From assembly GCF_009931435.1 (NCBI RefSeq), contig NZ_CP043414.1: DNA of 64,000 nucleotides; one strand, written 5' to 3'. Positions 1 to 64,000 of the stretch are shown here, piece by piece. Below the pieces are notes generated by a model. That model had not been told where the DNA came from and searched no databases. It was given only the letters and a program-made list of their open reading frames with translations. Numbering within the stretch: the stretch's first letter is position 1; every line of letters begins with the position of its first letter. A program made the position numbers and the translations under genes. This stretch comes from Escherichia coli. Its GTDB lineage: Bacteria > Pseudomonadota > Gammaproteobacteria > Enterobacterales > Enterobacteriaceae.

Positions 1-455
1 ATAGTAATGATGTTGACAACACCACCAATCGCGCCAGAGCCATAAACTGCCGAGCGCGGACCGCGGATATATTCGATACGCTGGACCAGCGAGACCGGGA
101 TCTGGTCAATCTCTGAGTTATTCGAAATACCAGGGCGTGCTACTGGAATGCCATCGACTAACACCAGAACGTGTTTCGCTTCAGTTCCCCGGATAAAAAG
201 AGAAGAACTCTGCCCCATACCACCATTCTGTGCGACATCAACGCCAGGCAAGCGGCGCATCACATCCAGAACAGTTCTGGATTGCCAGCGTTCGATATCC
301 TCACGCGTGACAATATCCGTCGGAGCCAGAACCGTATTGACCGGTTGCTGAAAACGGTTAGCAGTAACGACGAGAGTATCCGGGCTGGTATCCTGTGCCC
401 AAGCGGAAAATGCCGTGACGGAACACGCCGTCAGCAGCGAAGCTTTTTTAATCAT
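1..455 (-). CDS. btuB: TonB-dependent vitamin B12 outer-membrane receptor BtuB, N-terminal part only (gene runs off the window start)
   Basis: Reverse complement of 420-455 reads ATGATTAAAAAAGCTTCGCTGCTGACGGCGTGT = [12 protein letters not shown], continuing [27 protein letters not shown], the BtuB signal peptide and N-terminus as I recall it. The + strand ORF 171..749 in the track is antisense to this gene and its leader. Confidence 0.9.
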
Positions 456-700
456 TGTAAAGCATCCACAATAGAAGAAGGATGCCGCAGGCTTCATCAA
501 TATTACGCGATGATGAGAACCAGATGCGACGTTAGCCGGCAGGTCTTCGGGCTTGGAGGGGTATATAAAATACTAAGAGATGATGACTTCCCACCGGATG
601 GCAGTGTCCGCATAACGCAATCATCGCACCTTTCCTTACCGCTGCGCGTCAGCTCCAGATTTGCACTGGATTCCCTATTAACTCACAGGACCGGCGAGTG
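456..700 (-). promoter_or_regulatory. btuB 5' leader containing the cobalamin (B12) riboswitch
   Basis: Roughly 240-nt untranslated leader directly upstream of the btuB ATG on the minus strand; the sequence matches the E. coli btuB leader as recalled. Boundaries are approximate. Confidence 0.7.
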
Positions 701-823
701 GATGCTACAGGTTGTAACAAGTTGCTGTCCAGACGTAGCTCACAAATAGGAATACATCAAGATCTGGACATCTGATGAGCAATCCCTACAATCGCCGCGT
801 ACATTTCATTTTCAGGATACATC

Positions 824-1924
824 ATGACCCCCGAACACCTTCCAACAGAACAGTATGAAGCGCAGTTAGCCGAAAAAGTGGTACGTTTGCAAAGTATGAT
901 GGCGCCGTTTTCTGACCTGGTTCCGGAAGTGTTTCGCTCGCCGGTCAGTCATTACCGGATGCGTGCGGAGTTCCGCATCTGGCACGATGGCGATGACCTG
1001 TACCACATCATTTTCGATCAACAAACCAAAAGCCGCATCCGTGTAGATAGCTTCCCCGCTGCCAGTGAACTCATCAACCAGTTGATGACGGCGATGATTA
1101 CGGGTGTGCGTAATAATCCCGTTCTGCGCCACAAGCTATTCCAGATTGATTACCTCACTACGTTGAGTAATCAGGCGGTGGTTTCCCTGCTGTACCATAA
1201 AAAGCTGGATGACGAATGGCGTCAGCAGGCGGAAGCTCTGCGCGATGCGTTGCGCGCACAAAATTTAAATGTGCATCTGATTGGTCGGGCAACGAAAACC
1301 AAAATCGCGCTGGACCAGGATTACATCGACGAACGTCTGCCGGTCGCAGGGAAAGAGATGATCTACCGTCAGGTAGAAAACAGCTTTACCCAGCCGAACG
1401 CGGCGATGAATATTCAGATGCTGGAATGGGCGCTGGACGTCACCAAAGGCTCAAAAGGCGATTTACTGGAGCTGTACTGCGGCAACGGTAACTTCTCATT
1501 AGCCCTGGCGCGCAATTTTGATCGGGTATTAGCCACCGAAATCGCCAAGCCTTCAGTCGCTGCCGCGCAATACAACATTGCCGCTAACCATATTGATAAC
1601 GTACAAATTATTCGTATGGCGGCAGAAGAATTTACTCAGGCGATGAAGGGTGTGCGCGAGTTTAACCGCTTGCAAGGGATCGATTTAAAGAGTTATCAAT
1701 GCGAAACCATTTTTGTCGACCCGCCGCGCAGCGGTCTGGACAGTGAAACCGAGAAAATGGTGCAGGCGTATCCACGTATTCTGTATATCTCCTGCAATCC
1801 GGAAACGTTATGCAAGAATCTGGAAACATTAAGCCAGACGCACAAGGTTGAACGTCTGGCTCTATTTGATCAGTTCCCCTACACGCACCATATGGAGTGC
1901 GGCGTATTACTGACCGCGAAGTAA
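824..1924 (+). CDS. trmA: tRNA (uracil54-C5)-methyltransferase
   Basis: 366-aa ORF beginning [29 protein letters not shown], full-length match to TrmA; divergent from btuB as in K-12. Confidence 0.95.
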
Positions 1925-1927
1925 AAC

Positions 1928-1960
1928 CTATGCCGGATGCGCCAGCATCCGGCATGATAC
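1928..1960. terminator. Hairpin downstream of trmA (gccggatgc...gcatccggc), terminator or REP-like
   Basis: Inverted repeat ctatgccggatgcgccagcatccggcatga read directly between convergent trmA and yijD. Confidence 0.4.
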
Positions 1961-1963
1961 CGA

Positions 1964-2323
1964 TTACTCAGCAACTTCCTGCTTACGGTTACGCATCTTC
2001 GCGCCAATCCAGAACACCATAATGACGGACAGTACTGCCGGGAAGAAGTTAGAACCGATATCCGGATATTCCGCACGAACCACAGTGCTATACAGCAGAA
2101 CGCCGAGAATAAAACAGGCAGCTGCCAGACCCGGCAAGCCTACCGGCATAGTGCGATTAAGATAACGTTGATGCAGGCAGTAAACCGTCAGCACCAGGGA
2201 AATAATCGGGAATACAGAAAATGGCACAATGGAGCTAAACAGCGCTGCGAAAGTACCATTAATCGATAAGCCAGCCACCAGCGCCAGCAGCAGCGTACCT
2301 CTATCTTGATTTGCTTGTTTCAT
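1964..2323 (-). CDS. yijD: Small inner-membrane protein YijD
   Basis: 119-aa hydrophobic ORF immediately downstream of fabR on the same strand, as in the fabR-yijD operon. Confidence 0.85.
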
Positions 2324-2970
2324 TACTCGTCCTTCACATTTCCCGGAATAATTGCGGTTTTCTCTTGTTCACGGCGATACCAGTAATAAGCCCCTTTCGA
2401 AATCATTCGCAGTTGCAGTACCAGTCGCTCTTCTAATTGCCGACGTTGTTCGATGCCGACGTCCAACGCCTCGGCCCCCGCACTGAAGACAATCGTCACC
2501 ATGGCTTCGGCTTGCGCTTCAGTAAACGCACGCGGCATATGGTTTTCGAGTTCCAGATAGTCCGCAAGTTCCGCAATGAAGTGCTGAATTTCACGCGCAA
2601 CGGCGGCACGAAACGCAGCGGAGGTGCCGGAGCGTTCCCGCAATAATAACCGGAAGGCGTTAGGATTATTACCGATGAACTCCATAAATGTGGAGACCGA
2701 GGTGCGGATCACACTCCCGCCTTTGGCGATACGCTGACGCGCCTGGCGCATGAGTTGGCGTAGCATTAAACCGCTCTCATCAACCATGGTCAGACCCAGT
2801 TCGTCTACGTCGCGGAAATGCCGATAAAAAGAGGTGGGAGCAATGCCCGCTTCACGCGCCACTTCACGCAAACTCAGGCTGGCGAAGCTGCGTTCAGCAC
2901 TTAATTGGCTAAATGCGGCTTCCACCAACGAACGGCGGGTTTTTTCTTTTTGTTGCGCTCTTACGCCCAT
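2323..2970 (-). CDS. fabR: TetR-family repressor of unsaturated fatty acid biosynthesis FabR
   Basis: ORF 2323..3066; start placed at the internal Met giving [20 protein letters not shown] (215 aa). Choice of start codon is uncertain; the upstream Mets would give longer forms. Confidence 0.85.
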
Positions 2971-3304
2971 CACGATGTCTGAATCCTTGCCAAAAGTACT
3001 GCTGGCACTATACCAGAGAATGAACATACTGGATTGCTCCAGTGTTGTGAATGAACCGTAACGCAATAAAACATATTTACTGCAATTCTTTGGCTGGTTC
3101 TTTTACGAACATCGGAAACCTGCCGCTTAAACGGTGAGTATTGGCGATAAAAATCCAATAAAACGTTCAAGGCAAAAGTAAGAAACAGACAAAGCAAAGG
3201 CCGCTCACGATATAGCCAGATAAATGACGGGGATCAATTGGCTTACCCGCGATAAAATGTTACCATTCTGTTGCTTTTATGTATAAGAACAGGTAAGCCC
3301 TACC

Positions 3305-4705
3305 ATGCCACATTCCTACGATTACGATGCCATAGTAATAGGTTCCGGCCCCGGCGGCGAAGGCGCTGCAATGGGCCTGGTTAAGCAAGGTGCGCGCGTC
3401 GCAGTTATCGAGCGTTATCAAAATGTTGGCGGCGGTTGCACCCACTGGGGCACCATCCCGTCGAAAGCTCTCCGTCACGCCGTCAGCCGCATTATAGAAT
3501 TTAATCAAAACCCACTTTACAGCGACCATTCCCGACTGCTCCGCTCTTCTTTTGCCGATATCCTTAACCATGCCGATAACGTGATTAATCAACAAACACG
3601 TATGCGTCAGGGATTTTACGAACGTAATCACTGTGAAATATTGCAGGGGAACGCTCGCTTTGTTGACGAGCATACGTTGGCGCTGGATTGCCCGGACGGC
3701 AGCGTCGAAACACTAACCGCTGAAAAATTTGTTATTGCCTGTGGTTCTCGCCCTTATCATCCAACAGATGTTGATTTCACCCATCCACGCATTTACGACA
3801 GCGACTCAATTCTTAGCATGCACCACGAACCGCGCCATGTACTTATCTATGGTGCTGGAGTGATCGGCTGTGAATATGCGTCGATCTTCCGCGGTATGGA
3901 TGTAAAAGTGGATCTGATCAACACCCGCGATCGTCTGCTGGCGTTTCTCGATCAGGAGATGTCAGATTCTCTCTCCTATCACTTCTGGAACAGTGGCGTA
4001 GTGATTCGTCACAACGAAGAGTACGAAAAGATCGAAGGCTGTGACGACGGTGTGATTATGCATCTGAAGTCGGGCAAAAAGCTGAAAGCCGACTGTCTTC
4101 TCTATGCCAACGGTCGTACCGGTAATACCGATTCGCTGGCGTTACAGAACATTGGGCTGGAAACTGACAGTCGTGGACAGCTGAAGGTCAACAGCATGTA
4201 TCAGACCGCACAGCCACACGTTTACGCGGTGGGCGACGTGATTGGTTATCCGAGCCTGGCGTCGGCGGCCTATGACCAGGGGCGCATTGCCGCGCAGGCG
4301 CTGGTGAAAGGCGAAGCCACCGCACATCTGATTGAAGATATCCCTACCGGTATTTACACCATCCCGGAAATCAGCTCTGTGGGCAAAACCGAACAGCAGC
4401 TGACCGCGATGAAAGTGCCATATGAAGTGGGCCGCGCCCAGTTCAAACATCTGGCACGCGCACAAATCGTCGGCATGAACGTGGGCACGCTGAAAATTTT
4501 GTTCCATCGGGAAACAAAAGAGATTCTGGGCATTCACTGCTTTGGCGAGCGCGCTGCCGAAATTATTCATATCGGTCAGGCGATTATGGAACAGAAAGGT
4601 GGCGGCAACACTATTGAGTACTTCGTCAACACCACCTTTAACTACCCGACGATGGCGGAAGCCTATCGGGTAGCCGCGTTAAACGGTTTAAACCGCCTGT
4701 TTTAA
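3305..4705 (+). CDS. sthA: Soluble pyridine nucleotide transhydrogenase
   Basis: 466-aa [28 protein letters not shown] with FAD/NAD-binding GxGxxG motifs; divergent from fabR. Confidence 0.95.
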
Positions 4706-5605
4706 CACTTTATCGAAATGGCCATCCATTCTTGCGCGGATGGCCTCTGCCAGCTGCTCATAGCGGCTGCGCAGCGGTGAGCCCGGACGATAAACCAGGC
4801 CAATAGTGCGGCGTGGTTCCGGCTTAATACACGGCAAATAAACAACCCCATCGCGTTTGCGCTCCGGCGGCACAGCCAGTGCAGGCAGTAAAGTGATCCC
4901 GCTACCTGCCGCCACCATGTTGCGCAGAGTTTCCAGGCTGGTCGCGCGGAAGTGTGTATCTTCATCCGCCCCGGCTTCAAAGCAGAAACCCATTGCCTGA
5001 TCGCGCAAACAGTGACCATCTTCCAGCATCAGCAGTTTTTCCCCTGCCAGATCGGCCATCGGTACGCATTCGCGGTTCGCCCACGGGTGATCTTCATAGA
5101 TAGCCAGCAACATTGGCTCATCAAACAACGGCACTTCAATGAATGCTTCGCTCTCTTTCACCAGCGCGAGGATCACGCAATCGAGTTTGCCGCTGTCCAG
5201 TTGCGCCAGTAACTGGTGGGTCTGTGCTTCATGCAGATACATTTCCAGCTTTGGAAAGGTCTGGTGCAGCATCGGGATAATATGCGGTAACAGGTAAGGC
5301 CCAACCGTTGGAATCAAACCAATATGCAGCGGTCCGGACATCGTCTCACCCTGCTGGCTTGCCATCTCTTTAAGGACTTTCACCTCACGCAGCACGGTAC
5401 GCGCCTGATCCACCAGCAGCATTCCCGCCTGGGTGAACAACACTTTACGGCTGGTCCGCTCCAGCAACATCACGCCCAGCTCATCTTCCAGCTTACGAAT
5501 TTGCCCGCTAAGCGTCGGCTGGCTAACGTGGCAGGAGTCTGCCGCACGCCGAAAATGGCGGTGTTCAGCCAATGCCACCAGGTACTCAAGATCACGAATA
5601 TTCAT
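4688..5605 (-). CDS. oxyR: LysR-family hydrogen peroxide-responsive regulator OxyR
   Basis: ORF 4688..5635; start placed at [44 protein letters not shown] (305 aa). Its 3' end overlaps the 3' end of sthA by about 18 nt, convergently. Confidence 0.95.
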
Positions 5606-5609
5606 TATC

Positions 5610-5700
5610 CATCCTCCATCGCCACGATAGTTCATGGCGATAGGTAGAATAGCAATGAACGATTATCCCTATCAAGCATTCTGACTGATAATTGCTCACA
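5610..5700. promoter_or_regulatory. oxyR-oxyS divergent promoter region with OxyR binding site
   Basis: Sequence gataggtagaatagcaatgaacgattatccctatcaagcattctgactgataattgctcaca lies between the oxyR start and the oxyS 5' end; recalled as the classical OxyR footprint. Confidence 0.6.
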
Positions 5701-5816
5701 GAAACGGAGCGGCACCTCTTTAACCCTTGAAGTCACTGCCCGTTTCGAGAGTTTCTCAACTCGAATAACTAAAGCCAACGTGAACTTTTGCGGATCTCCA
5801 GGATCCGCTTTTTTTT
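5701..5816 (+). ncRNA. oxyS: OxyS small regulatory RNA with its rho-independent terminator
   Basis: gaaacggagcggcacctctttaacccttgaagtcactgcccgtttcgagagtttctcaactcgaataactaaagccaacgtgaacttttgcggatctccaggatccgc followed by a T-run; divergent from oxyR. Confidence 0.85.
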
Positions 5817-5855
5817 ATTCTACAGGCCCACAGCAAGAGAGCCTGATAGTAACAG

Positions 5856-7139
5856 TTACTCAATCCGATCTTTGACAATAAAGAAGTAACACAGCGCCCC
5901 GGTGAATGTCACACAGGCCGCGATAACCAGCGCCAGATTAAACGAGTGCGTGGTATCCACTACCCAACCGGTTACGATCGGAGCAAAGGAAGCAAAAACA
6001 AAACTGCCAAAGTTTTGAATCCCGGCGATGGAAGCCACTTTTGTTTCTGACACCATCACCTGCACCAGTCCCCATGCAGATGTTCCCGCGAAATGCACGC
6101 AGAACAGCGCCATTGAGATAAACGCTACAGCCTGGGCTGGCGAGGAGGATTGCACGACCAGCAACGTGCCTAATGCCGACATCATCAAACCGCAGACAAT
6201 AGCCGTTTTACGCGTCTTCGCCAGGTCGTAGCCTTTTTTCGCCAGCCGATCGACAACAATACCGTTAACCCACATCCCGACCGCCGCCGCGAGGAAAGGA
6301 ATCGCCGCCACCCAACCGGTTTTCGCCAGACTGAAGCCTTGCTCGGCTTGTAAATAACCGGGTAACCACGCGATGTAGAGCCAACCGGTATAATTGACGC
6401 CAGAGAAACCTAAAATCATCCCCCAGGTTGTCCGATGCTTAAACAGCGCCAGCCACTCGCTAAATTGTAATTGTGGACGCGGTTTAACCGGCGCGGAGAG
6501 ATAGGTCCGTTCTTCGTCGGTCAGGACAAACTGCGCCCGGTTGCGATACCACGCGTACCAACAGATCCCAACCAGAATCCCCGCCACGCCGATGATGACG
6601 AACATTGCCCGCCAGCCCCATGCCAGCTGCATCAATACAAGAGCAGGAGGCGCAATAGCCTGACCGATAACGGTAGATGAGTTAAAAATCCCCAGCGCCG
6701 TGCCGCGTTCTTTTTGCGCATACCAGTCGGTGATCGACTTTACTCCCGCAGGCATAAATGGCGCTTCGCCAATACCCAGACCGATACGCATTAAAATAAA
6801 GTGGCTAAAAGAATTAACCATTCCTGTTAATGCCTGCATTAATGACCAGAATATTAAGCCTGCGCCTAAAACTATTCGTGGGCCAAAGCGGTCTAGCAAA
6901 ATACCGGAAGGGAGTTGTGAAAAACCATAAGACAGAGAAAATGCAGAAAGCAAAACGCCAAATTCTGTCGCCGATAATCCTAACTCGCCACGAATCGCTT
7001 CGCCTGCCACGCTCAATGACGAACGGTCGAGGAAATTAACGATCCCCGCCATAAATAATAAAACCAGCGTTACTGTCTGAATACGACGAATCCGTTGCGG
7101 TTTATTACCCGCAACACTGGTTGACACATCAACGTCCAT
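5856..7139 (-). CDS. MFS transporter of the anion:cation symporter type (hexuronate/sugar-acid transporter-like, DgoT/GudP/ExuT-like)
   Basis: 427-aa ORF with about 12 hydrophobic segments; N-terminal region LVLLFMAGIVNFLDRSSLSVAGEAIRGELGLSATEFGVLLSAFSLSYGFSQLPSGILLDRFGPR is typical of this family. Not in the K-12 oxyS-argH interval. Confidence 0.85.
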   Translation of the reverse strand: MDVDVSTSVAGNKPQRIRRIQTVTLVLLFMAGIVNFLDRSSLSVAGEAIRGELGLSATEFGVLLSAFSLSYGFSQLPSGILLDRFGPRIVLGAGLIFWSLMQALTGMVNSFSHFILMRIGLGIGEAPFMPAGVKSITDWYAQKERGTALGIFNSSTVIGQAIAPPALVLMQLAWGWRAMFVIIGVAGILVGICWYAWYRNRAQFVLTDEERTYLSAPVKPRPQLQFSEWLALFKHRTTWGMILGFSGVNYTGWLYIAWLPGYLQAEQGFSLAKTGWVAAIPFLAAAVGMWVNGIVVDRLAKKGYDLAKTRKTAIVCGLMMSALGTLLVVQSSSPAQAVAFISMALFCVHFAGTSAWGLVQVMVSETKVASIAGIQNFGSFVFASFAPIVTGWVVDTTHSFNLALVIAACVTFTGALCYFFIVKDRIE

Positions 7140-7205
7140 TTTTAGCTCCTTGAGCGGAATTAATCGATTTGCTGACTATTCAGAAAATAATTAAGCGAAC
7201 CGTTA

Positions 7206-8420
7206 TTACCAGTTCCACAATGTGCCATCTTCCAGTCGTGCGACGGGGAGATACGCCGGGTCATACGGATATTTCGCCGCCAGTTTCTCATCGAAAGAAA
7301 TACCCAGCCCCGGTTCATCGCCTGGGTGCATATAACCTTCATCGAAGCGCCAGCTGTGCGGGAAGACTTCAAGCATTTGTTCGGAATAGCCCATGTACTC
7401 CTGAACACCAAAGTTTGGCACCCAGAGGTCAAAATGCAGCGCCGCCGCATGACAAACAGGCGATAAATCTGAAGGGCCATGCGAACCGGTACGTACCTGA
7501 TAAAGCGATGCAAAATCGGCAATCCGTCGCATCCCGGTAATGCCGCCTGCATGGGTAATCGTCGTGCGAATATAGTCAATCAGCTGCTCTTCGATTAACT
7601 GCTTGCAGTCCCAGATACTGTTAAACACTTCACCGACCGCAATCGGCGTCACAGTATGCTGGCGAATCAGACGAAAACATTCCTGGTTCTCGGCAGGCGT
7701 CGGATCTTCCATCCACAACAGGCGGTAATCCTCAATGCTCTTCCCAAAGCGCGCCGCTTCGATAGGAGTCAGGCGATGGTGCATGTCATGCAACAGATGT
7801 TCGTTAAAACCGAACTTATTACGCACCGCTTCAAATAACTTCGGTGTAAAATCGAGATACTTTTCTGAAGACCACAACTGCTCTTCCGGCCACAGGCCTT
7901 TGGTTGCCGGTTCATACGCCAGTCCTTTGCCCTTCGCCAGGCCATAAGTGGTTTGCATACCCGGTACACCGCACTGCACACGAATCGCCTTAAAGCCCAT
8001 CTGCTGGTGCTTTGCATAGTCTTCAAGGACTTCATCAATCGTGCGCCCGGTGGTGTGGCAATAAACCATCACGCCTTCACGAGAAGCCCCACCAAGCAGT
8101 TGATACAATGGCATATTTGCCGCTTTGGCTTTGATATCCCACAACGCCATATCAATGGCAGAAATGGCCGACATCGTGACGGGGCCACGTCGCCAGTAAG
8201 CACCTTTATAAAAGAATTGCCAGATATCTTCGATACGGCTGGCATCGCGGCCAATTAATTGTGGACAAAGATGATCTTTCAGATAAGAAGCGACCGACAA
8301 TTCGCGACCATTTAATGTGGCATCTCCCAATCCACAAATTCCGCTTGCAGTGGTTATTTTAAGCGTAACGAAATTACGTCCTGGGCAAGTAACAAAAACA
8401 TCTGCAGCAATAATTTTCAT
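7206..8420 (-). CDS. Enolase-superfamily sugar-acid dehydratase, RspA/ManD (D-mannonate dehydratase)-like
   Basis: ORF 7206..8480; start placed at [47 protein letters not shown] (404 aa), closely resembling RspA/ManD N-termini. Likely co-transcribed with the MFS gene downstream. Confidence 0.85.
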
Positions 8421-8789
8421 TATTGCAATCTCCTGTGTTGTAAATAGACGCTTCAAACTTAATTTTACGCCTACTACCATACAAGAGAGAAAGGGCGATT
8501 ATTCAACCGTGATCACATTAAAAATAAAAATTTCCGCCGAGGAACAAAAATATCCTCAAATCTCACCTACACTATTAACTACCATCGTTAAAACAACGTG
8601 TTAAATAATCACATAACAAATTCCTTTAAGGAAAGGAGTTATAACAACAACAAAAGATAATCATATTTTACTTAATTCAATACGTATCGATAGGTTTATT
8701 TAAAAAGGATTTTTCGGAATGAGAGATGAAAAGAAGATACACAAGCAGGAAGAAATACGATTAATATTAGTTGCGGTAAGGGTAGCCGT

Positions 8790-8910
8790 TCCTCCCTTCC
8801 GCAACCCATTAACCGTTGAAGTCACAGACTATTTCAGGCATTTCTCAACTCAAAATAACGACAGCCAACGTGAACTTTATGGCTCTCCAGGATCTGCTTT
8901 GTTTTCCATC
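8790..8910 (+). repeat. Degenerate second copy of the oxyS 3' half (oxyS-like relic)
   Basis: 8813-8905 ccgttgaagtcacagactatttcaggcatttctcaactcaaaataacgacagccaacgtgaactttatggctctccaggatctgctttgttttcc aligns to oxyS 5725-5816 at roughly 75-80 percent identity by eye; the 5' part of oxyS is not recognisable. Confidence 0.7.
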
Positions 8911-10387
8911 AAACAACGGAGCTCAGCGCACTGGCTACCTGTTTAAAGCGAGCAAACCGTCGCCTGAGCATGTGTGCTTTTTCTACATTCGGTTCAAGAC
9001 GAATCACGTTGAGCTGCGTAGCCTTCATGGCCTGTTTGAATCCAGAATAAGCCCCTCCTCCTACTGCCGCACACATTGCAGCCGCTCTACAACCTGACTG
9101 TTCAATATCGACAATTTCAAGAGGCATTTTGCTGGCATCACAAAACATCTGCATCCAGATTCTGGAATGCGTTGGCCCGCCAGAGAAACGAATCGTTTGC
9201 AATGACTTATCAATCTCAATAAGACGGTCCTGATGCAACAAATGAGAAAAGACAACGCCCTGATAAATAGCGTACACCAAATCTTCTCTTTTATGATGCC
9301 CACACAGCCCCAAAAATCCCCCGCTTAATGCCTCATGGTAATTCGAGCCAAACAACCACGGGAAAAAGAGAATATCATTCTGTTTCTCATACCCTCGTTC
9401 CACCCACTCATTAATCACCCGATAACTGTCAGGAAGACCCGGTAAAAATTGCTGCAAGAACCATGTTAAATTACTGGCTGATGTAGGGCTTCCCTCATGG
9501 GCGAAAAATGTACCTGGAATGCTAAATTTCCCCCATACATAGGGATAATCAGAAGGAATAATGCGATCAAAGATTCGCGTTGCAATTGACCAGGTGCCAG
9601 CAACCGCACTTAACGTTGTACTGTCATAGATGCCAGAAGTGAGCGCCGCACCAACGACATCAAAAACACCACCAAAAACAGGCGTTCCGGCGAGAAGCCC
9701 ACATTGGCTGGCTGCTTCAGATGTCACAAACCCAGCTAAATCAGCGGAGCCAATAATATCGGGAACCTTACCCGCAACTTCCTTAATCTCAAATAGGCGA
9801 AAAAGTTCAGCATCATAAGCACTGGTATATTGATTATAAAAATTACTGCCTGAAATATTGGTTTCTTCACAAGCCAGTTTGCCAGTAAGCCGTGAACGTA
9901 TGTAATCATGAACCATCAAAATGGTTCCGATGCGGCCATAATTGTCAGTCTCATGTTTTTTCAACCAATGCAATAGTGCTACAGGGTGCGATGGCCAGAG
10001 CTGTTGCAGACTACGGTGATAACTTTCGCGGTCAATTCCTTGTTCTTTCCAGCTTGCAACCAGTTGTTGTGCGCGAGAATCAGAGGAAACAATGCCGTGT
10101 CGTAAGGGCTTACCTTGCCGGTCGAGCAGGTACAAACCTTTACCATGAGCAGAAAAACTGATGCCATCAATCTGACTCGCAGTAATATTGTTATCTGACA
10201 TCGACAGTGAAATGACCTGGCACGTTACCTTCCATAACGCCTCCATGTCGCGTTCGCAAAAACCAGGACATGGGCTTAACAGAGGTAACGCCTGCGAAGA
10301 GACACCTATTTCACGTCCTTCTGCCGTATAAATTCCCGCTTTGGTTTCTGTACCACCTAAATCGACACCAATAAAATACCGCTCCAT
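8909..10387 (-). CDS. FGGY-family carbohydrate kinase, L-xylulose/3-keto-L-gulonate kinase (LyxK)-like
   Basis: 492-aa ORF MERYFIGVDLGGTETKAGIYTAEGREIGV...; FGGY motifs and strong resemblance to LyxK throughout (DMAELW, HDYIR, EASPTSSGNL-like blocks). Confidence 0.85.
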   Translation of the reverse strand: MERYFIGVDLGGTETKAGIYTAEGREIGVSSQALPLLSPCPGFCERDMEALWKVTCQVISLSMSDNNITASQIDGISFSAHGKGLYLLDRQGKPLRHGIVSSDSRAQQLVASWKEQGIDRESYHRSLQQLWPSHPVALLHWLKKHETDNYGRIGTILMVHDYIRSRLTGKLACEETNISGSNFYNQYTSAYDAELFRLFEIKEVAGKVPDIIGSADLAGFVTSEAASQCGLLAGTPVFGGVFDVVGAALTSGIYDSTTLSAVAGTWSIATRIFDRIIPSDYPYVWGKFSIPGTFFAHEGSPTSASNLTWFLQQFLPGLPDSYRVINEWVERGYEKQNDILFFPWLFGSNYHEALSGGFLGLCGHHKREDLVYAIYQGVVFSHLLHQDRLIEIDKSLQTIRFSGGPTHSRIWMQMFCDASKMPLEIVDIEQSGCRAAAMCAAVGGGAYSGFKQAMKATQLNVIRLEPNVEKAHMLRRRFARFKQVASALSSVV

Positions 10388-10403
10388 GATCCCTCCTTAG
10401 TTT

Positions 10404-11267
10404 CTAAATATTATCCCAGCCGGCAAGGCGCATTTTCTCTTCAATCCATTGACGTGCATGAATAATTTCTAATAGAGGTTCCGTCGCTTTTTCTGTCCAC
10501 ATTTCTATCAGAAACGTTCCGCGATAATTAAGATTACGCAGGATCTTAAATAATTTAATAAAATCTACACACCCTTCACCAAAAGGAACGTCACGAAATT
10601 GCCCTGGAGAATCAGGCGTTACTGGGTACGTATCTTTAAGATGGATTGCGGCAATTCGATCAATCCCCTTTACCAGCTCACTTTCCAGTTCATTACCCCA
10701 TGCGGTCAGATTGCCAACATCCGGATAAACGGTAAACCAAGGGGAATTAATTTTTGTATCCAGGACTTTCCATTTACTAATAGAATTAATAAATGGCGTA
10801 TCCATGATCTCTACAGCACACATAACTTGTGCCGCTGCGGCCTGTTCAGCTGTCCAGGCCATCGCATCTTCAAACCAGGCGATAGTTTCTTCATTCTGCG
10901 GCTCATAATAAACGTCATAGCCTGCCAGTTGGATTGTTCGAATCCCCAAATCCTGCGCCAGGCGTAACGCCTTCAACATAATCGTACGTGCCTGCTGACG
11001 AGTATCTCTATCATGGCTACCAAATGGAAAACGCCGGTGAGCAGACAGGCACATTGTCGGAATACGGATCCCCGTTTGCTGAATGGCGCTAATAAGCTCC
11101 ATACGCTCGGTGAGCGACCAGTCCAGGCGGGCGAGTCGTTCATCATTCTCATCTACCGACATCTCAACAAAATCAAAACCGCAAGATTTAGCCAGGGCTA
11201 GTTTCTCTACCCAACTGGTATTCCTGGGTAGCGCTTTTTCATAAATACCTAACGGGTGGCGTCGCAT
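10404..11267 (-). CDS. L-ribulose-5-phosphate 3-epimerase (UlaE/SgbU family, xylose-isomerase-like TIM barrel)
   Basis: 287-aa ORF LGIYEKALP...GFDFVEMSVDENDERLARLDWS...MCLSAHRRFPFGS...IQLAGYDVYYE...YPDVGNLTAW...LIEMW, matching UlaE/SgbU nearly block for block. Confidence 0.85.
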   Translation of the reverse strand: MRRHPLGIYEKALPRNTSWVEKLALAKSCGFDFVEMSVDENDERLARLDWSLTERMELISAIQQTGIRIPTMCLSAHRRFPFGSHDRDTRQQARTIMLKALRLAQDLGIRTIQLAGYDVYYEPQNEETIAWFEDAMAWTAEQAAAAQVMCAVEIMDTPFINSISKWKVLDTKINSPWFTVYPDVGNLTAWGNELESELVKGIDRIAAIHLKDTYPVTPDSPGQFRDVPFGEGCVDFIKLFKILRNLNYRGTFLIEMWTEKATEPLLEIIHARQWIEEKMRLAGWDNI

Positions 11268-12343
11268 TATTTTCCCTCACGAGTGATCAATTGTTGTTGA
11301 AAGATTTTCCGGCTCTTATTCATGTCACGCTGCAACTGCCATTTTTGTTTGATGAATTTAAATGCCAGTGCGGCGATCAATGTGATCCCCCATACCGCCA
11401 GATTGAAATGCAAACTAAGTCCCAACAGACTAAGGCCGGTAGCAATAACCTGAAGCACAAGTAAGGCACAAAAAACATGACTGACTTTACCCGCCCCACC
11501 GAATGGATCTGTGCCTCCCAATACAATTGCAAGAACCGTCAAGAGCAGATAGGAATCGCCATAGCCCATACGCGCCGAATTAAATCGCGCGAGCATAATA
11601 AGACCTGCTAATACACACAACATGCTGGATATAGCATATATAGCAATTAATACGCGGTCGGTGCGAATACCGCTAAACCATGTGGCGTTAATATTACTGC
11701 CACACATATAAATCGTTTTTCCCGTACGGGTTTTGCCGAGGAACAGAGCTAAAGCAACGGTGGTGACGATAAAAATTATCATCGGTACTGGGATCCCCAT
11801 GATAACTTCAGACCCAATACTGCGGACTACTGGTGGCATACCACTTAAAGCTGCCCCCTTAGTCAGGTAAATACCGATACCACTAATAATGGTCATGCTA
11901 CCCAATGTGACCAAAATAGGGTGAGCGCCTATATGAGAAATAATTGACCCAGTAATAGCTCCAATGATGATGGCAATAAGCATCGCCCCGACAATAGCCA
12001 GGAAGAGCCAAAACAACTGACTACCTGTAGATGCATCTGCGGGTACATATTGAATCAACAGCCAGGCCATAAACAGGCTGGTCAGATTCGCAGTACCGAT
12101 GATTGCCAGATTGAGCCCCCCGCTCAACATGGGTATAAACATCGCAAACGTGAGCAACCCAAGCTCTGGCAATTGAAATGCAATGCTCAGAAAAGTATTG
12201 CCGGTGAAAAAACGCCCCGGCATTACCAGACTAAATAACACCACCGCAATAAAACATATTGATAATAAGCCTGAACTGGTACCATCTAGTGGAAAAAATA
12301 TCCGCTTGTTCATTTCGATCCTCCCGTTAGACGAAACCAACAT
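11267..12343 (-). CDS. Sugar ABC transporter permease (ribose/xylose-type)
   Basis: 358-aa polytopic membrane ORF in an operon with a second permease and a two-domain ATPase. True start may be the internal MNKRIFF Met, since the first codons overlap the upstream permease. Confidence 0.8.
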   Translation of the reverse strand: MLVSSNGRIEMNKRIFFPLDGTSSGLLSICFIAVVLFSLVMPGRFFTGNTFLSIAFQLPELGLLTFAMFIPMLSGGLNLAIIGTANLTSLFMAWLLIQYVPADASTGSQLFWLFLAIVGAMLIAIIIGAITGSIISHIGAHPILVTLGSMTIISGIGIYLTKGAALSGMPPVVRSIGSEVIMGIPVPMIIFIVTTVALALFLGKTRTGKTIYMCGSNINATWFSGIRTDRVLIAIYAISSMLCVLAGLIMLARFNSARMGYGDSYLLLTVLAIVLGGTDPFGGAGKVSHVFCALLVLQVIATGLSLLGLSLHFNLAVWGITLIAALAFKFIKQKWQLQRDMNKSRKIFQQQLITREGK

Positions 12344-13319
12344 CAGTTTCTTTACGTTTTTTGTAATGGGTCACACAAATCGCCGAGACAATAACCACTC
12401 CAATAACGATATTGACGAAATAACTCGAGATGCCAATCAAATTAAGGCCGTTTTTAAGAATACCGATAAGAAATACGCCCATAAGCGTACCAATGACCGT
12501 ACCACGTCCGCCTGATAAACTGGCACCGCCCAATACCGCTGCAGCCAGCACATCCAACTCTCCGCCAACCAATGCATTCGGCACAACTTCACTCATACGA
12601 TAAGCTTGCAGCATTCCACCAATTGCTGCAGCGGCACCAAGATAACCATAAGCAAACAGATAAATTAGCGACACCCGAATCCCAATACGTCTTGCTGATT
12701 CGGTATTCCCTCCCACGGCATAAAGCTGACGCCCAATATGGGTTTTGTTCATTATCATCCACGTCAGAAATGCCATTCCCAGCATAACCACTAACGGTAA
12801 TCCGATCTGGTAATCTTCTCCGCCAAATTCAAAACTCAGGAAAGAACGCTGCGTAATCCACCAATCCGGTAAATCGTAAATACTGTGGCCATTAGTCAAC
12901 CACATCAACATACCGAACAGTAGCGACTGCATACTAATCGTAATGATGATGGAAACGACATTAAGGTAATAAATAAGAATAGCGTTTATCAAACCAAAAA
13001 TGATGCCAAGAAAAACAGCAAACACCAGACAGAAAAATGGATTTGATAGCGTTTCATTAAGCAGTAACGACGCCACAACATATTGCACAACCGAAGCTAC
13101 TGCTGCAAAAGAGATATCAATTCCGCCAGTAACCAATACGACAAATAATCCGAGGGCGAAAATACCCGTTACGGCATAACTTTCCGAGAGATCGAGCAAG
13201 TTCTGTATTGATAAAAACTCATCGCTCATGATGGAAAAAAATACCAGCATGAGAACAATGACCCATCCTAACCAAGCTTCGACTGAACGAGGAAACCGCA
13301 GCCGCATAAAGCTAACCAT
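12327..13319 (-). CDS. Sugar ABC transporter permease (ribose/xylose-type)
   Basis: 330-aa polytopic membrane ORF; start overlaps the ATPase stop (translational coupling). Confidence 0.8.
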   Translation of the reverse strand: MVSFMRLRFPRSVEAWLGWVIVLMLVFFSIMSDEFLSIQNLLDLSESYAVTGIFALGLFVVLVTGGIDISFAAVASVVQYVVASLLLNETLSNPFFCLVFAVFLGIIFGLINAILIYYLNVVSIIITISMQSLLFGMLMWLTNGHSIYDLPDWWITQRSFLSFEFGGEDYQIGLPLVVMLGMAFLTWMIMNKTHIGRQLYAVGGNTESARRIGIRVSLIYLFAYGYLGAAAAIGGMLQAYRMSEVVPNALVGGELDVLAAAVLGGASLSGGRGTVIGTLMGVFLIGILKNGLNLIGISSYFVNIVIGVVIVSAICVTHYKKRKETDVGFV

Positions 13320-14829
13320 TAATCACCTCCGCCAACTGCTGCTCGGTATAATTCGAAGGCAACAGCTCATTAATAATCTTTCCGCGCTTCATATGAAAAA
13401 TACGATCGCAGTTATAATAAGCTTCTGGTGCTTCATCAGTAATTAATATCACTGAAATACCCACACCTGAAAGCCGATGAATAAGCTGGTAAATACTATC
13501 TTTTGCGCCAATATCTACACCTACCGTTGGCGCATCCAGAATTAAAACCTTAGGTCGTGTTAAAATCCATTTAGCCAGGACAACCTTTTGTTGATTGCCG
13601 CCAGATAGCGTTGAAAGTGGATTATTTGGATCGGTGACTTTAATATCCAAATCCTGGATCCACTCCTTGACTAAGGTTTCTTTTCGATTTTCATCAATAA
13701 ACCCCGATGCCGTCTTTAAACGATCCAGAATCGAGAGCACCATATTATCGCTGATAGATTGGGGTAATACGGCCCCCAGTGTCAGGCGATCTTCTGAAAC
13801 ATATGCTATTCCCAGTTTTACCGCATGCGTGTTGTCTTTAATTGTAACGGGCTTACCTTCCAGATAAATATCACCACTATCTGGTCGAGTAATACCGAAA
13901 AGACTCAATGCTAATTCAGTTCTCCCCGCACCAAGTAAACCACACAATCCCAGAACCTCGCCCTGGTGTAGTTTTAGAGAAACATCTTCAAATTGCCCTT
14001 TTCTGCATAATTTGTTTAGTTCAAGGACTACTTTGCCTTCAACGCTATTTGGTAGCTTCTTCTGGTGGACTATAGTTTTTCCGGTCATTAACTCAGTAAT
14101 ATCGCCCGGAGAAAGTTGATTGGCAGCCCACGTTCCAATTATCTCTCCATCACGGATGACCGTAATCCGATCTGAAATTTCCTTAACTTCATCAAGGCGG
14201 TGGCTAACAAAAACTACGGTAATATTTTTATCGCGTAAGTAATTCACTGTGCGTAGTAATTGATTAACTTCTGTACGCGTCAATGATGCCGTTGGCTCGT
14301 CCATGATGACTAACCGGGCATCGGCAATCAGAGCCCGGCAAATCGCGACCTGTTGGCGTTGTGCAATCGGCAAATGTTGTACTAACGCATCAGGATCGAG
14401 ATTGAATTGCAGCTCCTGAATTATTTTCTGCGATACATCTCGAAGTTGTTTTTTTCTGTGCAGCCCTAAATATCCCTTCAGGTTGTATTCAAAAGCGATA
14501 TTTTCAGCAACAGAAAGATTTGGGAATAAAGAAAGATCCTGATATATCACCTGAATACCCAGTTCCCGAGCTTTATCAGGAGAAAGACGAGTCCAGGACT
14601 TACCATCTATAATAATTTCACTTCCCGAATCAGGGACATAAACACCACACAGCGTTTTGATCAGAGTACTTTTACCACACCCATTCGCACCAGCAAGACA
14701 ATGAACCTCACCTTTATTTAAGGTAAGATTGATATTCTTTAGAGCCCTATGGCCACCGAAACTTTTCGTTAGTGACCTTAGCGTCACTAATGGTTGCTCC
14801 GCATTCTTCTCTATAATATGAGGCATCAT
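13312..14829 (-). CDS. Sugar ABC transporter ATP-binding protein with duplicated ABC domains (RbsA/MglA type)
   Basis: 505-aa ORF with two Walker A sites (GANGCGKST and GLLGAGRTEL) and two signature motifs (LSGGNQQK region). Confidence 0.88.
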   Translation of the reverse strand: MMPHIIEKNAEQPLVTLRSLTKSFGGHRALKNINLTLNKGEVHCLAGANGCGKSTLIKTLCGVYVPDSGSEIIIDGKSWTRLSPDKARELGIQVIYQDLSLFPNLSVAENIAFEYNLKGYLGLHRKKQLRDVSQKIIQELQFNLDPDALVQHLPIAQRQQVAICRALIADARLVIMDEPTASLTRTEVNQLLRTVNYLRDKNITVVFVSHRLDEVKEISDRITVIRDGEIIGTWAANQLSPGDITELMTGKTIVHQKKLPNSVEGKVVLELNKLCRKGQFEDVSLKLHQGEVLGLCGLLGAGRTELALSLFGITRPDSGDIYLEGKPVTIKDNTHAVKLGIAYVSEDRLTLGAVLPQSISDNMVLSILDRLKTASGFIDENRKETLVKEWIQDLDIKVTDPNNPLSTLSGGNQQKVVLAKWILTRPKVLILDAPTVGVDIGAKDSIYQLIHRLSGVGISVILITDEAPEAYYNCDRIFHMKRGKIINELLPSNYTEQQLAEVING

Positions 14830-14892
14830 AATATTCCTGAATACGACTAAAGGAATTCCGGGTCAAATTTGACCCGGTGATTTACGGTAAAA

Positions 14893-15897
14893 TTACAAGC
14901 CTAGCTTCACTAAACGTCGTGTATTTTCAAGATCGAGCTTTTCTGGATTATCACTATAAATAGTGTTGTTATTAACCTTGATCTCGCCCATATCACCGAT
15001 TTTTACACCGTCTTTAATAGGTTCACCGTTCATCATTGCCGTCGCAACCTGGACAAAAACCTTACCCGCAATCATAGGGTTTGAAATATATCCCCCATCA
15101 ATGGCACCTTTTTCGAGTAGCTTAATTCCCTGACCTGGAGTGAAGGTTCCAAAAACGCAAATTGCATCATTTTTCTTCCGCTTATCAATAGCACGCCCCG
15201 CACCAATTGGTCCTTGTGAACCAAATGACATAATGCCTTTAAGATCTTTATATTTAGACATTAAATCGTTCGTCGTGCGCATTGAATCATCCACCGACTC
15301 AGCAACACCAAAACGATCTTCAACCAACGTCATATTTGGATAATGTTCTTTTTGATAGGCAATCGCGGCATTGGCCCAGTCATTTACCAAAGGCACAGTC
15401 AGACTGCCGACAAACATGGCGTATTTACCTTCTTCGCCCATACACTTCGCCATATCTTTCATATGATTGGCACCCATTGTCTGGGTATTTAACAACTCAA
15501 AATCCCAATCTGCATTTTTTTGATCTGGTGATTCGTGGGTAATAACTTTAATACCGGCTTCTTGTGCACGCTTAAGTACAGGTTCAAGAACCTTTGCATC
15601 GTTAGGAACAACACCAATAACATCCACTTTTCGTGCAATTAAATCTTCAATCGCCCGAACCTGTTCAGCTGGATCTGCCGTTGTAGGGCCGACCTGCCAT
15701 GCATCAACCCCCAATAGTTTTCCTTCATTTTTAATGCCTTGTTCCATCACATTAAACCAGGGAATTCCACCGACTTTTACTACTACCCCCATCGTAAAAG
15801 GTTTATTCGCTTTTTGTGATGTTACAGTCTGATCAGCCCATGCAGCAGTGGAAGATAATACGGTAGCAATAAGGCAGGGTAAGATTAATTTTTTCAT
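14893..15897 (-). CDS. Periplasmic sugar-binding protein of the ABC transporter
   Basis: 334-aa ORF with signal peptide MKKLILPCLIATVLSSTAAWA and a periplasmic-binding-protein type I fold pattern; first gene after the regulator. Confidence 0.8.
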   Translation of the reverse strand: MKKLILPCLIATVLSSTAAWADQTVTSQKANKPFTMGVVVKVGGIPWFNVMEQGIKNEGKLLGVDAWQVGPTTADPAEQVRAIEDLIARKVDVIGVVPNDAKVLEPVLKRAQEAGIKVITHESPDQKNADWDFELLNTQTMGANHMKDMAKCMGEEGKYAMFVGSLTVPLVNDWANAAIAYQKEHYPNMTLVEDRFGVAESVDDSMRTTNDLMSKYKDLKGIMSFGSQGPIGAGRAIDKRKKNDAICVFGTFTPGQGIKLLEKGAIDGGYISNPMIAGKVFVQVATAMMNGEPIKDGVKIGDMGEIKVNNNTIYSDNPEKLDLENTRRLVKLGL

Positions 15898-16019
15898 CGT
15901 AATTTCCTTAAGAAATAGTTCAGGTGTCAGGAAAACTCGATATAATATCGACCTGACTATTTATATAATTTATAATCCCTTAGGCATTGATTAATAATTT
16001 AGACAATAAATAACGCCTA

Positions 16020-16829
16020 TTATTTATCAACCTCCACAATGTTTAATTGTGGAAATTGTGTTCGATACCGAGTATCTGTACAAACATTAGTCACCAGAAT
16101 ATCGATTTCATCCAGCGTGCATATTTTACTAAATGCATACTGTTCAAACTTAGTGGAGTCGACCAGCAATATTTTTTGTCCTGACACCTGAAGCATCACC
16201 TGTTTAAGTCTGGCATTAATTTCACTGCCATCGCGGACACCATTCCCCAGATTCAACCCCTGGCATGAAAAGAAAAAACTGTTGATTTGAAAATTTCGGA
16301 TCGCACTCTCTGCAACCGGGCCATGAAAATCATCATGTCGCTCAGAATACTCACCACCGATACCAATAATTCGAACTCGATCACGGCAAGCTAACGCCTG
16401 AATTATCCGTAATGAATTTGTAACTACGGTAACATCTATATCGGGAATTTGACGAGCTAAAAACCAACAAGTACTACTGTTATCCATTAAAATACAATCA
16501 CCAGGGTGAATAAATTGCAATGCGGCCTTCGCAATTCTGGCTTTTATATCAGGATTTTCTTCAGTCCGTTTACGGAATGATTCCGCACGATCGATACTAT
16601 TATCTTGCCACGCATTATCGGCGAGCATAACCGGAGCGCTATCAGATGAATCCAGAGCGACCGCGCCACCAAAGCTACGGATTAACTTTTTGTTGCGCTC
16701 CAGTACCGTTAAATCCCGACGAATTGTCTCAGGAGACGCTTTAAATAATCGTGATAATTCAGTTACCCGCACAGCACCTTGTTTTTGTACATGTGCGCAT
16801 ATCATTTTATGGCGCTCTGCCTGCAACAT
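16020..16829 (-). CDS. DeoR-family transcriptional regulator
   Basis: 269-aa ORF with N-terminal HTH (VRVTELSRLFKASPETIRRDLTVLERNKKLIRSFGGA) and a DeoR C-terminal sugar-phosphate-binding region. Confidence 0.85.
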   Translation of the reverse strand: MLQAERHKMICAHVQKQGAVRVTELSRLFKASPETIRRDLTVLERNKKLIRSFGGAVALDSSDSAPVMLADNAWQDNSIDRAESFRKRTEENPDIKARIAKAALQFIHPGDCILMDNSSTCWFLARQIPDIDVTVVTNSLRIIQALACRDRVRIIGIGGEYSERHDDFHGPVAESAIRNFQINSFFFSCQGLNLGNGVRDGSEINARLKQVMLQVSGQKILLVDSTKFEQYAFSKICTLDEIDILVTNVCTDTRYRTQFPQLNIVEVDK

Positions 16830-17270
16830 AGTATCGGTCCGTTATTATCAAATTAGCATGCTTATATAATTAACTGTTCCCTCATAAAATAAAGTGATAG
16901 GAATCAAGATTCATTTTATAATTATAATCGCAAACAGGAATGGTGATCTTTATCACAAATTAAATTGAGAACACTCTACTATTTGACATTACTTTGAGAT
17001 ATCGGTCACTAAATAAGTCTTATTCTGCCATCTAACGAAAAATTTAAATACAAAAACAAAAATAATCGGGCATAGCAATCGCTTCCATTCATGACCGAAT
17101 ACGCCCGAATAAAACCGTTTATACCCACTTATCCTCTTTCGTTGCCTTCTTACATGCCTTGAATATTTTACATTTCTTATATTCAGCGTAATTTAGGAAA
17201 CATAATTTATGAGCAAAAAAAGCCCAAACTCAAAAGTTAAAGTTTATTTATATAATACATACAGATTATC

Positions 17271-17975
17271 GTGGAGTTAAAAATGGATATGCTAAAGGAA
17301 AAAGTTCTTGCTGCGAATTTATCATTACCCCTTCATCAGTTAGTGACGTTTACCTGGGGAAATGTTAGTGGTGTTGATCGCGAAAAAGGTGTCATGGTTA
17401 TTAAACCTTCTGGGGTCGAATACAGCCAAATGGGCATTGCAGATATGGTGGTAGTGGATTTACAAAGTGGTGAAGTTATTGATGGACACAGGAAACCCTC
17501 TTCAGACACCGATACTCATCTGGCGCTATACCGTGCTTTCCCGGATATTGGTGGTATCGTTCATACCCATTCCCGACACGCCACAATATGGGCTCAGGCC
17601 GGAAAAGATCTCACGGCCTTTGGGACAACCCACGCTGATTATTTCTACGGCACTATCCCCTGTACACGCCCCATGAAGGATGACGAAATTAATGGACAAT
17701 ATGAATATGAAACGGGGCGAGTGATTATTGAAACGTTCAGACAACGAGAAATATCTCCCGCTGACATTCCGGCTGTTTTAGTAAACAGTCATGGCCCCTT
17801 TGCCTGGGGAACTGATCCCGCGAACGCCGTGCATAACGCCGTTGTACTTGAAGAAATTGCCTATATGAATCTCTTTACACAACAACTACAGCCCCATCTT
17901 ACGGCTATTCAACAGCCTCTACTGGATAAGCATTTTTTACGCAAGCATGGTGCCAATGCTTATTACGGGCAGTAA
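17271..17975 (+). CDS. L-ribulose-5-phosphate 4-epimerase (AraD/SgbE/UlaF class II aldolase family)
   Basis: 234-aa ORF; [41 protein letters not shown]...[17 protein letters not shown]...[16 protein letters not shown]...HSHGPFAWG...[17 protein letters not shown] is very close to AraD. Start may be one of the downstream Mets. Confidence 0.88.
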
Positions 17976-18024
17976 CCCTCTTAGCATGGCCTGGCGTTTT
18001 GCCAAGCCATAAATCGCCTAAGAC

Positions 18025-19398
18025 TTACTCCAACCGCGCCTGCGCAAAAGCAATCGCCTGCGCCACCTGCTGCGGTGAGACGCCGCCTTTTGCCGCACGC
18101 TTGTCGAGGCACGATTGCAGCGACAGAATCGGATAGACATCTTCGCCAATCACCTGACTGAATTTCTGCAACTCACTGAGCGGCAGATCTTCCAGCGGTT
18201 TGCCCTGACGAATGGCTTCCACCACCGCTTCACCAACAATATGGTGCGCCTCGCGGAACGGCACACCTTTCGCCACCAGGTAATCCGCCAGTTCAGTGGC
18301 GTTCGCATACCCCTGCTGCGCCGCTTCCTGGCAACGTGGGCGTTTCACCTGAATGCCGTCCAGCACCAGCGCCGCCATATGCAGGCAGTCCAGCCAGGTA
18401 TCGAGCGCGTCGAATAAGCCCTCTTTGTCTTCCTGCATATCTTTGTTGTAAGCCAGCGGCAAACCTTTCAGCGTCATCATCATGCCAGTCAACGCGCCCT
18501 GAACACGACCGCATTTACCCCGAATCAGCTCCAGCGCATCCGGGTTTTTCTTCTGCGGCATTAATGATGAACCGGAAGTCACGCGATCAGAAAGCTCCAC
18601 AAAACCCGCTTCGCCGGTGTTAAAGAAAATCAGATCTTCGGCAAAACGCGACAAATGCACCATACCGATAGCGGCGGCAGAAAGCAGTTCCAGCACGTGG
18701 TCGCGGTCAGAAACGCTGTCGAGACTGTTACGGGTCGCCGAGGCAAAGCCCAGCCAGCCTGCTAACTGTTCACGGTCGATTTCATAAGCCGTTCCCGCCA
18801 GTGCGCCACAGCCTAACGGGCTGACATCCAGACGCTTAAGCGCATCCTGCAAACGACTTTCATCACGCGCCAGCATCTCAACATAGGCCAGGCACCAGTG
18901 CGCGAACGTCACCGGCTGGGCGCGTTGCAGGTGAGTGTAACCAGGCATTACCGCGTCCTGATTATTCTGCGCGGTCTCGACCAGAGCGGATTGTAACTGT
19001 CGGTTAGCCGTCAGTAACTCGCTAACGGTATCTTTGCACCACAGTTTCAGGTCAGTCGCTACCTGATCATTACGGCTACGCCCGGTGTGCAGTTTTTTGC
19101 CTAACTGGCCCACTTTGTCGATCAGTTTGCCTTCTACCCAGCTATGGATATCTTCAGCGTCGCTTTCAAGAATTTGTTGTGGTCTGGCGCGAACATCTTC
19201 CAGCAGCACATTGAGCGCCTCTTCCAGTTGCACCTGTTCTTCTGCGGTTAACACGCCTACCGTTACCAGCGCTTTGGACCAGGCCACAGAGCCAACAATA
19301 TCCTGCTCCGCCAGACGGTAATCAAAGCGCAGTGAGTCGTTGAATTGTTTAAACCGTTGATCTGCTGCCTGGGTAAAACGCCCGCCCCAAAGTGCCAT
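18025..19398 (-). CDS. argH: Argininosuccinate lyase
   Basis: 457-aa [47 protein letters not shown], full-length ArgH. Confidence 0.95.
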
Positions 19399-19458
19399 AA
19401 CTCTGTTTCCTTATTTTGAAATTCAATGCCAGAAAGCTACGTCTCCGGCCAACAAAAC

Positions 19459-20235
19459 TTAAGCTAAAATCCGCGTACCCATCGGCATACCGTTAAACAG
19501 TGCCGGAAGCTGTTCCGCATGACGCCAGGAAGCGATATCTACCGGGCGGCCCAGCGTGCGCGCAGCATCCAGCGCCGCGTTCACTTTCACTATCATGCCG
19601 TCAGTAATAATGCCCTGCTCAATCAGTTGTTCTGCTTTCGCGGCGGTCATTTCGGCAATACGTTGCCCTTTGCCGTCGAGAATACCGCTGACATCAGAGA
19701 GCAAAATCAGATCTGCGCCCAGCGTTGCCGCCAGCGCCGTCGCCGCCTGGTCGGCATTGACGTTCATCAGTTGCCCTTCGTCTGTTACGCCAATGGAGCT
19801 GACCACCGGCAGATAACCGTTCTCCAGCAATGTGTTGATAAGCTTAGGCGAACCTGGCTGCGCCAGTCCAACATGGCCTAACTCTTCATCGAGCTGGGTC
19901 ACTTTTACGCTGTCGCCGTCACCAAGAAACAGGCCTACGCCAGCAATCTGATGTTTCTTCGCCCACGCCAGCAAGGTTTTATTTGCCGTTCCCGCCAGCG
20001 CCCCGGTGATAATGTCTATCTGATCCGCAGGCGTCACCCGCAGGCCATTTTTCTTTTTCACCGGCAGATTCAGCCCTTTCATTAGTTCATCCACCACGCA
20101 GCCGCCGCCGTGAACAATCACCAGCGGACGCTGATGTGACTCACGATAATTCACCAGTGCGCTAAACAGACGTTCCAGCGCCTCTTCGCTATCCAACAGT
20201 ACGCCGCCCAGTTTGATAATTAATGGATTCATCAT
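19459..20235 (-). CDS. argB: Acetylglutamate kinase
   Basis: ORF 19459..20313; start placed at [30 protein letters not shown] (258 aa). Confidence 0.93.
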
Positions 20236-20242
20236 TGCACCC

Positions 20243-21247
20243 TTAAATAAGAGACTGCGTTTCCGCATAGCCGAAACGAATATTGGCGCACTGTACCGCT
20301 TGTGCCGCCGCACCTTTCAGTAAGTTGTCTTCGGTCGCCACAATAATCAGATGCTCGCCCTGAACTGCAAACCCGATATCGCAAAACGGCAGCCCGACGA
20401 CATTTTTCAGCGCCGGAACGCCTTTGTCATACAACCGTACCAACGGTTTATGGGCATACGCCTGCTGCAACGCTTGCGCGACTTGCGCCTGGTTTACACC
20501 ATGCTTCAGGCGGCAGGTAATGGTTTCGAGAATGCCACGAGGGAAATTGCCCAGATGCGGGGTGAAAATCACGTCAGCACCGAGATGCGTGGCGATCTCC
20601 GGTTGATGGCGATGGGTAAAGACACCGTATGGTTGCAGGCTAACTTCGCAAAAGCTGTTTGAAATTGCCGCTTTACGTCCTGCACCGCTCACACCGCTGG
20701 TGGCGTTGATGACCGGCCACTGATTGAGGTCAAGGAGATCGGCGTCAATCAACGGTTTCAGCGCCAACTGCGCTGCCGTCGGATAACAGCCCGGCACCGC
20801 AATCAAGTTCGCTTCTTTTAATTTATTGCCGCACCACTCCGCCAGCCCATAAGCCGCCTGATCAAGCAGTTCCGGGTATTGATGGGTAAAGCCGTAATAT
20901 TTTTCATAGAAGGCGGCGTCATTAACGCGAAACGCGCCGGAAAGGTCGAACACCACACAGCCTGCTTCGAGAAATTGCGGCGCTAAATCGTGGCTAACTT
21001 CATGGGCGGTGGCGAGAAACACCACGTCCACCCCTGGGCTAAACTCGCTGATATCCGACATCGGCTGCAACGGCAGATCAACGACGCCTTTGAGCTGCGG
21101 ATGCAAATCGGAGATTAACTTTCCCGCATCATTGCTTTGCGCTGAGACAGTCAAAGCGGTTATGTTCATATGCGGATGGCGATTTACATAGGTCACTAGC
21201 TCTGCGCCAGCATAACCGCTGGCACCCACAATCAGCGTATTCAACAT
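20243..21247 (-). CDS. argC: N-acetyl-gamma-glutamyl-phosphate reductase
   Basis: 334-aa [38 protein letters not shown]. Confidence 0.95.
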
Positions 21248-21400
21248 CGGGGCTATTCACCTTCTTATGTCTGGTTGCCTGGTTAAACGTAAAACATTCA
21301 CCTTACGGCTGGTGGGTTTTATTACGCTCAACGTTAGTGTATTTTTATTCACAATTAATGCATGAATATTGATACTATCATGACCAGAGGTGTGTCAACA
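21248..21400. promoter_or_regulatory. Divergent argE / argCBH control region with ARG boxes
   Basis: AT-rich intergenic region containing tattcacaattaatgcatgaatattgatac, which resembles tandem ArgR operator half-sites; placement matches the known bipolar argECBH operon. Confidence 0.5.
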
Positions 21401-22552
21401 ATGAAAAACAAATTACCGCCATTTATCGAGATTTACCGCGCTCTGATTGCCACACCTTCAATAAGCGCTACGGAAGAGGCTCTCGATCAAAGCAATGCAG
21501 ATTTAATCACTCTGCTGGCGGGCTGGTTTAAAAATTTGGGCTTCAATGTGGAAGTGCAGCCCGTGCCAGGAACTCGCAACAAATTTAATATGCTGGCAAG
21601 TTGCGGACAGGGTGCTGGCGGCCTGCTGCTGGCCGGTCATACTGATACCGTACCGTTTGATGATGGGCGCTGGACGCGCGATCCGTTTACGCTGACGGAA
21701 CATGACGGCAAGCTTTACGGCTTAGGCACTGCCGACATGAAAGGCTTCTTTGCGTTTATCCTCGATGCGCTGCGCGACGTCGACGTCACGAAACTGAAAA
21801 AGCCGCTCTACATTCTGGCGACTGCCGATGAAGAAACCAGTATGGCCGGAGCGCGTTATTTTGCCGAAACTACCGCCCTGCGCCCGGATTGCGCCATCAT
21901 TGGCGAGCCAACGTCGCTGCAACCGGTACGCGCGCATAAAGGCCACATCTCAAATGCCATTCGAATTATGGGTCAGTCGGGCCACTCCAGCGATCCGTCG
22001 CGCGGGGTTAACGCTATCGAACTGATGCACGACGCCATTGGCCATATTTTGCAATTGCGCGATAACCTGAAAGAACACTATCACTATGAAGCGTTTACCG
22101 TGCCATACCCCACGCTCAACCTCGGGCATATTCACGGCGGCGACGCCTCTAACCGAATTTGCGCTTGTTGTGAGTTGCATATGGATATTCGTCCGCTGCC
22201 TGGCATGACGCTCAATGAACTTAACGGCTTGCTCAACGACGCGCTGGCGCCGGTGAGCGAACGCTGGCCGGGTCGTCTGACGGTCGAAGAGTTGCACCCA
22301 CCGATCCCAGGCTATGAATGCCCGCCAAATCATCAACTGGTTGAAGTGGTTGAGAAATTGCTCGGAGCAAAGACCGAAGTGGTTAACTACTGTACCGAAG
22401 CGCCGTTTATTCAGACATTATGCCCGACACTGGTGCTAGGCCCTGGCTCAATTAATCAGGCCCATCAACCTGATGAATACCTGGAGACGCGTTTTATCAA
22501 GCCCACCCGTGAGCTTATCACCCAGGTAATTCACCATTTCTGCTGGCATTAA
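21401..22552 (+). CDS. argE: Acetylornithine deacetylase
   Basis: ORF 21362..22552; start placed at [43 protein letters not shown] (383 aa). Confidence 0.93.
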
Positions 22553-22680
22553 AACGCAGGCTGGATAAGGCGTTTACGCCGCATCCGGCACCGTTGTCAA
22601 ACGCCAGCGCCGCAATAATGTCGGATGCGATGCTTACGCATCTTATCCGACCTACACTTTTGGTGTTATGTGCGGCGAAT
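22553..22680. repeat. REP (repetitive extragenic palindrome) cluster
   Basis: gcaggctggataaggcgtttacgccgcatccggcac and gtcggatgcgatgcttacgcatcttatccgacctaca are classical REP units. Confidence 0.7.
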
Positions 22681-22903
22681 TTTTAACATTCCCATAAGTT
22701 ACGCTTATTTAAAGCGTCGTGAATTTAATGGCGTAAATTCCTGCTATTTATTCGTTTGCTGAAGCGATTTCGCAGCATTTGACGTCATCGCTTTTACGTG
22801 GCTTTATAAAAGACGACGAAAAGCAAAGCCCGAGCATATTCGCGCCAATGCGACGTGAAGGATACAGGGCTATCAAACGATAAGATGGGGTGTCTGGGGT
22901 AAT

Positions 22904-25555
22904 ATGAACGAACAATATTCCGCATTGCGTAGTAATGTCAGTATGCTCGGCAAAGTGCTGGGGGAAACCATCAAGGATGCGTTGGGAGAACACATTCTTG
23001 AACGCGTTGAAACTATCCGTAAGTTGTCCAAATCTTCACGCGCTGGCAATGATGCTAACCGCCAGGAGTTGCTCACCACTTTACAAAATTTGTCGAACGA
23101 CGAGCTGCTGCCCGTTGCGCGTGCGTTTAGTCAGTTCCTGAATCTGGCTAACACCGCCGAGCAATACCATAGCATTTCGCCGAAAGGCGAAGCAGCCAAC
23201 AATCCGGAAGTGATCGCCCGCACCCTGCGTAAACTGAAAAACCAGCCGGAACTGAGCGAAGACACCATCAAAAAAGCAGTGGAATCGCTGTCGCTGGAAC
23301 TGGTCCTCACGGCTCACCCAACCGAAATTACCCGTCGTACGCTGATCCACAAAATGGTGGAAGTGAACGCCTGCTTAAAACAGCTCGACAACAAAGATAT
23401 CGCCGACTACGAACATAACCAACTGATGCGCCGCCTGCGCCAGTTGATCGCCCAGTCATGGCATACCGATGAAATCCGTAAGCTGCGCCCAAGCCCGGTA
23501 GATGAGGCCAAATGGGGCTTTGCCGTAGTAGAAAACAGCCTGTGGCAAGGCGTACCGAATTACCTGCGCGAACTGAACGAACAACTGGAAGAGAACCTCG
23601 GCTACAAACTACCCGTCGAATTTGTTCCGGTGCGTTTTACCTCGTGGATGGGCGGCGACCGCGACGGAAACCCGAACGTCACTGCCGATATCACCCGCCA
23701 CGTCCTGCTGCTCAGCCGCTGGAAAGCCACCGATCTGTTCCTGAAAGATATTCAAGTTCTGGTTTCTGAACTGTCGATGGTTGAAGCAACTCCGGAACTG
23801 CTGGCGCTGGTCGGCGAAGAAGGTGCCGCAGAACCGTATCGCTATCTGATGAAAAACCTGCGTTCCCGCTTGATGGCGACACAGGCATGGCTGGAAGCGC
23901 GCCTGAAAGGTGAAGAAGTACCAAAACCAGAGGGTCTGCTGACGCAGAACGAAGAACTGTGGGAGCCGCTCTACGCTTGCTACCAGTCCCTTCAGGCGTG
24001 TGGCATGGGTATTATTGCCAACGGCGATCTGCTCGACACCCTGCGCCGCGTGAAATGTTTCGGTGTACCGCTGGTCCGTATTGATATCCGTCAGGAGAGC
24101 ACCCGTCATACCGAAGCGCTGGGCGAACTGACCCGCTACCTCGGCATCGGCGACTACGAAAGCTGGTCAGAGGCCGACAAACAGGCGTTCCTGATCCGCG
24201 AACTGAACTCCAAACGCCCTCTTCTGCCGCGTAACTGGCAACCGAGCGCCGAAACGCGCGAAGTACTTGATACCTGTCAGGTAATTGCTGAAGCACCGCA
24301 AGGTTCCATTGCCGCCTACGTGATCTCGATGGCAAAAACGCCGTCCGACGTACTGGCTGTACACCTGCTGCTGAAAGAAGCGGGTATTGGATTTGCGATG
24401 CCGGTTGCACCGCTGTTTGAAACCCTTGATGACCTGAACAACGCCAACGATGTCATGACCCAGTTGCTCAATATCGACTGGTATCGCGGCCTGATTCAGG
24501 GCAAACAGATGGTGATGATTGGCTATTCCGACTCAGCAAAAGATGCGGGGGTGATGGCGGCTTCCTGGGCGCAATATCAGGCACAGGATGCATTAATCAA
24601 AACCTGCGAAAAAGCGGGTATTGAACTGACGCTGTTCCACGGCCGCGGCGGTTCCATTGGTCGCGGCGGCGCACCTGCCCATGCGGCGCTGCTGTCACAA
24701 CCGCCAGGAAGCCTGAAAGGCGGCCTGCGCGTGACCGAACAGGGCGAGATGATCCGCTTTAAATATGGTCTGCCAGAAATCACCGTTAGCAGCCTGTCGC
24801 TGTACACCGGGGCGATTCTGGAAGCCAACCTGCTGCCACCGCCGGAGCCGAAAGAGAGCTGGCGTCGCATTATGGATGAACTGTCAGTCATCTCCTGCGA
24901 TCTCTACCGTGGCTACGTACGTGAAAACAAAGATTTTGTGCCGTACTTCCGCTCCGCTACGCCGGAACAAGAGCTGGGCAAACTGCCGTTGGGTTCACGT
25001 CCGGCGAAACGTCGCCCGACCGGCGGCGTCGAGTCACTGCGCGCCATTCCGTGGATTTTTGCCTGGACACAAAACCGCCTGATGCTCCCCGCCTGGCTGG
25101 GTGCAGGTACGGCGCTGCAAAAAGTGGTCGAAGATGGCAAGCAGAGCGAACTGGAAGCCATGTGCCGCGACTGGCCATTCTTCTCGACGCGTCTCGGCAT
25201 GCTGGAGATGGTCTTCGCCAAAGCAGACCTGTGGCTGGCGGAATACTATGATCAACGTCTGGTAGACAAAGCATTATGGCCGTTAGGTAAAGAGTTACGT
25301 AATCTGCAAGAAGAAGACATCAAAGTGGTGCTGGCGATTGCCAACGATTCTCACCTGATGGCCGATCTGCCGTGGATTGCGGAGTCTATTCAGCTGCGAA
25401 ATATTTACACCGACCCACTGAACGTATTGCAGGCCGAGTTGCTACACCGCTCCCGCCAGGCAGAAAAAGAAGGCCAGGAACCGGATCCTCGCGTCGAGCA
25501 AGCGTTAATGGTTACTATTGCCGGGATTGCGGCAGGTATGCGTAATACCGGCTAA
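22904..25555 (+). CDS. ppc: Phosphoenolpyruvate carboxylase
   Basis: 883-aa [44 protein letters not shown]; full length. Confidence 0.96.
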
Positions 25556-25573
25556 TCTTCCCCCCTCCTGCAA

Positions 25574-25602
25574 ACCCTCGTGCTTTTGCGCGAGGGTTTT
25601 CT
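25574..25602 (+). terminator. ppc rho-independent terminator
   Basis: ccctcgtgcttttgcgcgagggttttctg: GC stem followed by a T-run immediately after the ppc stop. Confidence 0.55.
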
Positions 25603-25738
25603 GAAATACTTCTGTTCTAACACCCTCGTTTTCAATATATTTCTGTCTGCATTTTATTCAAATTCTGGATATCCCTTCAGATATCCTTAAGGAATTGTCG
25701 TTACATTCGGCGATATTTTTTCAAGACAGGTTCTTACT

Positions 25739-27472
25739 ATGCATTCCACAGAAGTCCAGGCTAAACCTCTTTTTAGCTGGAAAGCCCTGGGTTGGGCACT
25801 GCTCTACTTTTGGTTTTTCTCTACCTTGCTACAGGCCATTATTTATATCAGTGGCTATAGTGGCACCAACGGCATTCGCGACTCGCTGTTATTCAGTTCG
25901 CTGTGGTTGATCCCGGTATTCCTTTTTCCGAAGCGGATTAAAATTATTGCCGCAGTAATCGGCGTAGTGTTATGGGCGGCCTCTCTGGCGGCGCTGTGCT
26001 ACTACGTCATCTACGGTCAGGAGTTCTCGCAGAGCGTTCTGTTTGTGATGTTCGAAACCAACACCAACGAAGCCAGCGAGTATTTAAGCCAGTATTTCAG
26101 CCTGAAAATTGTGCTTATCGCGCTGGCCTATACGGCGGTGGCAGTTCTGCTGTGGACACGCCTGCGCCCGGTCTATATTCCAAAGCCGTGGCGTTATGTT
26201 GTCTCTTTTGCCCTGCTTTATGGCTTGATTCTGCATCCGATCGCCATGAATACGTTTATCAAAAACAAGCCGTTTGAGAAAACGTTGGATAACCTGGCAT
26301 CGCGTATGGAGCCTGCCGCACCGTGGCAATTCCTGACCGGCTATTATCAGTATCGTCAGCAACTAAACTCGCTAACAAAGCTACTGAATGAAAATAATGC
26401 CTTGCCGCCGCTGGCTAATTTCAAAGATGAATCGGGTAACGAACCGCGCACCTTAGTGCTGGTGATTGGCGAGTCGACCCAGCGTGGACGCATGAGTCTG
26501 TACGGTTATCCGCGTGAAACCACGCCGGAGCTGGATGCGCTGCATAAAACCGATCCGAATCTGACCGTGTTTAATAACGTGGTGACGTCTCGTCCGTACA
26601 CCATTGAAATCCTGCAGCAGGCGCTGACTTTTGCCAATGAAAAGAACCCAGATCTGTATCTGACGCAGCCGTCGCTGATGAACATGATGAAACAGGCGGG
26701 TTATAAAACCTTCTGGATCACCAACCAGCAGACGATGACCGCCCGCAATACCATGCTGACGGTATTTTCGCGCCAGACCGACAAGCAGTACTACATGAAC
26801 CAGCAACGTACGCAGAGTGCGCGTGAATACGACACCAACGTGCTGAAGCCGTTCCAGGAAGTGCTGAATGACCCTGCGCCGAAGAAACTGATCATCGTTC
26901 ATCTGCTGGGTACGCATATCAAATACAAATACCGCTACCCGGAAAATCAGGGCAAGTTTGATGGCAATACCGATCATGTTCCGCCGGGACTAAGCGCAGA
27001 AGAGCTGGAGTCATATAACGATTATGATAACGCTAACCTGTATAACGATCATGTGGTTGCCAGCCTGATTAAAGACTTTAAAGCAGCAGACCCGAACGGT
27101 TTCCTGGTTTACTTCTCTGACCACGGTGAAGAGGTTTACGACACGCCACCGCACAAAACTCAGGGGCGTAATGAAGACAATCCGACGCGCCACATGTACA
27201 CCATTCCGTTCTTGCTGTGGACGTCAGAAAAATGGCAGGCAACTCATCCGCGTGATTTCTCGCAGGATGTTGATCGTAAATACAGCCTGGCGGAACTGAT
27301 CCACACCTGGTCAGATTTGGCGGGCTTATCTTACGACGGTTACGATCCAACCCGTTCAGTGGTGAATCCGCAGTTCAAAGAAACTACCCGCTGGATTGGT
27401 AACCCGTACAAGAAAAACGCGCTGATCGATTACGACACTCTGCCGTATGGCGATCAGGTGGGTAATCAGTAA
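25739..27472 (+). CDS. eptC: Phosphoethanolamine transferase (sulfatase-family, inner membrane)
   Basis: 577-aa ORF with N-terminal transmembrane region and C-terminal sulfatase-like domain; position after ppc matches eptC (yijP). Confidence 0.9.
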   Translation: MHSTEVQAKPLFSWKALGWALLYFWFFSTLLQAIIYISGYSGTNGIRDSLLFSSLWLIPVFLFPKRIKIIAAVIGVVLWAASLAALCYYVIYGQEFSQSVLFVMFETNTNEASEYLSQYFSLKIVLIALAYTAVAVLLWTRLRPVYIPKPWRYVVSFALLYGLILHPIAMNTFIKNKPFEKTLDNLASRMEPAAPWQFLTGYYQYRQQLNSLTKLLNENNALPPLANFKDESGNEPRTLVLVIGESTQRGRMSLYGYPRETTPELDALHKTDPNLTVFNNVVTSRPYTIEILQQALTFANEKNPDLYLTQPSLMNMMKQAGYKTFWITNQQTMTARNTMLTVFSRQTDKQYYMNQQRTQSAREYDTNVLKPFQEVLNDPAPKKLIIVHLLGTHIKYKYRYPENQGKFDGNTDHVPPGLSAEELESYNDYDNANLYNDHVVASLIKDFKAADPNGFLVYFSDHGEEVYDTPPHKTQGRNEDNPTRHMYTIPFLLWTSEKWQATHPRDFSQDVDRKYSLAELIHTWSDLAGLSYDGYDPTRSVVNPQFKETTRWIGNPYKKNALIDYDTLPYGDQVGNQ

Positions 27473-27544
27473 ATGACCTTTGTATCGCGTCTGGCGCTAT
27501 TTGCCGGATGCGATACTGGCACAATGTTTACATCGCACTCCCAT

Positions 27545-27576
27545 CAGGCCACACTTTTCAGGTGGCCTTTTTTCAT
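27545..27576 (+). terminator. Rho-independent terminator after eptC
   Basis: caggccacacttttcaggtggccttttttca hairpin plus T-run. Confidence 0.5.
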
Positions 27577-27620
27577 AATGCCAGTTACTGTTTTCCCGTC
27601 TACATACCTAAGGGAATAAC

Positions 27621-28472
27621 ATGTATCACGACGTCAGCTATCTGCTCTCCCGCCTGATAAACGGCCCGCTGTCGCTGCGCCAGATTTACTTTGCCAGCAG
27701 CAACGGTCCGGCGCCCGATCTTGCGTATCAGGTCGATTTTCCACGGCTGGAAATAGTGCTGGAAGGTGAATTTGTTGATACCGGCGCTGGCGCAACGTTA
27801 GTTCCCGGCGATGTGCTGTACGTTCCCGCTGGTGGCTGGAATTTTCCACAATGGCAAGCCCCCGCCACTACCTTTAGCGTGCTGTTTGGCAAACAGCAAC
27901 TCGGCTTCAGCGTCGTGCAATGGGATGGCAAACAATATCAAAATCTGGCGAAGCAACACGTCGCCCGACGCGGCCCGCGCATTGGTTCTTTTCTGCTACA
28001 AACGCTCAATGAAATGCAAATGCAGTCGCAGGAGCAGCAAACGGCCAGACTTATCGTCGCTAGCCTGCTTAGCCACTGCCGCGATTTGCTTGGCAGCCAA
28101 ATCCAGACCGCCTCACGCAGCCAGGCACTATTCGAAGCTATTCGCGATTATATCGACGAACGCTATGCCTCCGCGCTTACCCGCGAATCTGTCGCACAGG
28201 CGTTCTATATTTCGCCAAATTACCTCTCGCACCTGTTTCAAAAAACGGGGGCTATTGGATTTAACGAATACCTGAATCACACGCGACTGGAACACGCTAA
28301 GACGTTATTGAAAGGCTATGACCTGAAGGTAAAAGAAGTGGCGCACGCCTGCGGCTTTGTTGACAGCAACTACTTCTGCCGTCTGTTTCGTAAAAACACC
28401 GAACGCTCGCCGTCGGAATATCGTCGGCAATACCATAGCCAACTGACAGAAAAATCGACTACTCCAGAATAA
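27621..28472 (+). CDS. yijO: AraC-family transcriptional regulator
   Basis: 283-aa ORF with C-terminal AraC HTH (YLSHLFQKTGAIGFNEYLNHTRLEHAKTLLKGYDLKVKEVAHACGFVDSNYFCRLFRK). Confidence 0.88.
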   Translation: MYHDVSYLLSRLINGPLSLRQIYFASSNGPAPDLAYQVDFPRLEIVLEGEFVDTGAGATLVPGDVLYVPAGGWNFPQWQAPATTFSVLFGKQQLGFSVVQWDGKQYQNLAKQHVARRGPRIGSFLLQTLNEMQMQSQEQQTARLIVASLLSHCRDLLGSQIQTASRSQALFEAIRDYIDERYASALTRESVAQAFYISPNYLSHLFQKTGAIGFNEYLNHTRLEHAKTLLKGYDLKVKEVAHACGFVDSNYFCRLFRKNTERSPSEYRRQYHSQLTEKSTTPE

Positions 28473-28800
28473 GATGGGTTTGCTGCGGCGCAGAAAGCAC
28501 TTTACGCACCGCGCTCATCACCCGCTGCGGCTCACGCAGGAACGCGTAGATGCTGCATTGCACGTAGCGGCAATGTTCAAATCGCTCAGCACCGGCAAGT
28601 TCAATATCCGTAATCAACAGCGCAACATCCGCCCGGCGGATATCCTCGTCCGCTAAACGATTCTCCGTTCCCAAAGCACCCTGAGTTTCAATGCTGACGC
28701 CCCACTTCTCTAACTGGCACAACTTTTCCAGCCGTTCCGCCGCCATATAAGTATGCGCCACGCCACTGACGCAGGCGGTTACTGCCACCAGGTATGCCAT
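28459..28800 (-). CDS. frwD: PTS fructose-like EIIB component
   Basis: 113-aa ORF MAYLVAVTACVSGVAHTYMAAERLEK with the PTS IIB cysteine motif. Confidence 0.88.
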   Translation of the reverse strand: MAYLVAVTACVSGVAHTYMAAERLEKLCQLEKWGVSIETQGALGTENRLADEDIRRADVALLITDIELAGAERFEHCRYVQCSIYAFLREPQRVMSAVRKVLSAPQQTHLILE

Positions 28801-28801
28801 T

Positions 28802-29680
28802 TTAACCTCCCACGGTAACCTGAAATCCGGCCCGTTCTGCCATTTCGCGCATCGTTGTCACATCGGCTGACGACGGCGCAGGCACCTCTTTCATCGACCA
28901 TGTTTTCCCCAGCAGGCGGTATTTCGGTTCGCCGTACTGGTGAAACGGTAACAGATGGATCTGCCTGATATTCAGCGGGATCAGTACGTCCAGCGCCTGC
29001 TGCATATTCTCCCGACTGAGCGTGAAACCTGGGATCAGTGGCAAGCGCGGTATCACATTAACACCTTCGCTCACCAGCAAACGTAGGTTCTCCAACACGC
29101 GCGGCAGGTTCATCTTCACCACATCCCGCGCCTGAGTTGCATCCATTATTTTTAAATCGAACAACACTTCATCGCACAATTTCGCCAGCGGTAACAGCTT
29201 GCTGGCTGGAGCGTCTCCGGCAGTTTCGATGGCGCATGACACGCCCCACAGACGAAGTCGCTGTAAAAAACGGGTAGCAAACTCCGCCTGCATTAACACT
29301 TCGCCGCCAGAAAGCGTGACGCCACCGCCGGACGCGCGAAAGAAAATGTCATCTTTCATCACTTCCCGCTCCAGCGCGTCAAGGCTGATATCGCGACCAA
29401 TCCGTTCAAATGCGCCGGAGGGGCATTCATCCGCATCACGCAAACATTTTGCGCAGTGCAGGCATTTCGCCTCTCTGCGCACCGTCTGGATTTTGCCGGA
29501 GATCGACTCCGGATTAGCACACCACGGGCAAAGATGCGGGCAGCCTTTAAAAAAGACCACCGTACGAATGCCCTCGCCGTCATTCAGTGAATAACGCTGA
29601 ATGTTGAAAATGCGCGCCACATCATCGCGGCGCGTTTCCACAACGTTACAGCTGATGCGCTGTCCGGCGGATGATGTCAT
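28802..29680 (-). CDS. pflC: Glycyl-radical enzyme activase (pyruvate formate-lyase 2 activating enzyme)
   Basis: ORF 28802..29749; start placed at MTSSAGQRISCNVVETRRDD (292 aa); radical-SAM CxxxCxxC (CPHLCPWC) present. Confidence 0.9.
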   Translation of the reverse strand: MTSSAGQRISCNVVETRRDDVARIFNIQRYSLNDGEGIRTVVFFKGCPHLCPWCANPESISGKIQTVRREAKCLHCAKCLRDADECPSGAFERIGRDISLDALEREVMKDDIFFRASGGGVTLSGGEVLMQAEFATRFLQRLRLWGVSCAIETAGDAPASKLLPLAKLCDEVLFDLKIMDATQARDVVKMNLPRVLENLRLLVSEGVNVIPRLPLIPGFTLSRENMQQALDVLIPLNIRQIHLLPFHQYGEPKYRLLGKTWSMKEVPAPSSADVTTMREMAERAGFQVTVGG

Positions 29681-31943
29681 CCTGGATCTCCTTCGACAGT
29701 TCGACAAAGAAGGCGCTGTATCCGGCAACGCGCACCACCAGCCCGGCATAATCTTGTGGGCGCTGTTGAGCTTCCCGCAACGTGTCAGCGTTCACCACGT
29801 TAAACTGAATATGCTGCAACTTAAGCTGGGTAAATGCCCGTAAGAAGTCGGCCAGTTTGCGTAATCCCGCTTCACCTTCCAGGGTCGCCGGAGTGAATTT
29901 CACGTTCAGCAATGTACCGTTAGAAAGCAGCGTGTTATCGAGCTTGCTGACTGATTTCAGTACCGCCGTTGGTCCTTGTGCATCCTGGCCCAGCATGGGA
30001 GACAAACCACCGTCTGCCAGTTGTTCCCCGGCAAAACGGCCGTCTGGCGTCGCACCAACCACCGATCCCAACGGGACGTGAGCAGAAACGGTATACGATC
30101 CCGGCGTGAAGTAGCCACCGCGCGGGTTCTGGTATTTTTCCACTTCTTTGCAGTAATGACGCAGGAGTTCGGCGCTAATGTTATCCACCTCGTCGATATC
30201 GTTACCGTATTTCTCAAAGCGGTTAATTAAGCGAGCGCGGACTTTTTCGCCTTCTGGCGTTGCGAAGTTGGCTTTTAATACCGACAGCAATTCGTCAAAA
30301 CTTAAACGCTGTTGCTCAAAAACCATCCCTTTCAACGCATGGAGAGAATCGCTCAGGTTGGCGATACCGATCCCCTGTACGCCGGAGAAGTTATAACGCG
30401 CGCCGCCATCGGTAATATCGCGGCCTTTTTCCAGACAATCGCTGATAAACGACGAGAGCAGCGGTACAGGAGCCCAGTCACGGTGACCGATATCACAAAT
30501 ATTGCTGCCTTCAACCATCAGGGTGATGTAGTGGCTGATCTTGGCGCGGATCTGTTCCAGCAAACCTTCATAACTCAGCGTGGCATTACCTTCATTTTCA
30601 TGCAGGCAGATTTCCATCACTTTCAGCAGGTTAAACATCGCGATGTCATGCAGACCATAGGTTCTGCCAGGAATAGATAACTCCACGCAACCCACTACGG
30701 AATAATCGCGCGCATCTTCCAGCGAAACTCCACGATTGAGGAACGCTGGCACCACCACTTCATCGTTGAAGATTTGCGGAATACCCGTGCCGAGGCGAAT
30801 GGTTTCTGCGGTTTTCATCAGGAACGGCGTGTCGATCAAGGCGTTAGTGCGCACACCCAGGTTCGGTTGTGGTAATTGCACGCTTTGATAGGCATCGAGG
30901 CAAAGGAACGAAAGCACGTTCACCGCGCTACGTCCGTTTTCGGTTAACCCACCGAGCAGGGCGGTATAGCCGGTCGGGAAACCTGCAAAATAGCGCGCGC
31001 TGCTGGTGGAGCGTAACAGCACGATGTCGTTGCATTTCACCCATAAAGATTCGAGCAGTTCTTTCAGGAACGCCGGATCTTCGCCCTGGGTTAATGATGC
31101 CTGATAGAACGGCAACATATACTGGTCGAAGCGCCCTAAAGACAGCGAGCTGGCGTTGGATTCGTATTGCAGAATGATGTTCATGTACCAGAACAACTGG
31201 CACGCTTGCCAGAACGTCTGCGGCTTATGTTCGGCGTTATGGCGGGAGATCTCCGCGATAGTCAGCAGTTCTTCGCGACGCTGGGCATCAGTGCAGTTTG
31301 CCGCCATCGTTTCCGCCAGTTCGGCGTAACGCAAAATGTGTTTCTGCGAGGCTTCGAGCAATAACAGCGCAGCCTGATAAAAGTGATTCTCCGGCTGTTG
31401 CTGGCAATGTTGCTGCATCTGCGCCACCAGCTCACCCAGCCCGTGATTCAGCAGGCGCGGGTAATCAATAATGATGTGCCCCTGGCCTTTATCTGTCTGG
31501 TTGATACTGAAAATCTGCGTGCTGGTCGCGACTTTTACTTCATCCGTCATCTGCCCGTTGATGAAATCTTTCATCGAACGTTTTTCCCAGTATGGGAACA
31601 GTTCTTCGCGGTAGATACGTTTATCTTCTTCACTAATGGCGAAGCGGTCCTGCGGTCGCGTCGGAAATTGATCCAGCTCTTTCAGCAGCCAGTAAGGGGC
31701 CATTTCCGGCGACATAATCCCGGCGCGCGGTTTTACGGTACGGTTACCAGCAATCAGTTCTTCATCACGAATCGAAATTTCAACATGTTCAAGGATATAC
31801 GCTGTTGCTTTCGCCCGGCGCAATATCACTGGTTCGCCTTCGGTTTGCCGATGGCTGGCGGTATAAAGCAGCGCCCGCTCCAGCGAGATTTCACGGGTAT
31901 TAGCAAACAGTGCAGTTTTAAGGCGAGAGATACGATTCGTCAT
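29646..31943 (-). CDS. pflD: Glycyl-radical enzyme, pyruvate formate-lyase 2 homologue
   Basis: 765-aa ORF ending with the glycyl-radical motif region (VRVAGYSAFFVEL); its 3' end overlaps the pflC start. Confidence 0.93.
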   Translation of the reverse strand: MTNRISRLKTALFANTREISLERALLYTASHRQTEGEPVILRRAKATAYILEHVEISIRDEELIAGNRTVKPRAGIMSPEMAPYWLLKELDQFPTRPQDRFAISEEDKRIYREELFPYWEKRSMKDFINGQMTDEVKVATSTQIFSINQTDKGQGHIIIDYPRLLNHGLGELVAQMQQHCQQQPENHFYQAALLLLEASQKHILRYAELAETMAANCTDAQRREELLTIAEISRHNAEHKPQTFWQACQLFWYMNIILQYESNASSLSLGRFDQYMLPFYQASLTQGEDPAFLKELLESLWVKCNDIVLLRSTSSARYFAGFPTGYTALLGGLTENGRSAVNVLSFLCLDAYQSVQLPQPNLGVRTNALIDTPFLMKTAETIRLGTGIPQIFNDEVVVPAFLNRGVSLEDARDYSVVGCVELSIPGRTYGLHDIAMFNLLKVMEICLHENEGNATLSYEGLLEQIRAKISHYITLMVEGSNICDIGHRDWAPVPLLSSFISDCLEKGRDITDGGARYNFSGVQGIGIANLSDSLHALKGMVFEQQRLSFDELLSVLKANFATPEGEKVRARLINRFEKYGNDIDEVDNISAELLRHYCKEVEKYQNPRGGYFTPGSYTVSAHVPLGSVVGATPDGRFAGEQLADGGLSPMLGQDAQGPTAVLKSVSKLDNTLLSNGTLLNVKFTPATLEGEAGLRKLADFLRAFTQLKLQHIQFNVVNADTLREAQQRPQDYAGLVVRVAGYSAFFVELSKEIQDDIIRRTAHQL

Positions 31944-31993
31944 GAGGAACTCCTGTGGGGAAGCGAACCCGCCCTTGCGAGCGGGATAAGGAC

Positions 31994-32314
31994 TTAAGCG
32001 GTTTGTGCCAGGTGAGCTTCAATTTTGCTCATAATGGCGTCAGCGCGTTTTACCGCGTCGCTGATGTTGACGCGCACAATGGTCTTGCCAGCAAAACGCT
32101 CTTCAAACTTGATGCCGATATCTTTGGTCAGAATCACCATATCGGCGCTCGCCACGTCTTCCGCAGTCAGTTCATTTTCCAGACCAATCGAGCCCTGAGT
32201 TTCTACTTTCACTTCCCAACCTTTCGCTTTCGCAGCGCTTTCAAGCGCCTCTGCCGCCATATAAGTATGGGCAACACCAGATGGACATGCGGTTACTGCA
32301 ATAATTTTCGTCAT
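31994..32314 (-). CDS. frwB: PTS fructose-like EIIB component
   Basis: 106-aa ORF MTKIIAVTACPSGVAHTYMAAEALESAAKAKGWEVKVETQG. Confidence 0.9.
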   Translation of the reverse strand: MTKIIAVTACPSGVAHTYMAAEALESAAKAKGWEVKVETQGSIGLENELTAEDVASADMVILTKDIGIKFEERFAGKTIVRVNISDAVKRADAIMSKIEAHLAQTA

Positions 32315-32328
32315 GGCTCGTTCCTCAA

Positions 32329-33408
32329 TTAATTAATTTCAAAATCCAGATCCAGGTCGTCTTCCTTCTCATCAGTCGAAGGCCCATTTTTACGCGCCAG
32401 ACTTTTCAGCACGTTCACACAAACTGCTGTCACTACTGCCCCGACAGCCACTGCTGCGATATAACCCAGCTTGCCTTCAACCACAGGCAGCACAATCAGA
32501 CCACCCCAGCCTGCATAGCATTGCGCACCGACCAGCGCCGCAGTCACTGCACCACAAACTGAACCGACCATGATGGAAGGAATGACACGCAGCGGATCGG
32601 CAGCGGCGAAAGGAATCGCCCCTTCAGTAACCCCAACACACCCCATCACCAACGCCGCTTTGCCGGTTTCGCGCTCTTCTGCGGAGAAATTTTTACGACC
32701 AATCAGCGTCGCCAGCCCCATCCCCAGCGGCGGGATACAAATACCCACGGCAGCAATGGCCACCACGGTATATACACCCTGAGCAACGCAAATCAGCATG
32801 AAGGCATAGGCCACTTTGTTAACCGGACCACCCATATCGAACGCCAGCATCAGACCCATGATCACCGCCAGCATGACAATGCTGCCCTGCTGCATCCCCT
32901 GTAGCCACTGAGTCAGGCTGTTGGTCAACGCACCCACCGGCTCGCCCAGTCCCCACATCATGACACCAGCGGTAATCAGTGTGCCGACGATCGGAATGAT
33001 GAAGATTGGCATCACCGAGCGCAGAACTTTATGCACCGGAATTTTCTTCAGATAATGCACCACGATGCCGCCGATAATCCCTGCGATCAGCGCACCAAAG
33101 AAGCCCGCGCCAAAGCTGTTACCAACCCAGGCACCGATGGCGCACGGAGCCAGCGCAGAACGTTCTGCAATGGAATAACCGATGTACGCTGCGAGGAAAG
33201 GCACCATCAGCGTCAACCCCGCAACGCCGATATCAAACAGTTTTTTCAGATTCGGATCGGCTACGGCATCCGGCACTGCACCTTTGCCATACAACATGAC
33301 GGAAACCGCCAGCAAAATACCGCCCGATACCACGAAGGGAATCATGTGTGAAACGCCCGTCATTAAATGCTGACGGGTATTTTTCAGGATCTGCACCAAC
33401 TCATTCAT
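32329..33408 (-). CDS. frwC: PTS fructose-like EIIC component
   Basis: 359-aa polytopic membrane ORF immediately upstream of frwB. Confidence 0.9.
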   Translation of the reverse strand: MNELVQILKNTRQHLMTGVSHMIPFVVSGGILLAVSVMLYGKGAVPDAVADPNLKKLFDIGVAGLTLMVPFLAAYIGYSIAERSALAPCAIGAWVGNSFGAGFFGALIAGIIGGIVVHYLKKIPVHKVLRSVMPIFIIPIVGTLITAGVMMWGLGEPVGALTNSLTQWLQGMQQGSIVMLAVIMGLMLAFDMGGPVNKVAYAFMLICVAQGVYTVVAIAAVGICIPPLGMGLATLIGRKNFSAEERETGKAALVMGCVGVTEGAIPFAAADPLRVIPSIMVGSVCGAVTAALVGAQCYAGWGGLIVLPVVEGKLGYIAAVAVGAVVTAVCVNVLKSLARKNGPSTDEKEDDLDLDFEIN

Positions 33409-33716
33409 AAGCTGCTCCCGGGCTTGTGAAAGCCCATGTCCATATTTTTGATGAAGGAAACAATAGGCAATCGCAGGCAGAGCAAACAGTGGATAAAAAG
33501 GCCATTTACTGGACTTTTGTAATATCAGTACAAAAATGCGATCCGCCTCATAACTTGCGATAACCCGGAAGCCTGCCGCAAAACGGCGTCTTGTGAGACG
33601 TGTCGCAAATTGACGGTTACATTACATTTGTCCAGCTTTTGGCAGTTTTGTCACATGGCAGGCCGTTGCCGTGCGCTCTTATCCTGTAAACAGAAAACCG
33701 TACCGGGAGAGAGGCA

Positions 33717-36218
33717 ATGGCCCTGATTGTGGAATTTATTTGTGAGCTACCTAACGGCGTACATGCCCGTCCGGCAAGCCACGTTGAAACGCTGTGTAAT
33801 ACTTTTTCATCACAAATTGAGTGGCATAACCTGCGCACTGACCGCAAGGGCAACGCCAAAAGCGCCCTTGCGCTGATTGGCACCGATACGCTGGTGGGCG
33901 ATAGCTGCCAGTTACTGATTTCCGGGGCCGATGAACAGGAAGCGCATCAGCGTTTAAGCCAATGGCTGCGCGATGAATTTCCCCACTGCGACGCGCCGCT
34001 GGCGGAAATAAAATCTGACGAACTGGAGCCGCTGCCGGTATCATTAACCAACCTGAATCCGCGTATTATCCGCGCCCGCACCGTATGCAGTGGTAGCGCA
34101 GGCGGCATTCTGACGCCAATCTCTTCTTTAGATCTCAACGCGCTGGGTAACCTCCCCGCAACCAACGGCGTTGACGCCGAGCAATCCGCGCTGGAAAACG
34201 GCCTGACGCTGGTACTGAAAAATATTGAGTTTCGTCTGCTGGATAGCGACGGTGCTACCAGCGCGATTCTGGAAGCTCACCGCTCCCTGGCTGGCGATAC
34301 TTCCCTGCGCGAACATTTACTGGCAGGCGTCAGCGCCGGATTAAGCTGCGCCGAAGCAATTGTCGCCAGTGCGAATCACTTTTGCGAAGAGTTCGCCCGT
34401 TCCAGCAGCAGCTACCTGCAAGAACGCGCGCTGGATGTGCGCGATGTCTGCTTCCAGTTACTCCAGCAAATCTACGGCGAGAAACGCTTTCCGGCACCGG
34501 GCAAGCTGACGCAGCCCGCCATTTGTATGGCGGATGAACTGACCCCTAGCCAGTTCCTCGAACTGGATAAAAATCACCTCAAAGGATTGTTGCTCAAAAG
34601 TGGCGGCACTACCTCACACACGGTGATCCTTGCCCGTTCGTTCAACATTCCGACGCTGGTTGGTGTGGATATTGATGCCCTTACTCCGTGGCAGCATCAA
34701 ACGATTTATATCGACGGCAACGCTGGGGCGATTGTGGTTGATCCTGGAGAAGCCGTAGCCCGTTATTATCAGCAAGAAGCCCGCGTACAGAACGCCCTTC
34801 GTGAGCAACAGCGTGTCTGGCTGACCCAACAAGCCCGTACCGCTGACGGTATCCGCATTGAAATTGCCGCTAACATCGCTCACTCCGTCGAAGCGCAGGC
34901 CGCATTCGGCAATGGTGCGGAAGGCGTTGGTTTGTTCCGCACTGAAATGCTCTATATGGATCGCACCAGTGCACCGGGCGAAAGCGAGCTGTACAACATT
35001 TTTTGTCAGGCGCTGGAGTCCGCCAACGGACGCAGCATTATTGTGCGCACTATGGATATTGGCGGTGACAAACCCGTTGATTATCTGAATATTCCCGCAG
35101 AGGCAAACCCGTTCCTCGGTTATCGCGCCGTACGTATTTATGAAGAGTACGCCTCGTTGTTTACCACGCAGCTACGATCGATCCTGCGCGCCTCCGCTCA
35201 TGGCAGCCTGAAAATCATGATCCCGATGATCTCTTCAATGGAAGAGATCTTATGGGTGAAAGAAAAACTGGCGGAAGCTAAACAGCAGCTGCGTAACGAA
35301 CACATTCCGTTTGATGAGAAGATCCAGCTCGGTATCATGCTTGAGGTGCCGTCAGTAATGTTCATCATCGATCAATGCTGTGAAGAGATTGATTTCTTTA
35401 GTATTGGTAGTAATGATCTGACGCAATATCTGCTGGCAGTGGATCGCGATAACGCTAAGGTAACTCGTCACTACAACAGCCTGAATCCGGCATTCTTACG
35501 AGCGCTTGATTACGCCGTGCAGGCAGTGCATCGCCAGGGCAAATGGATTGGTCTGTGCGGTGAACTGGGGGCGAAAGGTTCCGTGCTGCCGTTGCTGGTC
35601 GGTTTAGGGCTGGATGAGTTGAGCATGAGTGCACCGTCAATTCCGGCGGCGAAAGCGCGGATGGCGCAACTTGATAGCCGCGAATGCCGCCAGTTACTCA
35701 ACCAGGCAATGGCCTGCCGTACTTCGCTGGAAGTGGAACACCTGCTGGCACAATTCCGCATGACGCAACAGGACGCACCGTTGGTCACCGCCGAGTGCAT
35801 CACGCTGGAAAGCGACTGGCGCAGCAAAGAAGAAGTGCTCAAAGGCATGACCGATAACCTGCTGCTGGCGGGCCGCTGCCGCTATCCGCGTAAACTGGAA
35901 GCCGACTTGTGGGCGCGCGAGGCCGTTTTCTCTACCGGTCTGGGCTTTAGTTTTGCCATTCCACACAGCAAATCAGAACACATTGAGCAGTCCACCATCA
36001 GCGTGGCGCGTCTGCAAGCGCCAGTGCGCTGGGGCGATGATGAAGCACAATTCATCATTATGTTAACCCTTAACAAACACGCTGCCGGCGATCAGCATAT
36101 GCGCATTTTCTCGCGCCTCGCTCGCCGCATCATGCACGAAGAATTCCGTAACGCGCTGGTTAACGCCGCCTCTGCCGACGCTATCGCCAGCCTGCTGCAA
36201 CATGAACTGGAACTGTAA
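33717..36218 (+). CDS. ptsA: Multiphosphoryl transfer protein (HPr-EI-EIIA fusion) of the fructose-like PTS
   Basis: 833-aa ORF with HPr-like N-terminus ([14 protein letters not shown]), enzyme I PEP-utilising domain and C-terminal EIIA domain. Confidence 0.92.
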
Positions 36219-36229
36219 AAGGAAACATC

Positions 36230-36892
36230 ATGGAACTGTATCTGGACACCGCTAACGTCGCAGAAGTCGAACGTCTGGCACGCATATTCCCGATTGCCGG
36301 GGTAACAACTAACCCGAGCATTATCGCGGCCAGCAAGGAGTCCATCTGGGAAGTACTGCCGCGTTTGCAAAAAGCGATTGGTGATGAGGGTATTTTGTTT
36401 GCTCAGACCATGAGTCGTGACGCGCAGGGGATGGTGGAAGAAGCGAAGCGCCTGCGCGACGCCATTCCGGGCATCGTGGTGAAAATCCCGGTGACTTCCG
36501 AAGGTCTGGCCGCCATTAAGATGCTGAAAAAAGAGGGTATTACTACACTTGGCACCGCTGTATATAGCGCCGCACAAGGGTTATTAGCCGCGCTGGCAGG
36601 GGCAAAATATGTTGCTCCGTATGTTAACCGCGTCGACGCCCAGGGCGGTGACGGCATTCGTACGGTTCAGGAGCTGCAAGCGCTGTTGGAAATGCACGCG
36701 CCAGAAAGCATGGTGCTGGCTGCCAGCTTTAAAACACCGCGTCAGGCGCTGGATTGTTTGCTGGCAGGATGTGAGTCCATCACCCTACCCTTAGATGTAG
36801 CGCAACAAATGCTCAACACTCCTGCGGTAGAGTCGGCTATAGAGAAGTTTGAGCACGACTGGAATGCCGCATTTGGCACTACTCATCTCTAA
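36230..36892 (+). CDS. fsaB: Fructose-6-phosphate aldolase 2 (transaldolase-like)
   Basis: 220-aa [40 protein letters not shown]. Confidence 0.93.
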
Positions 36893-36902
36893 AGGAGCAA
36901 TT

Positions 36903-38006
36903 ATGGACCGCATTATTCAATCACCGGGTAAATACATCCAGGGCGCAGATGTCATTAATCGTCTGGGCGAGTACCTGAAGCCGCTGGCAGAACGCTGGTT
37001 AGTGGTGGGTGACAAATTTGTTTTAGGTTTTGCTCAATCCACTGTCGAGAAAAGCTTTAAAGATGCTGGACTGGTAGTAGAAATTGCGCCGTTTGGCGGT
37101 GAATGTTCGCAAAATGAGATCGACCGTCTGCGTGGCATCGCGGAGACTGCGCAGTGTGGCGCAATTCTCGGTATCGGTGGCGGAAAAACCCTCGATACTG
37201 CCAAAGCACTGGCACATTTCATGGGTGTTCCGGTAGCGATCGCACCGACTATTGCCTCTACCGACGCGCCGTGCAGCGCGCTGTCTGTTATCTACACCGA
37301 TGATGGTGAGTTTGACCGCTATTTGCTGTTGCCAAATAACCCGAATATGGTCATTGTCGACACCAAAATCGTCGCGGGCGCACCTGCACGTCTGTTAGCG
37401 GCGGGTATCGGCGATGCGCTGGCGACCTGGTTTGAAGCGCGTGCTTGCTCTCGTAGCGGTGCGACCACAATGGCGGGCGGTGAGTGTACTCAGGCAGCGC
37501 TGGCGCTGGCTGAACTGTGCTACAACACGCTGCTGGAAGAAGGCGAAAAAGCGATGCTTGCCGCCGAACAGCATGTAGTAACTCCAGCACTGGAACGCGT
37601 GATTGAAGCGAACACCTATTTGAGCGGCGTTGGCTTTGAAAGCGGTGGGCTGGCGGCGGCGCACGCGGTGCATAACGGCCTGACTGCAATCCCTGATGCC
37701 CATCACTATTATCACGGTGAAAAAGTGGCATTCGGTACGCTGACCCAGCTGGTTCTGGAAAATGCGCCGGTGGAAGAAATCGAAACCGTAGCTGCACTTA
37801 GCCATGCGGTAGGTTTGCCAATAACGCTCGCTCAACTGGATATTAAAGAAGATGTCCCGGCGAAAATGCGAATTGTGGCAGAAGCGGCATGTGCAGAAGG
37901 TGAAACCATCCACAACATGCCTGGCGGCGCGACGCCAGATCAGGTTTACGCCGCACTGCTGGTAGCTGACCAATACGGGCAGCGTTTCCTGCAAGAGTGG
38001 GAATAA
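36903..38006 (+). CDS. gldA: Glycerol dehydrogenase
   Basis: ORF 36849..38006; start placed at [25 protein letters not shown] (367 aa) just after the fsaB stop. Confidence 0.93.
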
Positions 38007-38009
38007 CCT

Positions 38010-38170
38010 ATGCCAAACTCCCGGCTTGTCCGGGAGTTTGAACGCAAAACTGCCTGATGCGCTACGCTTATCAGGCCTACGCAATCTCTGCAATATATTG
38101 AATTTTCGTGCTTTTGTAGGCCAGATAAGGCGTTCACGCCGCATCCGGCACTCTGTGCCAGTAATCTGAA
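38010..38170. repeat. REP element cluster
   Basis: gcctgatgcgctacgcttatcaggcctacg and gtaggccagataaggcgttcacgccgcatccggcac are classical REP units. Confidence 0.7.
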
Positions 38171-38279
38171 ACTCCCACGTTGTTCGGGAGTTTTTTATCC
38201 GCTTCTGGACATTTTCTCCACAGAACAATCGTTAGCCCTGAAGGTCGAATCTGTGAATATTTTTTCACGGACGAAACAG

Positions 38280-38897
38280 ATGAAAGCTTCACTGGCGTTG
38301 TTCAGTCTTCTGACGGTATTTACCAGTTACTCCTTAAAATCTCCCGCTGTTCCACCAACCGTGGTACAAATCCAGGCCAACACCAATCTTGCCATCGCAG
38401 ACGGTGCCAGACAGCAAATTGGCAGCACGCTATTTTACGATCCGGCGTATGTGCAGCTTACTTATCCTGGCGGTGATGTCCCACAAGAACGCGGTGTATG
38501 TTCCGATGTGGTGATCCGTGCTCTGCGCAGCCAGAAGGTCGATTTGCAGAAACTGGTTCACGAAGATATGGCGAAGAATTTTGCCGATTATCCGCAAAAG
38601 TGGCAGTTAAAGCGCCCGGACAGCAACATCGATCACCGTCGGGTGCCTAATCTGGAAACCTGGTTTACCCGCCACGATAAAACGCGCCCCACCAGCAAAA
38701 ACGCCAGTGACTACCAAGCGGGCGATATTGTCTCCTGGCGATTAGATAATGGGCTGGCACATATTGGGGTGGTTTCAGATGGCTTCGCCCGCGACGGTAC
38801 GCCGCTGGTGATACATAACATTGGCGCAGGCGCGCAGGAAGAAGACGTGCTGTTTAGTTGGCAGATGGTGGGGCACTATCGGTATTTTGCTAAATGA
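38280..38897 (+). CDS. yijF: DUF1287-family protein YijF (signal-peptide-bearing)
   Basis: ORF 38253..38897; start placed at MKASLALFSLLTVFTSYSL (205 aa). Confidence 0.85.
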   Translation: MKASLALFSLLTVFTSYSLKSPAVPPTVVQIQANTNLAIADGARQQIGSTLFYDPAYVQLTYPGGDVPQERGVCSDVVIRALRSQKVDLQKLVHEDMAKNFADYPQKWQLKRPDSNIDHRRVPNLETWFTRHDKTRPTSKNASDYQAGDIVSWRLDNGLAHIGVVSDGFARDGTPLVIHNIGAGAQEEDVLFSWQMVGHYRYFAK

Positions 38898-38921
38898 GCG
38901 CTCGCCCCACCTGTAAAAAAT

Positions 38922-39827
38922 TCAGATCCTTTTTACGCTGACGGCTTCTTTTTTCTTACGGCTCACCAGCGCCAGTGCCAGCACAATCAGCACAATACCG
39001 CTGCCTTCAACCGCGCCGGGATTTTCACCGAGCAGCCACCAGGAAAAGAGTACGCCGCAAACAGGAACTGCTAACGTGCTTAGGCTGGCGATACTGGCGG
39101 GTAAGTTTTTCAATACAAACAGCCATAAACTCCAGGCCAGCGCTGTCGCCAGAATCGCACTGTAGGCCAGCGCCCAGAACACGGTGGGCTGCCAGTCAAT
39201 TTCACGTTGCGGCACCAGCCAAGCGACTACGCTCATCACCAGCGCCGCATACAGCATCTGCCAGGATGTTAGCGACAATAAATCCACGCGCGGATGGCGG
39301 GCATACAGACGTTTAGCAACAATCGCGCTCGCCCCCCAACTCACACCGGAGAGGATTGCCAGCATGGCACTTTTCATCGAAGATAAATCGAGTTGCCACG
39401 GCTGCAACACCAAAAATAAGCCGAAAGCGGCAATGAGAATCGCGAAATATTGCCCGCGTCGCAGGCGTTCACCGAGAAACAACGCGGCGAAAATCACCAC
39501 CCAGAATGGCATGGTATAGCTCAGGATTGCCACCTTCCCTGCTCCGCCGCTCACCAGCGCCCACTGCGCCAGGCCAACCATCCCGCAGGTTTGTAACAGG
39601 GCAATGGCTAAGGTGTATTTAAAGGGCGTCGGGCGCATGCCGCGACCGCGTAATAAAAGGACGATGAATAAAACGAGAGCGCCGAAAATGCAGCGTAAAG
39701 CGGTAAAGTCGAAGGCACCGATGTAGCTGGTGACTTGCTTCATGAAAATCCAGCTATAACTCCAGATAAGTGTGAGCACAACCAGGCCACTGATTGCCAG
39801 TGGGTTGCTCTTTCCTGCGGCAGACAT
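38922..39827 (-). CDS. yijE: EamA/DMT-family inner-membrane transporter
   Basis: ORF 38922..39860; start placed at [26 protein letters not shown] (301 aa); ten hydrophobic segments. Confidence 0.88.
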
Positions 39828-39879
39828 GAGAGATCCAGTGTGTAGTTTTCCTGTGGACACTATACGCCGGTAAAGAAAC

Positions 39880-39912
39880 TTCAGCGACTGCCTGAAAGAC
39901 AGTCGCTGAAGA
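39880..39912. terminator. Bidirectional hairpin between the convergent yijE and katG genes
   Basis: cttcagcgactgcctgaaagacagtcgctgaag is a long perfect inverted repeat. Confidence 0.5.
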
Positions 39913-39920
39913 AGGTCAGA

Positions 39921-42155
<2,235 letters not shown>

Positions 42156-42428
42156 TTATAATTGAATTAATCCACGGATGCGATAGTTGAGATCTTACAT
42201 ATTGTTGGTTAAAGAGATGTAGATCAAATTGATCGTAATTAAGACTTTTTGATTATGTCCGATTTCGGACAAATGCTTTATAAAAAAGGTTTTAGCTTCG
42301 TATTCTTCAAGAAATGAGGGAGAAAACAAGGCTGACTACCTTATTTTCTCACTCGCATTTCGAGGCAGCATTTTGTGCTCTGTTTAAAATTTGTGATCAC
42401 AGTGTGATTTTCACAAAAGGCACACTAT

Positions 42429-43322
<894 letters not shown>

Positions 43323-43364
43323 TTACCTCATCAATCGCTTGTAGTTATATGTTGTGTTGTGCAC

Positions 43365-43400
43365 ATCTATCCGTTTAGACGTCCAGATGTAAAGATGAAG
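43365..43400. promoter_or_regulatory. metF promoter MetJ operator (met boxes)
   Basis: gtttagacgtccagatgt contains AGACGTCT-like met-box repeats upstream of the metF start. Confidence 0.5.
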
Positions 43401-43559
43401 GAAAAGCTGAAGGGCGTCAACCGAAAAATGACCAATGATGGTGAGGAAAAATCAGGGAAGATGAAAAAAACTCATCTTAATTAGAGGTAATAAAGAGATT
43501 TCTTTATAGCGCAATCAACCTCACTCGTTTTGACTGATATACAGGCAACACAACGGCAC

Positions 43560-43660
43560 CTGTTCTCATTCGAAAAACAACGCCCTGCCACCGGATGGTG
43601 ATGCTAAAGCATCTGATTCGGCCTGCGCTCTCGTGTAGGCCGAATACAGAATCTGCGAAA
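43560..43660. repeat. REP-like palindromic element at the island boundary
   Basis: gattcggcctgcgctctcgtgtaggccgaatac carries a cggcct / aggccg inverted repeat resembling REP units. Confidence 0.4.
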
Positions 43661-43701
43661 TCAACGGGTAACAAACAGTAGAGTCAACTCAGTGCGTACT
43701 T

Positions 43702-45261
43702 TTACTTAATATCTTTCACGCGCATACCGTTGATCTGTTCATCCGTGATGGTATTACCCGCTTTAAAGTAATCAACCACCGCGTGATAAACGTAATAACC
43801 GCCCGTCGTATTGCGCGCTTTACCCTCGGTAAACGCGGTAAAACCATCTCCACCATCAGCAAGGAAACTCTGAGTGGCAATGTGGTAAACCGTCGCATCT
43901 TCAATCGGTTTGCCATTCAGAGTCAGCGAGATAACCCGCTGACCAACCGGCTTGCTGCTGTCGTACTTCATTTCCAGGCCTTTCGATACCTGTAAAACGC
44001 CATTACTCAAACTTGCGCCGTGTTCCATCAAACCGCGTAATTGTTTACCCGTGAGTTCCATCGTCACCAGTTCGTTGGGGAACGGGAAGGTACTGATGAC
44101 GCCACCCATCGTAATTGCACCCGCCGGGATCTCATTGCGAATCCCACCAGAGTTGGTTAACGCCAACTGGGTATTTTTACCCGCCGCTACCAGTAAAGCG
44201 TCCGCCGCCAGGTTCCCCAGGGATGCCGATTCACCATAGGCACGTTTTAATTCAACTGGCGATTGCGCCACCGTTTGCTGCACGACTTCATCCAGCTTTT
44301 TATTCCAACTATCAATCACCTGTTTTGTTTGCGCATCGGGCTTCCACTCGTCGGCGTAAAGGGTTTTAAGCTCGAAGTTTTTCACCGTAAAAGTGTGCGG
44401 TTTCTCTTTGAAGTCGAGAACCAGTTTACCCACATCAATCCCTCCGCTGTCAGTGGAAAGGATGAGCGTATTGCCGACTTTAATCGGTTCCGGCGTACCC
44501 ACATGTGCATGTCCGGTGATCAAAATATCCAGCCCTTTCACCTGACTTGCCGTCTGTATATCTTTATCCAGCGCGCGACGCACATCTGTGCCTCCCATAC
44601 TGGACTGGCGGGCCGGAACACCTTCGTGAATCAGGGCGACGGTCAAATCAACCTTGCCTTTGAGTTCATCGATATAACGTTGTAACCACTTAATTTCATC
44701 ACGCGCTTCAATACCCACTCGCGTGGCAGCGGATACCGTGTCATTAAAGGCAAATACTCCGTGCAAACCAATCACACCAATTTTCACGCCGTCTTTTTCA
44801 ATAATGGTATATGGCTTATCCCAGAATGATTTACTGCTGTTCTGATAAAAAATATTACCCTGCACAATCGGGAATTTTGCCTGACTCAACTGTAATAGGG
44901 TGTTGTCCCAGCCGTGATCAAATTCATGATTCCCTATAGTGACCGCATCGAACGGCATGGTATTCATAATATCGATAATCGCCTTGCCTTTAGTCAGGCT
45001 GCTGATATACGGCCCGGTAAAATAGTCACCCGCATCAAAAAACCAGGTCGCTTTGTTTTTAGCTTTTTCTTGTTTAACAAGCGTAGTGATATTTGCCCAG
45101 CCGCCAATATCCCGTTTACCGTCAGCAATCCACGGCACTTTATAAGGCTCTACATGTGCATGGAGGTCGTTGGTATAAATAATGGTGACATCTTTGGCGC
45201 AGGCCCAAAACGGCAGTGTTAATGCGATACCCGCAGCAAGCATTTTAATTTTCATAAACAA
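43702..45261 (-). CDS. Periplasmic bifunctional metallophosphatase / 5'-nucleotidase, UshA-like (paralog 1)
   Basis: 519-aa ORF with signal peptide ([17 protein letters not shown]), calcineurin-like motifs ([20 protein letters not shown]) and a C-terminal 5'-nucleotidase domain. Not in the K-12 metF-metL interval. Confidence 0.85.
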
Positions 45262-45387
45262 TCCCTTCCAGTGAGATAAAGGATTGCTACATTACGTTCT
45301 GAAAGGCTTTTTTATGTGAGAATACTCACATCCAGAGGCGATAACTGTAGGACAAAATCAACGACCTTATGAAATCGTTGGTGATAT

Positions 45388-46515
45388 ATGTCAAATCTGT
45401 TTGCGATTAATGTCTGTAAAACGTTCGGTTGTCGAAATTTGGGATTGGCCTCATCGGAAGATTACAGTTGGCCAGACTATAAACTGGGTTTTCCGGCACT
45501 GCACTGCCAGGCATGCGGAAGTTACCCCCCTTTGTTTGATGAACAACAATTTCGTGACTGGTTGTCAGTTCACATGACTGCGTGTGCCATAGAAACAGGG
45601 CATTTTTGTCCATCATGCTATTGTAAAGAAAAGATTTTTTATGGCCACAACCCGCAGGGAACACAACGCGTTCAATGCCGTTCATGCAAAAAAGTCTGGA
45701 CTCCGAAACAGCAGCCAGCAAGAGAAATTACGTATCCCCAGTCCATTGAAACCGTTCAACTGTTCATGCCCTTTCAAGGAGCCAGCGCAGTACAAAAGCT
45801 CTATGTTTTAGTCAGTCTTGACGCCACTCGTGGCAACATCCTTCATCTCTCCACGAATTATACGCAACATCAGACAGGAGACAGTCTGCGGTACAGTTAC
45901 AGAGGCAATACAGAACCAACTGAGCACCATAGCGATATTGTGCAGAGGGTAGATATGCGTGAAGCGCAATTCTTGCGCCGGAGCCAGTTCGATGAAATTC
46001 AGTATGGCAGTGCTGTGCTCAAGCGCAACGGCAAGGGAGCCATACTACGCCCGGTTATCACGGCACACGGGCATTTCAGAATACTGAAAATCCGCTTTCC
46101 ACATGTCAAAACGCATATCATTTCACACGAATGTTTTCTGAGAGGCGCAATTATTACAGCCTGGGCAGATCAGTTCCGCCAACAACAAGGCGAACTTTGG
46201 TTCGTAGAAGAAGAAATCAGCGACCGTAACGCTGATATTCCCTGGCATTTTCAGGGAACGACATACCATGGTTGGTGGCAAAATCAGTGGCAACGCTGGG
46301 GGCAGGGGAATAACAGCAAGATGGTCTGCCTGCTCACAGGAGTCTCCTTAGAAAGGGGCGCAAATGTTTCTCTGGCAACCAGTCGTTGCTTTATCACATG
46401 GCTGACAGACCAACACGACTTTACCCAAAGCGCGTTATTATCCGCAGGTCGCGTAACGAAAATGCTGACCTCACTGGCGTTAAAATACAATGAATCGCTC
46501 ACTCCATCTTGTTAG
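45388..46515 (+). CDS. Hypothetical protein with N-terminal cysteine cluster (putative zinc-ribbon), function unknown
   Basis: 375-aa ORF divergent from paralog 1; N-terminus has CKTFGC, CQACG, CPSCYC and CRSCKK motifs within about 100 aa. I do not recognise the family. Confidence 0.6.
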   Translation: MSNLFAINVCKTFGCRNLGLASSEDYSWPDYKLGFPALHCQACGSYPPLFDEQQFRDWLSVHMTACAIETGHFCPSCYCKEKIFYGHNPQGTQRVQCRSCKKVWTPKQQPAREITYPQSIETVQLFMPFQGASAVQKLYVLVSLDATRGNILHLSTNYTQHQTGDSLRYSYRGNTEPTEHHSDIVQRVDMREAQFLRRSQFDEIQYGSAVLKRNGKGAILRPVITAHGHFRILKIRFPHVKTHIISHECFLRGAIITAWADQFRQQQGELWFVEEEISDRNADIPWHFQGTTYHGWWQNQWQRWGQGNNSKMVCLLTGVSLERGANVSLATSRCFITWLTDQHDFTQSALLSAGRVTKMLTSLALKYNESLTPSC

Positions 46516-46744
46516 TCAATACACTCGACAAACGACCATAAATTAATGGGATCACTATTTCTCATTTAATTAAATATATGAATGTATGACTGAAAAATAT
46601 AATCACAGTCAATGTTTAATTAATAACATTATTTGTTACTAAGATCACATAATACTTTCCTGACCTATGCTCTTATAAAAATAAGACACGGTGTTCCTTT
46701 TATTTAAATAATTCAACCAATGTAACAACCCCTATCAAGGAGGG

Positions 46745-48298
46745 ATGATGAGAACTGTATTTACGACTTTATCAGTCATATTCAGCGTGATGTTTTCTCA
46801 CAGTATACTAGCTCAGGACGTTACTATTTATTATACGAATGATATTCACGCACATGTCAATCCGGCAAAAATTCCCGCTGTTGATAAGAACAGACTTGTA
46901 GGTGGTATGGCTAATATTGCAGGCATCGTTAATGAAGCGAAGAAAAAAAACAAAGATGTCTTTTTCTTTGATGCAGGCGACTATTTTACCGGTCCGTATA
47001 TCAGTACCCTGACCAAAGGTGAAGCTATTATTGATATCATGAACACCATGCCCTTTGATGCGGTGTCCGTTGGTAATCACGAGTTCGATCACGGCGTGCC
47101 CAATATGGTATCTCAGTTATCAAAAGCAAAATTCCCCATTCTGCTGGGAAATATTTACTACACCGATACAAATAGACCAGTTTGGGATCATCCGTGGACC
47201 ATTATCGAAAAAGATGGTTTAAAGATTGGTGTGATTGGATTGCATGGTGCATTCGCTTTCTATGATACAGTCGCGGCAAAAGCACGTGAAGGCGTAGAAG
47301 CCAGAGACGAAATTAAATATTTAAATAAAGCACTTGCAGAATTAAAAGGTAAAGTCGACATTACCGTTTTGCTAATTCACGAAGGTGTTCCGGCGCGTCA
47401 ATCAAGCTTTGGTAGTAAAGATGTGGAGCGGCTACTACAGGCAGATATTGAGACAGCTAAAAAAGTGAATGGTGTTGATGTCTTAATTACCGGTCACGCA
47501 CATGTCGGAACACCGCAACCAATAAAAGTTAATAACACATTAATTGTATCTACCGATGCATACGGCACCGACATCGGAAAACTTGTGCTTGATTACAATC
47601 CGAAAACAAAGAAAATTGATAGTTATAATGGTGAGTTAATCACCATCTTTGCAGATCAATTTAAACCTGACACCATCGTTCAAAATACTATCGATAAATG
47701 GAGCGTAAAGCTTAACAAAATCACACAGGAAGTTGTCGGCCATTCTCCCGTAGTTTTAACACGTGAGTATGGCAGTTCTTCTTCTACCGGTAACCTTATT
47801 CTGGATGCAATGATGGAAAAAGCACCTGATGCCATTGCCGGATTTCAAAATAGCGGTGGGATGCGAGCTGATTTTCCTAAAGGTGATATCACACTGGGAG
47901 ATGTTATTAGCACATTCCCCTTTAATAATGACCTCATCGAGATGGATTTGACGGGCCGCGATCTCAAATCATTGATGACGCATGCAACCAATCTAACTAA
48001 CGGTGTGTTACAGGTTTCAAAAAGCGTTGCGGTTGTCTATGACAGCAAAAAACCACTCAACCAGCGGTTAATCTCTTTCACCATTAACGGCAAACCCGTG
48101 GAAGATAATCAAACATATCGTATTGCCACGCACTCCTTTTGTGCCAGTGGTGGTGACGGTTTTGAAGCATTTTTGAATGGAAAAAATGTGAAGACGATAC
48201 CGGGAACAACCTCGGCGGAATCTATCATCGATTATTTCAAAAATCATAAACCTGTCACCCCAGACTTAACTAAACGAGTCATGGACGTCGCCAAATAA
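46745..48298 (+). CDS. Periplasmic bifunctional metallophosphatase / 5'-nucleotidase, UshA-like (paralog 2, most divergent)
   Basis: 517-aa ORF with signal peptide ending ILA-QD and the same NDIHAH / GNHEFDHG / GHAHVG motifs. Confidence 0.85.
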   Translation: MMRTVFTTLSVIFSVMFSHSILAQDVTIYYTNDIHAHVNPAKIPAVDKNRLVGGMANIAGIVNEAKKKNKDVFFFDAGDYFTGPYISTLTKGEAIIDIMNTMPFDAVSVGNHEFDHGVPNMVSQLSKAKFPILLGNIYYTDTNRPVWDHPWTIIEKDGLKIGVIGLHGAFAFYDTVAAKAREGVEARDEIKYLNKALAELKGKVDITVLLIHEGVPARQSSFGSKDVERLLQADIETAKKVNGVDVLITGHAHVGTPQPIKVNNTLIVSTDAYGTDIGKLVLDYNPKTKKIDSYNGELITIFADQFKPDTIVQNTIDKWSVKLNKITQEVVGHSPVVLTREYGSSSSTGNLILDAMMEKAPDAIAGFQNSGGMRADFPKGDITLGDVISTFPFNNDLIEMDLTGRDLKSLMTHATNLTNGVLQVSKSVAVVYDSKKPLNQRLISFTINGKPVEDNQTYRIATHSFCASGGDGFEAFLNGKNVKTIPGTTSAESIIDYFKNHKPVTPDLTKRVMDVAK

Positions 48299-48332
48299 AA
48301 TATCATTTATCAGTCTATTTATTTAACAAGGA

Positions 48333-49958
48333 ATGCGAATGAAAACAGTGCAGCGTACTTTACTTGCCGCAACATTGCTGACTATTTTTTCGGTTTCAGT
48401 CATGGCGCAGGATGTCACGATTATTTATACAAATGATCTTCACGCTCATGTGGATTCTTATAAAGTGCCGTATATCGCAGACGGAAAACGCGACATTGGC
48501 GGCTTTGCCAATATATCTACTTTAGTAAAACAAGAGAAAGCGAAAAATAAAGCCACCTTTTATTTTGATGCTGGAGACTATTTCACCGGCCCTTATATCA
48601 GCAGTCTGACAAAGGGCGAAGCAATAATTGACATTATGAATACCATGCCTTTTGACGCAGTATCAATCGGTAATCATGAGTTTGACCATGGCTGGGATAA
48701 TGCCCTGCGACAATTAAGCAAAGCGAATTTTCCTGTTTTATTGGGCAATGTTTATCATAAAGAGAGTGAGAAACCCTTCTGGAACAAGCCCTACACCATC
48801 CTGGAAAAAGATGGCATCAAGATTGGTATTATTGGGCTACACGGCGTATTTGCATTTAATGATACGGTCTCGGAGCTCTCTCTCCAGGGACTCGATAATG
48901 ACAATAATAACCGCTTTGATAAATCTTCCGAGACCCTTAAGAATCAGGGGATTGAAGCACGTGATGAAGTGAAGTATTTGCAACATTATATCGACGAGTT
49001 ACGTGATAAGGTTGACCTCACTGTGGCGCTGGTTCATGAAGGCGTTCCGGCGCGTCAGTCCAGCATTGGCAATACAGATGTTAGACGCGCTCTTGATAAA
49101 GATATTCAAACCGCTAGCAAGGTGAAAGGATTGGATATTCTGATTACCGGGCATGCCCACGTCGGAACGCCAGAACCAATCAAAGTCGGCAACACCTTAA
49201 TCCTTTCAACTGATAGTGGCGGTATCGATATTGGTAAATTAGTCCTTGATGTCAACCCTACAGCTCGTACCCATAAAATGAAGAGCTTTGAGCTGAAAAC
49301 AGTTTATGCCGATGAATGGATACCCGATCCAACGACACAAAAAGTTATCAATGGCTGGAATAAAAAACTGGCGGATATTGTACGCCAACCAGTGGGTGAA
49401 TCATCGATTGCATTAACTCGCGCCTATGGTGAGTCATCGCAACTAGGCAACCTGTTTACCGATGCAATGCTTGTCGCTGCTCCGACTGCACAGATTGCAT
49501 TGATAAACTCCGGCAGCTTACGTGCGGATATAAATGCAGGCACGATTACCTTTGGCGACATTACCAGTACATTCCCCTTCAAGAATGAACTTACTGAAAT
49601 GGATCTCAGCGGTAAGGATCTGCGTAACCTACTGGAACACGGGGCATCGCTTACCAATGGCATCCTGCAAATGTCAAAAGGCGCAGAAATGCGCTATACC
49701 CCGCAGAAACCAGTAGGTCAGCGCATAGTATCTTTTAAAATTAATAGTGAAGAGATCGTTGATACGAATATTTACCATGTTGCAACAACGACTTTCCTTG
49801 CACTGGGGGGCGATGGTTTTCTGGCATTCAAAGAAGGGAAAAATGTTCAGGTCCGCGCCGGAAATAACATGTCCGATGTCGTGATCGATTATTTGAAGAA
49901 AGGCCACAAGATTACGCCTGCACAGGTAAATGAAATGCGGGTGGACGTTAGCAAATAA
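48333..49958 (+). CDS. Periplasmic bifunctional metallophosphatase / 5'-nucleotidase, UshA-like (paralog 3)
   Basis: 541-aa ORF, about 70 percent identical by eye to paralog 1, with an extra roughly 25-aa insert (ELSLQGLDNDNNNRFDKSSETLKNQ). Confidence 0.85.
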   Translation: MRMKTVQRTLLAATLLTIFSVSVMAQDVTIIYTNDLHAHVDSYKVPYIADGKRDIGGFANISTLVKQEKAKNKATFYFDAGDYFTGPYISSLTKGEAIIDIMNTMPFDAVSIGNHEFDHGWDNALRQLSKANFPVLLGNVYHKESEKPFWNKPYTILEKDGIKIGIIGLHGVFAFNDTVSELSLQGLDNDNNNRFDKSSETLKNQGIEARDEVKYLQHYIDELRDKVDLTVALVHEGVPARQSSIGNTDVRRALDKDIQTASKVKGLDILITGHAHVGTPEPIKVGNTLILSTDSGGIDIGKLVLDVNPTARTHKMKSFELKTVYADEWIPDPTTQKVINGWNKKLADIVRQPVGESSIALTRAYGESSQLGNLFTDAMLVAAPTAQIALINSGSLRADINAGTITFGDITSTFPFKNELTEMDLSGKDLRNLLEHGASLTNGILQMSKGAEMRYTPQKPVGQRIVSFKINSEEIVDTNIYHVATTTFLALGGDGFLAFKEGKNVQVRAGNNMSDVVIDYLKKGHKITPAQVNEMRVDVSK

Positions 49959-50036
49959 TAAAAAAATTATAATGCCATTCATTCACTGAATGGCATTATT
50001 TTTCTCTAAATCAACAATAGATAATGAGATATATTT

Positions 50037-50897
50037 ATGTGTATAAAAAAGCACGGGATAGCTTTATCGATTCTATTAATACCTTGCATTGGAAACGCTC
50101 AGGAAATTAAAAGTGAGGAAGGCTGGTTACATCAAAGCTTGAATGTCATTGGTCGCACAGACTCTCGCTTTGGCCCAAGGCTGACTAACGACCTCTACCC
50201 TGAATATACTGTAGCAGGAAGAAAAGACTGGTTTGATTTTTATGGTTATGTTGATCTACCAAAATTCTTTGGCGTCGGCAGTCACTATGATGTTGGGATC
50301 TGGGATGAGGGCTCACCACTATTTACGGAAATAGAACCTCGGTTTTCCATTGACAAATTGACCGGATTAAATCTTGCGTTCGGCCCTTTTAAAGAATGGT
50401 TCATTGCAAACAACTATGTCTATGATATGGGTGACAACCAGTCATCCCGGCAAAGTACATGGTATATGGGGCTTGGTACAGATATCGACACGGGTCTACC
50501 AATTAAGCTTTCTGCCAATATATACGCCAAGTATCAGTGGCAAAACTATGGTGCCGCTAATGAAAATGAATGGGACGGATATCGATTCAAAATAAAATAT
50601 AGCATTCCTCTTACCCATTTATTCGGAGGGCGATTGGTATACAATAGTTTTACTAACTTTGATTTTGGCTCCGATCTTGCGGACAAATCACACAATAATA
50701 AACGAACCAGTAATGCTATTGCTTCAAGCCATATCCTTTCCCTGCTATATGAACACTGGAAATTTGCATTTACACTACGTTATTTTCACAACGGTGGACA
50801 ATGGAATGCTGGGGAGAAAGTTAACTTCGGAGATGGTCCATTTGAATTAAAAAACACAGGATGGGGAACCTATACTACTATTGGTTATCAATTTTAA
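50037..50897 (+). CDS. Tsx-family nucleoside-specific outer-membrane channel
   Basis: 286-aa ORF with signal peptide; [110 protein letters not shown]...GYQF follows Tsx nearly block for block. Confidence 0.88.
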
Positions 50898-51042
50898 ATC
50901 AGGTGATGTTTTAGATATTTTTACTTAATGCCATTTTGTAATTGTCATAAATAACTTCACCATTCACACTGTGAATTCATCGCTCAACACAAAAGCCCCC
51001 TTATTACCGGGGCACTGACCAAAGGCAAAATGACAATCAATC

Positions 51043-51104
51043 ACCACCTCCGCAGGAGGTGGTTTAGAGGTGACAACAAAAGCTGGCAACTGCCAGCTTT
51101 TGTT
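51043..51104. terminator. Two hairpins between the convergent tsx-like gene and metL
   Basis: caccacctccgcaggaggtgg and aaaagctggcaactgccagcttttgtt inverted repeats. Confidence 0.5.
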
Positions 51105-51113
51105 CAATAATCA

Positions 51114-53546
51114 CTACAACAACTGCGCCAGACGGTTAATATCCGACTGAATCGCCCCGGCGGTGACGTCGCGCCCTGCGCCTGGCCCACGGATCACCAG
51201 CGGGTTGTCGCGATACCAGCGGCTTTCGATGGCAAAGACGTTATCGCACGGTAGTAGTGATGCCAGCGGATGGTCTTCTCGCACCGCTTCCACGCCTACT
51301 CGCGCTTTGCCGTTAGCATCGAAACGCGCCACGTAGCGCAACACCAGCCCCATTTCACGGGCCGCTTCCAACCGTTGTACCATCTGCTCATTAAGTTCAT
51401 CGCCATTTTCAAAGAAATGGTCGATGCTGCCACCTTCGCAATGGGTTGGCACCAGTGATTCAACACGCACCTGGTCCGGTTCAATGTTGTAACCCGCTTC
51501 ACGCGCCAGAATCACCAGCTTGCGCATCACGTCTTTGCCGGAGAGGTCATCACGCGGGTCAGGTTCAGTTAAGCCCTGCTGCCACGCCTGATCCACCAGC
51601 TCGGTAAACGGCACGCTACCGTCGAATTGCAGGAACAGCCAGGAGAGCGTGCCGGAGAAGATCCCGCTGATCGACAAAATAGTGTCGCCGCTGTCGATCA
51701 GATCGCGCACGGTATGGTTGATCGGCAAACCTGCGCCGACGGTGGCGTTGTATAGCCAGTGACGCCCGGTTTTTTCGAACGCGTCGTGGATCTGTCGATA
51801 TTTATTGCTGTCGCTGGCTCCCGCCAGTTTGTTGGCACTGATGACGTGGAAACCGTGGCTGGCGAAATCGAGATACTGATCAGCAAGCTGCTGGCTGGCA
51901 GTAACGTCCAGCACAACTAAATCATCATACGGATGGGCACGCATCCACAGGAACAGCGACTCTTCATCCTGTTCGACGGCTTCATCATTAAAGAAGGCTA
52001 GCGCACGGCTGGCGTCCAGCCCGTCATAGCTCAACAGGCTGCGACGGCTGTCCACCACGCCTGCCAGCACAAATTCAAAGCCGGTGCGCGCCGAGAGTGT
52101 ACTCTGCTCACGGGCGAACAGTTCCAGCCAGCGGGAACCGATATTGCCCTTACCGAACAATACCAGGCCGATGCGTTTTTCTGCGCGGAAGACGGACTGA
52201 TGCAGCCCCTGAATCAGGCTTTCGGTCGGGCCGGTGCGCAGTACTGCCACCAGGCTGATGCCGTCATCGGACTGCCAGGTAAACTCGACCGGCTGGCCTT
52301 TCAGTTGCTGCCAGAAGCGGTGGCAATGCAGCGGGTTACGGGTGACGCCCGCCCCAACCATCGCCACCAGCGCCAGCCCCTGACGCAGACGCAGTTCGCC
52401 GGGTAATCCTGCTTCGTCGAGGATTTTCAGCGCACTGTCGGCCACTTCCGAGGTGTAGCAAAATTGCAGCAACTGGCGATCGTTATGCACGCCAACTGCC
52501 AGTGGGCGCACCTGAGCACGTTTCAGGATTTGGTCGATCTCTTTATGCGCCAGTTTAAAATCCTGACTGGCGGGCACCTGAAACTCAATCAAACAGACAT
52601 CATCGTGGCTGGTGACAATACGCGCGCCAGTACCTGAGGCCAGCACGCGTTCAATGCGCGTGGAACCTTGATCCGGCGTGTAGCTACAGCGCAGCTGCAG
52701 GTCGATTTCGCTGCCAGAAACTGGCTGTAAAGTACGGGCGTGAAGAACGGGGGCCGCCAGACGCGCCAGTTCGCTGGCTTCATCCAGACGCAGCAACGGC
52801 AGCAGGCAGGCGTCTTTCACTTTACGCGGGTCGGCGCTATATACCCCGGCGACATCGCTCCAGATGGTTACGCGGGAAACTCCCGCCAGCGCACCGATTT
52901 GTGTCGCGGAATAGTCGGAACCGTTACGCCCCAGCAGCACCGTTTCACCGGCGTTGTTACGGCTGATAAACCCGGTCACCACCAGACGTTTGCCCGGATG
53001 TTGTACCAGTAGCTGTTGCAGCAACGGGTAAGAAAGCCCTTCATCAACCTGCGGCTGCGCGGCGCGTTCAGCGCGTAAAAACTCGCGGGCATCAAGCCAG
53101 GCCGCTGGCAGCCCTTGTTGATTAAGTACCGCAGACATCAGGCGCGCCGACCACACTTCACCGTGGCCCACCACTTCCGCATACACCGCATCGTTAATAC
53201 CGCTGTCGAGCAGCGCCGCCAGGCGTTCCAGATCGCTGACAAAAGCGCTAATGAGGCTATCGGCTTCTTCAGCGGGTAGCAGGCCGCTAATCAGATCGCA
53301 CTGATAGCGACGCAGCGTTTGTTGAACCTGATGCGCAGAGAGACGATCGGTCTGGCTTAGTTTCAACCAGTTAATCAACTGGTTAGTGGTGCTACCGGCG
53401 GCGGAAACCACCATCATATCGTCAGGCTGAGAGTACTCCGCCATAATGCCCGCGACACGCAAATAACACTTCACATCAGCCAGACTACTGCCACCAAATT
53501 TATGCAGTTGACGACCTTTCGCCCCTGCCTGCGCAATCACACTCAT
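51114..53546 (-). CDS. metL: Bifunctional aspartokinase II / homoserine dehydrogenase II
   Basis: 810-aa ORF MSVIAQAGAKGRQLHKFGGSSLADVKCYLRVAGIMAEY. Confidence 0.95.
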   Translation of the reverse strand: MSVIAQAGAKGRQLHKFGGSSLADVKCYLRVAGIMAEYSQPDDMMVVSAAGSTTNQLINWLKLSQTDRLSAHQVQQTLRRYQCDLISGLLPAEEADSLISAFVSDLERLAALLDSGINDAVYAEVVGHGEVWSARLMSAVLNQQGLPAAWLDAREFLRAERAAQPQVDEGLSYPLLQQLLVQHPGKRLVVTGFISRNNAGETVLLGRNGSDYSATQIGALAGVSRVTIWSDVAGVYSADPRKVKDACLLPLLRLDEASELARLAAPVLHARTLQPVSGSEIDLQLRCSYTPDQGSTRIERVLASGTGARIVTSHDDVCLIEFQVPASQDFKLAHKEIDQILKRAQVRPLAVGVHNDRQLLQFCYTSEVADSALKILDEAGLPGELRLRQGLALVAMVGAGVTRNPLHCHRFWQQLKGQPVEFTWQSDDGISLVAVLRTGPTESLIQGLHQSVFRAEKRIGLVLFGKGNIGSRWLELFAREQSTLSARTGFEFVLAGVVDSRRSLLSYDGLDASRALAFFNDEAVEQDEESLFLWMRAHPYDDLVVLDVTASQQLADQYLDFASHGFHVISANKLAGASDSNKYRQIHDAFEKTGRHWLYNATVGAGLPINHTVRDLIDSGDTILSISGIFSGTLSWLFLQFDGSVPFTELVDQAWQQGLTEPDPRDDLSGKDVMRKLVILAREAGYNIEPDQVRVESLVPTHCEGGSIDHFFENGDELNEQMVQRLEAAREMGLVLRYVARFDANGKARVGVEAVREDHPLASLLPCDNVFAIESRWYRDNPLVIRGPGAGRDVTAGAIQSDINRLAQLL

Positions 53547-53548
53547 TT

Positions 53549-54709
53549 TTACCCCTTGTTTGCAGCCCGGAAGCCATTTTCCAGGTCGGCAATTAAATCT
53601 TCGCCATCTTCAATACCGGTGGAGATACGCAGCAGCGTCTCGGAGATCCCGGCGGCAGCACGCGCTTCTGGTGCCATGCCTGCATGTGTCATGGTTGCGG
53701 CGTGAGAGATTAAACTTTCCACTCCCCCTAATGATTCCGCCAGCGTAAACAACGACACCCCGCCCAGGAAACGACGCAGCGTCTGCTCATCGCCATCCAG
53801 TTCAAAACTCAACATTGCGCCAAAGCCTTTTTGCTGGCGCGCGGCAATTTCATGCCCCTGATTTTCCGGCAGCGACGGGTGATACAGTTTTTTCACTAAC
53901 GGCTGGGTTTGCAGATATTTCACTATCGCCTGCGCGTTGCGCTGCGCCAGCTCCATACGCGGCACCAGCGTTCGCAAACCGCGCAGCAACAAATAACTGT
54001 CAAACGCGCCGCCCGTCACGCCAATATTGTTTGCCCACCAGGCCAGTTCGGTGACAACGTCCGGGTCTTTAGCAATCACCACGCCAGCCACTACATCTGA
54101 GTGACCGTTCAGATATTTCGTACATGAATGCAACACCAGATCGGCACCTAATGCCAGTGGATTTTGTAATGCCGGGCTTAAGAAGGTGTTATCCACCACG
54201 CTCACCGCCCCAACTTCCCTTGCCAGATGGCAGATTTTCGCAATATCCACGACGCGTAACAATGGATTACTGGGGCTTTCTACCAGTACCAGTTTGGGTT
54301 TTTCTGCCAGCGCCGCCCGTAATGCCTGTTCATCGCCCTGATCAACAAACAACACGCGATAGCAACCACGTTTCGCCAGGCTGTCGAACAGGCGATAGCT
54401 GCCGCCATAGCAGTCGTGCGGCGCAACCAGCAGATCGCCAGGTTTCAAAAAGACGGTCGTTACCAGGTGGATCGCGGACATGCCGGTATTAGTAAGTACT
54501 GCACCAGCACCGCCTTCCAGTTCAGCCAGCGCACGCTGAACCACATCGCGCGTTGGGTTGCCGCGACGCGAGTAATCATGCGCGCGCGGTTCATTAAATC
54601 CGGTAAAGTTATAGGTGCTGGAAAGATGGATTGGAGGGACAACGCAACCATACTGTTCGTCGTCATTTAACCCGCTACGCACTGCGATGGTGGCCTGTTT
54701 ACGCGTCAT
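53549..54709 (-). CDS. metB: Cystathionine gamma-synthase
   Basis: ORF 53549..54886; start placed at MTRKQATIAVRSGLNDDEQYGCVVPPIHLSSTYNF (386 aa). Confidence 0.95.
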   Translation of the reverse strand: MTRKQATIAVRSGLNDDEQYGCVVPPIHLSSTYNFTGFNEPRAHDYSRRGNPTRDVVQRALAELEGGAGAVLTNTGMSAIHLVTTVFLKPGDLLVAPHDCYGGSYRLFDSLAKRGCYRVLFVDQGDEQALRAALAEKPKLVLVESPSNPLLRVVDIAKICHLAREVGAVSVVDNTFLSPALQNPLALGADLVLHSCTKYLNGHSDVVAGVVIAKDPDVVTELAWWANNIGVTGGAFDSYLLLRGLRTLVPRMELAQRNAQAIVKYLQTQPLVKKLYHPSLPENQGHEIAARQQKGFGAMLSFELDGDEQTLRRFLGGVSLFTLAESLGGVESLISHAATMTHAGMAPEARAAAGISETLLRISTGIEDGEDLIADLENGFRAANKG

Positions 54710-54759
54710 GTGATGAAGTTCCCTGGGCTTGGTCGGTGAAATGTCAGGCACCAGAGTAA

Positions 54760-54800
54760 ACATTGTGTTAATGGACGTCAATACATCTGGACATCTAAAC
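54760..54800. promoter_or_regulatory. metB / metJ divergent control region with met boxes
   Basis: ggacgtcaatacatctggacatctaaac carries tandem AGACGTCT-like repeats. Confidence 0.55.
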
Positions 54801-54985
54801 TTCTTTGCGTATAGATTGAGCAAATCCCAAATAGCCGTTAAAATTATATGCATTATCACGCCGACAGGTGCATTACACGATGTCACGGTAACGCCTGTAC
54901 GGTAAACTATGCGGGTTTACGGTCAGTACCCACATAAATTGTGTGGTCTGGTCTCAATTTATTGACGAAGAGGATTAAGTATCTC

Positions 54986-55303
54986 ATGGCTGAATGGAGC
55001 GGCGAATATATCAGCCCATACGCTGAGCACGGCAAGAAGAGTGAACAAGTCAAAAAGATTACGGTTTCCATTCCTCTTAAGGTGTTAAAAATCCTCACCG
55101 ATGAACGCACGCGTCGTCAGGTGAACAACCTGCGTCACGCTACCAACAGCGAGCTGCTGTGCGAAGCGTTTCTGCATGCCTTTACCGGGCAACCTCTGCC
55201 GGATGATGCCGACCTGCGTAAAGAGCGCAGTGACGAAATCCCGGAAGCGGCAAAAGAGATCATGCGTGAGATGGGGATTAACCCGGAAACGTGGGAATAC
55301 TAA
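54986..55303 (+). CDS. metJ: Methionine repressor MetJ
   Basis: ORF 54941..55303; start placed at [37 protein letters not shown] (105 aa). Confidence 0.95.
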
Positions 55304-55362
55304 AGCGGAAAAGAGCGGCGCGGAGTTAACCAGCCGCTTTTTTCATACATGGACGTTTAACT

Positions 55363-55971
55363 ATGAAATACAGGCTACTGATCCTCAGCCTGCTGGTTTC
55401 TGTGCCTGCCCTTGCCTGGCAGCCGGAAACTGGCGACATCATCTTTCAGATCTCTCGCTCATCGCAAAGTAAAGCAATCCAACTGGCGACCCATTCCGAT
55501 TACAGCCACACCGGTATGCTGGTGATGCGTAACAAAAAGCCCTACGTTTTTGAAGCGGTCGGCCCGGTGAAATACACCCCGCTCAAGCAGTGGATCGCCC
55601 ATGGTGAAAAGGGCAAATACGTTGTTCGCCGCGTTGAAGGCGGACTGAGTGTTGAACAACAGCAAAAACTGGCGCAAACGGCAAAACGTTATCTCGGAAA
55701 ACCGTACGATTTCAGCTTCTCATGGAGCGACGATCGCCAGTACTGTTCGGAAGTGGTGTGGAAGGTTTACCAGAATGCGCTGGGGATGCGCGTGGGTGAA
55801 CAGCAAAAACTGAAAGAGTTCGATCTCAGCAACCCGCTGGTTCAGGCGAAGCTCAAAGAACGTTACGGGAAAAATATTCCGCTTGAGGAAACGGTGGTCT
55901 CGCCACAAGCCGTTTTCGATGCGCCACAACTCACCACAGTCGCCAAAGAATGGCCGCTGTTTTCGTGGTAA
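55363..55971 (+). CDS. yiiX: YiiX-family (permuted papain-like / DUF830) secreted protein
   Basis: 202-aa ORF MKYRLLILSLLVSVPALAWQPETGDIIFQ; position next to metJ matches yiiX. Confidence 0.88.
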   Translation: MKYRLLILSLLVSVPALAWQPETGDIIFQISRSSQSKAIQLATHSDYSHTGMLVMRNKKPYVFEAVGPVKYTPLKQWIAHGEKGKYVVRRVEGGLSVEQQQKLAQTAKRYLGKPYDFSFSWSDDRQYCSEVVWKVYQNALGMRVGEQQKLKEFDLSNPLVQAKLKERYGKNIPLEETVVSPQAVFDAPQLTTVAKEWPLFSW

Positions 55972-56063
55972 TGGATGATGAAAAAAATAATTCCCGCCGT
56001 AGTCTGTTTGTTGCTTTGTAGTTGCACGACCTTTCCGCAAGCTGTCGCTCCGGCAGGGAAAGA

Positions 56064-57202
56064 TTACGAAAGCCCGCTCCCCGCAAGGACTGACGCCAGA
56101 TACTTTCTGTCCATGGCTGCTTTTCGCATCTTACGTCTTAACCCTGCCTTGAATACCTTATCATTCGTTAAAATATTAATAGCGATGTGCCGTATCCCTG
56201 AAAATAATTCTGCGGCGTTTCCTCTTCGTATTTTGCAGTCGTCTTCATTCATTACCACGTCCAGACGCCAGTGCAGCTTATTCTCCACGTGCCAGTGATT
56301 TCGGATCGCTGTGGCGAACTTTTCTGCGGTTAAATCAGCAGAACTGATATAATATCTGACCGTCATTTCTGGCTCTTTCTTTTGTTCTGCTATTATTGAC
56401 CGAAAGGAGAATGCCACGCATAATTTCTTCAGTCCTTTCCATTCAAACGTGAAATCAATAAGTTCATCACGGACATCGCAAACAATATGAAGACGGATTT
56501 CTTCTCTGCCGTGACTCTTTTCACTCATTGCGTAACTGTCATGCTCTGGATTATTTAATTCTTTCAGCGGAAATTTTTCCTCGAAGGCTTTATTTAGCCG
56601 CCCCTGATTTCCTTTTACAGAGAATAAATAATCACCTCCCTGTTTTTGTATCTTCTCTGCAATATCTTTCTGGCAACCCATCGCATCAGTTGTGATAATT
56701 TTTCCTTTATATCCAGCATGTTAAGAAGTTCAGGGATAGCAGTAATCTCATTGGATTTCTCATCCGTCTTGATCTGTCCGATGACCAGACTGTGCATTGT
56801 TGAGAACGCACTAATGACATGAATCGCTCCCCTGCGGCGACTCTTGTCATAAGAATGCCGGAGTGTTTTTCCATCAATTGCGATGACGTCTTTATCATCT
56901 GAAGTATGGCAATCTCGCATCCAGTTAATAAAGCACTCGTGAAATTTTGAAGGACTGATACAGGATACAACTCTGGCGATGGTATCGTGAACAGGAATAC
57001 CATTTTCAAAATCACCATATTGTTTTAAAAAATCGCGATGTGCTTCCCCAAAATCCTCTATATGTTCCCAGCCTTCTGCACCAGAAATAACGGCACAAAT
57101 AGTCAACAGTAGAATATCCGACAATTTATGTTTCACTTTTGCAGGATTGTCTGCAATCGGGAATAACAGAAATATGTTCCATCAATTTTTTAAGTTCCAT
57201 TC
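56064..57202 (-). pseudogene. H-repeat-associated (ISAs1-family) transposase, disrupted by at least two frameshifts
   Basis: ORFs 56615..57136 and 56064..56681 together span an H-rpt transposase ([22 protein letters not shown]...DIKEK / [20 protein letters not shown]...[18 protein letters not shown]). The first codons ([11 protein letters not shown]) sit further upstream in another frame, reverse complement of 57170-57202. Confidence 0.8.
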
Positions 57203-57339
57203 TTTTCTCCTTAATTATGTAAGGAGTATTTGATCATGTATAAGCAATAAAAAAACAGCTTCAGGCAATGAGGAATATCTCAATTTTTAAACATAAAATG
57301 CGAATTGTTTAGTACAAAAAAGCAGCGTTAAGTGATCTT

Positions 57340-57585
57340 TCCCTGTCGGCATGTTGACCACTGACGAATGGGGTAGTTACGCTAGAGAGTTACCAAAGGA
57401 GAAGCATCTGACTGGTAAGATTTTTACTCAGCATATTGAGCGTAACAATCTGACCCTGAGAACCCGAATCAAACGTCTGGCCCGCAGAACCATCTGTTTC
57501 TCGCGTTCTGTAGAACTTCATGAAAAAGTCATCGGTGCTTTTATCGAAAATATATGTTCTACTAATTGGAGTCATCACCCTTCTG
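57340..57585 (+). mobile_element. IS1-family 3' remnant (InsB C-terminal fragment plus terminal inverted repeat)
   Basis: ORF 57351..57665 begins MLTTDEWGSYARELPKEKHLTGKIFTQHIERNNLTLRTRIKRLARRTICFSRSVELHEKVIG, matching the InsB C-terminus; aattggagtcatcaccc at about 57565-57580 resembles the IS1 terminal repeat. Confidence 0.7.
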
Positions 57586-57634
57586 ATGAGCTTTCCTTGG
57601 ATGATTACCAGACTGAATACATAGCCAAAGATTT

Positions 57635-57958
57635 TTACCTCATTCTGCTTTTTTTTCTCAAATGACATATATTATATTTTATATCATATTCATAGGCATA
57701 TGACATTCCCCCGCCCCCCATTATGTCATTGTGGGTTGATGTTGGGCTTTCATAAAAAAATACATCTTTTTTTGAACTAGCATTAATTATATTTACTTTA
57801 TATATTAAAATATTTTCTCCATCTGGAAATATTTTAGCCACACAATATAAAGCAGCTAAATCCGAATTACTTAAAAATATATTGTCATCACTCATAACTC
57901 CAGCCATTAAATGACTGGAGACTAAAGCAAGGAAATAACAACATTGTATTACCTTCAT
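57635..57958 (-). CDS. Candidate Rhs immunity protein (small AT-rich ORF overlapping the rhs stop)
   Basis: ORF 57635..57994; the MKVIQCCYFLALVSSHLMAG Met gives a 107-aa product starting 2 nt inside the rhs stop codon region. Assigned as immunity by position only. Confidence 0.6.
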   Translation of the reverse strand: MKVIQCCYFLALVSSHLMAGVMSDDNIFLSNSDLAALYCVAKIFPDGENILIYKVNIINASSKKDVFFYESPTSTHNDIMGGGGMSYAYEYDIKYNICHLRKKSRMR

Positions 57959-57959
57959 T

Positions 57960-60900
57960 TTAATTACTCCCTTGCCTGATAATTGTAACTCCATTCCCTT
58001 TAGCTTTGGGATTATATTTTAGATAGGTGTTATTTGGTGTTCCCAAGTAACTACTGTATTCTTTTTTTCCCATTCCATTCATATAAGAATTCGTTAAATC
58101 TTTGCTTGAAAAATTTAGACTATCATAAACATCATTTTCTTTTGTTACTTTATTTCCTTTATCGTCAGAGTAAAAACCGTGAGTGTGATAATCGCCTACT
58201 CTCTCTGAACCTTCAGGGCATTTTATATTTCGCAAGTCTACACTATCATTATCATTTGAACTTATCGGATTCATGGGGAAATATTCACCTTGCTTCTTAC
58301 ATATTAGTCCACCATATTCTTTATTCTCGTTAATTGATTCTCCATTACACATTGCCAATGCAAATATTCCAATATCATCTATATTTTTTGATTTAAATTC
58401 ATATAATCCTAATGGATCCATGCCATTCACCGGGCTCAGCGGATATGTATACAGGTTCCATCCCCCCTTCAGCCCAATCGGATCCTGAGTGATATACCGC
58501 CCCTGCAGCGGGTCATAATAGCGGTGGCGGTTGTAATACAGGCCGGACTCCTCATCATACTGCTGACCCGGCAGGCGGATGAGCTGCTGCAGCTGGTGCG
58601 GGTTCTCTTCATTCAGCAGGTTGCCCCATTCATCGTATTCTGCGCACCATTCTGTTGCCCCTTCCGTGCTGATAAGCACCAGCGGCAGGCCGCGATGGTC
58701 GCAGTGGTACAGGTGGATTTTTCGCGCCGGCGTGTACACCGGTTCCATCTGGTTTTGCATCTGCGCCACCGTCAGGCCGCACGATGCCAGCCAGCGGCGG
58801 CTTTCCTCACTCACCCGGTCAGCCAGGATTTCACTTTCCAGCCGGTCGAGCATCTGCACCAGCACCGGCGGGAACACCACACTGCCACCGTCTTCGCCGC
58901 CGGACTGCTGAAGCGCATCCGCCAGGCTGCGGCGCTGCGTTTTCGCCAGCTCACCGGTGGCGGTTTCGACCCTGATGAGTGGCGTGAAGCTCCCCGGCTG
59001 ATAAACCGTCTGGATGCGGGTTCTGTCGTTCTGTATCGTGGTCAGCCGGTCGCCGTCCCAGCCGTACCAGGTCACTTCCGGTTTCCGTGACAGCGACATC
59101 CAGCCCGTCAGGTCCCGTTCACGCCGCCACACCCGTTTTGCCACCCTGCGGCCCAGCGGGTCGTAAAGATAGCGACTTTCGACCAGCGGCTCTGCATATT
59201 GTGTCCGCGTGTAGTGCACCAGCCGGTGCCGGCTGTCGTAATGGTACCGGTGAGTCCGCTCATCATCCGTGCGGATAACCCCTTCCGGGATGAGGTCGGT
59301 TTTCTCTGTCAGCCTGCCGTGACGGTCATACCGGTAAAGATAGTGCGCGTCACGGGCGATACGGTTATCCGGCCACATGCTGAGGGTGCTGTCCGGGTGC
59401 AGCTCCGGGTCGGGCAGGCGGTTACCTGCCGGGTCCGTGGCATACGGGATGCGGATATCCAGATTCGCTGCGGTGGTGTGAACGCCGGTCAGCCTGCCGG
59501 TGGTGCTGTAGCTGTAACTCCGGGTCTGGCGCGGGCTGCTGATGCGAATGAGTTCGCCGTTGTCGTTCCAGGTGTAATCGCGGTCATACTGCAGGCTGTT
59601 CAGGTGCTGGCTCTGTAACTGCCCGGCAGGGGTGTAAGCGGTGGTGAGTTCATAACGGCCGAAGCTGCGCAGCGTTTCCCGGTGCAGGCGGTCGCGGGTG
59701 AAATCCACCAGCGGTGTGTCGCCGAGTTTCATCCCTGCCAGGTAACCACTGCCATAAGTCAGCCATTCCACGGCGGGCAGGCTGTCCGGTATACAGCGGT
59801 TCGCCAGCCCCTGCGCGTTGTACGCATGTCTGGTTTCATGCTGCCAGAGCAGTGCTTCCGTCTGCGGGTGATGCACCGTCTGGCGCTCACCGGTCAGGCG
59901 GCCTTTCTCATCATACCCGTAATGCACCGTCACCCGGTGCCCTTCGCTGAGATGGCTGATGCCTGTCAGCCAGCCGCGTTCGTCGTACCGCCACTGTTCT
60001 GCGGTTTCACCATTCACCGTTCGCTGCGTGATGCGGTCTGCTTCGTCATAGTGCCAGTGGGTGACCAGTCCCTCATCCTCGCTGCGGATAAGTTTGCCGG
60101 TCAGGTCGTGGTGATAACGCTGTGTGCGGCCGTCAAAGCCGGTTTCCTGTATCAGCCGGTCGAGTACATCGTAACGGAAGGTGGTGTGGCTGCCGTTTTC
60201 GTTTGTCAGGCGGATGACCCGTCCTGCAGCATCGTATTCCATACTGCGGGTCAGCCCGCCCTGCGTGGTACGGACGGCCTTTCCCCACGCATCGTACTGT
60301 GCCCCGTATCTGCTGCCGTCCGGGGCAATGACGGTGGTCAGGTCACCGGCGGCGTTGTATTCATACCGCGTTTCATGGCCCTGCGTGTCTTTCACCGCAA
60401 TTAACTGTCCATGGCTGTCGTATGCGCGGCACTGGCTCAGGCCTTCCTCGCGGTGCACCGCCGTCATCTGCCCGAAGCGGTCATGGTCATAACGGGTCTG
60501 GTAGCCGGAACAGTCGGTGAAGGTCAGCAACTGACCGTAACGGCTCCACGTCATGGTTTTCCGGCTGCCGGTGGCATCTTCCGTTGCGCAGGGGAAGTCA
60601 CTGTGTGGATTATCATAACGGTAGCGGATGATATCGCCGTCAGGGGCAGTTTCCTGAATCAGACGGCCGGATTCATCATATTCCCGGCGTATTTCCAGCC
60701 CGTCAGGCCCGGTGGCTGACGTTAACTGGTTGTGGTGGTTATAGTAAAACGCCGATGCCCTGCCATCCGGCGTGGTGATGCGCGTGATGAGTCCCGTCAC
60801 CACATCCGGGCTGTATTCTGTTGTCCGGCCTGCGGCATCCGTCTGTGTCCTGAGCCTGCCCACCGCGTCAAACTGACTCTGCGTGACGCTGCCGTCCGCG

Positions 60901-62144
60901 TGTTCCTTTTTCACCACCCGCTTCAGCCCGCCTTCGCCTGCGGTATGCAGGACTTCATGGCGGTCCAGGCTGTCGGTGATGGTGATGCGGTCTTTCTCAT
61001 ACTGATACGTGTAGCTTAAGCCTGCCGGGTTTAGCTGTTCTGTCACCCGCCCGTCGCTGTCGTAACGGTAACGGATTTCCGGCCGGCCCGTGTGACGGTG
61101 CGCCACCATCCGGCCCCGGTATTTATCATCGTAAGTAAAGCTGCGCACCTGTGTATTGCTGCGGTCATACACCGCCGCCAGTTCGCCGCGCGGCGTCCAG
61201 CCATAGCGCACCAGCGGCGTGGCTGGCAGGTTGTCCGGGTATTCCGGGTCGTGCGTCAGCCACACGGCAGACAGACGGATACCGTTGTCCCGGCCATATT
61301 CCGTGTAGTCCGGCAGGGTATCAGGAAAAGCGGACTGTTCCGCCCCGCCGGAAGAGGCCTGCTGCCGGGCCTCTTCTGCCCGCTGCGCCTGCGTGGTCAG
61401 TGCCAGCCGGAAGTGACGCCCGGCACCATCCGTCACGCCGGTGATTTCGCCGCTGAATTCACCGGCGGCTTCGCGGTGAAACGTCTGTGTGCGCCCGAAG
61501 CGGTCCACCAGCCCGGTCAGTACCCGGTACGGCGGCAGCGGCGCGGGCAGCACCTCATCCGCCTCCGGCACCCGCTCACACCAGCCGAGTACCCACCACG
61601 GCCCCTGCGGACTGTTCGTCGCCAGATAACGATGCGGACTCAGGCGAAGCTCTTCCGGCAGCGCCTGCCAGAGTGCGGCCAGCCGGTGACCTTCATCCAG
61701 TCTCAGGACGCCGCCGCGCACCAGCCAGAGTGACTCGCTGCGGCTGTAACCGTCCTCACCGGGAAACAGGTGCTCAAAATACAGGCTTCTGCCGCCGTTA
61801 TCACTGAGTATCAGTGTGTTATCGCGCAGCTGTAAGCGGATATCCGCAGGCATTTTCCAGCCGGGGCCGAGAATACCCACCGGCGCGGGCGTTTTTGTCC
61901 GGTAACTGCTGTACGTGCGGGAGAGGATGAACGGCAGCGGTCCGGGCAGGGCAATGTCTGTCTCGCCGGGAAGGACCTTTGCACCGAGCAGGGGATTGAC
62001 CGGATGGCCGGACGTCACCCCGCCGGGGCACACCGAACAGGCCACGCCGGTGGGGGCACCAATACGTACCCCGGCTGAACCCTGAACAATGCTACCGCCA
62101 TACTGCGTCATGTCGCCCTGACGCGCCGCCGGTTTTCCGCTCAT
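57960..62144 (-). CDS. Rhs-family polymorphic toxin: PAAR-like N-terminus, YD-repeat core, variable C-terminal toxin tip
   Basis: 1394-aa ORF starting [42 protein letters not shown] (as in E. coli RhsA-type proteins), long YD-repeat region, core ending ...[10 protein letters not shown], then about 147 aa of unrelated AT-rich-encoded sequence. Confidence 0.93.
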
Positions 62145-62261
62145 CGTAAAATCCTTTTAAAATAAATAAGAACCAGAAGCCTAGCGCCAGTCAACAACAG
62201 GAAATGATAATGAGTTAACACCCCGGAATTTTTCAGAATTTATAAAAGGCAAATTACAGGC

Positions 62262-62292
62262 ACAAAAAAAGCGCCGTGCGGCGCTTTTTTCG
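62262..62292 (-). terminator. rpmE rho-independent terminator
   Basis: Minus-strand reading gives gcgccgcacggcgc hairpin followed by a T-run, just after the rpmE stop. Confidence 0.6.
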
Positions 62293-62303
62293 GAAATCCG
62301 GTC

Positions 62304-62555
<252 letters not shown>

Positions 62556-62559
62556 CTAA

Positions 62560-64000
<1,441 letters not shown>

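Follow-up and report, generated by a model that had tools for sequence, protein, structure and literature searches.

What does the DNA between metF and metL do in this Escherichia coli, and how did it come to be there? The question is raised by a window of 64,000 nucleotides, the whole stretch of DNA that was analysed, in which the ORF listing places five genes, and no others, between the two methionine genes. These genes, their flanks and two hairpins beside them are listed here in order.

42429-43319, minus strand: metF, the left flank
43470-51114, no strand: the whole variable metF-metL segment, missing from K-12-type genomes (located by blastn, with L003 as empty site and L002 as short form)
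43702-45255, minus strand: nuc1, predicted periplasmic 5'-nucleotidase-family enzyme of 517 aa, the paralog that belongs to the conserved core, with about 98% identity to PDB 3IVD/3IVE
45388-46515, plus strand: cys, Cys-rich cytoplasmic protein of 375 aa with two zinc ribbons and an RNase H-like domain, a putative domesticated IS1-like transposase/regulator
46745-48298, plus strand: nuc2, second 5'-nucleotidase-family paralog of 517 aa (RefSeq start 46748), 57% identical to nuc1
48333-49958, plus strand: nuc3, third paralog of 541 aa, carrying an insertion of about 20 aa (RefSeq start 48339), from the ORF and its domain matches
49969-49999, plus strand: perfect 13-bp hairpin followed by a T run, terminator- or attenuator-like, between nuc3 and tsx (RNA fold)
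50037-50897, plus strand: tsx, predicted outer-membrane nucleoside channel paralog of the Tsx family, 286 aa (NCBIfam Tsx subfamily)
51075-51104, minus strand: perfect 14-bp hairpin past the metL stop codon, resembling a metL terminator and lying within island-specific sequence
51114-53546, minus strand: metL, the right flank

The boundaries at about 43470 and about 51114 were set by comparison with a K-12-type genome (L003). K-12-type genomes have a metF-metL spacer of about 350 bp, about 200 bp of which is replaced by the island, and homology to K-12 picks up again at 51115 (blastn). The junctions replace sequence and do not represent a clean insertion. A sequence-only reading of this DNA had placed an island at 43520-51110 and described three nucleotidase paralogs with signal peptides, a Tsx-like channel and a cysteine-cluster protein. 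The ORF listing, Pfam and NCBIfam confirm that gene content, and its placement between metF and metL holds; the ends had to be moved. None of the five genes is disrupted, and dN/dS of 0.03-0.28 between E. coli alleles shows purifying selection on every one. None of the five proteins matches a PADLOC defence-system model at E<=0.01.

The three nucleotidases have the Metallophos plus 5_nucleotid_C architecture (Pfam, NCBIfam) and all align over their whole length to one and the same set of NCBIfam families; for nuc3, the Pfam E-values are 1e-35 for 5_nucleotid_C and 9e-11 for Metallophos. 5'-nucleotidases of the PDB match them at E 1e-30 to 1e-45. By inspection, their N-termini are typical Sec signal peptides, and the nuc1 PDB construct begins after residue 20. 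The two-domain layout is that of UshA and of 5'-nucleotidases more widely (CD73, NadN, T. thermophilus 2Z1A, YfkN), and the signal peptides suggest that, like UshA, the enzymes are probably periplasmic. nuc1, nuc2, nuc3 and 19 orthologs retain the UshA residues D41, H43, D84, N116, H117, D120, H217 and H252 as well as R410, F429, N431, F498 and D504. The His117/Asp120 dyad, Arg410, the Phe429/Phe498 base clamp and the dinuclear-metal ligands are thus shared with UshA, save for the ligand Gln254, which is His in all three paralogs. The Arg375/Arg379 region is unlike that of UshA: R375 aligns with a gap and R379 with Tyr, although a nearby Arg (LKRAYGES) may substitute, and substrate preference is therefore not readable from UshA.

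Orthology to UshA was considered and rejected. Identity is 24-26%, and the NCBIfam equivalog scores fall far short of the cut-offs for UshA (153-165 bits against 600), CpdB (83-102 against 486) and NadN (122-133 against 436); those for SoxB are 144-154 against 550. The term "UshA-like" used in the sequence-only reading is apt for the superfamily domains and the catalytic residues, not as a statement of orthology. UshA is moreover a single gene, whereas the island has three tandem or clustered paralogs and comes with a partner protein of its own and a Tsx gene. Amino-acid identity of nuc1 across genera is 87-98% (dN/dS 0.025-0.035); nuc2 has orthologs of 67-72% identity in other genera (dN/dS 0.11), and nuc3 has orthologs of 85-86% identity in E. 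albertii, Enterobacter, Klebsiella and Citrobacter (dN/dS 0.08). They are ancient paralogs, and since each is conserved across genera, their substrate ranges presumably differ. The PDB "Nucleotidase" 3IVD/3IVE, which aligns with nuc1 over residues 21-519, is essentially the same protein, and it is 60-75% similar to nuc2 and nuc3. We take it to be c4898 of E. coli CFT073, a structural-genomics entry with uridine or cytidine bound. It covers nuc1 and is silent on nuc2, nuc3, the channel and the partner protein; a literature search found no functional paper for it and no published phosphoesterase assay on the island nucleotidases.

The tsx product scores 491.8 bits against the NCBIfam Tsx subfamily (cut-off 311) with residues 2-286 of 286 aligned. 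It carries a signal peptide, is 62% identical to K-12 Tsx over its full length in a beta-barrel alignment, ends in ...GYQF with a C-terminal Phe, and has a dN/dS of 0.13. Tsx-family channels are known for nucleoside-specific diffusion and as receptors for phage T6, colicin K and albicidin. The hairpin that precedes tsx has a folding energy of -20.5 kcal/mol (z -5.4), and nuc2, nuc3 and tsx may therefore not share one transcript. The G+C content is 52-60% in the flanks, 47-51% in nuc1 and cys, and 34-47% from nuc2 to tsx. In CFT073, tsx (c4894) is up 3.3 log2-fold upon TosR overexpression (PMC5956150), and this effect together with the low G+C suggests H-NS-type silencing of the island.

The regions upstream of nuc1, cys and nuc2 contain the following elements, none of which was assigned a strand.

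45256-45387: candidate divergent promoter/operator region between nuc1 and cys, with 76% mean column identity and invariant blocks
45315-45330: predicted perfect CRP box TGTGAGAATACTCACA, the sole zero-mismatch match in the 64-kb window
45359-45380: CAACGA-N10-TCGTTG, a conserved inverted repeat shortly ahead of the cys start, its right arm AAATCGTTGGT invariant
46634-46649: CRP-like box TGTTACTAAGATCACA upstream of nuc2, one mismatch from the consensus and identical in the B2-type allele

The nuc1/cys spacer was aligned across 17 loci from more than 12 genera (alignment A4), and both half-sites of the perfect CRP box are conserved in all of this material. Measured from the centre of the box, candidate -10 hexamers are 28.5 nt away on one strand and 30.5 nt away on the other, a spacing that fits class II geometry, with a position of about -41.5, to within 1 nt on both. 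At up to one mismatch, TGTGA-N6-TCACA occurs six times in the 64 kb against 1.9 expected. The arms of the inverted repeat show no compensatory change, so that a protein site or leader element is likelier than an RNA helix. No CytR operator, in the form of paired GTTGCATT-like octamers next to CRP sites, was found in the nuc1/cys spacer; two one-mismatch CytR octamers, 1 bp apart, lie at 46710-46726, downstream of the CRP-like box and near the nuc2 ribosome-binding site. Comparing the nuc1/cys spacer with the nuc2 upstream region yielded no convincing common operator. The island thus resembles the CytR/CRP nucleoside regulon (tsx, deo, udp, cdd, nupC, nupG) in its Tsx-family channel and its CRP boxes, and its function would fit upstream of NupC/NupG and deo. 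It differs from that regulon in that its channel is a diverged Tsx paralog, no convincing CytR operator was found, and its candidate regulator, the Cys protein, is unrelated to either CytR (LacI-family) or DeoR.

We consider it rather probable that the island works as a module, under catabolite control, by which nucleotides from outside the cell are scavenged. Because its promoters carry CRP boxes, cAMP-CRP would probably turn the genes on once preferred carbon sources are exhausted. The three Sec-exported, dinuclear-metal enzymes of the 5'-nucleotidase family would act in the periplasm, removing phosphate from nucleotides and related phosphoesters to leave nucleosides. The Tsx paralog would raise the permeability of the outer membrane for nucleosides, which would enter by the housekeeping NupC/NupG and be passed on to the deo, udp and cdd pathways. 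The Cys protein, a descendant of an IS1-type transposase, would be the module's dedicated regulator or sensor, acting at the highly conserved divergent promoter region and possibly responding to a nucleoside or nucleotide. The analysis shows which genes are present, that catalytic residues are conserved and selection is purifying, that CRP boxes exist and are kept, what fold and ancestry the Cys protein has, and that it is invariably paired with genes for nucleoside or nucleotide catabolism; the substrates, the periplasmic location, the dependence on CRP and the regulatory role are what we infer. Dephosphorylation of nucleotides coupled to nucleoside uptake had been proposed from the DNA alone, and it remains the best reading, the gene content being as described and the 5'-nucleotidase catalytic residues being kept.

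Of the complete E. coli genomes compared, 5,426 in all, 658 carry the full set of five genes and 1,838 have the two-gene core of nuc1 and cys; about two thirds, K-12 included, do not have the core pair. The sequence-only reading had advised a comparison with pan-genome data; as a locus the island is not new. The nuc1/cys pair is also found between metF and metL in at least nine other enterobacterial genera, and its carriers at this site include Citrobacter, Klebsiella, Kosakonia, Phytobacter, Pseudocitrobacter, Kluyvera, Superficieibacter, S. enterica arizonae and E. whittamii. Because the same spot is occupied in other genera, the K-12 state is more likely a deletion, and the pair is probably an ancestral resident of this site in the Enterobacteriaceae. 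Comparison with L002 and L003 (blastn) identifies a later addition of about 4.8 kb that consists of the 3' end of cys, nuc2, nuc3 and tsx. About 12% of E. coli appear to have gained nuc2-nuc3-tsx by recombination in which the 3' end of cys was exchanged too. The single insertion of about 7.6 kb that had been supposed earlier is thus replaced by an old pair and a younger extension.

AdsA, Nt5e, CdnP, SntA and CpdB blunt host immune signalling in other pathogens, and the island could be a virulence or host-interaction factor whose nucleotidases, periplasmic or released, break down ATP, NAD or (cyclic) dinucleotides outside the cell, or make adenosine. Three paralogs could cover several signalling nucleotides, and their nearest NCBIfam neighbours include Nt5e and YfkN/CpdB-type multifunctional enzymes; the island enzymes, however, carry ordinary Sec signal peptides and no surface anchors. 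The full form is prominent among B2-type ExPEC, APEC and AIEC genomes (see also PMC12928451), but the core pair is also chromosomal in environmental and commensal genera (Kosakonia, Phytobacter, Kluyvera, Rahnella), and the allele of this DNA was seen in isolates from goat, sheep and chicken. With a promoter logic that is catabolic and of the CRP type, and with purely catabolic deo/nupC/add genes beside distant homologs of the Cys protein, we regard a role chiefly in host interaction or virulence as unlikely.

The Cys protein, which the earlier reading left unexplained, is the most informative and least ordinary component of the island. Its second zinc ribbon is homologous to the zinc finger of IS1 InsA (profile A3 against InsAB', hhalign 96.5%, E 9.5e-10), and Pfam Zn_ribbon_InsA is matched in 7-18 of 44 family members, in 7 of them at E<=0.001. 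The C-terminal domain adopts the RNase H-like fold seen in DDE transposases; beyond these parts, the protein has a further zinc ribbon at the N-terminus and a helical bundle at the C-terminus. The family has no conserved acidic residue at beta1 or after beta4, E248 alone being universal; the DDE triad appears not to be conserved. InsA is a DNA-binding repressor. In an alignment to the family consensus, the InsA helix-turn-helix region is a gap in the protein studied here, whereas most of the longer distant homologs retain it; its absence from the enterobacterial clade weakens direct DNA binding as the mode of action.

Within the Enterobacteriaceae, the Cys protein is paired with nuc genes at no fewer than five different chromosomal sites, and its homologs, down to about 25% identity, always adjoin genes of nucleoside or nucleotide catabolism. 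In Salmonella Give these are a porin, an e(P4) 5'-nucleotidase and a class II phosphodiesterase; in Motilimonas, deoD-tal-deoB-nupC and add; in Vibrio taketomensis, a 5'-nucleotidase. Further distant homologs adjoin nupC and a nucleoside phosphorylase; deoB, deoD and a NupG-like gene; or deoD. On the basis of the InsA-type ribbons, the RNase H-like fold, whose DDE appears not to be conserved, and these constant neighbours, we infer that the Cys protein is a domesticated transposase acting as a regulator.

It is quite improbable that the Cys protein is instead still functional as a transposase, or a recent remnant of such an enzyme, with the nucleotidase and Tsx genes as passenger cargo and no regulatory role. 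Many homologs are labelled "IS1 family transposase" in databases, and the InsA-type ribbon and RNase H-like fold also speak for this reading, but the protein scores 20.4 bits against the NCBIfam IS1 transposase model and fails its cut-off of 100. The presence of the module at several loci would suit a mobile element; against this, a search of the island ends found neither terminal inverted repeats nor target duplications, the gene occurs as one or two diverged copies per genome and never as identical multicopies, and synteny at metF-metL extends across many genera. The cargo is always concerned with nucleoside or nucleotide metabolism even though the genes themselves are unrelated, which a generic transposase would not produce, and the dN/dS of cys (0.12-0.28) argues for selection on a host function.

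For the domesticated regulator we tentatively propose a wider significance: the Cys protein may found an undescribed transposase-derived family of dedicated, probably ligand-responsive regulators that control nucleoside and nucleotide scavenging operons together with CRP. If so, a family with IS1 InsA-type ribbons and a catalytically degenerate RNase H-like domain spans the Enterobacteriaceae, the Vibrionaceae and relatives; the operons under its control comprise 5'-nucleotidase/Tsx, e(P4)/phosphodiesterase/porin and deo/nupC/add; and the label "IS1 family transposase" or "cytoplasmic protein" in many databases is wrong.

Periplasmic nucleotidases of the UshA and CpdB type free inorganic phosphate, and related enzymes help cells to draw phosphate from nucleotides or DNA, but it is very doubtful that the island serves phosphate acquisition as a Pho-type backup to PhoA, UshA, CpdB and AphA, and not carbon/nitrogen supply or nucleoside salvage, given that the three intergenic regions yield no Pho-box-like sequence even at 5 mismatches in 18, that CRP boxes are present, that the co-encoded channel is of a nucleoside-specific family, and that the family-wide partners are genes of nucleoside catabolism and transport, not of phosphate transport.

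The locus itself is already known. The earlier reading, aware of no characterised operon of this kind, had allowed that it might be annotated elsewhere; our literature search likewise found no functional study of it, while RefSeq annotates it in hundreds of genomes and the structure of one paralog is solved. Nucleotide processing and nucleoside uptake were already proposed for GR31 (metL..metF) of APEC BEN2908 (PLoS One 2026, PMC12928451), in a descriptive account that covers neither the Cys-rich protein nor regulation and leaves aside the three-state polymorphism and the occurrence of the locus beyond E. coli. The GR31 allele of BEN2908 is different from that of the DNA studied here, whose island has about 94.5% DNA identity to B2-type islands.

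The metF-metL interval of the window (43470-51114) contains five long ORFs in the ORF listing. Three encode 5'-nucleotidase-family paralogs (nuc1, nuc2 and nuc3), one a cysteine-rich protein (the Cys protein) and one a paralog of the Tsx channel:

42429-43319, minus strand: metF, flank
43702-45255, minus strand: nuc1, long ORF
45388-46515, plus strand: Cys-protein gene (375 aa), long ORF
46745-48298, plus strand: nuc2, long ORF
48333-49958, plus strand: nuc3, long ORF
50037-50897, plus strand: Tsx-like gene (tsx), long ORF
51114-53546, minus strand: metL, flank

The G+C content is 52-60% in the flanks, 47-51% in nuc1 and the Cys-protein gene and 34-47% in nuc2, nuc3 and tsx. The island that the sequence-only reading had described between metF and metL is real, and its true edges are slightly wider than first given: homology to the K-12-type genome, where the metF-metL spacer is about 350 bp long, stops at 43469 and restarts at 51115. 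Because the island-bearing form lacks about 200 bp of the K-12-type spacer (L003:4150-4349, from an empty locus), what took place was replacement of sequence and not a clean insertion. A search of the island ends for terminal inverted or direct repeats, tRNA genes and integrase-type junctions found none, and sequence is replaced at both junctions; insertion of a mobile element was therefore rejected. A defence system was rejected as well, PADLOC giving no match. The empty spacer carries an annotated 44-aa hypothetical ORF (L003:4076-4210), and its unmatched segment includes, by eye, an apparent REP-type palindrome. In the window, a 167-aa ORF at 42981-43484 (plus strand) is antisense to the metF start and promoter region; it is mostly the reverse frame of metF and probably not a gene.

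Of 5,426 complete E. coli genomes, 658 (~12%) contain the full interval, 97 with the window's allele (at least 99% identity) and 563 with a B2-type allele (~96%). A short form consisting of nuc1 and the Cys-protein gene only is found in ~1,180 further complete genomes, ST131 included. This brings the core pair to 1,838 genomes, about one third of the complete ones; the remaining two thirds or so are empty. The core is also chromosomal in Klebsiella and Citrobacter. RefSeq labels the products 'bifunctional metallophosphatase/5'-nucleotidase' (three times), 'cytoplasmic/hypothetical protein' and 'nucleoside-specific channel-forming protein Tsx'. Nuc1 is ~98% identical to the chain of PDB 3IVD/3IVE, whose entry name is 'Nucleotidase'. 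The 3IVD/3IVE entries come from structural genomics and show CFT073 c4898 in complex with uridine or cytidine. Biochemical and genetic studies of the locus did not turn up in a literature search with the CFT073 locus tags, the PDB code and key words, which yielded only two sources. One is a 2026 genome paper on BEN2908, in which the locus is GR31 (metL..metF) and the full-form island is present in the B2-type ExPEC, APEC and AIEC genomes compared (PMC12928451). The other is an RNA-seq table in which the tsx paralog (c4894) is 3.3 log2-fold up on TosR overexpression in CFT073, the sole expression datum for the island found in the literature (PMC5956150).

The suggestion of a nucleotide-scavenging module made in the sequence-only reading is reasonable as a proposal. 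However, annotation of the locus exists, one of its proteins has a structure and a like interpretation has been published, so that its interest as an 'accessory island' is modest. Islands of periplasmic nucleotidases and a nucleoside pore are ordinary in kind, yet this one is uncharacterised and common, and the substrates of its three conserved paralogs would fill a gap in our understanding of how enterobacteria use extracellular nucleotides, nucleic-acid breakdown products and signalling nucleotides in the gut, urine and tissue. What is new is the three-state history of metF-metL, the finding of three nucleotidase orthogroups that are conserved and have a CRP-type promoter and, most of all, the less ordinary component, the partner protein, which appears to be transposase-derived and whose family tracks nucleoside/nucleotide catabolism genes.

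The island was initially taken to be inserted relative to K-12, but the polarity is probably the reverse, as the core pair is syntenic in other genera. The nuc1/Cys-protein pair adjoins metL at metF-metL in many Citrobacter species, in Klebsiella pneumoniae, K. oxytoca, K. spallanzanii, Kosakonia, Phytobacter, Pseudocitrobacter, Kluyvera, Superficieibacter and Escherichia whittamii; in Salmonella enterica subsp. arizonae it is found there with the Cys-protein gene truncated. Occupation of the same site across many genera is most simply read as ancestry of the pair at metF-metL, with probable loss in K-12-like lineages. The genes beyond the pair are a real add-on. The short and full forms cease to be homologous at about 46328, in the 3' end of the Cys-protein gene. 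Comparison of the full (window 45388-46515) with the short (L002:8068-9198) form gives only 72% identity and saturated dS for the Cys-protein alleles, whereas the adjoining nuc1 genes are 98% identical, which points to recombination with a foreign copy and to a breakpoint between or within these genes. A LysR-family regulator gene paired with a carboxymuconolactone-decarboxylase-like (CMD) gene often sits between metF and nuc1 (Citrobacter, Klebsiella and Pseudocitrobacter; L004:5897-7272, L010, L019, L030-L040); in Kluyvera the LysR/CMD pair lies instead between the Cys-protein gene and metL.

Related full modules occur between kdsA and chaA in E. albertii, cryptic Escherichia clades and one E. 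coli, while Enterobacter, Klebsiella sp. and Citrobacter sp. carry theirs at other positions. In these modules the Cys-protein gene is divergent from a series made up of nuc1, nuc2 (one or two copies), tsx, nuc3 and a radical SAM/SPASM gene. This last gene ends the operon in E. albertii, Enterobacter asburiae, Citrobacter sp. and one E. coli (L008:134-1171, L025:1955-3043, L050:1779-2930 and L028:135-1226, all minus strand), is nearest to the anaerobic sulfatase maturases, with a score of 278 bits where the cut-off is 349, and has no counterpart in the window. A formylglycine-type target for it was rejected, the only candidate being a minimal SxAxR match in nuc1 (SAATR, residue 175) that is too weak. 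Some genomes hold two modules, a metF-metL core and a full module elsewhere, each with its own diverged Cys-protein copy: E. coli SCPM-O-B-8794 (L023, L028), Citrobacter sp. wls619 (L036, L050) and Escherichia sp. MOD1-EC7003 (L021, L046).

Each of the three nucleotidases combines Metallophos and 5_nucleotid_C domains with an N-terminus of the usual n-h-c type that includes an AxA site. At 24-26% identity to E. coli UshA, they keep its metal ligands except for Gln254, which is replaced by His, and also the His117/Asp120 dyad, Arg410, the Phe429/Phe498 base clamp, Asn431 and Asp504 (UshA numbering); the UshA Arg375/Arg379 region is unaligned. Their scores are far under the curated equivalog cut-offs for UshA, CpdB, NadN and SoxB, so they are superfamily members outside any named enzyme family. 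They fall into three orthologous groups across genera, with identities of 87-98% (nuc1-type), 67-72% (nuc2-type) and 85-86% (nuc3-type, which has an insertion of ~20 residues) within groups and 50-72% between them. Such long maintenance of paralog identity argues for different substrate ranges. Comparisons of E. coli alleles give dN/dS values of 0.025-0.035 (nuc1), 0.08-0.11 (nuc2 and nuc3), 0.13 (tsx) and 0.12-0.28 (Cys protein), and the five island genes are all functional.

The Tsx-like protein scores 492 bits against the NCBIfam Tsx subfamily cut-off of 311, is 62% identical to K-12 Tsx over the full length and has an aromatic C-terminal residue. It is ~58% identical to the Tsx proteins of related modules in other genera and so forms a lineage of its own. 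In the closest genome (E. coli R32_14_1F, L001:10718-11578), PGAP/RefSeq calls tsx a pseudogene with 'missing C-terminus'. That ORF encodes a 286-aa protein identical to the window's, and the B2 allele is annotated as intact; the call is probably an annotation artefact. A perfect 13-bp hairpin followed by a T run lies between nuc3 and tsx (49969-49999; -20.5 kcal/mol, z -5.4), which fits the appearance of tsx alone in the TosR table. One hairpin arm (AATGCCATT..., 49980-49998) recurs inverted just past the tsx stop (50926-50944), so that related short sequences flank tsx on both sides.

The 132-bp spacer between nuc1 and the Cys-protein gene has a mean column identity of 76% over 17 loci from more than 12 genera, with several invariant blocks. 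This spacer and the region upstream of nuc2 contain the following elements:

45292-45305: invariant block TTACGTTCTGAAAG in the nuc1/Cys-protein spacer
45315-45330: perfect CRP box, the only one in the 64-kb window
45359-45380: inverted repeat CAACGA-N10-TCGTTG, its right arm being the invariant block AAATCGTTGGT
46634-46649: CRP-like box upstream of nuc2, one mismatch, identical in the B2 allele
46710-46726: two CytR-like octamers, AATTCAAC and AATGTAAC, both differing at one position from the reverse complement of GTTGCATT

The centre of the perfect CRP box is 28.5 and 30.5 nt from the candidate -10 elements TAATGT (nuc1) and CAAAAT (Cys-protein gene), a predicted geometry close to class II in both directions. 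The left arm of the inverted repeat varies without compensatory change, which argues against an RNA helix. A single base pair separates the CytR-like octamers, which lie immediately before the nuc2 ribosome-binding site and could be there by chance. Pho regulation was rejected, as no Pho-box-like site was found, and so was an Rfam RNA element or riboswitch in the AT-rich leaders (no match at E<=1). Motifs of the AACG(A/T)/ACGTT type recur in several spacers, including ACGTTCT in Enterobacteriaceae and Motilimonas and AACGAT repeats at the locus L057. They are absent from another locus, L056, and are not above chance for short AT-rich motifs, and were rejected as evidence of a shared Cys-protein operator.

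Apart from a weak InsA zinc ribbon, the Cys protein has no Pfam domain over threshold, and its score of 20 bits on the IS1 transposase model compares with a cut-off of 100. Residues conserved throughout the family are eight Cys and G149, N157, Y169, R198, Y206, P222, H229, H247, E248, W297, W301 and N368. E248 is the only universally acidic position; in the core, neither the first strand nor the part following the fourth strand has a conserved acidic residue. From secondary-structure mapping, as distinct from superposition, we read the protein as transposase-derived with its DDE site gone. Profile-sequence comparison aligned the InsA part alone and found no IS1 InsB homology in the C-terminal domain, so that for this domain the proposed ancestry comes from the fold only.

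In all of ~35 enterobacterial loci, the Cys protein is divergent from a nuc1-type gene. The family scan was based on an enterobacterial alignment (A1), and all seven distant-homolog loci looked up adjoin nucleoside/nucleotide genes, of different kinds. They include:

Salmonella Give: porin, e(P4)-type 5'-nucleotidase lipoprotein and class II phosphodiesterase genes
Motilimonas: deoD, transaldolase, deoB and nupC genes to one side, add to the other
Vibrio taketomensis: a 5'-nucleotidase-family gene
another homolog: nupC and a nucleoside phosphorylase gene
another homolog: deoB, deoD and a NupG-like gene
another homolog: deoD

A transposase with random cargo would hardly keep such consistent neighbours, which suggest a dedicated regulator or sensor. 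A real weakness of the regulator role is that the helix-turn-helix is missing from the enterobacterial clade. If the Cys protein is indeed a domesticated IS1-type transposase that controls nucleoside/nucleotide catabolism in gamma-proteobacteria, it would be a clear bacterial case of a transposase as metabolic regulator, and a widespread mis-annotation of its family would be corrected. The Salmonella Give module, which was absent from the complete E. coli genomes searched, is an IS3-flanked accessory module (L014:3023-8389) with genes for the porin, for the 5'-nucleotidase lipoprotein of the e(P4) family and for the class II phosphodiesterase, which is of the cyclic-nucleotide type, and it is divergent from a Cys-protein homolog of 462 aa.

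Follow-up and report, generated by a model that had tools for sequence, protein, structure and literature searches.

How the three 5'-nucleotidase paralogues P1, P2 and P3, which stand close together between metF and metL in the stretch of Escherichia coli DNA analysed here (64 kb, in the following called the window), have come to lie there is not obvious from their arrangement: they may be copies from a recent local duplication, or they may be old enzymes that are maintained because they serve different substrates. The region is probably, with a likelihood of roughly 60%, an old accessory nucleotide-scavenging locus rather than a local triplication, with three intact enzymes that would be secreted. 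Its borders are clear, as homology to the K-12 metL-metF spacer stops at 43469 and restarts at 51115 (BLAST against the window), and in K-12 the same gap comprises 199 bases of unrelated sequence. All features are listed in Table 1.

This region, with the same gene set, has been described as GR31 (metL..metF) of the avian pathogenic E. coli BEN2908 and of other extraintestinal pathogenic strains, in a paper of 2026 that lists three ORFs resembling UshA (1554, 1551 and 1620 bp) together with a Tsx homologue and suggests a function in nucleoside processing and transport (PMC12928451). In the available part of its text, that account is an annotation without a paralogue phylogeny, the insert, the cysteine-cluster gene or a cross-genus comparison (PMC12928451). 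The region as such is already annotated, and the pattern of its paralogues is largely ordinary gene-family history.

Table 1. Features of the metF-metL region, with positions in the window
Feature	Position	Strand	Remarks
Accessory region metF-metL, 7.6 kb	43470..51114		BLAST of K-12 metL-metF spacer against the window
P1, 5'-nucleotidase paralogue, 517 aa	43702..45255	-	ORF extendable to TTG at 45261; Pfam, 3IVD match
Perfect CRP-type core TGTGA-N6-TCACA	45315..45330		divergent promoter region of P1 and the cysteine-cluster gene
Palindrome CAACGACC...TCGTTG	45359..45380		just upstream of the cysteine-cluster gene start; flagged as hairpin
Cysteine-cluster gene, 375 aa, two Cys4 zinc ribbons and predicted RNase H-like (DDE-type) core	45388..46515	+	structure model, neighbourhoods
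Second CRP-like core TGTTA-N6-TCACA	46634..46649		conserved footprint upstream of P2
P2, most divergent 5'-nucleotidase paralogue, 516 aa	46748..48298	+	ORF from 46745
P3, insert-bearing 5'-nucleotidase paralogue, 539 aa	48339..49958	+	ORF from 48333
P3-specific segment ELSLQGLDNDNNNRFDKSSETLKNQ, net +20 aa	48873..48947	+	inside the N-terminal metallophosphatase domain
Hairpin with 13-bp stem between P3 and tsx	49969..49999		terminator or attenuator candidate
Tsx-family outer-membrane nucleoside channel paralogue, 286 aa	50037..50897	+	Pfam Channel_Tsx, NCBIfam PRK15106
Terminator-like hairpin	51043..51063	-	just downstream of metL

Enzyme family and active sites

P1, P2 and P3 are intact full-length ORFs, in all of which the Pfam domains Metallophos and 5_nucleotid_C score above cut-off. 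The UshA residues used for comparison are D41, H43, D84, N116, H217, H252 and Q254, which we take to be the dimetal ligands, and the presumed catalytic dyad H117-D120. All dimetal ligands and the His-Asp dyad are kept in P1, P2, P3 and nearly all clade members, with His in this subfamily at the position of UshA Q254, and deviations among the ligands are confined to the P1 clade, where the first two ligand positions are gapped in the alignment in one or more sequences. The base clamp and the phosphate/ribose residues are represented by F394, F466, R375, N396 and D472 in P1 and by equivalents in P2 and P3, and the two stacking Phe, the Arg and the Asn/Asp are kept across every clade.

The three proteins resemble UshA in their two-domain architecture, the dimetal ligands, the His-Asp dyad and the Phe-Phe base clamp (F429/F498 in UshA), but they are distant from it, with a tree branch of about 1.6 substitutions per site and with the third ligand of site 1 being Gln in UshA and His (GHAH) here. 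For P1, P2 and P3, respectively, the UshA orthologue model NCBIfam NF007109 gave 152.9, 164.9 and 153.7 bits, which is below the 600-bit equivalog cut-off, the CpdB model NCBIfam NF006938 gave 102.1, 82.7 and 98.2 bits in the N-domain only (cut-off 486), and the NadN model TIGR01530 gave 132.6, 123.5 and 122.3 bits (cut-off 436). Judged by sequence, they are not UshA orthologues. Human CD73 is homologous over the full length (E about 1e-32) and belongs to the same family of open/closed domain rotation, but it is a eukaryotic GPI-anchored dimer, and its Leu184 loop has normal length and no counterpart of the P3 insert.

A structure is available from the E. coli structural-genomics entry 3IVD/3IVE ('Nucleotidase', with uridine or cytidine bound), which we take to be locus c4898 of CFT073. 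P1 matches this protein over the full length at 1109 bits, with a handful of substitutions in the printed alignment, and P3 also aligns with the 3IVD protein over the full length at 755.8 bits, insert excepted. The 3IVD protein is thus essentially P1 (an orthologue); it differs from P3 in being without the 20-residue insertion, and solved structures exist for neither P2 nor P3. Neither a biochemical characterisation of the 3IVD protein nor assays of P1, P2 or P3 were found in the literature. All three can be assigned to the CD73/UshA-type dimetal 5'-nucleotidase superfamily and, within it, to the subfamily of 3IVD, with a predicted nucleotidase activity.

Signal peptides were assessed by eye. 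A lipobox disfavours Trp at position -2, and the possibility that P1 is a lipoprotein (FWAC before the mature end) was rejected because its Trp at -2 misfits the lipobox, while an Ala-x-Ala signal-peptidase I site fits.

Decay to a pseudogene or loss of catalysis in one or two of the copies is very unlikely. The absence of the locus from 66% of E. coli genomes, a pseudogenised neighbouring tsx in the closest genome and IS1 insertions in some strains indicate that its function is dispensable, which is compatible with decay, but the ORFs have full length, every catalytic and substrate-binding residue is kept in P1, P2 and P3, and dN/dS within E. coli is 0.02-0.13 (P1 0.024, P2 0.127, P3 0.071), with 0.04-0.06 for P3 across genera. 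Two pseudogenes among the three, a case that the earlier note had set against its own reading, are not seen.

Age and origin of the region

Amino-acid identity is 68% between P1 and P3 and 57% for both P1-P2 and P2-P3, so that P1 and P3 are indeed the closest pair, as had been estimated by eye at about 70%. The codon-aligned nucleotide identities are 66.5% (P1-P3), 58% (P1-P2) and 59% (P2-P3), and the near-identity at this level that would have spoken for a recent duplication is not found. Coordinates and strands also agree with the described arrangement, in which P1 (minus) and P3 (plus) are opposed with P2 and the cysteine-cluster gene between them. This opposite orientation reflects the layout of a divergent promoter and not an inverted duplication.

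A recent local duplication and inversion in E. coli, with copies that are now drifting, can practically be dismissed. The adjacency of the genes and the opposite orientation of the closest pair would be in keeping with such an event, but a nucleotide identity of only 58-66%, saturated synonymous divergence between the paralogues (the NG86 estimate is undefined) and the lack of long identical tracts shared by the copies stand against it. Moreover, each paralogue has orthologues in other genera that are 85-92% identical and form a clade of their own: in the neighbour-joining tree, bootstrap support is 100% for the P1 clade, 99% for the insert-bearing P3 subclade and 98% for P1+P3, and P2 is placed outside, its deep position relative to Vibrio and Providencia homologues having weak support (48-62%). 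Recent gene conversion among the paralogues was likewise rejected, as nucleotide cross-matches reach only 75-76% identity. The view that the copies are maintained and do not stem from a recent duplication is borne out by the saturated divergence, the separate clades, the intact residues and the low dN/dS, but the term triplication turned out to be misleading, as P2 is the outgroup to P1+P3 and as the region is composed of two parts. P1 and the cysteine-cluster gene appear to be the ancestral divergent pair of the metF-metL gap across Enterobacteriaceae, and P2-P3-tsx is apparently a separate co-directional unit that was added downstream. The synteny metF-P1-cysteine-cluster gene-metL is found in Citrobacter, Klebsiella, Kosakonia, Phytobacter, Kluyvera and others. 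The tsx gene product is a confident member of the Tsx family, with 236.5 bits against Pfam Channel_Tsx (E=4.9e-70, cut-off 27.2) and 491.8 bits against NCBIfam PRK15106 (cut-off 311).

In the complete E. coli genomes, the whole region (long form) is present in 658 of 5426 (~12%), a short form with only P1 and the cysteine-cluster gene in ~22%, and neither form in the remaining ~66%. This patchiness could suggest that the long form arrived recently as a mobile island, with paralogues that reflect the gene content of a donor and not selection in E. coli. In line with this, P2 and P3 have a lower GC content than the flanks (0.41-0.44 versus 0.56-0.58 in the intervals over katG and metL), the cysteine-cluster genes of long- and short-form alleles are only 72% identical while P1 is 97% identical, and related modules occupy other chromosomal sites, for example between chaA and kdsA. 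However, there is no integrase, tRNA or repeat at the borders of the region, and Citrobacter enshiensis has the identical long-form layout at the same site, with dS values between E. coli and C. enshiensis of 1.0-1.6 for P2, P3 and tsx that equal those of the flanking core genes metF, metL and katG (1.0-1.2). The layout in C. enshiensis and the matching dS indicate a long residence of the region, which makes a recent island rather unlikely, and the pattern argues for spread or loss through homologous recombination and deletion, not by a mobile element.

The insert of P3

The extra segment that had been noticed in P3 is real and amounts to a net gain of 20 residues over P1 and P2: ELSLQGLDNDNNNRFDKSSETLKNQ has 25 residues (181-205 of the 541-aa ORF), which replace 5 residues of P1 and P2. 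Its assumed position, at the junction of metallophosphatase domain and linker, is wrong; the segment lies within Pfam Metallophos (29-277), between GNHE (N114/H115) and HEG (H235), with GHAH (H274/H276) further on. The description as low-complexity holds for a short D/N run, but it is misleading for the remainder, which is conserved across four genera. The insert is restricted to the P3 subclade and is nearly residue-for-residue alike in the P3 orthologues of E. coli, E. albertii, Citrobacter and Enterobacter, and because of this conservation it does not seem to be drifting filler. In an alignment whose accuracy in this gapped loop is about 2 residues at best, the insert falls on the loop with Leu184 of human CD73, which in the closed enzyme comes near the base (PMC8677862).

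The insert could also be a neutral expansion of a surface loop that has no functional role, as might be expected from its D/N-rich run, its location in a loop and its lack in the other two paralogues. This is doubtful, as its length is constant, its identity of ~80% over the four genera is like that of the rest of the protein with variation at few positions, and its site is homologous to the base-approaching CD73 loop (PMC8677862). Possibly, the insert is an EF-hand-like metal-binding helix-loop-helix that acts as a lid and retunes base selectivity. By inspection against the canonical EF-hand loop pattern PROSITE PS00018, which we take to require Glu/Asp at position 12, D-N-D-x-N-x-R-F-D fits at positions 1, 3, 5, 6 and 9 and fails at 8 (Phe), 12 (Ser/Ala) and 13.

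A specialisation of P1, P2 and P3 for different substrates is plausible from the clade-specific residues and from the location of the insert in a loop near the base. Of the 307 columns that show conservation inside each clade, 90 are different from clade to clade, and some of these fixed residues adjoin the base clamp (positions 395, 465, 467 and 373-379).

Regulation, the cysteine-cluster gene and the proposed function

CRP sites were called by consensus match. The perfect CRP-type core is the sole exact match to TGTGA-N6-TCACA in the window, and its position is kept with at most one mismatch in 17 of 19 sequences (the window and 18 orthologous loci). The footprint before P2 is conserved between E. 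coli and C. enshiensis, whereas its flanks have diverged. The palindrome before the cysteine-cluster gene, whose arms are conserved across genera and whose spacer is variable, is possibly an operator or a 5'-UTR hairpin. At the P3-tsx position, C. enshiensis has a hairpin of different sequence. Scanned against Rfam, the island gave no match to a known RNA family and thus no riboswitch upstream of P2, and a generic promoter scan was uninformative (11 promoter-like sites versus 18.1 in shuffled sequence).

The cysteine-cluster protein is the most interesting by-product of the paralogue analysis. AlphaFold2 with 16 close homologues was unusable (pLDDT 36.7), and with a 68-sequence alignment from a whole-library HMM search the protein is modelled as two zinc ribbons and an RNase H-like, DDE-type core. 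Conserved acidic columns are limited to D145 (78% D/E), D202 (87%) and E248 (99%), the spacing and predicted topology of which would be compatible with a triad. The systems for comparison are DDE transposases and retroviral integrases (ISCth4, TnsB, PFV/HIV integrase, Mos1, Tn5) and the zinc-ribbon domains of IS1/IS1595. Pfam at permissive thresholds gave zinc-ribbon matches only and no transposase catalytic domain, and a Foldseek search of the model against the PDB gave no significant match. Unlike DDE transposases, the gene is single-copy in each genome and keeps a fixed position that is syntenic across genera, and flanking terminal inverted repeats do not exceed chance level; its behaviour is that of a domesticated gene and not of an insertion sequence. 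Its relatives are always found beside nucleoside or nucleotide scavenging genes. It is tentatively proposed that the gene is the founder of a small and hitherto undescribed group of domesticated, DDE-transposase-like proteins, in which the acidic triad would be largely retained and which may be dedicated regulators or sensors of genes for the scavenging of periplasmic nucleotides and nucleosides across Gammaproteobacteria, with the palindrome as operator and with the P3 insert as a base-selectivity lid. If this is true, the transposase-like partner would be a clean bacterial case of transposase domestication linked to a single metabolic function.

In the proposed function, the extra Tsx channel would ease passage through the outer membrane, P1, P2 and P3 would dephosphorylate nucleotides in the periplasm, and the nucleosides would then be imported, with expression likely under catabolite (CRP) control. 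The substrate range is probably split among the three enzymes, and the 20-residue insertion of P3 would remodel an N-domain loop that caps the nucleobase on domain closure, which makes it a candidate determinant of specificity or closure. Instead of serving nutrition, the enzymes might mainly promote colonisation or virulence, with nucleotides of the host or of signalling as their substrates (extracellular ATP/AMP converted to adenosine, NAD, cyclic nucleotides); CD73 and NadN belong to the family, and the long form is common among extraintestinal pathogenic lineages, both in the genomes compared here and in the GR31 paper (PMC12928451). Such a role is improbable as the main one, since many Enterobacteriaceae that are not pathogens have the short form as a core gene pair, and the CRP-type control, Tsx and the neighbourhoods with nucleoside catabolism suggest nutrient use.

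If the substrate range is split in a scavenging locus of this kind, this would account for the way in which some E. coli lineages, among them many extraintestinal pathogens, and most Citrobacter and Klebsiella relatives obtain more nucleotides from outside the cell than UshA, CpdB and AphA give access to. In P3, the base-capping loop, a hotspot of drug design in human CD73, would be the subject of a natural experiment.

The accessory region and its three nucleotidases

The window is E. coli chromosome, and an accessory region fills its metF-metL gap, with katG and metB as the outer neighbours beyond these genes. The K-12 equivalent of the gap, the spacer that was compared with the window by BLAST, is 199 unrelated bases, and as K-12 homology stops at 43469 and restarts at 51115, the accessory region spans 43470-51114. 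It holds five genes: three 5'-nucleotidase paralogues (P1, P2 and P3), a cysteine-cluster gene (Cys gene) and a gene for a Tsx-family channel (see table). A 2026 genome paper describes the same region under the name GR31 (metL..metF); it lists three UshA-like ORFs plus a homologue of Tsx, for which the authors suggest a role in nucleoside processing and transport (PMC12928451). Elsewhere in the window GC is about 0.52-0.56, and its drop to 0.39-0.46 at 8001-18000 and 56001-58000 suggests further accessory segments.

Features of the metF-metL region and of related loci (L0xx, loci retrieved from other genomes)
Feature	Coordinates	Strand	Remark
metF	42429-43319	minus	flank of accessory region
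P1	43702-45255	minus	5'-nucleotidase
P1/Cys intergenic region	45300-45387		phylogenetic footprint
CRP-type core	45315-45330		TGTGA-N6-TCACA; consensus match, sole perfect match in window
Palindrome	45359-45380		CAACGACC...TCGTTG; just 5' of Cys-gene start; arms conserved, spacer variable
Cys gene	45388-46515	plus	cysteine-cluster gene
Second CRP-like core	46634-46649		upstream of P2
P2	46748-48298	plus	5'-nucleotidase
P3	48339-49958	plus	5'-nucleotidase
P3 insert	48873-48947		residues 181-205 of P3 ORF
tsx	50037-50897	plus	Tsx-family channel
metL	51114-53546	minus	flank of accessory region
Radical SAM/SPASM genes	L015 2955-4043; L018 1135-2226; L040 2779-3930; L051 4847-5989
Cys-family members outside the window	L043 9983-11368; also L045, L047, L048, L049, L051

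P1, P2 and P3 are each intact, with the Pfam domains Metallophos and 5_nucleotid_C. P1 and P3, on opposite strands, are indeed the most similar pair, as had been judged by eye, with 68% amino-acid identity, and P2 is further off at 57% to either; codon-aligned nucleotide identity is 66.5% (P1-P3), 58% (P1-P2) and 59% (P2-P3). Synonymous divergence among the three is saturated, so that the NG86 estimate is undefined, and as nucleotide matches across the paralogues never exceed 76%, recent duplication or gene conversion among them is ruled out. The metal ligands and the His-Asp dyad equivalent to those of UshA are retained in all three and across each clade, as are two base-stacking Phe and the Arg, Asn and Asp that contact the substrate; the UshA residues that served as reference are the catalytic and substrate-binding ones described for that enzyme. 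Between two E. coli alleles of the long form (P1, Cys gene and P2-P3-tsx at metF-metL), dN/dS is 0.024 for P1, 0.127 for P2 and 0.071 for P3, and for P3 it is 0.04-0.06 between genera. Judged from their sequences, no pseudogene is among the three, and the earlier note's description of diverged, maintained paralogues is supported by saturated dS, intact active sites and low dN/dS.

An ancestral pair and an added operon

The note had also spoken of a triplication, and as a history this was not borne out. The locus survey covered one genome per species with the Cys protein as anchor, and the genes were mapped in the loci retrieved. The order metF-P1(minus)-Cys(plus)-metL is kept in Citrobacter, Klebsiella, Kosakonia, Phytobacter, Kluyvera, Superficieibacter and Pseudocitrobacter, in Escherichia whittamii and in E. 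coli with the short form (P1 and Cys gene only), and in Salmonella arizonae with a truncated Cys gene. Such synteny over many genera marks P1 and the Cys gene as the ancestral divergent pair at this site, to which P2-P3-tsx was added as an operon. The opposite strands of P1 and P3 thus stem from a divergent-promoter layout and an added operon, not from an inverted duplication. In a neighbour-joining tree of the nucleotidases (100 bootstraps), the P1 clade has 100% support and a broad P3 clade 98%; the latter includes a nested insert-bearing subclade (99%), and relatives that lack the insert, from Cronobacter, Atlantibacter and one Citrobacter. P1 and P3 group together (98%) with the P2 clade external to them, and the point at which P2 branches, deep in the tree, relative to Vibrio and Providencia homologues has weak support (48-62%).

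The window's exact long form recurs at the same site in Citrobacter enshiensis, and as the dS of P2, P3 and tsx between the two (1.0-1.6) equals that of the flanking metF, metL and katG (1.0-1.2), the long form is old. In C. enshiensis an additional 327-aa gene (L053 12037-13020), absent from the window, lies between tsx and metL, and its product resembles a hydrophobic membrane protein. Other genomes carry a module P3-tsx-P2-(P2')-P1 on a single strand, divergent from a Cys gene, at other sites, one of which is chaA-kdsA in one E. coli. A second module at chaA-kdsA is found in some E. coli genomes; in strain SCPM-O-B-8794 it (L018, 2260-11131) comprises four genes for nucleotidases, one for Tsx and its own Cys gene, and the short form is present as well at metF-metL (L013). 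In alternative-module loci a radical SAM/SPASM gene, anaerobic-sulfatase-maturase-like, lies directly 3' of the P3 orthologue; no obvious Cys/Ser-x-Pro/Ala-x-Arg maturase target motif was found in the nucleotidases.

Among 5426 complete E. coli genomes, 658 have the long form (97 with the window's Cys-gene allele, 561 with a 90-95% variant), about 1180 have P1 and a distinct Cys-gene allele only, for example ST131, and the rest have nothing of the locus. Compared with its ST131 short-form counterpart, the window's P1 shows 93% DNA and 97% protein identity, but the Cys gene only about 75% and 72%; the locus is therefore a mosaic with the Cys gene as fast-evolving outlier. Relative to C. enshiensis, protein identity is 64% for Cys and 85-92% for P1, P2, P3 and Tsx. 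The Cys gene has a dN of 0.19-0.27 as against 0.01-0.08 for the nucleotidases (window versus L002, L003 and L053); in E. coli its alleles fall into three or more classes, with the P1-side breakpoint close to the intergenic region. Some strains show signs of decay: R32_14_1F, the closest genome, has tsx annotated as a pseudogene (L001 9738-10583), and IS1 is found within the island of strain EC17CM2 and within the Cys gene of strain AVS0456 (hits H15, H51).

The P1/Cys intergenic region is a strong footprint across genera, with a conserved TTACGTTCTGAAAG box besides the elements in the table. The second CRP-like core lies in a footprint common to E. coli and C. enshiensis, both of which also have a hairpin between P3 and tsx. 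An Rfam scan of the accessory region gave no match.

Substrate pocket and P3 insert

On the NCBIfam models of UshA, CpdB and NadN, P1, P2 and P3 score far under the cut-offs, and they thus form a separate subfamily. PDB entries 3IVD and 3IVE, named 'Nucleotidase', are orthologues of P1, with uridine and cytidine as ligands. Of 307 alignment columns conserved inside every clade, 90 differ among clades. Among these, position 395 (P/N/K) separates a stacking Phe from Asn, 465 and 467 flank the second stacking Phe, 373-379 surround the phosphate-binding Arg, and 177/179 belong to the loop of the P3 insert site. Such clade-fixed differences are the pattern that substrate partitioning predicts, short of proof, and substrate specialisation may reasonably be hypothesised. 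The signal peptide of P1 (45195-45255) and of most P1/P3 orthologues closes with LP[FL]WAC-AKD, with the Cys conserved, and those of the window's P2 and P3 close with ...LA-QD and ...MA-QD, with no Cys; P1 might differ in localisation or anchoring.

The extra segment claimed for P3 exists, standing in place of five P1/P2 residues (net +20), but not between the metallophosphatase domain and the linker. It is inside that domain (Pfam 29-277), after the GNHE ligands (N114/H115) and before the ligands H235 and H274/H276, about 130 residues upstream of the inter-domain region. All 15 other proteins of the P3 subclade have it (16 with the window's P3; E. coli, E. albertii, Citrobacter and Enterobacter), and as the family alignment has it in no member outside this subclade, it is a derived insertion. 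Its length is constant, few positions vary (ELS[LI]QGLDN[DN]xxNRFDKSxxxLKNQ), and its identity between genera, about 80%, is near that of the remaining P3 protein; by this conservation, the insert is under constraint. P1 was aligned with human CD73 by HMMER; the alignment crosses a gapped loop, with an accuracy of roughly two residues, and sets the insertion point (P1 S177/A178) opposite CD73 Leu184/Ser185. According to a structural study of CD73, the Leu184 carbonyl of the closed enzyme is at a distance of 3.9 Å from the C6 amino group of adenine, a contact proposed to affect base preference (PMC8677862). In the core of the insert, D-N-D-x-N-x-R-F-D, positions 1, 3, 5 and 9 are like those of a calcium-binding loop. 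The core departs from the canonical EF-hand pattern, and a calcium-binding-like loop is only a lead.

The cysteine-cluster gene

The Cys protein, annotated 'cytoplasmic protein', has eight near-invariant cysteines in two Cys4 ribbons (C10/C15/C40/C43 and C74/C77/C97/C100), the second with weak matches to InsA/IS1595 zinc ribbons; one distant family member passes a Pfam zinc-ribbon cut-off. The protein is confidently modelled as two zinc ribbons and an RNase H-like, DDE-type core. D145, D202 and E248 are the only acidic columns conserved family-wide, and their spacing and the predicted topology would fit a DDE triad. The gene is single-copy and syntenic, no terminal inverted repeats were found around it, and the family is very small. 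Every informative neighbourhood of its distant members contains nucleoside or nucleotide scavenging genes: in Motilimonas the family member is flanked by deoD-tal-deoB-nupC and, at its other side, tsx-add, and elsewhere there is a nucleoside phosphorylase with nupC, a directly adjoining 5'-nucleotidase, an AphA-type acid phosphatase with a class II cyclic-nucleotide phosphodiesterase and a porin, or Tsx with a sulfatase and a radical-SAM maturase (L051). We infer that the Cys protein is most likely a domesticated transposase-like protein serving scavenging genes, probably as a regulator.

The earlier observation is real, the placement of the insert aside. The paralogue finding is of modest interest, as the superfamily is known, one structure is solved and the region has already been described; it is the position of the insert and the transposase-like Cys gene that deserve experiment.

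Follow-up and report, generated by a model that had tools for sequence, protein, structure and literature searches.

A short inverted repeat lies between two divergent genes of an Escherichia coli accessory island, and its place raises the question of what it does there: whether it is a site for a regulator, and if so for which one and on behalf of which gene, or a repeat devoid of any regulatory role. A sequence-only reading had taken it for a perfect palindrome in a 126-bp intergenic region and for a candidate operator of a dimeric regulator placed between two divergent starts, the product of the flanking cysteine-cluster (Cys-cluster) gene being the implied binder. The window, by which we mean the whole stretch of 64,000 nucleotides of E. 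coli chromosome that was analysed (contig NZ_CP043414.1 of assembly GCF_009931435.1), holds this island inserted between metF and metL, with the following genes.

42429-43319, minus strand: metF, one border of the accessory island
43702-45255, minus strand: nucleotidase paralog 1, a UshA-like metallophosphatase/5'-nucleotidase with an N-terminal signal peptide (Pfam Metallophos and 5_nucleotid_C; RefSeq)
45388-46515, plus strand: the Cys-cluster gene, encoding a cysteine-rich protein of 375 aa annotated as 'cytoplasmic protein'
46748-48298, plus strand: nucleotidase paralog 2 (Pfam, RefSeq)
48333-49958, plus strand: nucleotidase paralog 3 (Pfam, RefSeq)
50037-50897, plus strand: Tsx-like outer-membrane nucleoside channel (Pfam, RefSeq)
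51114-53546, minus strand: metL, the other border of the accessory island

About one third of the complete E. coli genomes (1,844 of 5,426), ExPEC lineages among them, carry the island, which is missing from K-12 and from ETEC H10407. Under the name of genomic region GR31 it figures in the BEN2908 genome paper, which proposes a nucleotide-processing role for it, leaves its regulation unmentioned and gives the island nucleotidases about 27% identity to Bacillus subtilis YfkN (PMC12928451); UshA itself is a distant relative only of these UshA-like periplasmic enzymes. Gene content differs among carriers. E. coli ZH063 has a short island comprising nucleotidase 1 and the Cys-cluster gene, the 3' end of which overlaps metL, with paralogs 2 and 3 and the tsx-like gene absent; paralog 2 is frameshifted in IHE3034, the tsx-like gene is annotated as truncated in strain R32_14_1F, and the locus of strain IH5, a patchwork of truncated genes, was left out of the analysis. 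Elsewhere in the window, beyond yiiX, an open reading frame of 1,394 aa occupies 57960-62144 on the minus strand, in a stretch for which the counterparts in RefSeq bear annotations of an RHS element core protein and of mobile elements (an ISAs1 transposase and a group II intron ltrA).

The non-coding features on which the argument turns are these.

45289-45294, minus strand: putative -10 hexamer TAATGT of nucleotidase 1, with a putative start at about 45281-45283
45295-45312: conserved block CGTTCTGAAAGG.TTTTTT, between the predicted CRP box and the leftward -10 hexamer
45314-45331: the inverted repeat, made up of ATGTGAG (45314-45320), the 4-nt spacer AATA and CTCACAT (45325-45331)
45315-45330: predicted CRP box core TGTGAGAATACTCACA, with its centre between 45322 and 45323 and an expected 22-bp CRP footprint at 45312-45333
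45353-45358, plus strand: putative -10 hexamer CAAAAT of the Cys-cluster gene, with a putative start at about 45364-45366
45359-45380: inverted repeat CAACGA-N10-TCGTTG, straddling the putative Cys-cluster gene start
46634-46649: second, candidate CRP-type box TGTTACTAAGATCACA, 98 nt upstream of the paralog 2 ATG, with one core mismatch

Taken as a mere sequence, the element is partly what had been claimed of it: its arms of 7 nt each are 100% complementary, but the AATA spacer is not self-complementary, so that we are dealing with an interrupted inverted repeat rather than with a perfect palindrome. The length of 126 bp holds if the TTG at 45261 is the start of nucleotidase 1; counted from the ATG at 45255, which is the RefSeq start and is kept across genera whereas the TTG is non-conserved, the intergenic region measures 132 bp (45256-45387). 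As a generic repeat the element is not beyond chance, since shuffling the 132-bp region produces a 7-bp inverted repeat with a spacer of at most 10 nt about 8% of the time. Its motif identity and its conservation are beyond chance, and it is on these two properties that the case is built instead.

Read one base inward, the repeat becomes TGTGA-GAATAC-TCACA, an exact match to TGTGA-N6-TCACA, the consensus of the box recognized by CRP, the cAMP receptor protein (PMC3105977, PMC4287617). The 64-kb window contains one perfect occurrence of this pattern where 0.06 would be expected, the corresponding figure for the 132-bp region being about 1e-4. When scored with a position weight matrix derived from 127 distinct RegulonDB CRP sites (Table S4 of PMC3105977), the box attains 11.25 bits of a possible 15.46; under leave-one-out scoring only 6 of the 127 documented sites equal or exceed it, which places it above the other 121 and in the top 5%, and the matrix scan of the window ranks it 4th among 63,985 positions. 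A positive control is provided by TGCGATCCGCCTCATA (33537-33552), upstream of ptsA (33717), which scores 8.60 bits and ranks 20th; a ptsA/frwC site identical to it is a CRP ChIP-seq peak in ETEC H10407 (PMC4287617). Our box outscores 72% of the 64 ChIP-seq sites, ptsA/frwC included, and a perfect core is present in only 5 of those 64. The H10407 table shows no peak at the island box itself, as that strain lacks the island.

A second CRP-like box, TGTGAGACGTGTCGCA (33592-33607), lies near ptsA. The two top-scoring CRP-type boxes of the window, TGTGAACCAAATGACA and GGTGATCTTTATCACA, lie at 15215-15230 and 16942-16957, within another accessory island, one with genes for a sugar ABC transporter, a DeoR/GlpR regulator and an AraD-like epimerase; only 146 of 5,426 genomes have it.

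On the strength of its motif and of the conservation described below, the repeat is very likely to be a functional, high-affinity site for cAMP-CRP, the global sugar-starvation regulator. The box is, in other words, a previously unannotated member of a well-known class of bacterial control element, and it is missing from the curated CRP regulon lists that were consulted because the island is absent from K-12 and H10407. A CRP site with a perfect core is occupied by CRP in any event, and all genera concerned here possess CRP. The functional context, periplasmic nucleotidases next to a Tsx-like channel, is compatible with this reading.

Conservation was assessed by a profile search with homologues of the cysteine-rich protein, which yielded 37 loci in other species and genera (Citrobacter, Klebsiella, Enterobacter, Kosakonia, Phytobacter, Kluyvera, Pluralibacter, Superficieibacter, Pseudocitrobacter, E. 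albertii and Salmonella arizonae, among others). Almost all of these loci have the divergent pair of nucleotidase 1 and the Cys-cluster gene in the interval from metF to metL, and the nucleotidase 1 orthologues, always divergent from the Cys-cluster gene, share 87-98% amino-acid identity across genera. At the homologous place, the box departs from the core by a single mismatch or by none in 32 of the 37 loci (it is perfect in 25), and two further loci have a two-mismatch box. Across 32 distinct orthologous sequences the half-sites carry 1.84 bits per position and the spacer 0.83 bits, or 0.60 without its invariant first G; 17 different spacers occur among the 32, every one of them of 6 nt. TCACA is present in 32/32 sequences and TGTGA is nearly invariant, degenerating only to TGCGA, TGTGC, CGTGC and TGGGG, such that G2 and G4 are never lost; G4 and C13 are the most conserved positions of CRP boxes (PMC3105977). 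The same holds at a finer scale among nine E. coli alleles (86-100% identity), where TGTGA and TCACA are invariant and the spacers read GAATAC, GAGTAA and GAGCAA.

In four Enterobacter loci (L018, L020, L037 and L038) the orthologous box reads TGCGAG(T/C)CTGCTCACA. Half-sites of the form TGCGA are typical of Sxy-dependent CRP-S sites, a hint that the box of these species may be connected with DNA-uptake and nutrient regulons. RegulonDB lists, at -41.5, an sbmC site, TGCGAGTCTGCTCGCA, with which the Enterobacter box agrees fully or almost fully in its left half and spacer.

This profile, as far as aligned sequences can tell, is one of sequence-specific recognition by CRP, and it bears on every other account of the repeat. 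A structural hairpin, be it a DNA cruciform or an RNA stem-loop, would also be expected to combine a conserved stem with a variable loop, and both a hairpin and a chance repeat without regulatory role draw support from the 8% of shuffles that yield a comparable repeat. The variants of the left arm (TGCGA, TGTGC, CGTGC, TGGGG) are nevertheless uncompensated, the right arm showing no matching change, which implies that it is the sequence that is conserved and not the pairing. Furthermore, the repeat lies upstream of both putative starts and is thus probably untranscribed, it has no T-run, and the terminator scan does not list it, while mere chance is excluded by the persistence of the repeat, with its spacing fixed, in more than 10 genera. 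We accordingly rate a hairpin or an accidental repeat as extremely improbable.

No better prospects await an operator of the LacI/GalR family, in the manner of the symmetric lac operator TGTGAGC-GCTCACA, bound by CytR or by some sugar or nucleoside repressor. Its attraction is that TGTGAG...CTCACA resembles the half-sites of the lac operator and that nucleoside genes are often under CytR control. Here, however, the half-sites are 4 nt apart (AATA) and do not abut around a central CG, and the C of CTCACA varies: at C45325 most alleles and genera have A or T, and most of the nine E. coli alleles have A. CytR pentamers (TGCAA/TTGCA) are found neither in 45256-45387, the block at 45295-45312 included, nor in 46516-46747; given this, and a single CRP box in this region instead of the tandem pair of the CytR type, CytR co-regulation was discarded. 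The odds that a repressor of this family owns the site are, in our estimation, exceedingly slim.

The alternative closest to the original proposal is that the repeat is the operator of a locus-specific dimeric regulator, foremost the Cys-cluster protein, which would thereby regulate its own gene and control the nucleotidase. Layouts in which a regulator is divergent from its target are common, and the protein has zinc ribbons of the IS1 InsA type together with a transposase/integrase-like fold, making DNA binding plausible. One more argument for this operator comes from the inner arm base G45320, the first base of the spacer, which is more conserved than CRP recognition alone needs. What is conserved, on the other hand, is exactly a CRP box with 5-bp half-sites and a free 6-nt spacer. 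The outer A/T pair of the repeat (45314 and 45331) is largely kept, but the seventh arm base is neither symmetric nor conserved, for G45320 is invariant while its partner C45325 varies among C, A and T in the E. coli alleles and across genera. The Cys-cluster protein, moreover, evolves much faster (58-80% identity across loci versus 87-98% for nucleotidase 1), while TCACA stays invariant. In S. arizonae, a single lineage and as such weak evidence, a perfect box and an intact nucleotidase 1 stand beside a Cys-cluster pseudogene from which residues 1-126 are deleted and which has a premature stop, the deletion coming within a few bases of the CRP box on its right-hand side. With the CRP box conserved in place of the 7-bp arms, and with a box that has outlived the Cys-cluster gene in that lineage, the Cys-cluster protein as implied binder of the repeat finds no support, and its ownership of the site is very unlikely; the blocks at 45295-45312 and 45359-45380 are better candidates for a local factor than the palindrome is.

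If CRP is indeed the ligand, the next issue is which of the two genes it serves. The box sits nearly midway between them, at 67.5 and 65.5 nt from their ATGs. No sigma-70 consensus promoter with -35 and -10 elements is found in 45150-45500, and no -35 element is recognisable; the putative -10 hexamers match the consensus at 3/6 and 4/6 positions. Their placement relative to the box is nonetheless suggestive: the first base of the leftward hexamer is 28.5 bp and that of the rightward hexamer 30.5 bp from the box centre, the canonical Class II distance being 29.5 bp (CRP at -41.5, hexamer from -12 to -7). In the leftward hexamer T-12, A-11, A-10 and T-7 are invariant at one offset in 32/32 sequences, position -9 being free, and the rightward hexamer, likewise at a fixed offset, reads CAAAAT in 28/32 and CAGAAT in 3/32. 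The spacing between box and hexamer shows zero indels in any genus, even though the 20 nt to the right of the box, up to the rightward -10, are variable (0.70 bits over the 32 sequences). A Class I position (-61.5) was considered and rejected, as the starts would then fall 4-6 nt from the ATGs, which is incompatible with the conserved Shine-Dalgarno regions.

The hexamer spacing, the lack of -35 elements and the incompatibility of Class I with the Shine-Dalgarno regions make two back-to-back Class II promoters served by one CRP dimer the best reading of this geometry, and one that we hold to be probable, with starts that are themselves predicted. What stands of the original proposal is hence, very probably, a site for a dimeric regulator common to both starts; the word 'operator' does not suit it, since a place about 41.5 bp from both putative starts, in the absence of -35 elements, is that of an activator.

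With glucose absent and cAMP high, CRP would then occupy the box at 45315-45330, overlap the -35 position, touch the alpha and sigma subunits and recruit RNA polymerase in Class II fashion, so that nucleotidase 1 would be switched on leftward and the Cys-cluster gene rightward from one predicted CRP site. Rightward read-through may reach nucleotidases 2 and 3 and the Tsx-like channel, which would put the whole island module under catabolite control, as is the case for tsx, cdd, udp, nupC, nupG and deo. We infer that in such a back-to-back arrangement both polymerases cannot sit on one CRP dimer simultaneously; with one polymerase at a time on the shared dimer, one direction may dominate.

How far such control might extend depends on what follows the two divergent genes. 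No terminator is predicted between the Cys-cluster gene and paralog 2, and the second candidate box, TGTTACTAAGATCACA, lies in the 232-nt gap before nucleotidase 2; transcripts of paralogs 2 and 3 and of the Tsx-like gene may accordingly arise in two ways, through read-through and from a promoter of their own. This second box scores 11.51 bits, ranks 3rd in the window and is identical in IHE3034, although canonical promoter spacing had to be rejected for it: the sole predicted promoter places it near -77 and off-phase, and it stays a candidate. The short gaps that precede paralog 3 and the tsx-like gene contain no comparable CRP-type box, and an exact copy of the palindrome, which had been suggested as worth searching for upstream of paralogs 2 and 3 and the tsx-like gene, is absent there. 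A third apparent box, GGTGATATATGTCAAA (45380-45395), overlaps the start codon of the Cys-cluster gene and is unconserved in other alleles and genera, and we ascribe it to chance. The arrangement differs in Enterobacter and in part of the Citrobacter and Escherichia loci: nucleotidase 2 and tsx follow nucleotidase 1 on its own strand, and there the box would govern the whole set leftward.

CRP may not act alone. Two further non-coding blocks match the CRP box itself in their degree of conservation across genera. The block at 45295-45312 carries 1.5-2.0 bits at most positions across the 32 sequences and may be the site of a second factor or a docking tract for the C-terminal domain of the alpha subunit at the rightward promoter; since both this 18-bp block to the left of the box and G45320 are conserved beyond what CRP needs, together they suggest an additional factor. 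The inverted repeat at 45359-45380 has a right arm, AAATCGTTGGT, that is invariant in 32/32 sequences. Neither block gives a significant RNA structure: folding is no better than that of shuffled sequence in the two 5' regions (z = -0.7 and -1.5), the value for this repeat being z = -0.7. Both blocks are possible sites for a second, locus-specific factor.

The Cys-cluster protein naturally comes to mind in this role. It consists of two CxxC...CxxC clusters (zinc ribbons) followed by an RNase H/DDE-transposase-like fold, and an AlphaFold2 model built from a 51-sequence alignment is confident (pLDDT 94), a first model from a 13-sequence alignment having been set aside as unusable (pLDDT 35). The Pfam Zn_ribbon_InsA domain is matched in 14 of 51 family members, and the match of the window's protein to the N-terminus of IS1 transposase is weak; the acidic residues are partly conserved in the family (D145 in 75%, D202 in 86% and E248 in 100% of members). 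The protein is thus of transposase-derived type, with a fixed chromosomal position across genera.

Its alleles are unusually diverse within E. coli. Between allele classes the amino-acid identity is about 72-74%, against 97-98% for the neighbouring nucleotidase 1 (loci L002-L009 and L014), and the allele of the window is found at 99% identity or more in only 89 genomes. Escherichia sp. MOD1-EC7003 (L014) pairs the intergenic sequence of the window with the other class of Cys-cluster gene, a mosaic that suggests recombination inside this gene.

One could envisage from these elements a compound switch, whereby CRP would supply the global input and the Cys-cluster protein would act as an auto-regulated local regulator through the blocks at 45295-45312 and 45359-45380. 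We regard this as unlikely on balance, albeit less so than ownership of the palindrome by the same protein; if true, a domesticated IS1-like transposase would be the transcription factor of a nucleotide-scavenging module across Enterobacteriaceae.

These results shift the focus from the palindrome to the two other conserved non-coding blocks and to the transposase-derived protein. They also supply a testable regulatory logic, catabolite control via CRP, for an uncharacterised nucleotidase/Tsx-like island that many other Enterobacteriaceae carry, and the divergent pair would make a convenient system for the study of promoter competition.

Compared with known CRP sites of E. coli, the box shares their exact 16-bp core and their A/T-rich left flank, and differs from them in that the first base of its spacer is unusually invariant and in that its binding is predicted; its left half, TGTGAG, matches the lac site. 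Thematically the island resembles the nucleoside-scavenging genes tsx, cdd, udp, nupC, nupG and deo in combining nucleotide or nucleoside acquisition with catabolite control, and CRP sites are documented, or known from ChIP-seq, for tsx, cdd, nupC, nupG and udp (RegulonDB, PMC4287617). The architecture is nonetheless different, for the CRP/CytR nucleoside genes have tandem CRP sites about 52 bp apart together with CytR half-sites, neither of which was found in the intergenic regions 45256-45387 and 46516-46747.

A closer parallel is the divergent malI/malX pair of K-12. RegulonDB places many activating CRP sites at -40.5 to -43.5, and its site ECK120013520 is listed for both malI (-43.5) and malXY (-41.5). 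As is predicted for the island, one CRP box stands at Class II distance both ways, and one arm is a catabolic or uptake function while the other is a small, separately transcribed gene. The two systems differ in the divergent gene, malI encoding a LacI-family repressor and its island counterpart a transposase-derived zinc-ribbon protein. In strength, too, they part company, since the malI/malX site scores 8.79 bits against 11.25 for the island box, which is much nearer the consensus. Lloyd and co-workers are said to have found, in 2008, that the malI and malX promoters both depend on a single site and that MalI represses both. The main text of PMC3105977 counts malI-malXY among the pairs regulated by different CRP molecules, in conflict with the single site of RegulonDB; in the same paper 11 divergent pairs are counted that have one CRP site each, and El-Robh and Busby (2002) are credited with having shown systematically that divergent promoters can be activated from one CRP target. 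An architecture in which one CRP site serves two promoters is therefore known, if uncommon, and the island box would represent a second natural case, and a much stronger one, of a single CRP dimer placed to serve a back-to-back pair of Class II promoters.

Follow-up and report, generated by a model that had tools for sequence, protein, structure and literature searches.

An immobile relative of IS1 InsA beside 5'-nucleotidase genes as a candidate regulator of nucleotide and nucleoside scavenging in gammaproteobacteria

What kind of protein is encoded by an intact open reading frame (ORF) that stands among nucleotidase genes in a chromosomal island of Escherichia coli, and what might it do there? 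The ORF, which we call ZnX, occupies positions 45388-46515 on the plus strand of the 64-kb stretch of E. coli chromosome analysed here (the window), starts with ATG and encodes a product of 375 amino acids. Its RefSeq entry is the hypothetical protein WP_000067197.1, and close homologues are named 'cytoplasmic protein' in databases (n=252). The window shows the gene order gldA-yijF-yijE-katG-metF, island, metL-metB and shares 99.7-99.9% identity with strains that include IAI39 and CE10. In K-12, just 348 bp separate metL and metF, and the island with ZnX is absent; the region is therefore an accessory island. It corresponds to 'GR 31 metL..metF' of the APEC strain BEN2908, which was described in a 2026 paper (PMC12928451) reporting the island in ExPEC and APEC strains and naming in it a Tsx-like channel, with 67% identity to Tsx, and three UshA/YfkN-like nucleotidases. 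The ZnX ORF is neither listed nor interpreted in that paper's account of the island, and searches of a library of papers found no publication on the ZnX family. Of 5426 complete E. coli genomes, 1841 have a match to the ZnX region, and each of these has exactly one.

ZnX is transcribed divergently from its conserved partner, 5'-nucleotidase 1 (43702-45255, minus strand), which carries Metallophos and 5_nucleotid_C domains and a signal peptide. Downstream of ZnX, all on the plus strand, lie 5'-nucleotidase 2 (46748-48298), 5'-nucleotidase 3 (48339-49958) and a Tsx-like nucleoside channel or porin (50037-50897). A sequence-only reading of the locus had described a 375-residue protein with four cysteine pairs, followed by about 270 residues that could not be placed, encoded divergently inside a nucleotidase island. 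All three parts of this description held: the ORF is present and its cysteines are conserved in a family alignment, the island has one nucleotidase on the minus strand and two more plus the Tsx-like gene downstream, and the long remainder of the protein stayed unplaceable in sequence searches. Residues 105-375 gave nothing significant in Pfam, NCBIfam, PHROGs, PADLOC or PDB sequence searches, and the same searches of the window protein returned just weak matches to InsA/IS1 zinc-ribbon models over residues 74-136. No PADLOC defence-system model matched ZnX at E<=1, and the PDB sequence search yielded merely compositional matches to zinc fingers.

The amino-terminal part of the protein is more informative. 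Its cysteine motifs are C10-x4-C15, C40-x2-C43, C74-x2-C77 (followed by C79) and C97-x2-C100. In an alignment of 47 family sequences that are 21-71% identical to the window ZnX, C97 and C100 are invariant and C10, C15, C40, C43 and C77 are conserved in at least 90%, with C74 below that level; conservation on this scale indicates real metal-binding ribbons, not chance cysteines. The first ribbon (C10, C15, C40 and C43; 45415-45516, plus strand), which forms a strand pair at residues 26-30 and 37-40 in an AlphaFold2 model, is absent from IS1 InsA and is thus an extra module. The second (C74, C77, C97 and C100; 45607-45687, plus strand) is of the IS1 InsA type. When the window protein is searched alone, this relationship is barely visible: the match to Pfam Zn_ribbon_InsA is weak (E 0.043), the NCBIfam IS1 model NF033558 is matched at E 4e-4 with 20.4 bits against a cut-off of 100, and NF050000, the IS1/IS1595 zinc-binding domain, is matched at 15.1 bits against a cut-off of 28. 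Relatives score 29-34 bits against NF050000, above its cut-off of 28, and match positions 1-81 of the IS1 transposase model at E ~1e-9; Zn_ribbon_InsA is found at E<=1e-3 in 7 of the 47 family members. A profile-profile comparison (hhalign) of the family with E. coli IS1 InsA gave 96.6% probability and an E value of 6e-10 across 79 columns that take in both the ribbon and the helix-turn-helix. The amino terminus of the family is homologous to IS1 InsA.

The resemblance to IS1595 that the sequence-only reading had suggested did not hold. At E<=1e-3, none of the 47 members matched PF12760 (four did at E<=0.1), and DDE_Tnp_IS1595 had no hit in any of them. Ten relatives searched against PHROGs and NCBIfam matched only in the ribbon or the helix-turn-helix, never in the C-terminal domain. 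The window clade itself has lost part of the InsA-like module. The hhalign row of the window ZnX shows a gap facing InsA residues 46-85, from which we conclude that the enterobacterial metF-metL clade has lost the helix-turn-helix; a short linker (45688-45741, plus strand) stands in place of the InsA-like helix-turn-helix of about 45 residues that is kept in longer relatives of about 420-520 amino acids.

The C-terminal part could be placed by structure prediction. An AlphaFold2 model built from the family alignment (pLDDT 93.4, pTM 0.93) shows a domain at residues ~119-317 (45742-46338, plus strand) followed by a helical region at residues 321-371 (46348-46500, plus strand) with conserved Y367 and N368. 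The domain satisfies the criterion for an RNase H-like fold, namely a five-stranded mixed sheet with the typical order of strands and helices that can be superposed on known cores. Foldseek matches in the PDB were weak (best E 2.4e-3), and all were RNase H-like: short-Argonaute PIWI, EndoV, UvrC, ISCth4 and Mu, with a leaning towards PIWI and EndoV. In AFDB, the matches were exclusively family members, some named 'IS1 family transposase' and others 'cytoplasmic protein'. On the strength of the model and these matches, the RNase H-like superfold of this domain is secure. Given the InsA module, an origin in the transposase branch of the superfold is the most parsimonious one; it is unproven by structure alone, and an hhalign comparison of the ZnX family profile with IS1 InsB found no similarity (0.2% probability).

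The catalytic residues of a DDE transposase could not be recognized in this domain. E248 is the sole column within it that is acidic in all 47 sequences; D202 is so in 40 and D145 in 34. Where Asp would be expected, the centre of strand 1 (T122) is Thr or Ser in 45 of 47 members and the position after strand 4 is occupied by R221-P222. These observations together show that the canonical DDE triad is not conserved, with the qualification that catalytic positions were mapped by the order of secondary structure elements and not by residue-level superposition. We infer from the sequences and the AlphaFold2 model that ZnX is apparently catalytically dead, and no catalysis is expected. The RNase H-like pocket has been remodelled, with R198, D202, Y206, H229, H247, E248 and R252 conserved.

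ZnX does not behave as a mobile element. No terminal inverted repeats were found around the ORF; the sole repeats that pair up there are two CRP-like palindromes, which we do not read as transposon ends. E. coli and Citrobacter share the metF-metL location of the gene, and a scan of a genome collection found it in many enterobacterial genera. Comparison with diverged alleles gives a dN/dS of about 0.08-0.11, dS being close to saturation. The family is small, comprising 123 clusters at 50% identity among 1.84 billion proteins. The lack of inverted repeats, the single copy, the stable synteny and the low dN/dS show that ZnX is immobile, and the outcome that would have refuted the sequence-only reading, full-length homology to an IS transposase with intact inverted repeats, was looked for and not met.

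The genes that accompany ZnX are conserved well beyond E. coli. The genome-collection scan, performed with a 14-sequence alignment, returned 58 loci, and in about 50 of these a 5'-nucleotidase (Metallophos/5_nucleotid_C) directly adjoins ZnX, as determined by tblastn; the loci without one are mostly truncated at a contig end or retain only a gene fragment. The pair is divergent in Enterobacteriaceae and tandem, with the nucleotidase first, in Vibrio, Photobacterium, Enterovibrio, Psychromonas and Thaumasiovibrio, the gap between the tandem genes being 15 bp where checked (V. mimicus and P0161 loci). Clustering of neighbouring ORFs showed that in Vibrionaceae the nucleotidase and ZnX alone are common to otherwise different contexts. 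Distant subfamilies, with 22-30% identity, have related contexts. In one, ZnX is divergent from a TAL-add-deoC-deoA-deoB-deoD operon, flanked by TatD and a Bmp nucleoside ABC transporter; in others, it is divergent from deoB-PNP-nucleoside:H+ symporter genes, from porin, class B acid phosphatase and phosphodiesterase genes, or from another nucleotidase, or lies 41 bp downstream of a nucleoside phosphorylase or beside an EndA-like nuclease and an LTD protein. One exceptional subfamily has ZnX after genes for a Tsx-like protein, a sulfatase and a maturase, and not beside nucleotide genes. Altogether, 9 of 10 sampled subfamilies (the window clade included, the relatives being 22-70% identical) adjoin genes for the catabolism of nucleic acids, nucleotides or nucleosides, each subfamily context having been sampled at one to three loci.

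A second conserved feature is a composite arrangement in the promoter region. Aligning the region between the divergent genes across 28 loci reveals three footprints: a TTACGTTCTGAAAG block, a CRP core and a further element that we call the ACCAAC box. The block (45292-45305) lies between the CRP site and the start of nucleotidase 1 and probably includes the core promoter of that gene, a role that is inferred. The CRP core (45315-45330), conserved across loci within the divergent promoter region, is the sole perfect TGTGA-N6-TCACA in the 64-kb window. The box, a candidate operator (45372-45385, minus strand), reads ATCACCAACGATTT on the minus strand, towards nucleotidase 1; it is the most conserved element of the intergenic region in the window, and ACCAACGATT is unaltered in about 40 enterobacterial loci. 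Its invariant part is AAATCGTTGGT at 45372-45382, right upstream of the ZnX ATG, which corresponds to ACCAACGATTT on the minus strand. A second CRP-like site, TGTTACTAAGATCACA, with one mismatch, lies upstream of nucleotidase 2 (46634-46649) without an ACCAAC box. Nucleotidase promoters of Vibrionaceae have a related box, ACCAACACAwwwGGAAACT, together with a CRP-like site, and often add a LacI-type palindrome, GCAAACG(T/A)TTGC, between the two.

The spacing between box and CRP site is fixed. In nearly every case, 59.5 bp separate the first base of the box from the centre of the CRP core. When all 1.12 Mb of fetched loci were scanned at offsets of 20-99 for A[CT]CAAC and a downstream CRP core having two mismatches or fewer, 61 composites occurred at the 59.5-bp spacing (scan offset 52), and every other offset gave 0-8. 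Many of the 61 are orthologous to one another; at least 7 clades are covered, among them the enterobacterial divergent pair, a clade of 38-40% identity (ACCAACTGATTT), Vibrionaceae, the deo-operon and deoB-PNP subfamilies, and the phosphatase-linked subfamily, in which a single locus has three composites. Variants of the box occur at the same position in additional loci, including a PNP-linked one. No composite was found in the subfamily loci L072, L076 and L077, nor is there one in the K-12 promoters of tsx, deo, udp and cdd (K-12 is without the ZnX island). The box motif alone (AAATCGTTGGTG, at most two mismatches) showed no enrichment elsewhere in the window. A metagenome scan for the exact form ACCAACAC-N44-45-TGTGA-N6-TCACA returned 59 sites with no homologue nearby, a chance-level count from an underpowered search.

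Other readings of the box were considered. It is not a degenerate distal CRP site, as inspection of the composite sequences showed that its halves match neither TGTGA nor TCACA. An imperfect repeat upstream of the ATG, CAACGA...TCGTTG, which also resembles a terminator on the minus strand, might have formed an RNA stem-loop; this was rejected, there being no compensatory changes in 28 loci. The left arm varies without compensation and the right arm is invariant, and we therefore read the repeat as a DNA site. Two side observations concern the same region. CCAAC and TGAT(T/A), sub-motifs of the inner block of the IS1 inverted repeat (K-12 IS1A), are present with different spacing in the boxes of several subfamilies; it is possible that the box descends from a transposon end, and the resemblance is no more than suggestive. 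Separately, compared with the common 'short island' type of E. coli, nucleotidase 1 of the window is 97-98% identical and ZnX only 72%, and in the alignment of the divergent intergenic region the similarity to that type breaks down from about the CRP site onward, which indicates a recombination junction inside the divergent promoter.

On balance, and by a modest margin, we favour the reading that ZnX is a domesticated, immobile derivative of an IS1-like transposase that acts with CRP as a sequence-specific regulator of nucleotide and nucleoside scavenging. We take as established the homology, the fold, the missing DDE triad, the lack of mobility and the conservation of both gene neighbourhood and cis-module; that ZnX binds the box, that it cooperates with CRP, in which direction it regulates and whether it has a ligand are inferences only, there being no binding or expression data. 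In the history and mechanism we propose, ZnX, with its extra N-terminal ribbon, would descend from an IS1-like transposase; the InsA helix-turn-helix is kept by most relatives. ZnX would bind the ACCAAC box, the first base of which lies 59.5 bp upstream of the CRP site. CRP would sit at about -41.5 relative to the nucleotidase promoter and the centre of the box at about -92, positions that assume a minus-strand -10 element TAATGT at 45294-45289. From this position, ZnX and cAMP-CRP would jointly regulate the divergent 5'-nucleotidase gene or scavenging operon. In enterobacteria, the box falls between the putative -10 element of ZnX (CAAAAT, 45353-45358) and its ATG, so that occupancy would be expected to repress ZnX transcription as well. 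The RNase H-like pocket may serve as a ligand sensor or an oligomerization domain. As the window clade is without the helix-turn-helix, any DNA binding by its members would have to occur via the zinc ribbons or a partner. This missing helix-turn-helix is the main weakness of the proposal, and it remains possible that the box belongs to another factor that merely co-occurs with ZnX.

The sequence-only reading had offered two candidates, a regulator of the flanking nucleotidases and a domesticated or degenerate zinc-ribbon transposase, and the evidence favours both at once. The transposase candidate is supported, with IS1 InsA in place of an IS1595-like element as the closest relative. The regulator candidate is supported indirectly only, if strongly in terms of comparative genomics, by the very strongly conserved neighbourhood and the module of box and CRP site, in the absence of binding or expression data.

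Several alternative explanations can be weighed against this proposal. ZnX may be an accessory protein of the scavenging pathway and not a regulator, for example a cytoplasmic binder or processor of nucleic acids or nucleotides that uses the remodelled pocket, or a protein that pairs with the nucleotidase, either as its chaperone or to inhibit it before export. We consider this unlikely, as the subfamilies pair with varied enzymes, both cytoplasmic (PNP, DeoB, the deo operon) and secreted, which suits a regulator better; moreover, the InsA DNA-binding module is kept family-wide, a box in fixed phase beside a CRP site co-occurs with ZnX, and there is no conserved metal-binding acidic triad. Alternatively, ZnX could be a transposase remnant that the host keeps for some transaction on DNA, for instance to recombine specific sites or to bind the end of a fossil transposon; the box would then be a fossil inverted repeat. 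The RNase H-like fold and the presence of CCAAC and TGAT(T/A) of the IS1 inner block in the boxes of several subfamilies, albeit with differing spacing, speak for this view. Against it, the DDE triad is not conserved, each promoter has one box with no paired ends around any segment, the box is phase-locked with a CRP site, which is a transcriptional arrangement, and synteny is stable; we regard this explanation as very unlikely.

A further alternative, that ZnX serves no host function and is an active or recently active insertion sequence or a pseudogene in decay, can draw on the weak scores of the window protein against IS1 transposase models and on the name 'IS1 family transposase' in the database entries of some relatives. 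It is all but excluded by the remaining evidence. There are no terminal inverted repeats, each genome has one copy, and the gene occupies the same chromosomal site across genera; the ORF has stayed intact, with a dN/dS of about 0.1 over divergences at which dS is close to saturation. The NCBIfam score itself is 20 bits against a cut-off of 100, and similarity to InsB is lacking. We infer that ZnX is probably an undescribed, transposase-derived kind of regulator rather than a jumping gene.

Comparison with known systems helps to place the family under the regulatory reading. InsA itself is a DNA-binding repressor that recognizes the ends of IS1. ZnX resembles InsA in its CxxC...CxxC ribbon, followed in most family members by the InsA helix-turn-helix, and resembles InsAB' in that an N-terminal module precedes an RNase H-like domain. 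In contrast to IS1, ZnX has an extra N-terminal ribbon, and the window clade is without the helix-turn-helix; its C-terminal domain shows no similarity to InsB, has roughly double the length and includes additional strands and helices; and there is no DDE triad, frameshift or inverted repeat, the gene being single-copy and syntenic. Matches to IS1595 and IS1249 (IS256-variant) transposases end after the ribbon or helix-turn-helix, with scores far under the cut-offs, and ZnX has no catalytic motif.

Regulators derived from transposases are known from eukaryotic domesticated DDE transposases and from the bacterial TnpB-derived TldR repressors. Like these, ZnX has lost catalysis, is kept by the host at fixed loci and apparently recognizes a promoter site, binding by ZnX being inferred. 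It differs in its IS1-like source, in the proposed fixed-phase partnership with CRP and in a regulon of nucleotide and nucleoside scavenging. The closest physiological parallel is the control by CytR and CRP of the nucleoside-scavenging promoters deoP2, udp, cdd and tsx of E. coli. In classical CytR/CRP promoters, a distal CRP site occupies about -92. The promoters associated with ZnX share this physiology and the arrangement of a promoter-proximal CRP site with a second protein site about 50 bp further upstream, and in Vibrionaceae members of the family a LacI-type palindrome lies between the two sites. However, the distal site is an ACCAAC box and not a second CRP site, and ZnX is not a LacI-family protein.

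A bolder reading extends the proposal to the whole gammaproteobacterial family. These dead, IS1-derived transposases would be dedicated CRP co-regulators of nucleic-acid, nucleotide and nucleoside scavenging. Their operator, the ACCAAC box, would itself go back to the inner block of an inverted repeat like that of IS1, and their RNase H-like domain would have become a sensor. We put this forward tentatively, as the evidence at hand leaves us leaning slightly against it in its full form. If it were true, it would provide a bacterial counterpart of eukaryotic regulatory circuits built from a transposase together with transposon ends.

The domestication of DDE-type transposases is well known in eukaryotes and, so far as is known, has rarely been documented in bacteria. 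If the ZnX family regulates scavenging genes, it would constitute a new class of bacterial transcription factor, and a role would be assigned to a gene that carries only the label 'cytoplasmic protein' or, wrongly, 'IS1 family transposase' across thousands of Enterobacteriaceae and Vibrionaceae genomes. The ACCAAC box with CRP would then represent a new regulatory input for periplasmic nucleotidases, deo-type operons and eDNA nucleases, genes that matter for phosphate and carbon scavenging in gut and marine settings. ZnX would also offer a testable case in which the DNA-binding module of a transposon, possibly together with its ends, has been turned into host circuitry.

The only perfect match to the CRP consensus core in the 64 kb lies at window 45315-45330, between the divergently transcribed genes for nucleotidase 1 and the zinc-ribbon protein. 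A CRP-like site with one mismatch is present at window 46634-46649, approximately 100 bp upstream of nucleotidase 2, and the ACCAAC box, the conserved candidate operator, is absent at this second site. We compared the divergent intergenic region of the window (45262-45387) with that of the short-island E. coli type (locus L002, 7869-8000). Nucleotidase 1 is 97-98% identical between the two types at the protein level, whereas the zinc-ribbon proteins share only 72% identity, and the intergenic alignment begins to diverge at approximately the CRP site and remains divergent beyond it. Therefore, a recombination junction between the window and the short-island type probably lies within the divergent promoter itself. 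In the short-island type, the 3' ends of the zinc-ribbon gene and the convergent metL overlap by 37 bp (L002 9095-9131).

In many Vibrionaceae loci, a LacI-family-type palindrome, GCAAACG(T/A)TTGC, separates the ACCAAC box from the CRP site, at approximately -100 to -115 relative to the nucleotidase ATG (L053, L055, L058-L061 and L067). This arrangement suggests that these nucleotidase promoters are also controlled by a repressor of the CytR/PurR class. In L009, a locus of the phosphatase-linked subfamily of distant relatives, three composites of box and CRP site were found, at 7169, 7981 and 9420, facing the porin-phosphatase-phosphodiesterase operon, the region adjoining the zinc-ribbon gene and a gene encoding an MFS transporter; these three composites hint at a small local regulon.

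As for the origin of the operator, the ends of K-12 IS1A (L079 97-140 and 820-864) were compared with the boxes in L048, L067, L074 and L009. The IS1 inverted repeats have an inner block, CCAAC-TTAY-TGATT/A, whose two sub-motifs recur in several ACCAAC boxes: for example, those of L048 and L067 contain CCAAC-TGATTT, and that of L074 contains CAAC-N6-TGATAGTGT, compared with CCAAC-TTAT-TGATAGTGT in the IS1 IRR. The spacing of the sub-motifs differs, and the ACCAAC operator may derive from a transposon end, although the resemblance is only suggestive.

In Salmonella enterica subsp. arizonae (L044 6927-7726), the zinc-ribbon protein is reduced to residues 127-368, and neither the ACCAAC box nor the CRP site is present; a deletion has apparently taken the 5' part of the gene together with the shared promoter. 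The Tsx-like ORF of the window (50037-50897) is intact and encodes 286 aa ending in an aromatic residue, as is typical for outer-membrane proteins; the IAI39 copy is flagged by RefSeq as an incomplete pseudogene. The module is present twice, at separate loci, in some genomes: E. coli SCPM-O-B-8794 (L017/L022), Citrobacter sp. wls619 (L030/L045) and Escherichia sp. MOD1-EC7003 (L015/L041). One copy is the short metF-metL pair, and the other has the order nucleotidase 3, Tsx, nucleotidase 2 and nucleotidase 1, followed by the divergent zinc-ribbon gene. Therefore, the module seems to spread as one unit together with its target genes.

Follow-up and report, generated by a model that had tools for sequence, protein, structure and literature searches.

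A structurally complete H-repeat and an IS1H remnant at the yiiX end of an RhsF-type island in Escherichia coli

The H-repeats of Rhs elements, remnants of IS1, and the Rhs locus between yiiX and rpmE have all been described before, and sequences of this kind are routine IS debris. H-repeats belong with ISEc1, whose copies in K-12 are yhhI, ydcC, and ybfD, and reports of introns within H-repeats date back to the 1990s. Deletions that start at the terminus of an insertion sequence and extend into the adjacent DNA have been described for IS1, IS10, and IS903. ISEc1 and IS1 are not known to mobilize Rhs islands. The rhs locus that concerns us here is known as 'position 11', located between yiiX and priA, and the clade I rhs loci of E. 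coli are generally devoid of dissociated tips (Jackson et al. 2009, PMC2935791). As stated in a passage of PMC3032704 that cites earlier work, transposition of an H-repeat has not been observed experimentally. The EHEC 'RhsF/RhsFI' (PMC7618764) was considered as a further relative but rejected, because it belongs to another locus (ECs0604, S-loop 44) and has only the name in common.

We analysed a 64-kb stretch of E. coli DNA (the window) and compared it with a set of 5,426 complete E. coli genomes. Based on Pfam and NCBIfam matches, the gene order of the window is metL, metB, metJ, yiiX, the IS region, dsORF-f3, rhs, and rpmE (Table 1), that is, the same site and the same rhs/dsORF-f3 pair as in the described RhsF-type element at yiiX-rpmE/priA. 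The DNA between yiiX and dsORF-f3 could be assigned completely (55973-57634): it consists of the remnant of a TIGR02117-family gene plus 5 bp (together 81 bp), an H-repeat of 1292 bp, an IS1 stub of 234 bp, and a spacer of 55 bp. The 5 bp are island sequence upstream of the ATG of the TIGR02117 remnant. No further rhs, H-repeat or IS1 fragment was found within the 64-kb window. A first-pass annotation of this DNA had placed decayed mobile elements on either flank of the immunity gene, but the H-repeat and the IS1 stub both lie on the downstream side of dsORF-f3.

Table 1. Features between yiiX and rpmE, in coordinates of the window
Feature	Coordinates	Strand	Remarks
yiiX	55363-55971	+	Left neighbour of the IS region
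Remnant of a TIGR02117-family gene	55978..56053	+	Aligns with the 624-bp gene of E. coli HS up to ...GCTCCGG
Full-length ISEc1-type H-repeat (ISAs1 family), 1292 bp	56054..57345	-	Both inverted repeats present; no target-site duplication
Transposase pseudogene, 378 codons once repaired	56064..57200	-	Pfam, NF033564, alignment to intact copies
Frameshift 1 (+1)	57137..57141	-	Sense CCTGCAAAAG vs CCTGGAAAG in intact copies; codon 20
Frameshift 2 (-1)	56710..56711	-	Sense GGATATAAAGG vs GGATATTAAAGG in intact copies; codon 164
IS1H remnant, positions 531-764 of 764 bp	57346..57579	+	3' part of insB and right inverted repeat
IS1 right inverted repeat	57557-57579		Faces dsORF-f3
Spacer, 55 bp	57580..57634	.	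IS1 right end to the dsORF-f3 stop codon; junction conserved
dsORF-f3, presumed immunity gene of the RhsF-type toxin	57635..57958	-	Co-linear with annotated loci
Intact Rhs protein, 1394 aa	57960..62144	-	NF041261, Pfam
rpmE	62304-62516	-	Right neighbour of rhs

The H-repeat extends beyond its transposase gene (56054-57345 vs 56064-57200) and ends in the inverted sequences CAGGGAAAGATTAC and CAGGGAAAGATCAC, which match at 13 of 14 positions and share the form CAGGGAAAGAT[T/C]AC. It is co-linear from end to end with the ISEc1 copies of the comparison loci L002-L005, L010, and L011 (94-96% identity). For the copies at the yiiX locus of WL297 and 2013C-4282 the identity is 98.3%, and this alignment ends at base 1282, where an intron is inserted. 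Overall, the window copy resembles annotated ISEc1 copies in DNA sequence (94-99% identity), in length (1292 vs 1291 bp), in its terminal inverted repeats, and in its 378-codon transposase gene, the repaired translation of which scored 414.9 bits against the ISAs1 family model NF033564 (cut-off 70). Like the classical H-repeats, it is located at the distal end of an Rhs element. It differs from them in that two indels that compensate each other disrupt its transposase gene, in that it abuts a truncated IS1H, a junction occurring in only three of the 5,426 complete genomes, and in that no target duplication is present, since its flanks, GCTCCGG and TCGGCATGTT, are different. The window H-repeat is thus a member of ISAs1/ISEc1 by descent, structurally complete, and carries a pseudogenised transposase.

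The IS1 piece (57346-57579) matches, with 99.6% identity, positions 531-764 of the 764-bp IS1H (L002 7100-7863) that most island-bearing strains have at this site and that RefSeq lists as 'IS1-like element IS1H family transposase'; the pieces equivalent to ours in L001, L003, and L006 are annotated there as incomplete IS1 family transposases. Pfam DDE_Tnp_IS1 matched it with an E-value of 6.7e-32 and 111 bits (cut-off 24.1) over model positions 61-127 of 131. The NCBIfam model NF033558 gave only 57.5 bits, below its cut-off of 100, because the match is confined to the C-terminal part. A complete IS1 measures about 764-768 bp and has two 23-bp inverted repeats; here insA, the frameshift window, most of insB, and the left repeat are missing, so that one end only is left. 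Therefore, this stub is a remnant rather than an element and is unable to move. The first-pass annotation had recognized it as the last roughly 240 bp of an IS1-family element whose terminal repeat points at the immunity gene. The family and the orientation hold, the right inverted repeat ending 55 bp from dsORF-f3, and the length is corrected to 234 bp. Its further statement that both elements are remnants applies to the IS1 stub alone: the H-repeat is complete with both ends, and only its transposase gene is broken. We also asked if H-repeats are generally accompanied by an IS1 stub and rejected this idea, as the RhsE/ydcC locus of K-12 and several others have no such stub.

The comparison of genomes allowed us to arrange the forms of this site in a stepwise history. 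In E. coli HS, the site has its original form without Rhs, with an intact 624-bp TIGR02117 gene (L013 9013-9636) between yiiX and rpmE. This gene is also intact in RM9513 and is absent from K-12, where only 60 bp separate yiiX from rpmE. The common form of the island (L002; O157:H7, L014; L015) shows the order yiiX, codons 1-27 of the TIGR02117 gene, a full IS1H, dsORF-f3, rhs, and rpmE; here the Rhs island together with IS1H has replaced the TIGR02117 gene from codon 28 on, i.e., its 3' 550 bp. The full IS1H lacks a target-site duplication (L002 7086-7100 and 7863-7875; flanks CGGTAAAC and CTTCTGATG), which indicates that an old IS1-associated rearrangement accompanied or followed the arrival of the Rhs element. 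The junction between the IS1 right inverted repeat and dsORF-f3 (query 57500-57650, coverage at least 80%) was found at the same chromosomal site in 2,168 of the 5,426 genomes (~40%). In the window, the TIGR02117 remnant comprises the first 25 codons and one additional nucleotide, a short ORF after yiiX with a lipoprotein-like signal sequence, and the H-repeat replaces exactly the TAAAC of the TIGR02117 pseudogene and IS1H bases 1-530. Compared to the resident IS1H of this island end, with which it shares the right junction to dsORF-f3, the window thus keeps only the last 234 of 764 bp.

The junction between the H-repeat and IS1 position 531 is shared by the window and three other genomes (2020CK-00188, 2013C-4282, and WL297). 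It is uninterrupted only in 2020CK-00188; in the other two a group II intron is located 10 bp inside the H-repeat end, the intron being whole in 2013C-4282 and reduced to a 595-bp remnant in WL297. All three encode an intact transposase of 378 aa. Many other strains have a different arrangement: in about 930 genomes an H-repeat occurs in one place with the IS1 piece and the yiiX flank, and in L002, the one of these that we inspected, ISEc1 lies inside rhsF (8244-10947), again without a target duplication, most of the core being lost so that rhsF retains only 393 bp at its 5' end and 1035 bp at its 3' end. Taken together, we consider it quite probable that the yiiX end of the window had the following history: an Rhs island with IS1H at its end was present, ISEc1 then replaced IS1H bases 1-530, and two indels arose in the transposase gene.

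To characterize the transposase gene, the window H-repeat was aligned to the intact copy at the same locus (WL297, 2013C-4282) and to five other copies. Exactly two indels were found relative to intact copies, a +1 in CCTG[C]AAAA (57137-57141) and a -1, the loss of a T from codon ATT-164, at ~56710. Hence, the gene consists of codons 1 to ~20 in frame 0, starting with the ATG at 57200, codons ~21 to 164 in frame +1 (57136-56615, with a GTG start), and codons 165 to 378 in frame 0 (56681-56064). Frame 0 stops at codon 25. Because the +1 and the -1 cancel each other, the first and third pieces are in one frame (57200-56681 = 519 = 3 x 173). It had been claimed that this gene is full length in extent but split over at least three reading frames. 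Pfam, NF033564, and the alignment all support a full extent and an interrupted gene, but the three pieces occupy two frames. The alignment to intact ISEc1/H-rpt and IS1 copies, proposed at that time as a check, placed both indels and set the truncation point of IS1 at position 531. The middle ORF (56615-57136) contains the whole N-terminal domain, DDE_Tnp_1_assoc (3.8e-28), and the DDE_Tnp_1 domain is divided between this ORF (model positions 3-74) and the last one (87-200), so that no single product contains the whole catalytic domain. After repair of the indels, ~8 of the 378 residues differ from those of the intact WP_106907682.1.

It could be asked whether errors of sequencing or assembly account for one or both frameshifts, so that the transposase would in reality be intact, as in each of the three genomes that share this locus structure. 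We regard this as unlikely, and the two indels have to be viewed separately. The -1 is the better candidate for an error, since no complete genome among the 5,426 carries it, and the 81 bases around it (56670-56750) reach at most 97.6% identity there. But it lies in a TT dinucleotide and not in a long homopolymer. Moreover, the 12.8 kb common to the window and 2013C-4282 contain only two gaps, both in the H-repeat, and the other ~11.5 kb are free of indels; indel errors are therefore not a general feature of the window assembly. The -1 would accordingly represent a private mutation or, less probably, a sequencing error.

The +1 lies in a patch of 73 bp (57095-57167) that contains seven linked substitutions. 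The same +1 with its linked SNPs is present in the yafV-locus H-repeat of 2013C-4282 and WL297 (L007), in the ydcC copy of N96, and in numerous ybfD pseudogenes, and RefSeq calls the copies with this allele frameshifted or pseudogenes wherever they are present. Its recurrence at paralogous copies in independent assemblies shows that it is a real and old defective allele. In addition, the window H-repeat is closer to its yafV-locus paralogue (98.9%) than to the orthologous copy at the yiiX locus (98.3%), which is a signature of gene conversion between copies. The patch with its linked SNPs thus points to gene conversion from defective H-repeat copies at other loci. In the history that we favour, the +1 would have been brought in as a short conversion patch from such a paralogue elsewhere in the genome, and the -1 would be a later mutation private to the window.

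How the H-repeat reached its present position can be approached through its termini. In 2020CK-00188 (L003) the right junction is the same as in the window, but on its left side the H-repeat adjoins codon 34 of yiiX, 590 bp further left. Two deletion end points, at window 56053 and at the equivalent of window 55463 (L003), thus extend from the exact same ISEc1 terminus, which is the pattern of a transposase-mediated adjacent deletion. The likeness to the adjacent deletions of IS1, IS10, and IS903 lies in this one terminus shared by two end points; the difference is that for ISEc1 the process is deduced here from comparative sequence data alone. According to this scheme, ISEc1 would have transposed into or next to IS1H, and a deletion anchored exactly at one ISEc1 terminus would then have removed the left part of IS1H. 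Two intermediates can be envisaged, an ISEc1 within a complete IS1H, with the left part of IS1H joined to the ISEc1 left end with a duplication of TCGGCATGTT, and an ISEc1 directly to the left of a complete IS1H, with the right end of ISEc1 abutting the TIGR02117 remnant plus this IS1H. Both are absent from the 5,426 complete genomes.

Elsewhere, ISEc1 copies with target duplications do occur. A perfect 10-bp duplication, CCAGGCTTGT, surrounds an H-repeat that is inserted in another H-repeat near galF of ATCC 8739 (L005 1674-4239), and a 9-bp duplication, TCGCTGTTC, flanks an ISEc1 inside an rhs gene of strain A31 (L017). These duplications of 9-10 bp provide modest comparative evidence that H-repeats transpose. 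As a side observation, the CCAGGCTTGT target is equivalent to window 57142-57151, directly beside the position of the +1 frameshift, and in many genomes the BLAST alignments extend 9-12 bases beyond the H-repeat ends, into flanks resembling TCGGCATGTT. The CCAGGCTTGT target and these similar flanks hint at a weak target preference of the H-repeat.

Alternatively, the H-repeat could have been imported by homologous recombination from an Rhs locus that already had an H-repeat beside an IS1 stub, without any transposition at this site. A similar arrangement does exist: SCU-301 (yafV locus, L004) and CFSAN061769 (a tandem Rhs/T6SS cluster, L010) have, downstream of dsORF-e4, an H-repeat next to a shorter and more diverged IS1 stub, and H-repeat copies clearly exchange sequence. 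But the stub of these two strains differs in length, covering positions 632-762, as well as in its junction, and shows only 93.9% identity. The IS1 piece of the window, in contrast, is 99.6% identical to the IS1H resident at this very island end, and its right junction with dsORF-f3 is the ancestral one. Recombination of this kind therefore appears improbable as the source of the window arrangement, and we prefer transposition followed by an adjacent deletion.

These results also bear on the general view of H-repeats, which are usually seen as inert relics of Rhs elements. Somewhat tentatively, we suggest that ISEc1/H-repeats may instead be active or recently active insertion sequences, which generate 9-10-bp duplications, cause terminus-anchored deletions that trim the ends of Rhs islands (IS1H here, yiiX in the sister strain), and spread defective alleles among their copies by gene conversion. 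Because the window H-repeat keeps both ends, it would, if this suggestion is correct, be movable by the transposase of another copy. With its own transposase gene broken, it could be mobile only if another copy supplied the protein in trans.

The Rhs protein next to these IS sequences matched NF041261 (RHS_core) with 2620 bits, as well as the Pfam families RHS_repeat, DUF6531, and DUF4329. Its gene consists of a GC-rich core (62%) and an AT-rich tip (31%) with the DUF4329 domain and, like those of O157:H7 and 2013C-4282, is intact and encodes 1394 aa. The gene co-linear with dsORF-f3 is annotated as 'RHS element protein dsORF-f3' in L001, L002, and L006; dsORF-f3 had no Pfam or NCBIfam match of its own. 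It has a hydrophobic, signal-like N-terminus, and a longer ORF variant (57635-57994) overlaps the rhs stop codon. The dsORF-f3 copy of O157:H7 (L014 7136-7458) is annotated as frameshifted, although the rhs gene there is intact. In the window, the toxin/immunity pair is untouched by the IS decay. Compared with the RhsF-type elements in other strains, the distinguishing feature of the window is the truncation of its distal IS1H by the H-repeat.

In the first-pass annotation, the two IS sequences had been interpreted as signs of an old, now immobile Rhs island that may have lost displaced orphan tip/immunity pairs. The island is indeed old, as judged from the presence of the Rhs island with the IS1 junction in 2,168 of 5,426 genomes. 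However, the decay is recent and lineage-specific, because the junction occurs in three genomes, the transposase is intact in all three of them, and one frameshift is unique to the window. Immobility does not follow either, since the locus is still changing in sister strains, with intron insertion (L006, L001) as well as tip displacement and a yiiX deletion (L003). The loss of orphan modules could be sought at two places. The arrival of the Rhs element left room for it, because IS1H lacks a target duplication, it and the Rhs element replaced 550 bp of the TIGR02117 gene, and an old IS1-associated deletion could have occurred on the dsORF-f3 side. But none of the inspected genomes with the common form (L002, O157:H7 L014, L015) has orphans between dsORF-f3 and IS1H, and the clade I loci lack dissociated tips in general (PMC2935791). 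The H-repeat event, on the other hand, removed only IS1H bases 1-530 and the 5 bp TAAAC, hence no Rhs sequence, and the ancestral form was already without orphans. Likewise, no orphan array, that is, an rhs core fragment with an alternative tip/immunity pair downstream of the main pair, was found in the 64-kb window, the rhs gene of which is intact. An ancient inert island in which IS debris marks lost orphan modules is therefore quite improbable, and the stepwise replacement of IS1H by ISEc1 remains our preferred history.

One sister strain deserves separate mention. In 2020CK-00188 (L003 7901-15957), the RhsF tip and dsORF-f3 are present as a displaced orphan behind a full rhsC-type gene and ybfB, and yiiX is cut to 102 bp by the H-repeat. 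In this strain, C-terminal tip displacement can thus be seen in progress at a clade I locus.

The H-repeat and the IS1 stub have no evident present function. That the split transposase works after all, through programmed frameshifting on the ribosome or in the form of a truncated regulator, is highly improbable: the middle ORF with its whole DDE_Tnp_1_assoc domain could in principle yield a DNA-binding fragment, but intact family members use one uninterrupted frame, frameshifting was rejected because it would have to be first +1 and then -1 at non-slippery sites, and RefSeq annotates the +1 allele as a pseudogene at each occurrence.

The practical outcome of our analysis is a better annotation, in which the H-repeat is a complete copy of ISEc1 whose transposase gene is a pseudogene, the 234-bp piece an IS1H remnant, and the 76 bp adjoining yiiX the remnant of a TIGR02117 gene. 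Beyond this, it provides a base-exact, stepwise history of one end of an Rhs island from genome comparison, and modest comparative evidence that H-repeats transpose, cause adjacent deletions, and exchange sequence among their copies. Its importance beyond correct annotation is otherwise small.

Two further observations were made in the course of the comparison. The intron mentioned above, which encodes an ltrA reverse transcriptase/maturase, is found at the same point of the H-repeat at the yiiX and yafV loci of 2013C-4282 (L006 6118-8000; L007 ~7282-9400) and in ydcC of N96 (L008 ~3247-5400), and its remnant in WL297 lies at L001 8377-8971. The occurrence of introns at one point in three H-repeat copies looks like site-specific homing into the H-repeat end. 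The window has no intron at the corresponding site, 57335/57336, which lies 10 bp inside the right inverted repeat. Finally, beyond metL (46745-50897), the window carries two paralogous metallophosphatase/5'-nucleotidase genes and a gene for a Tsx-like channel. This accessory insert is common to WL297 and 2020CK-00188, and in K-type strains metF is located close by at this position.
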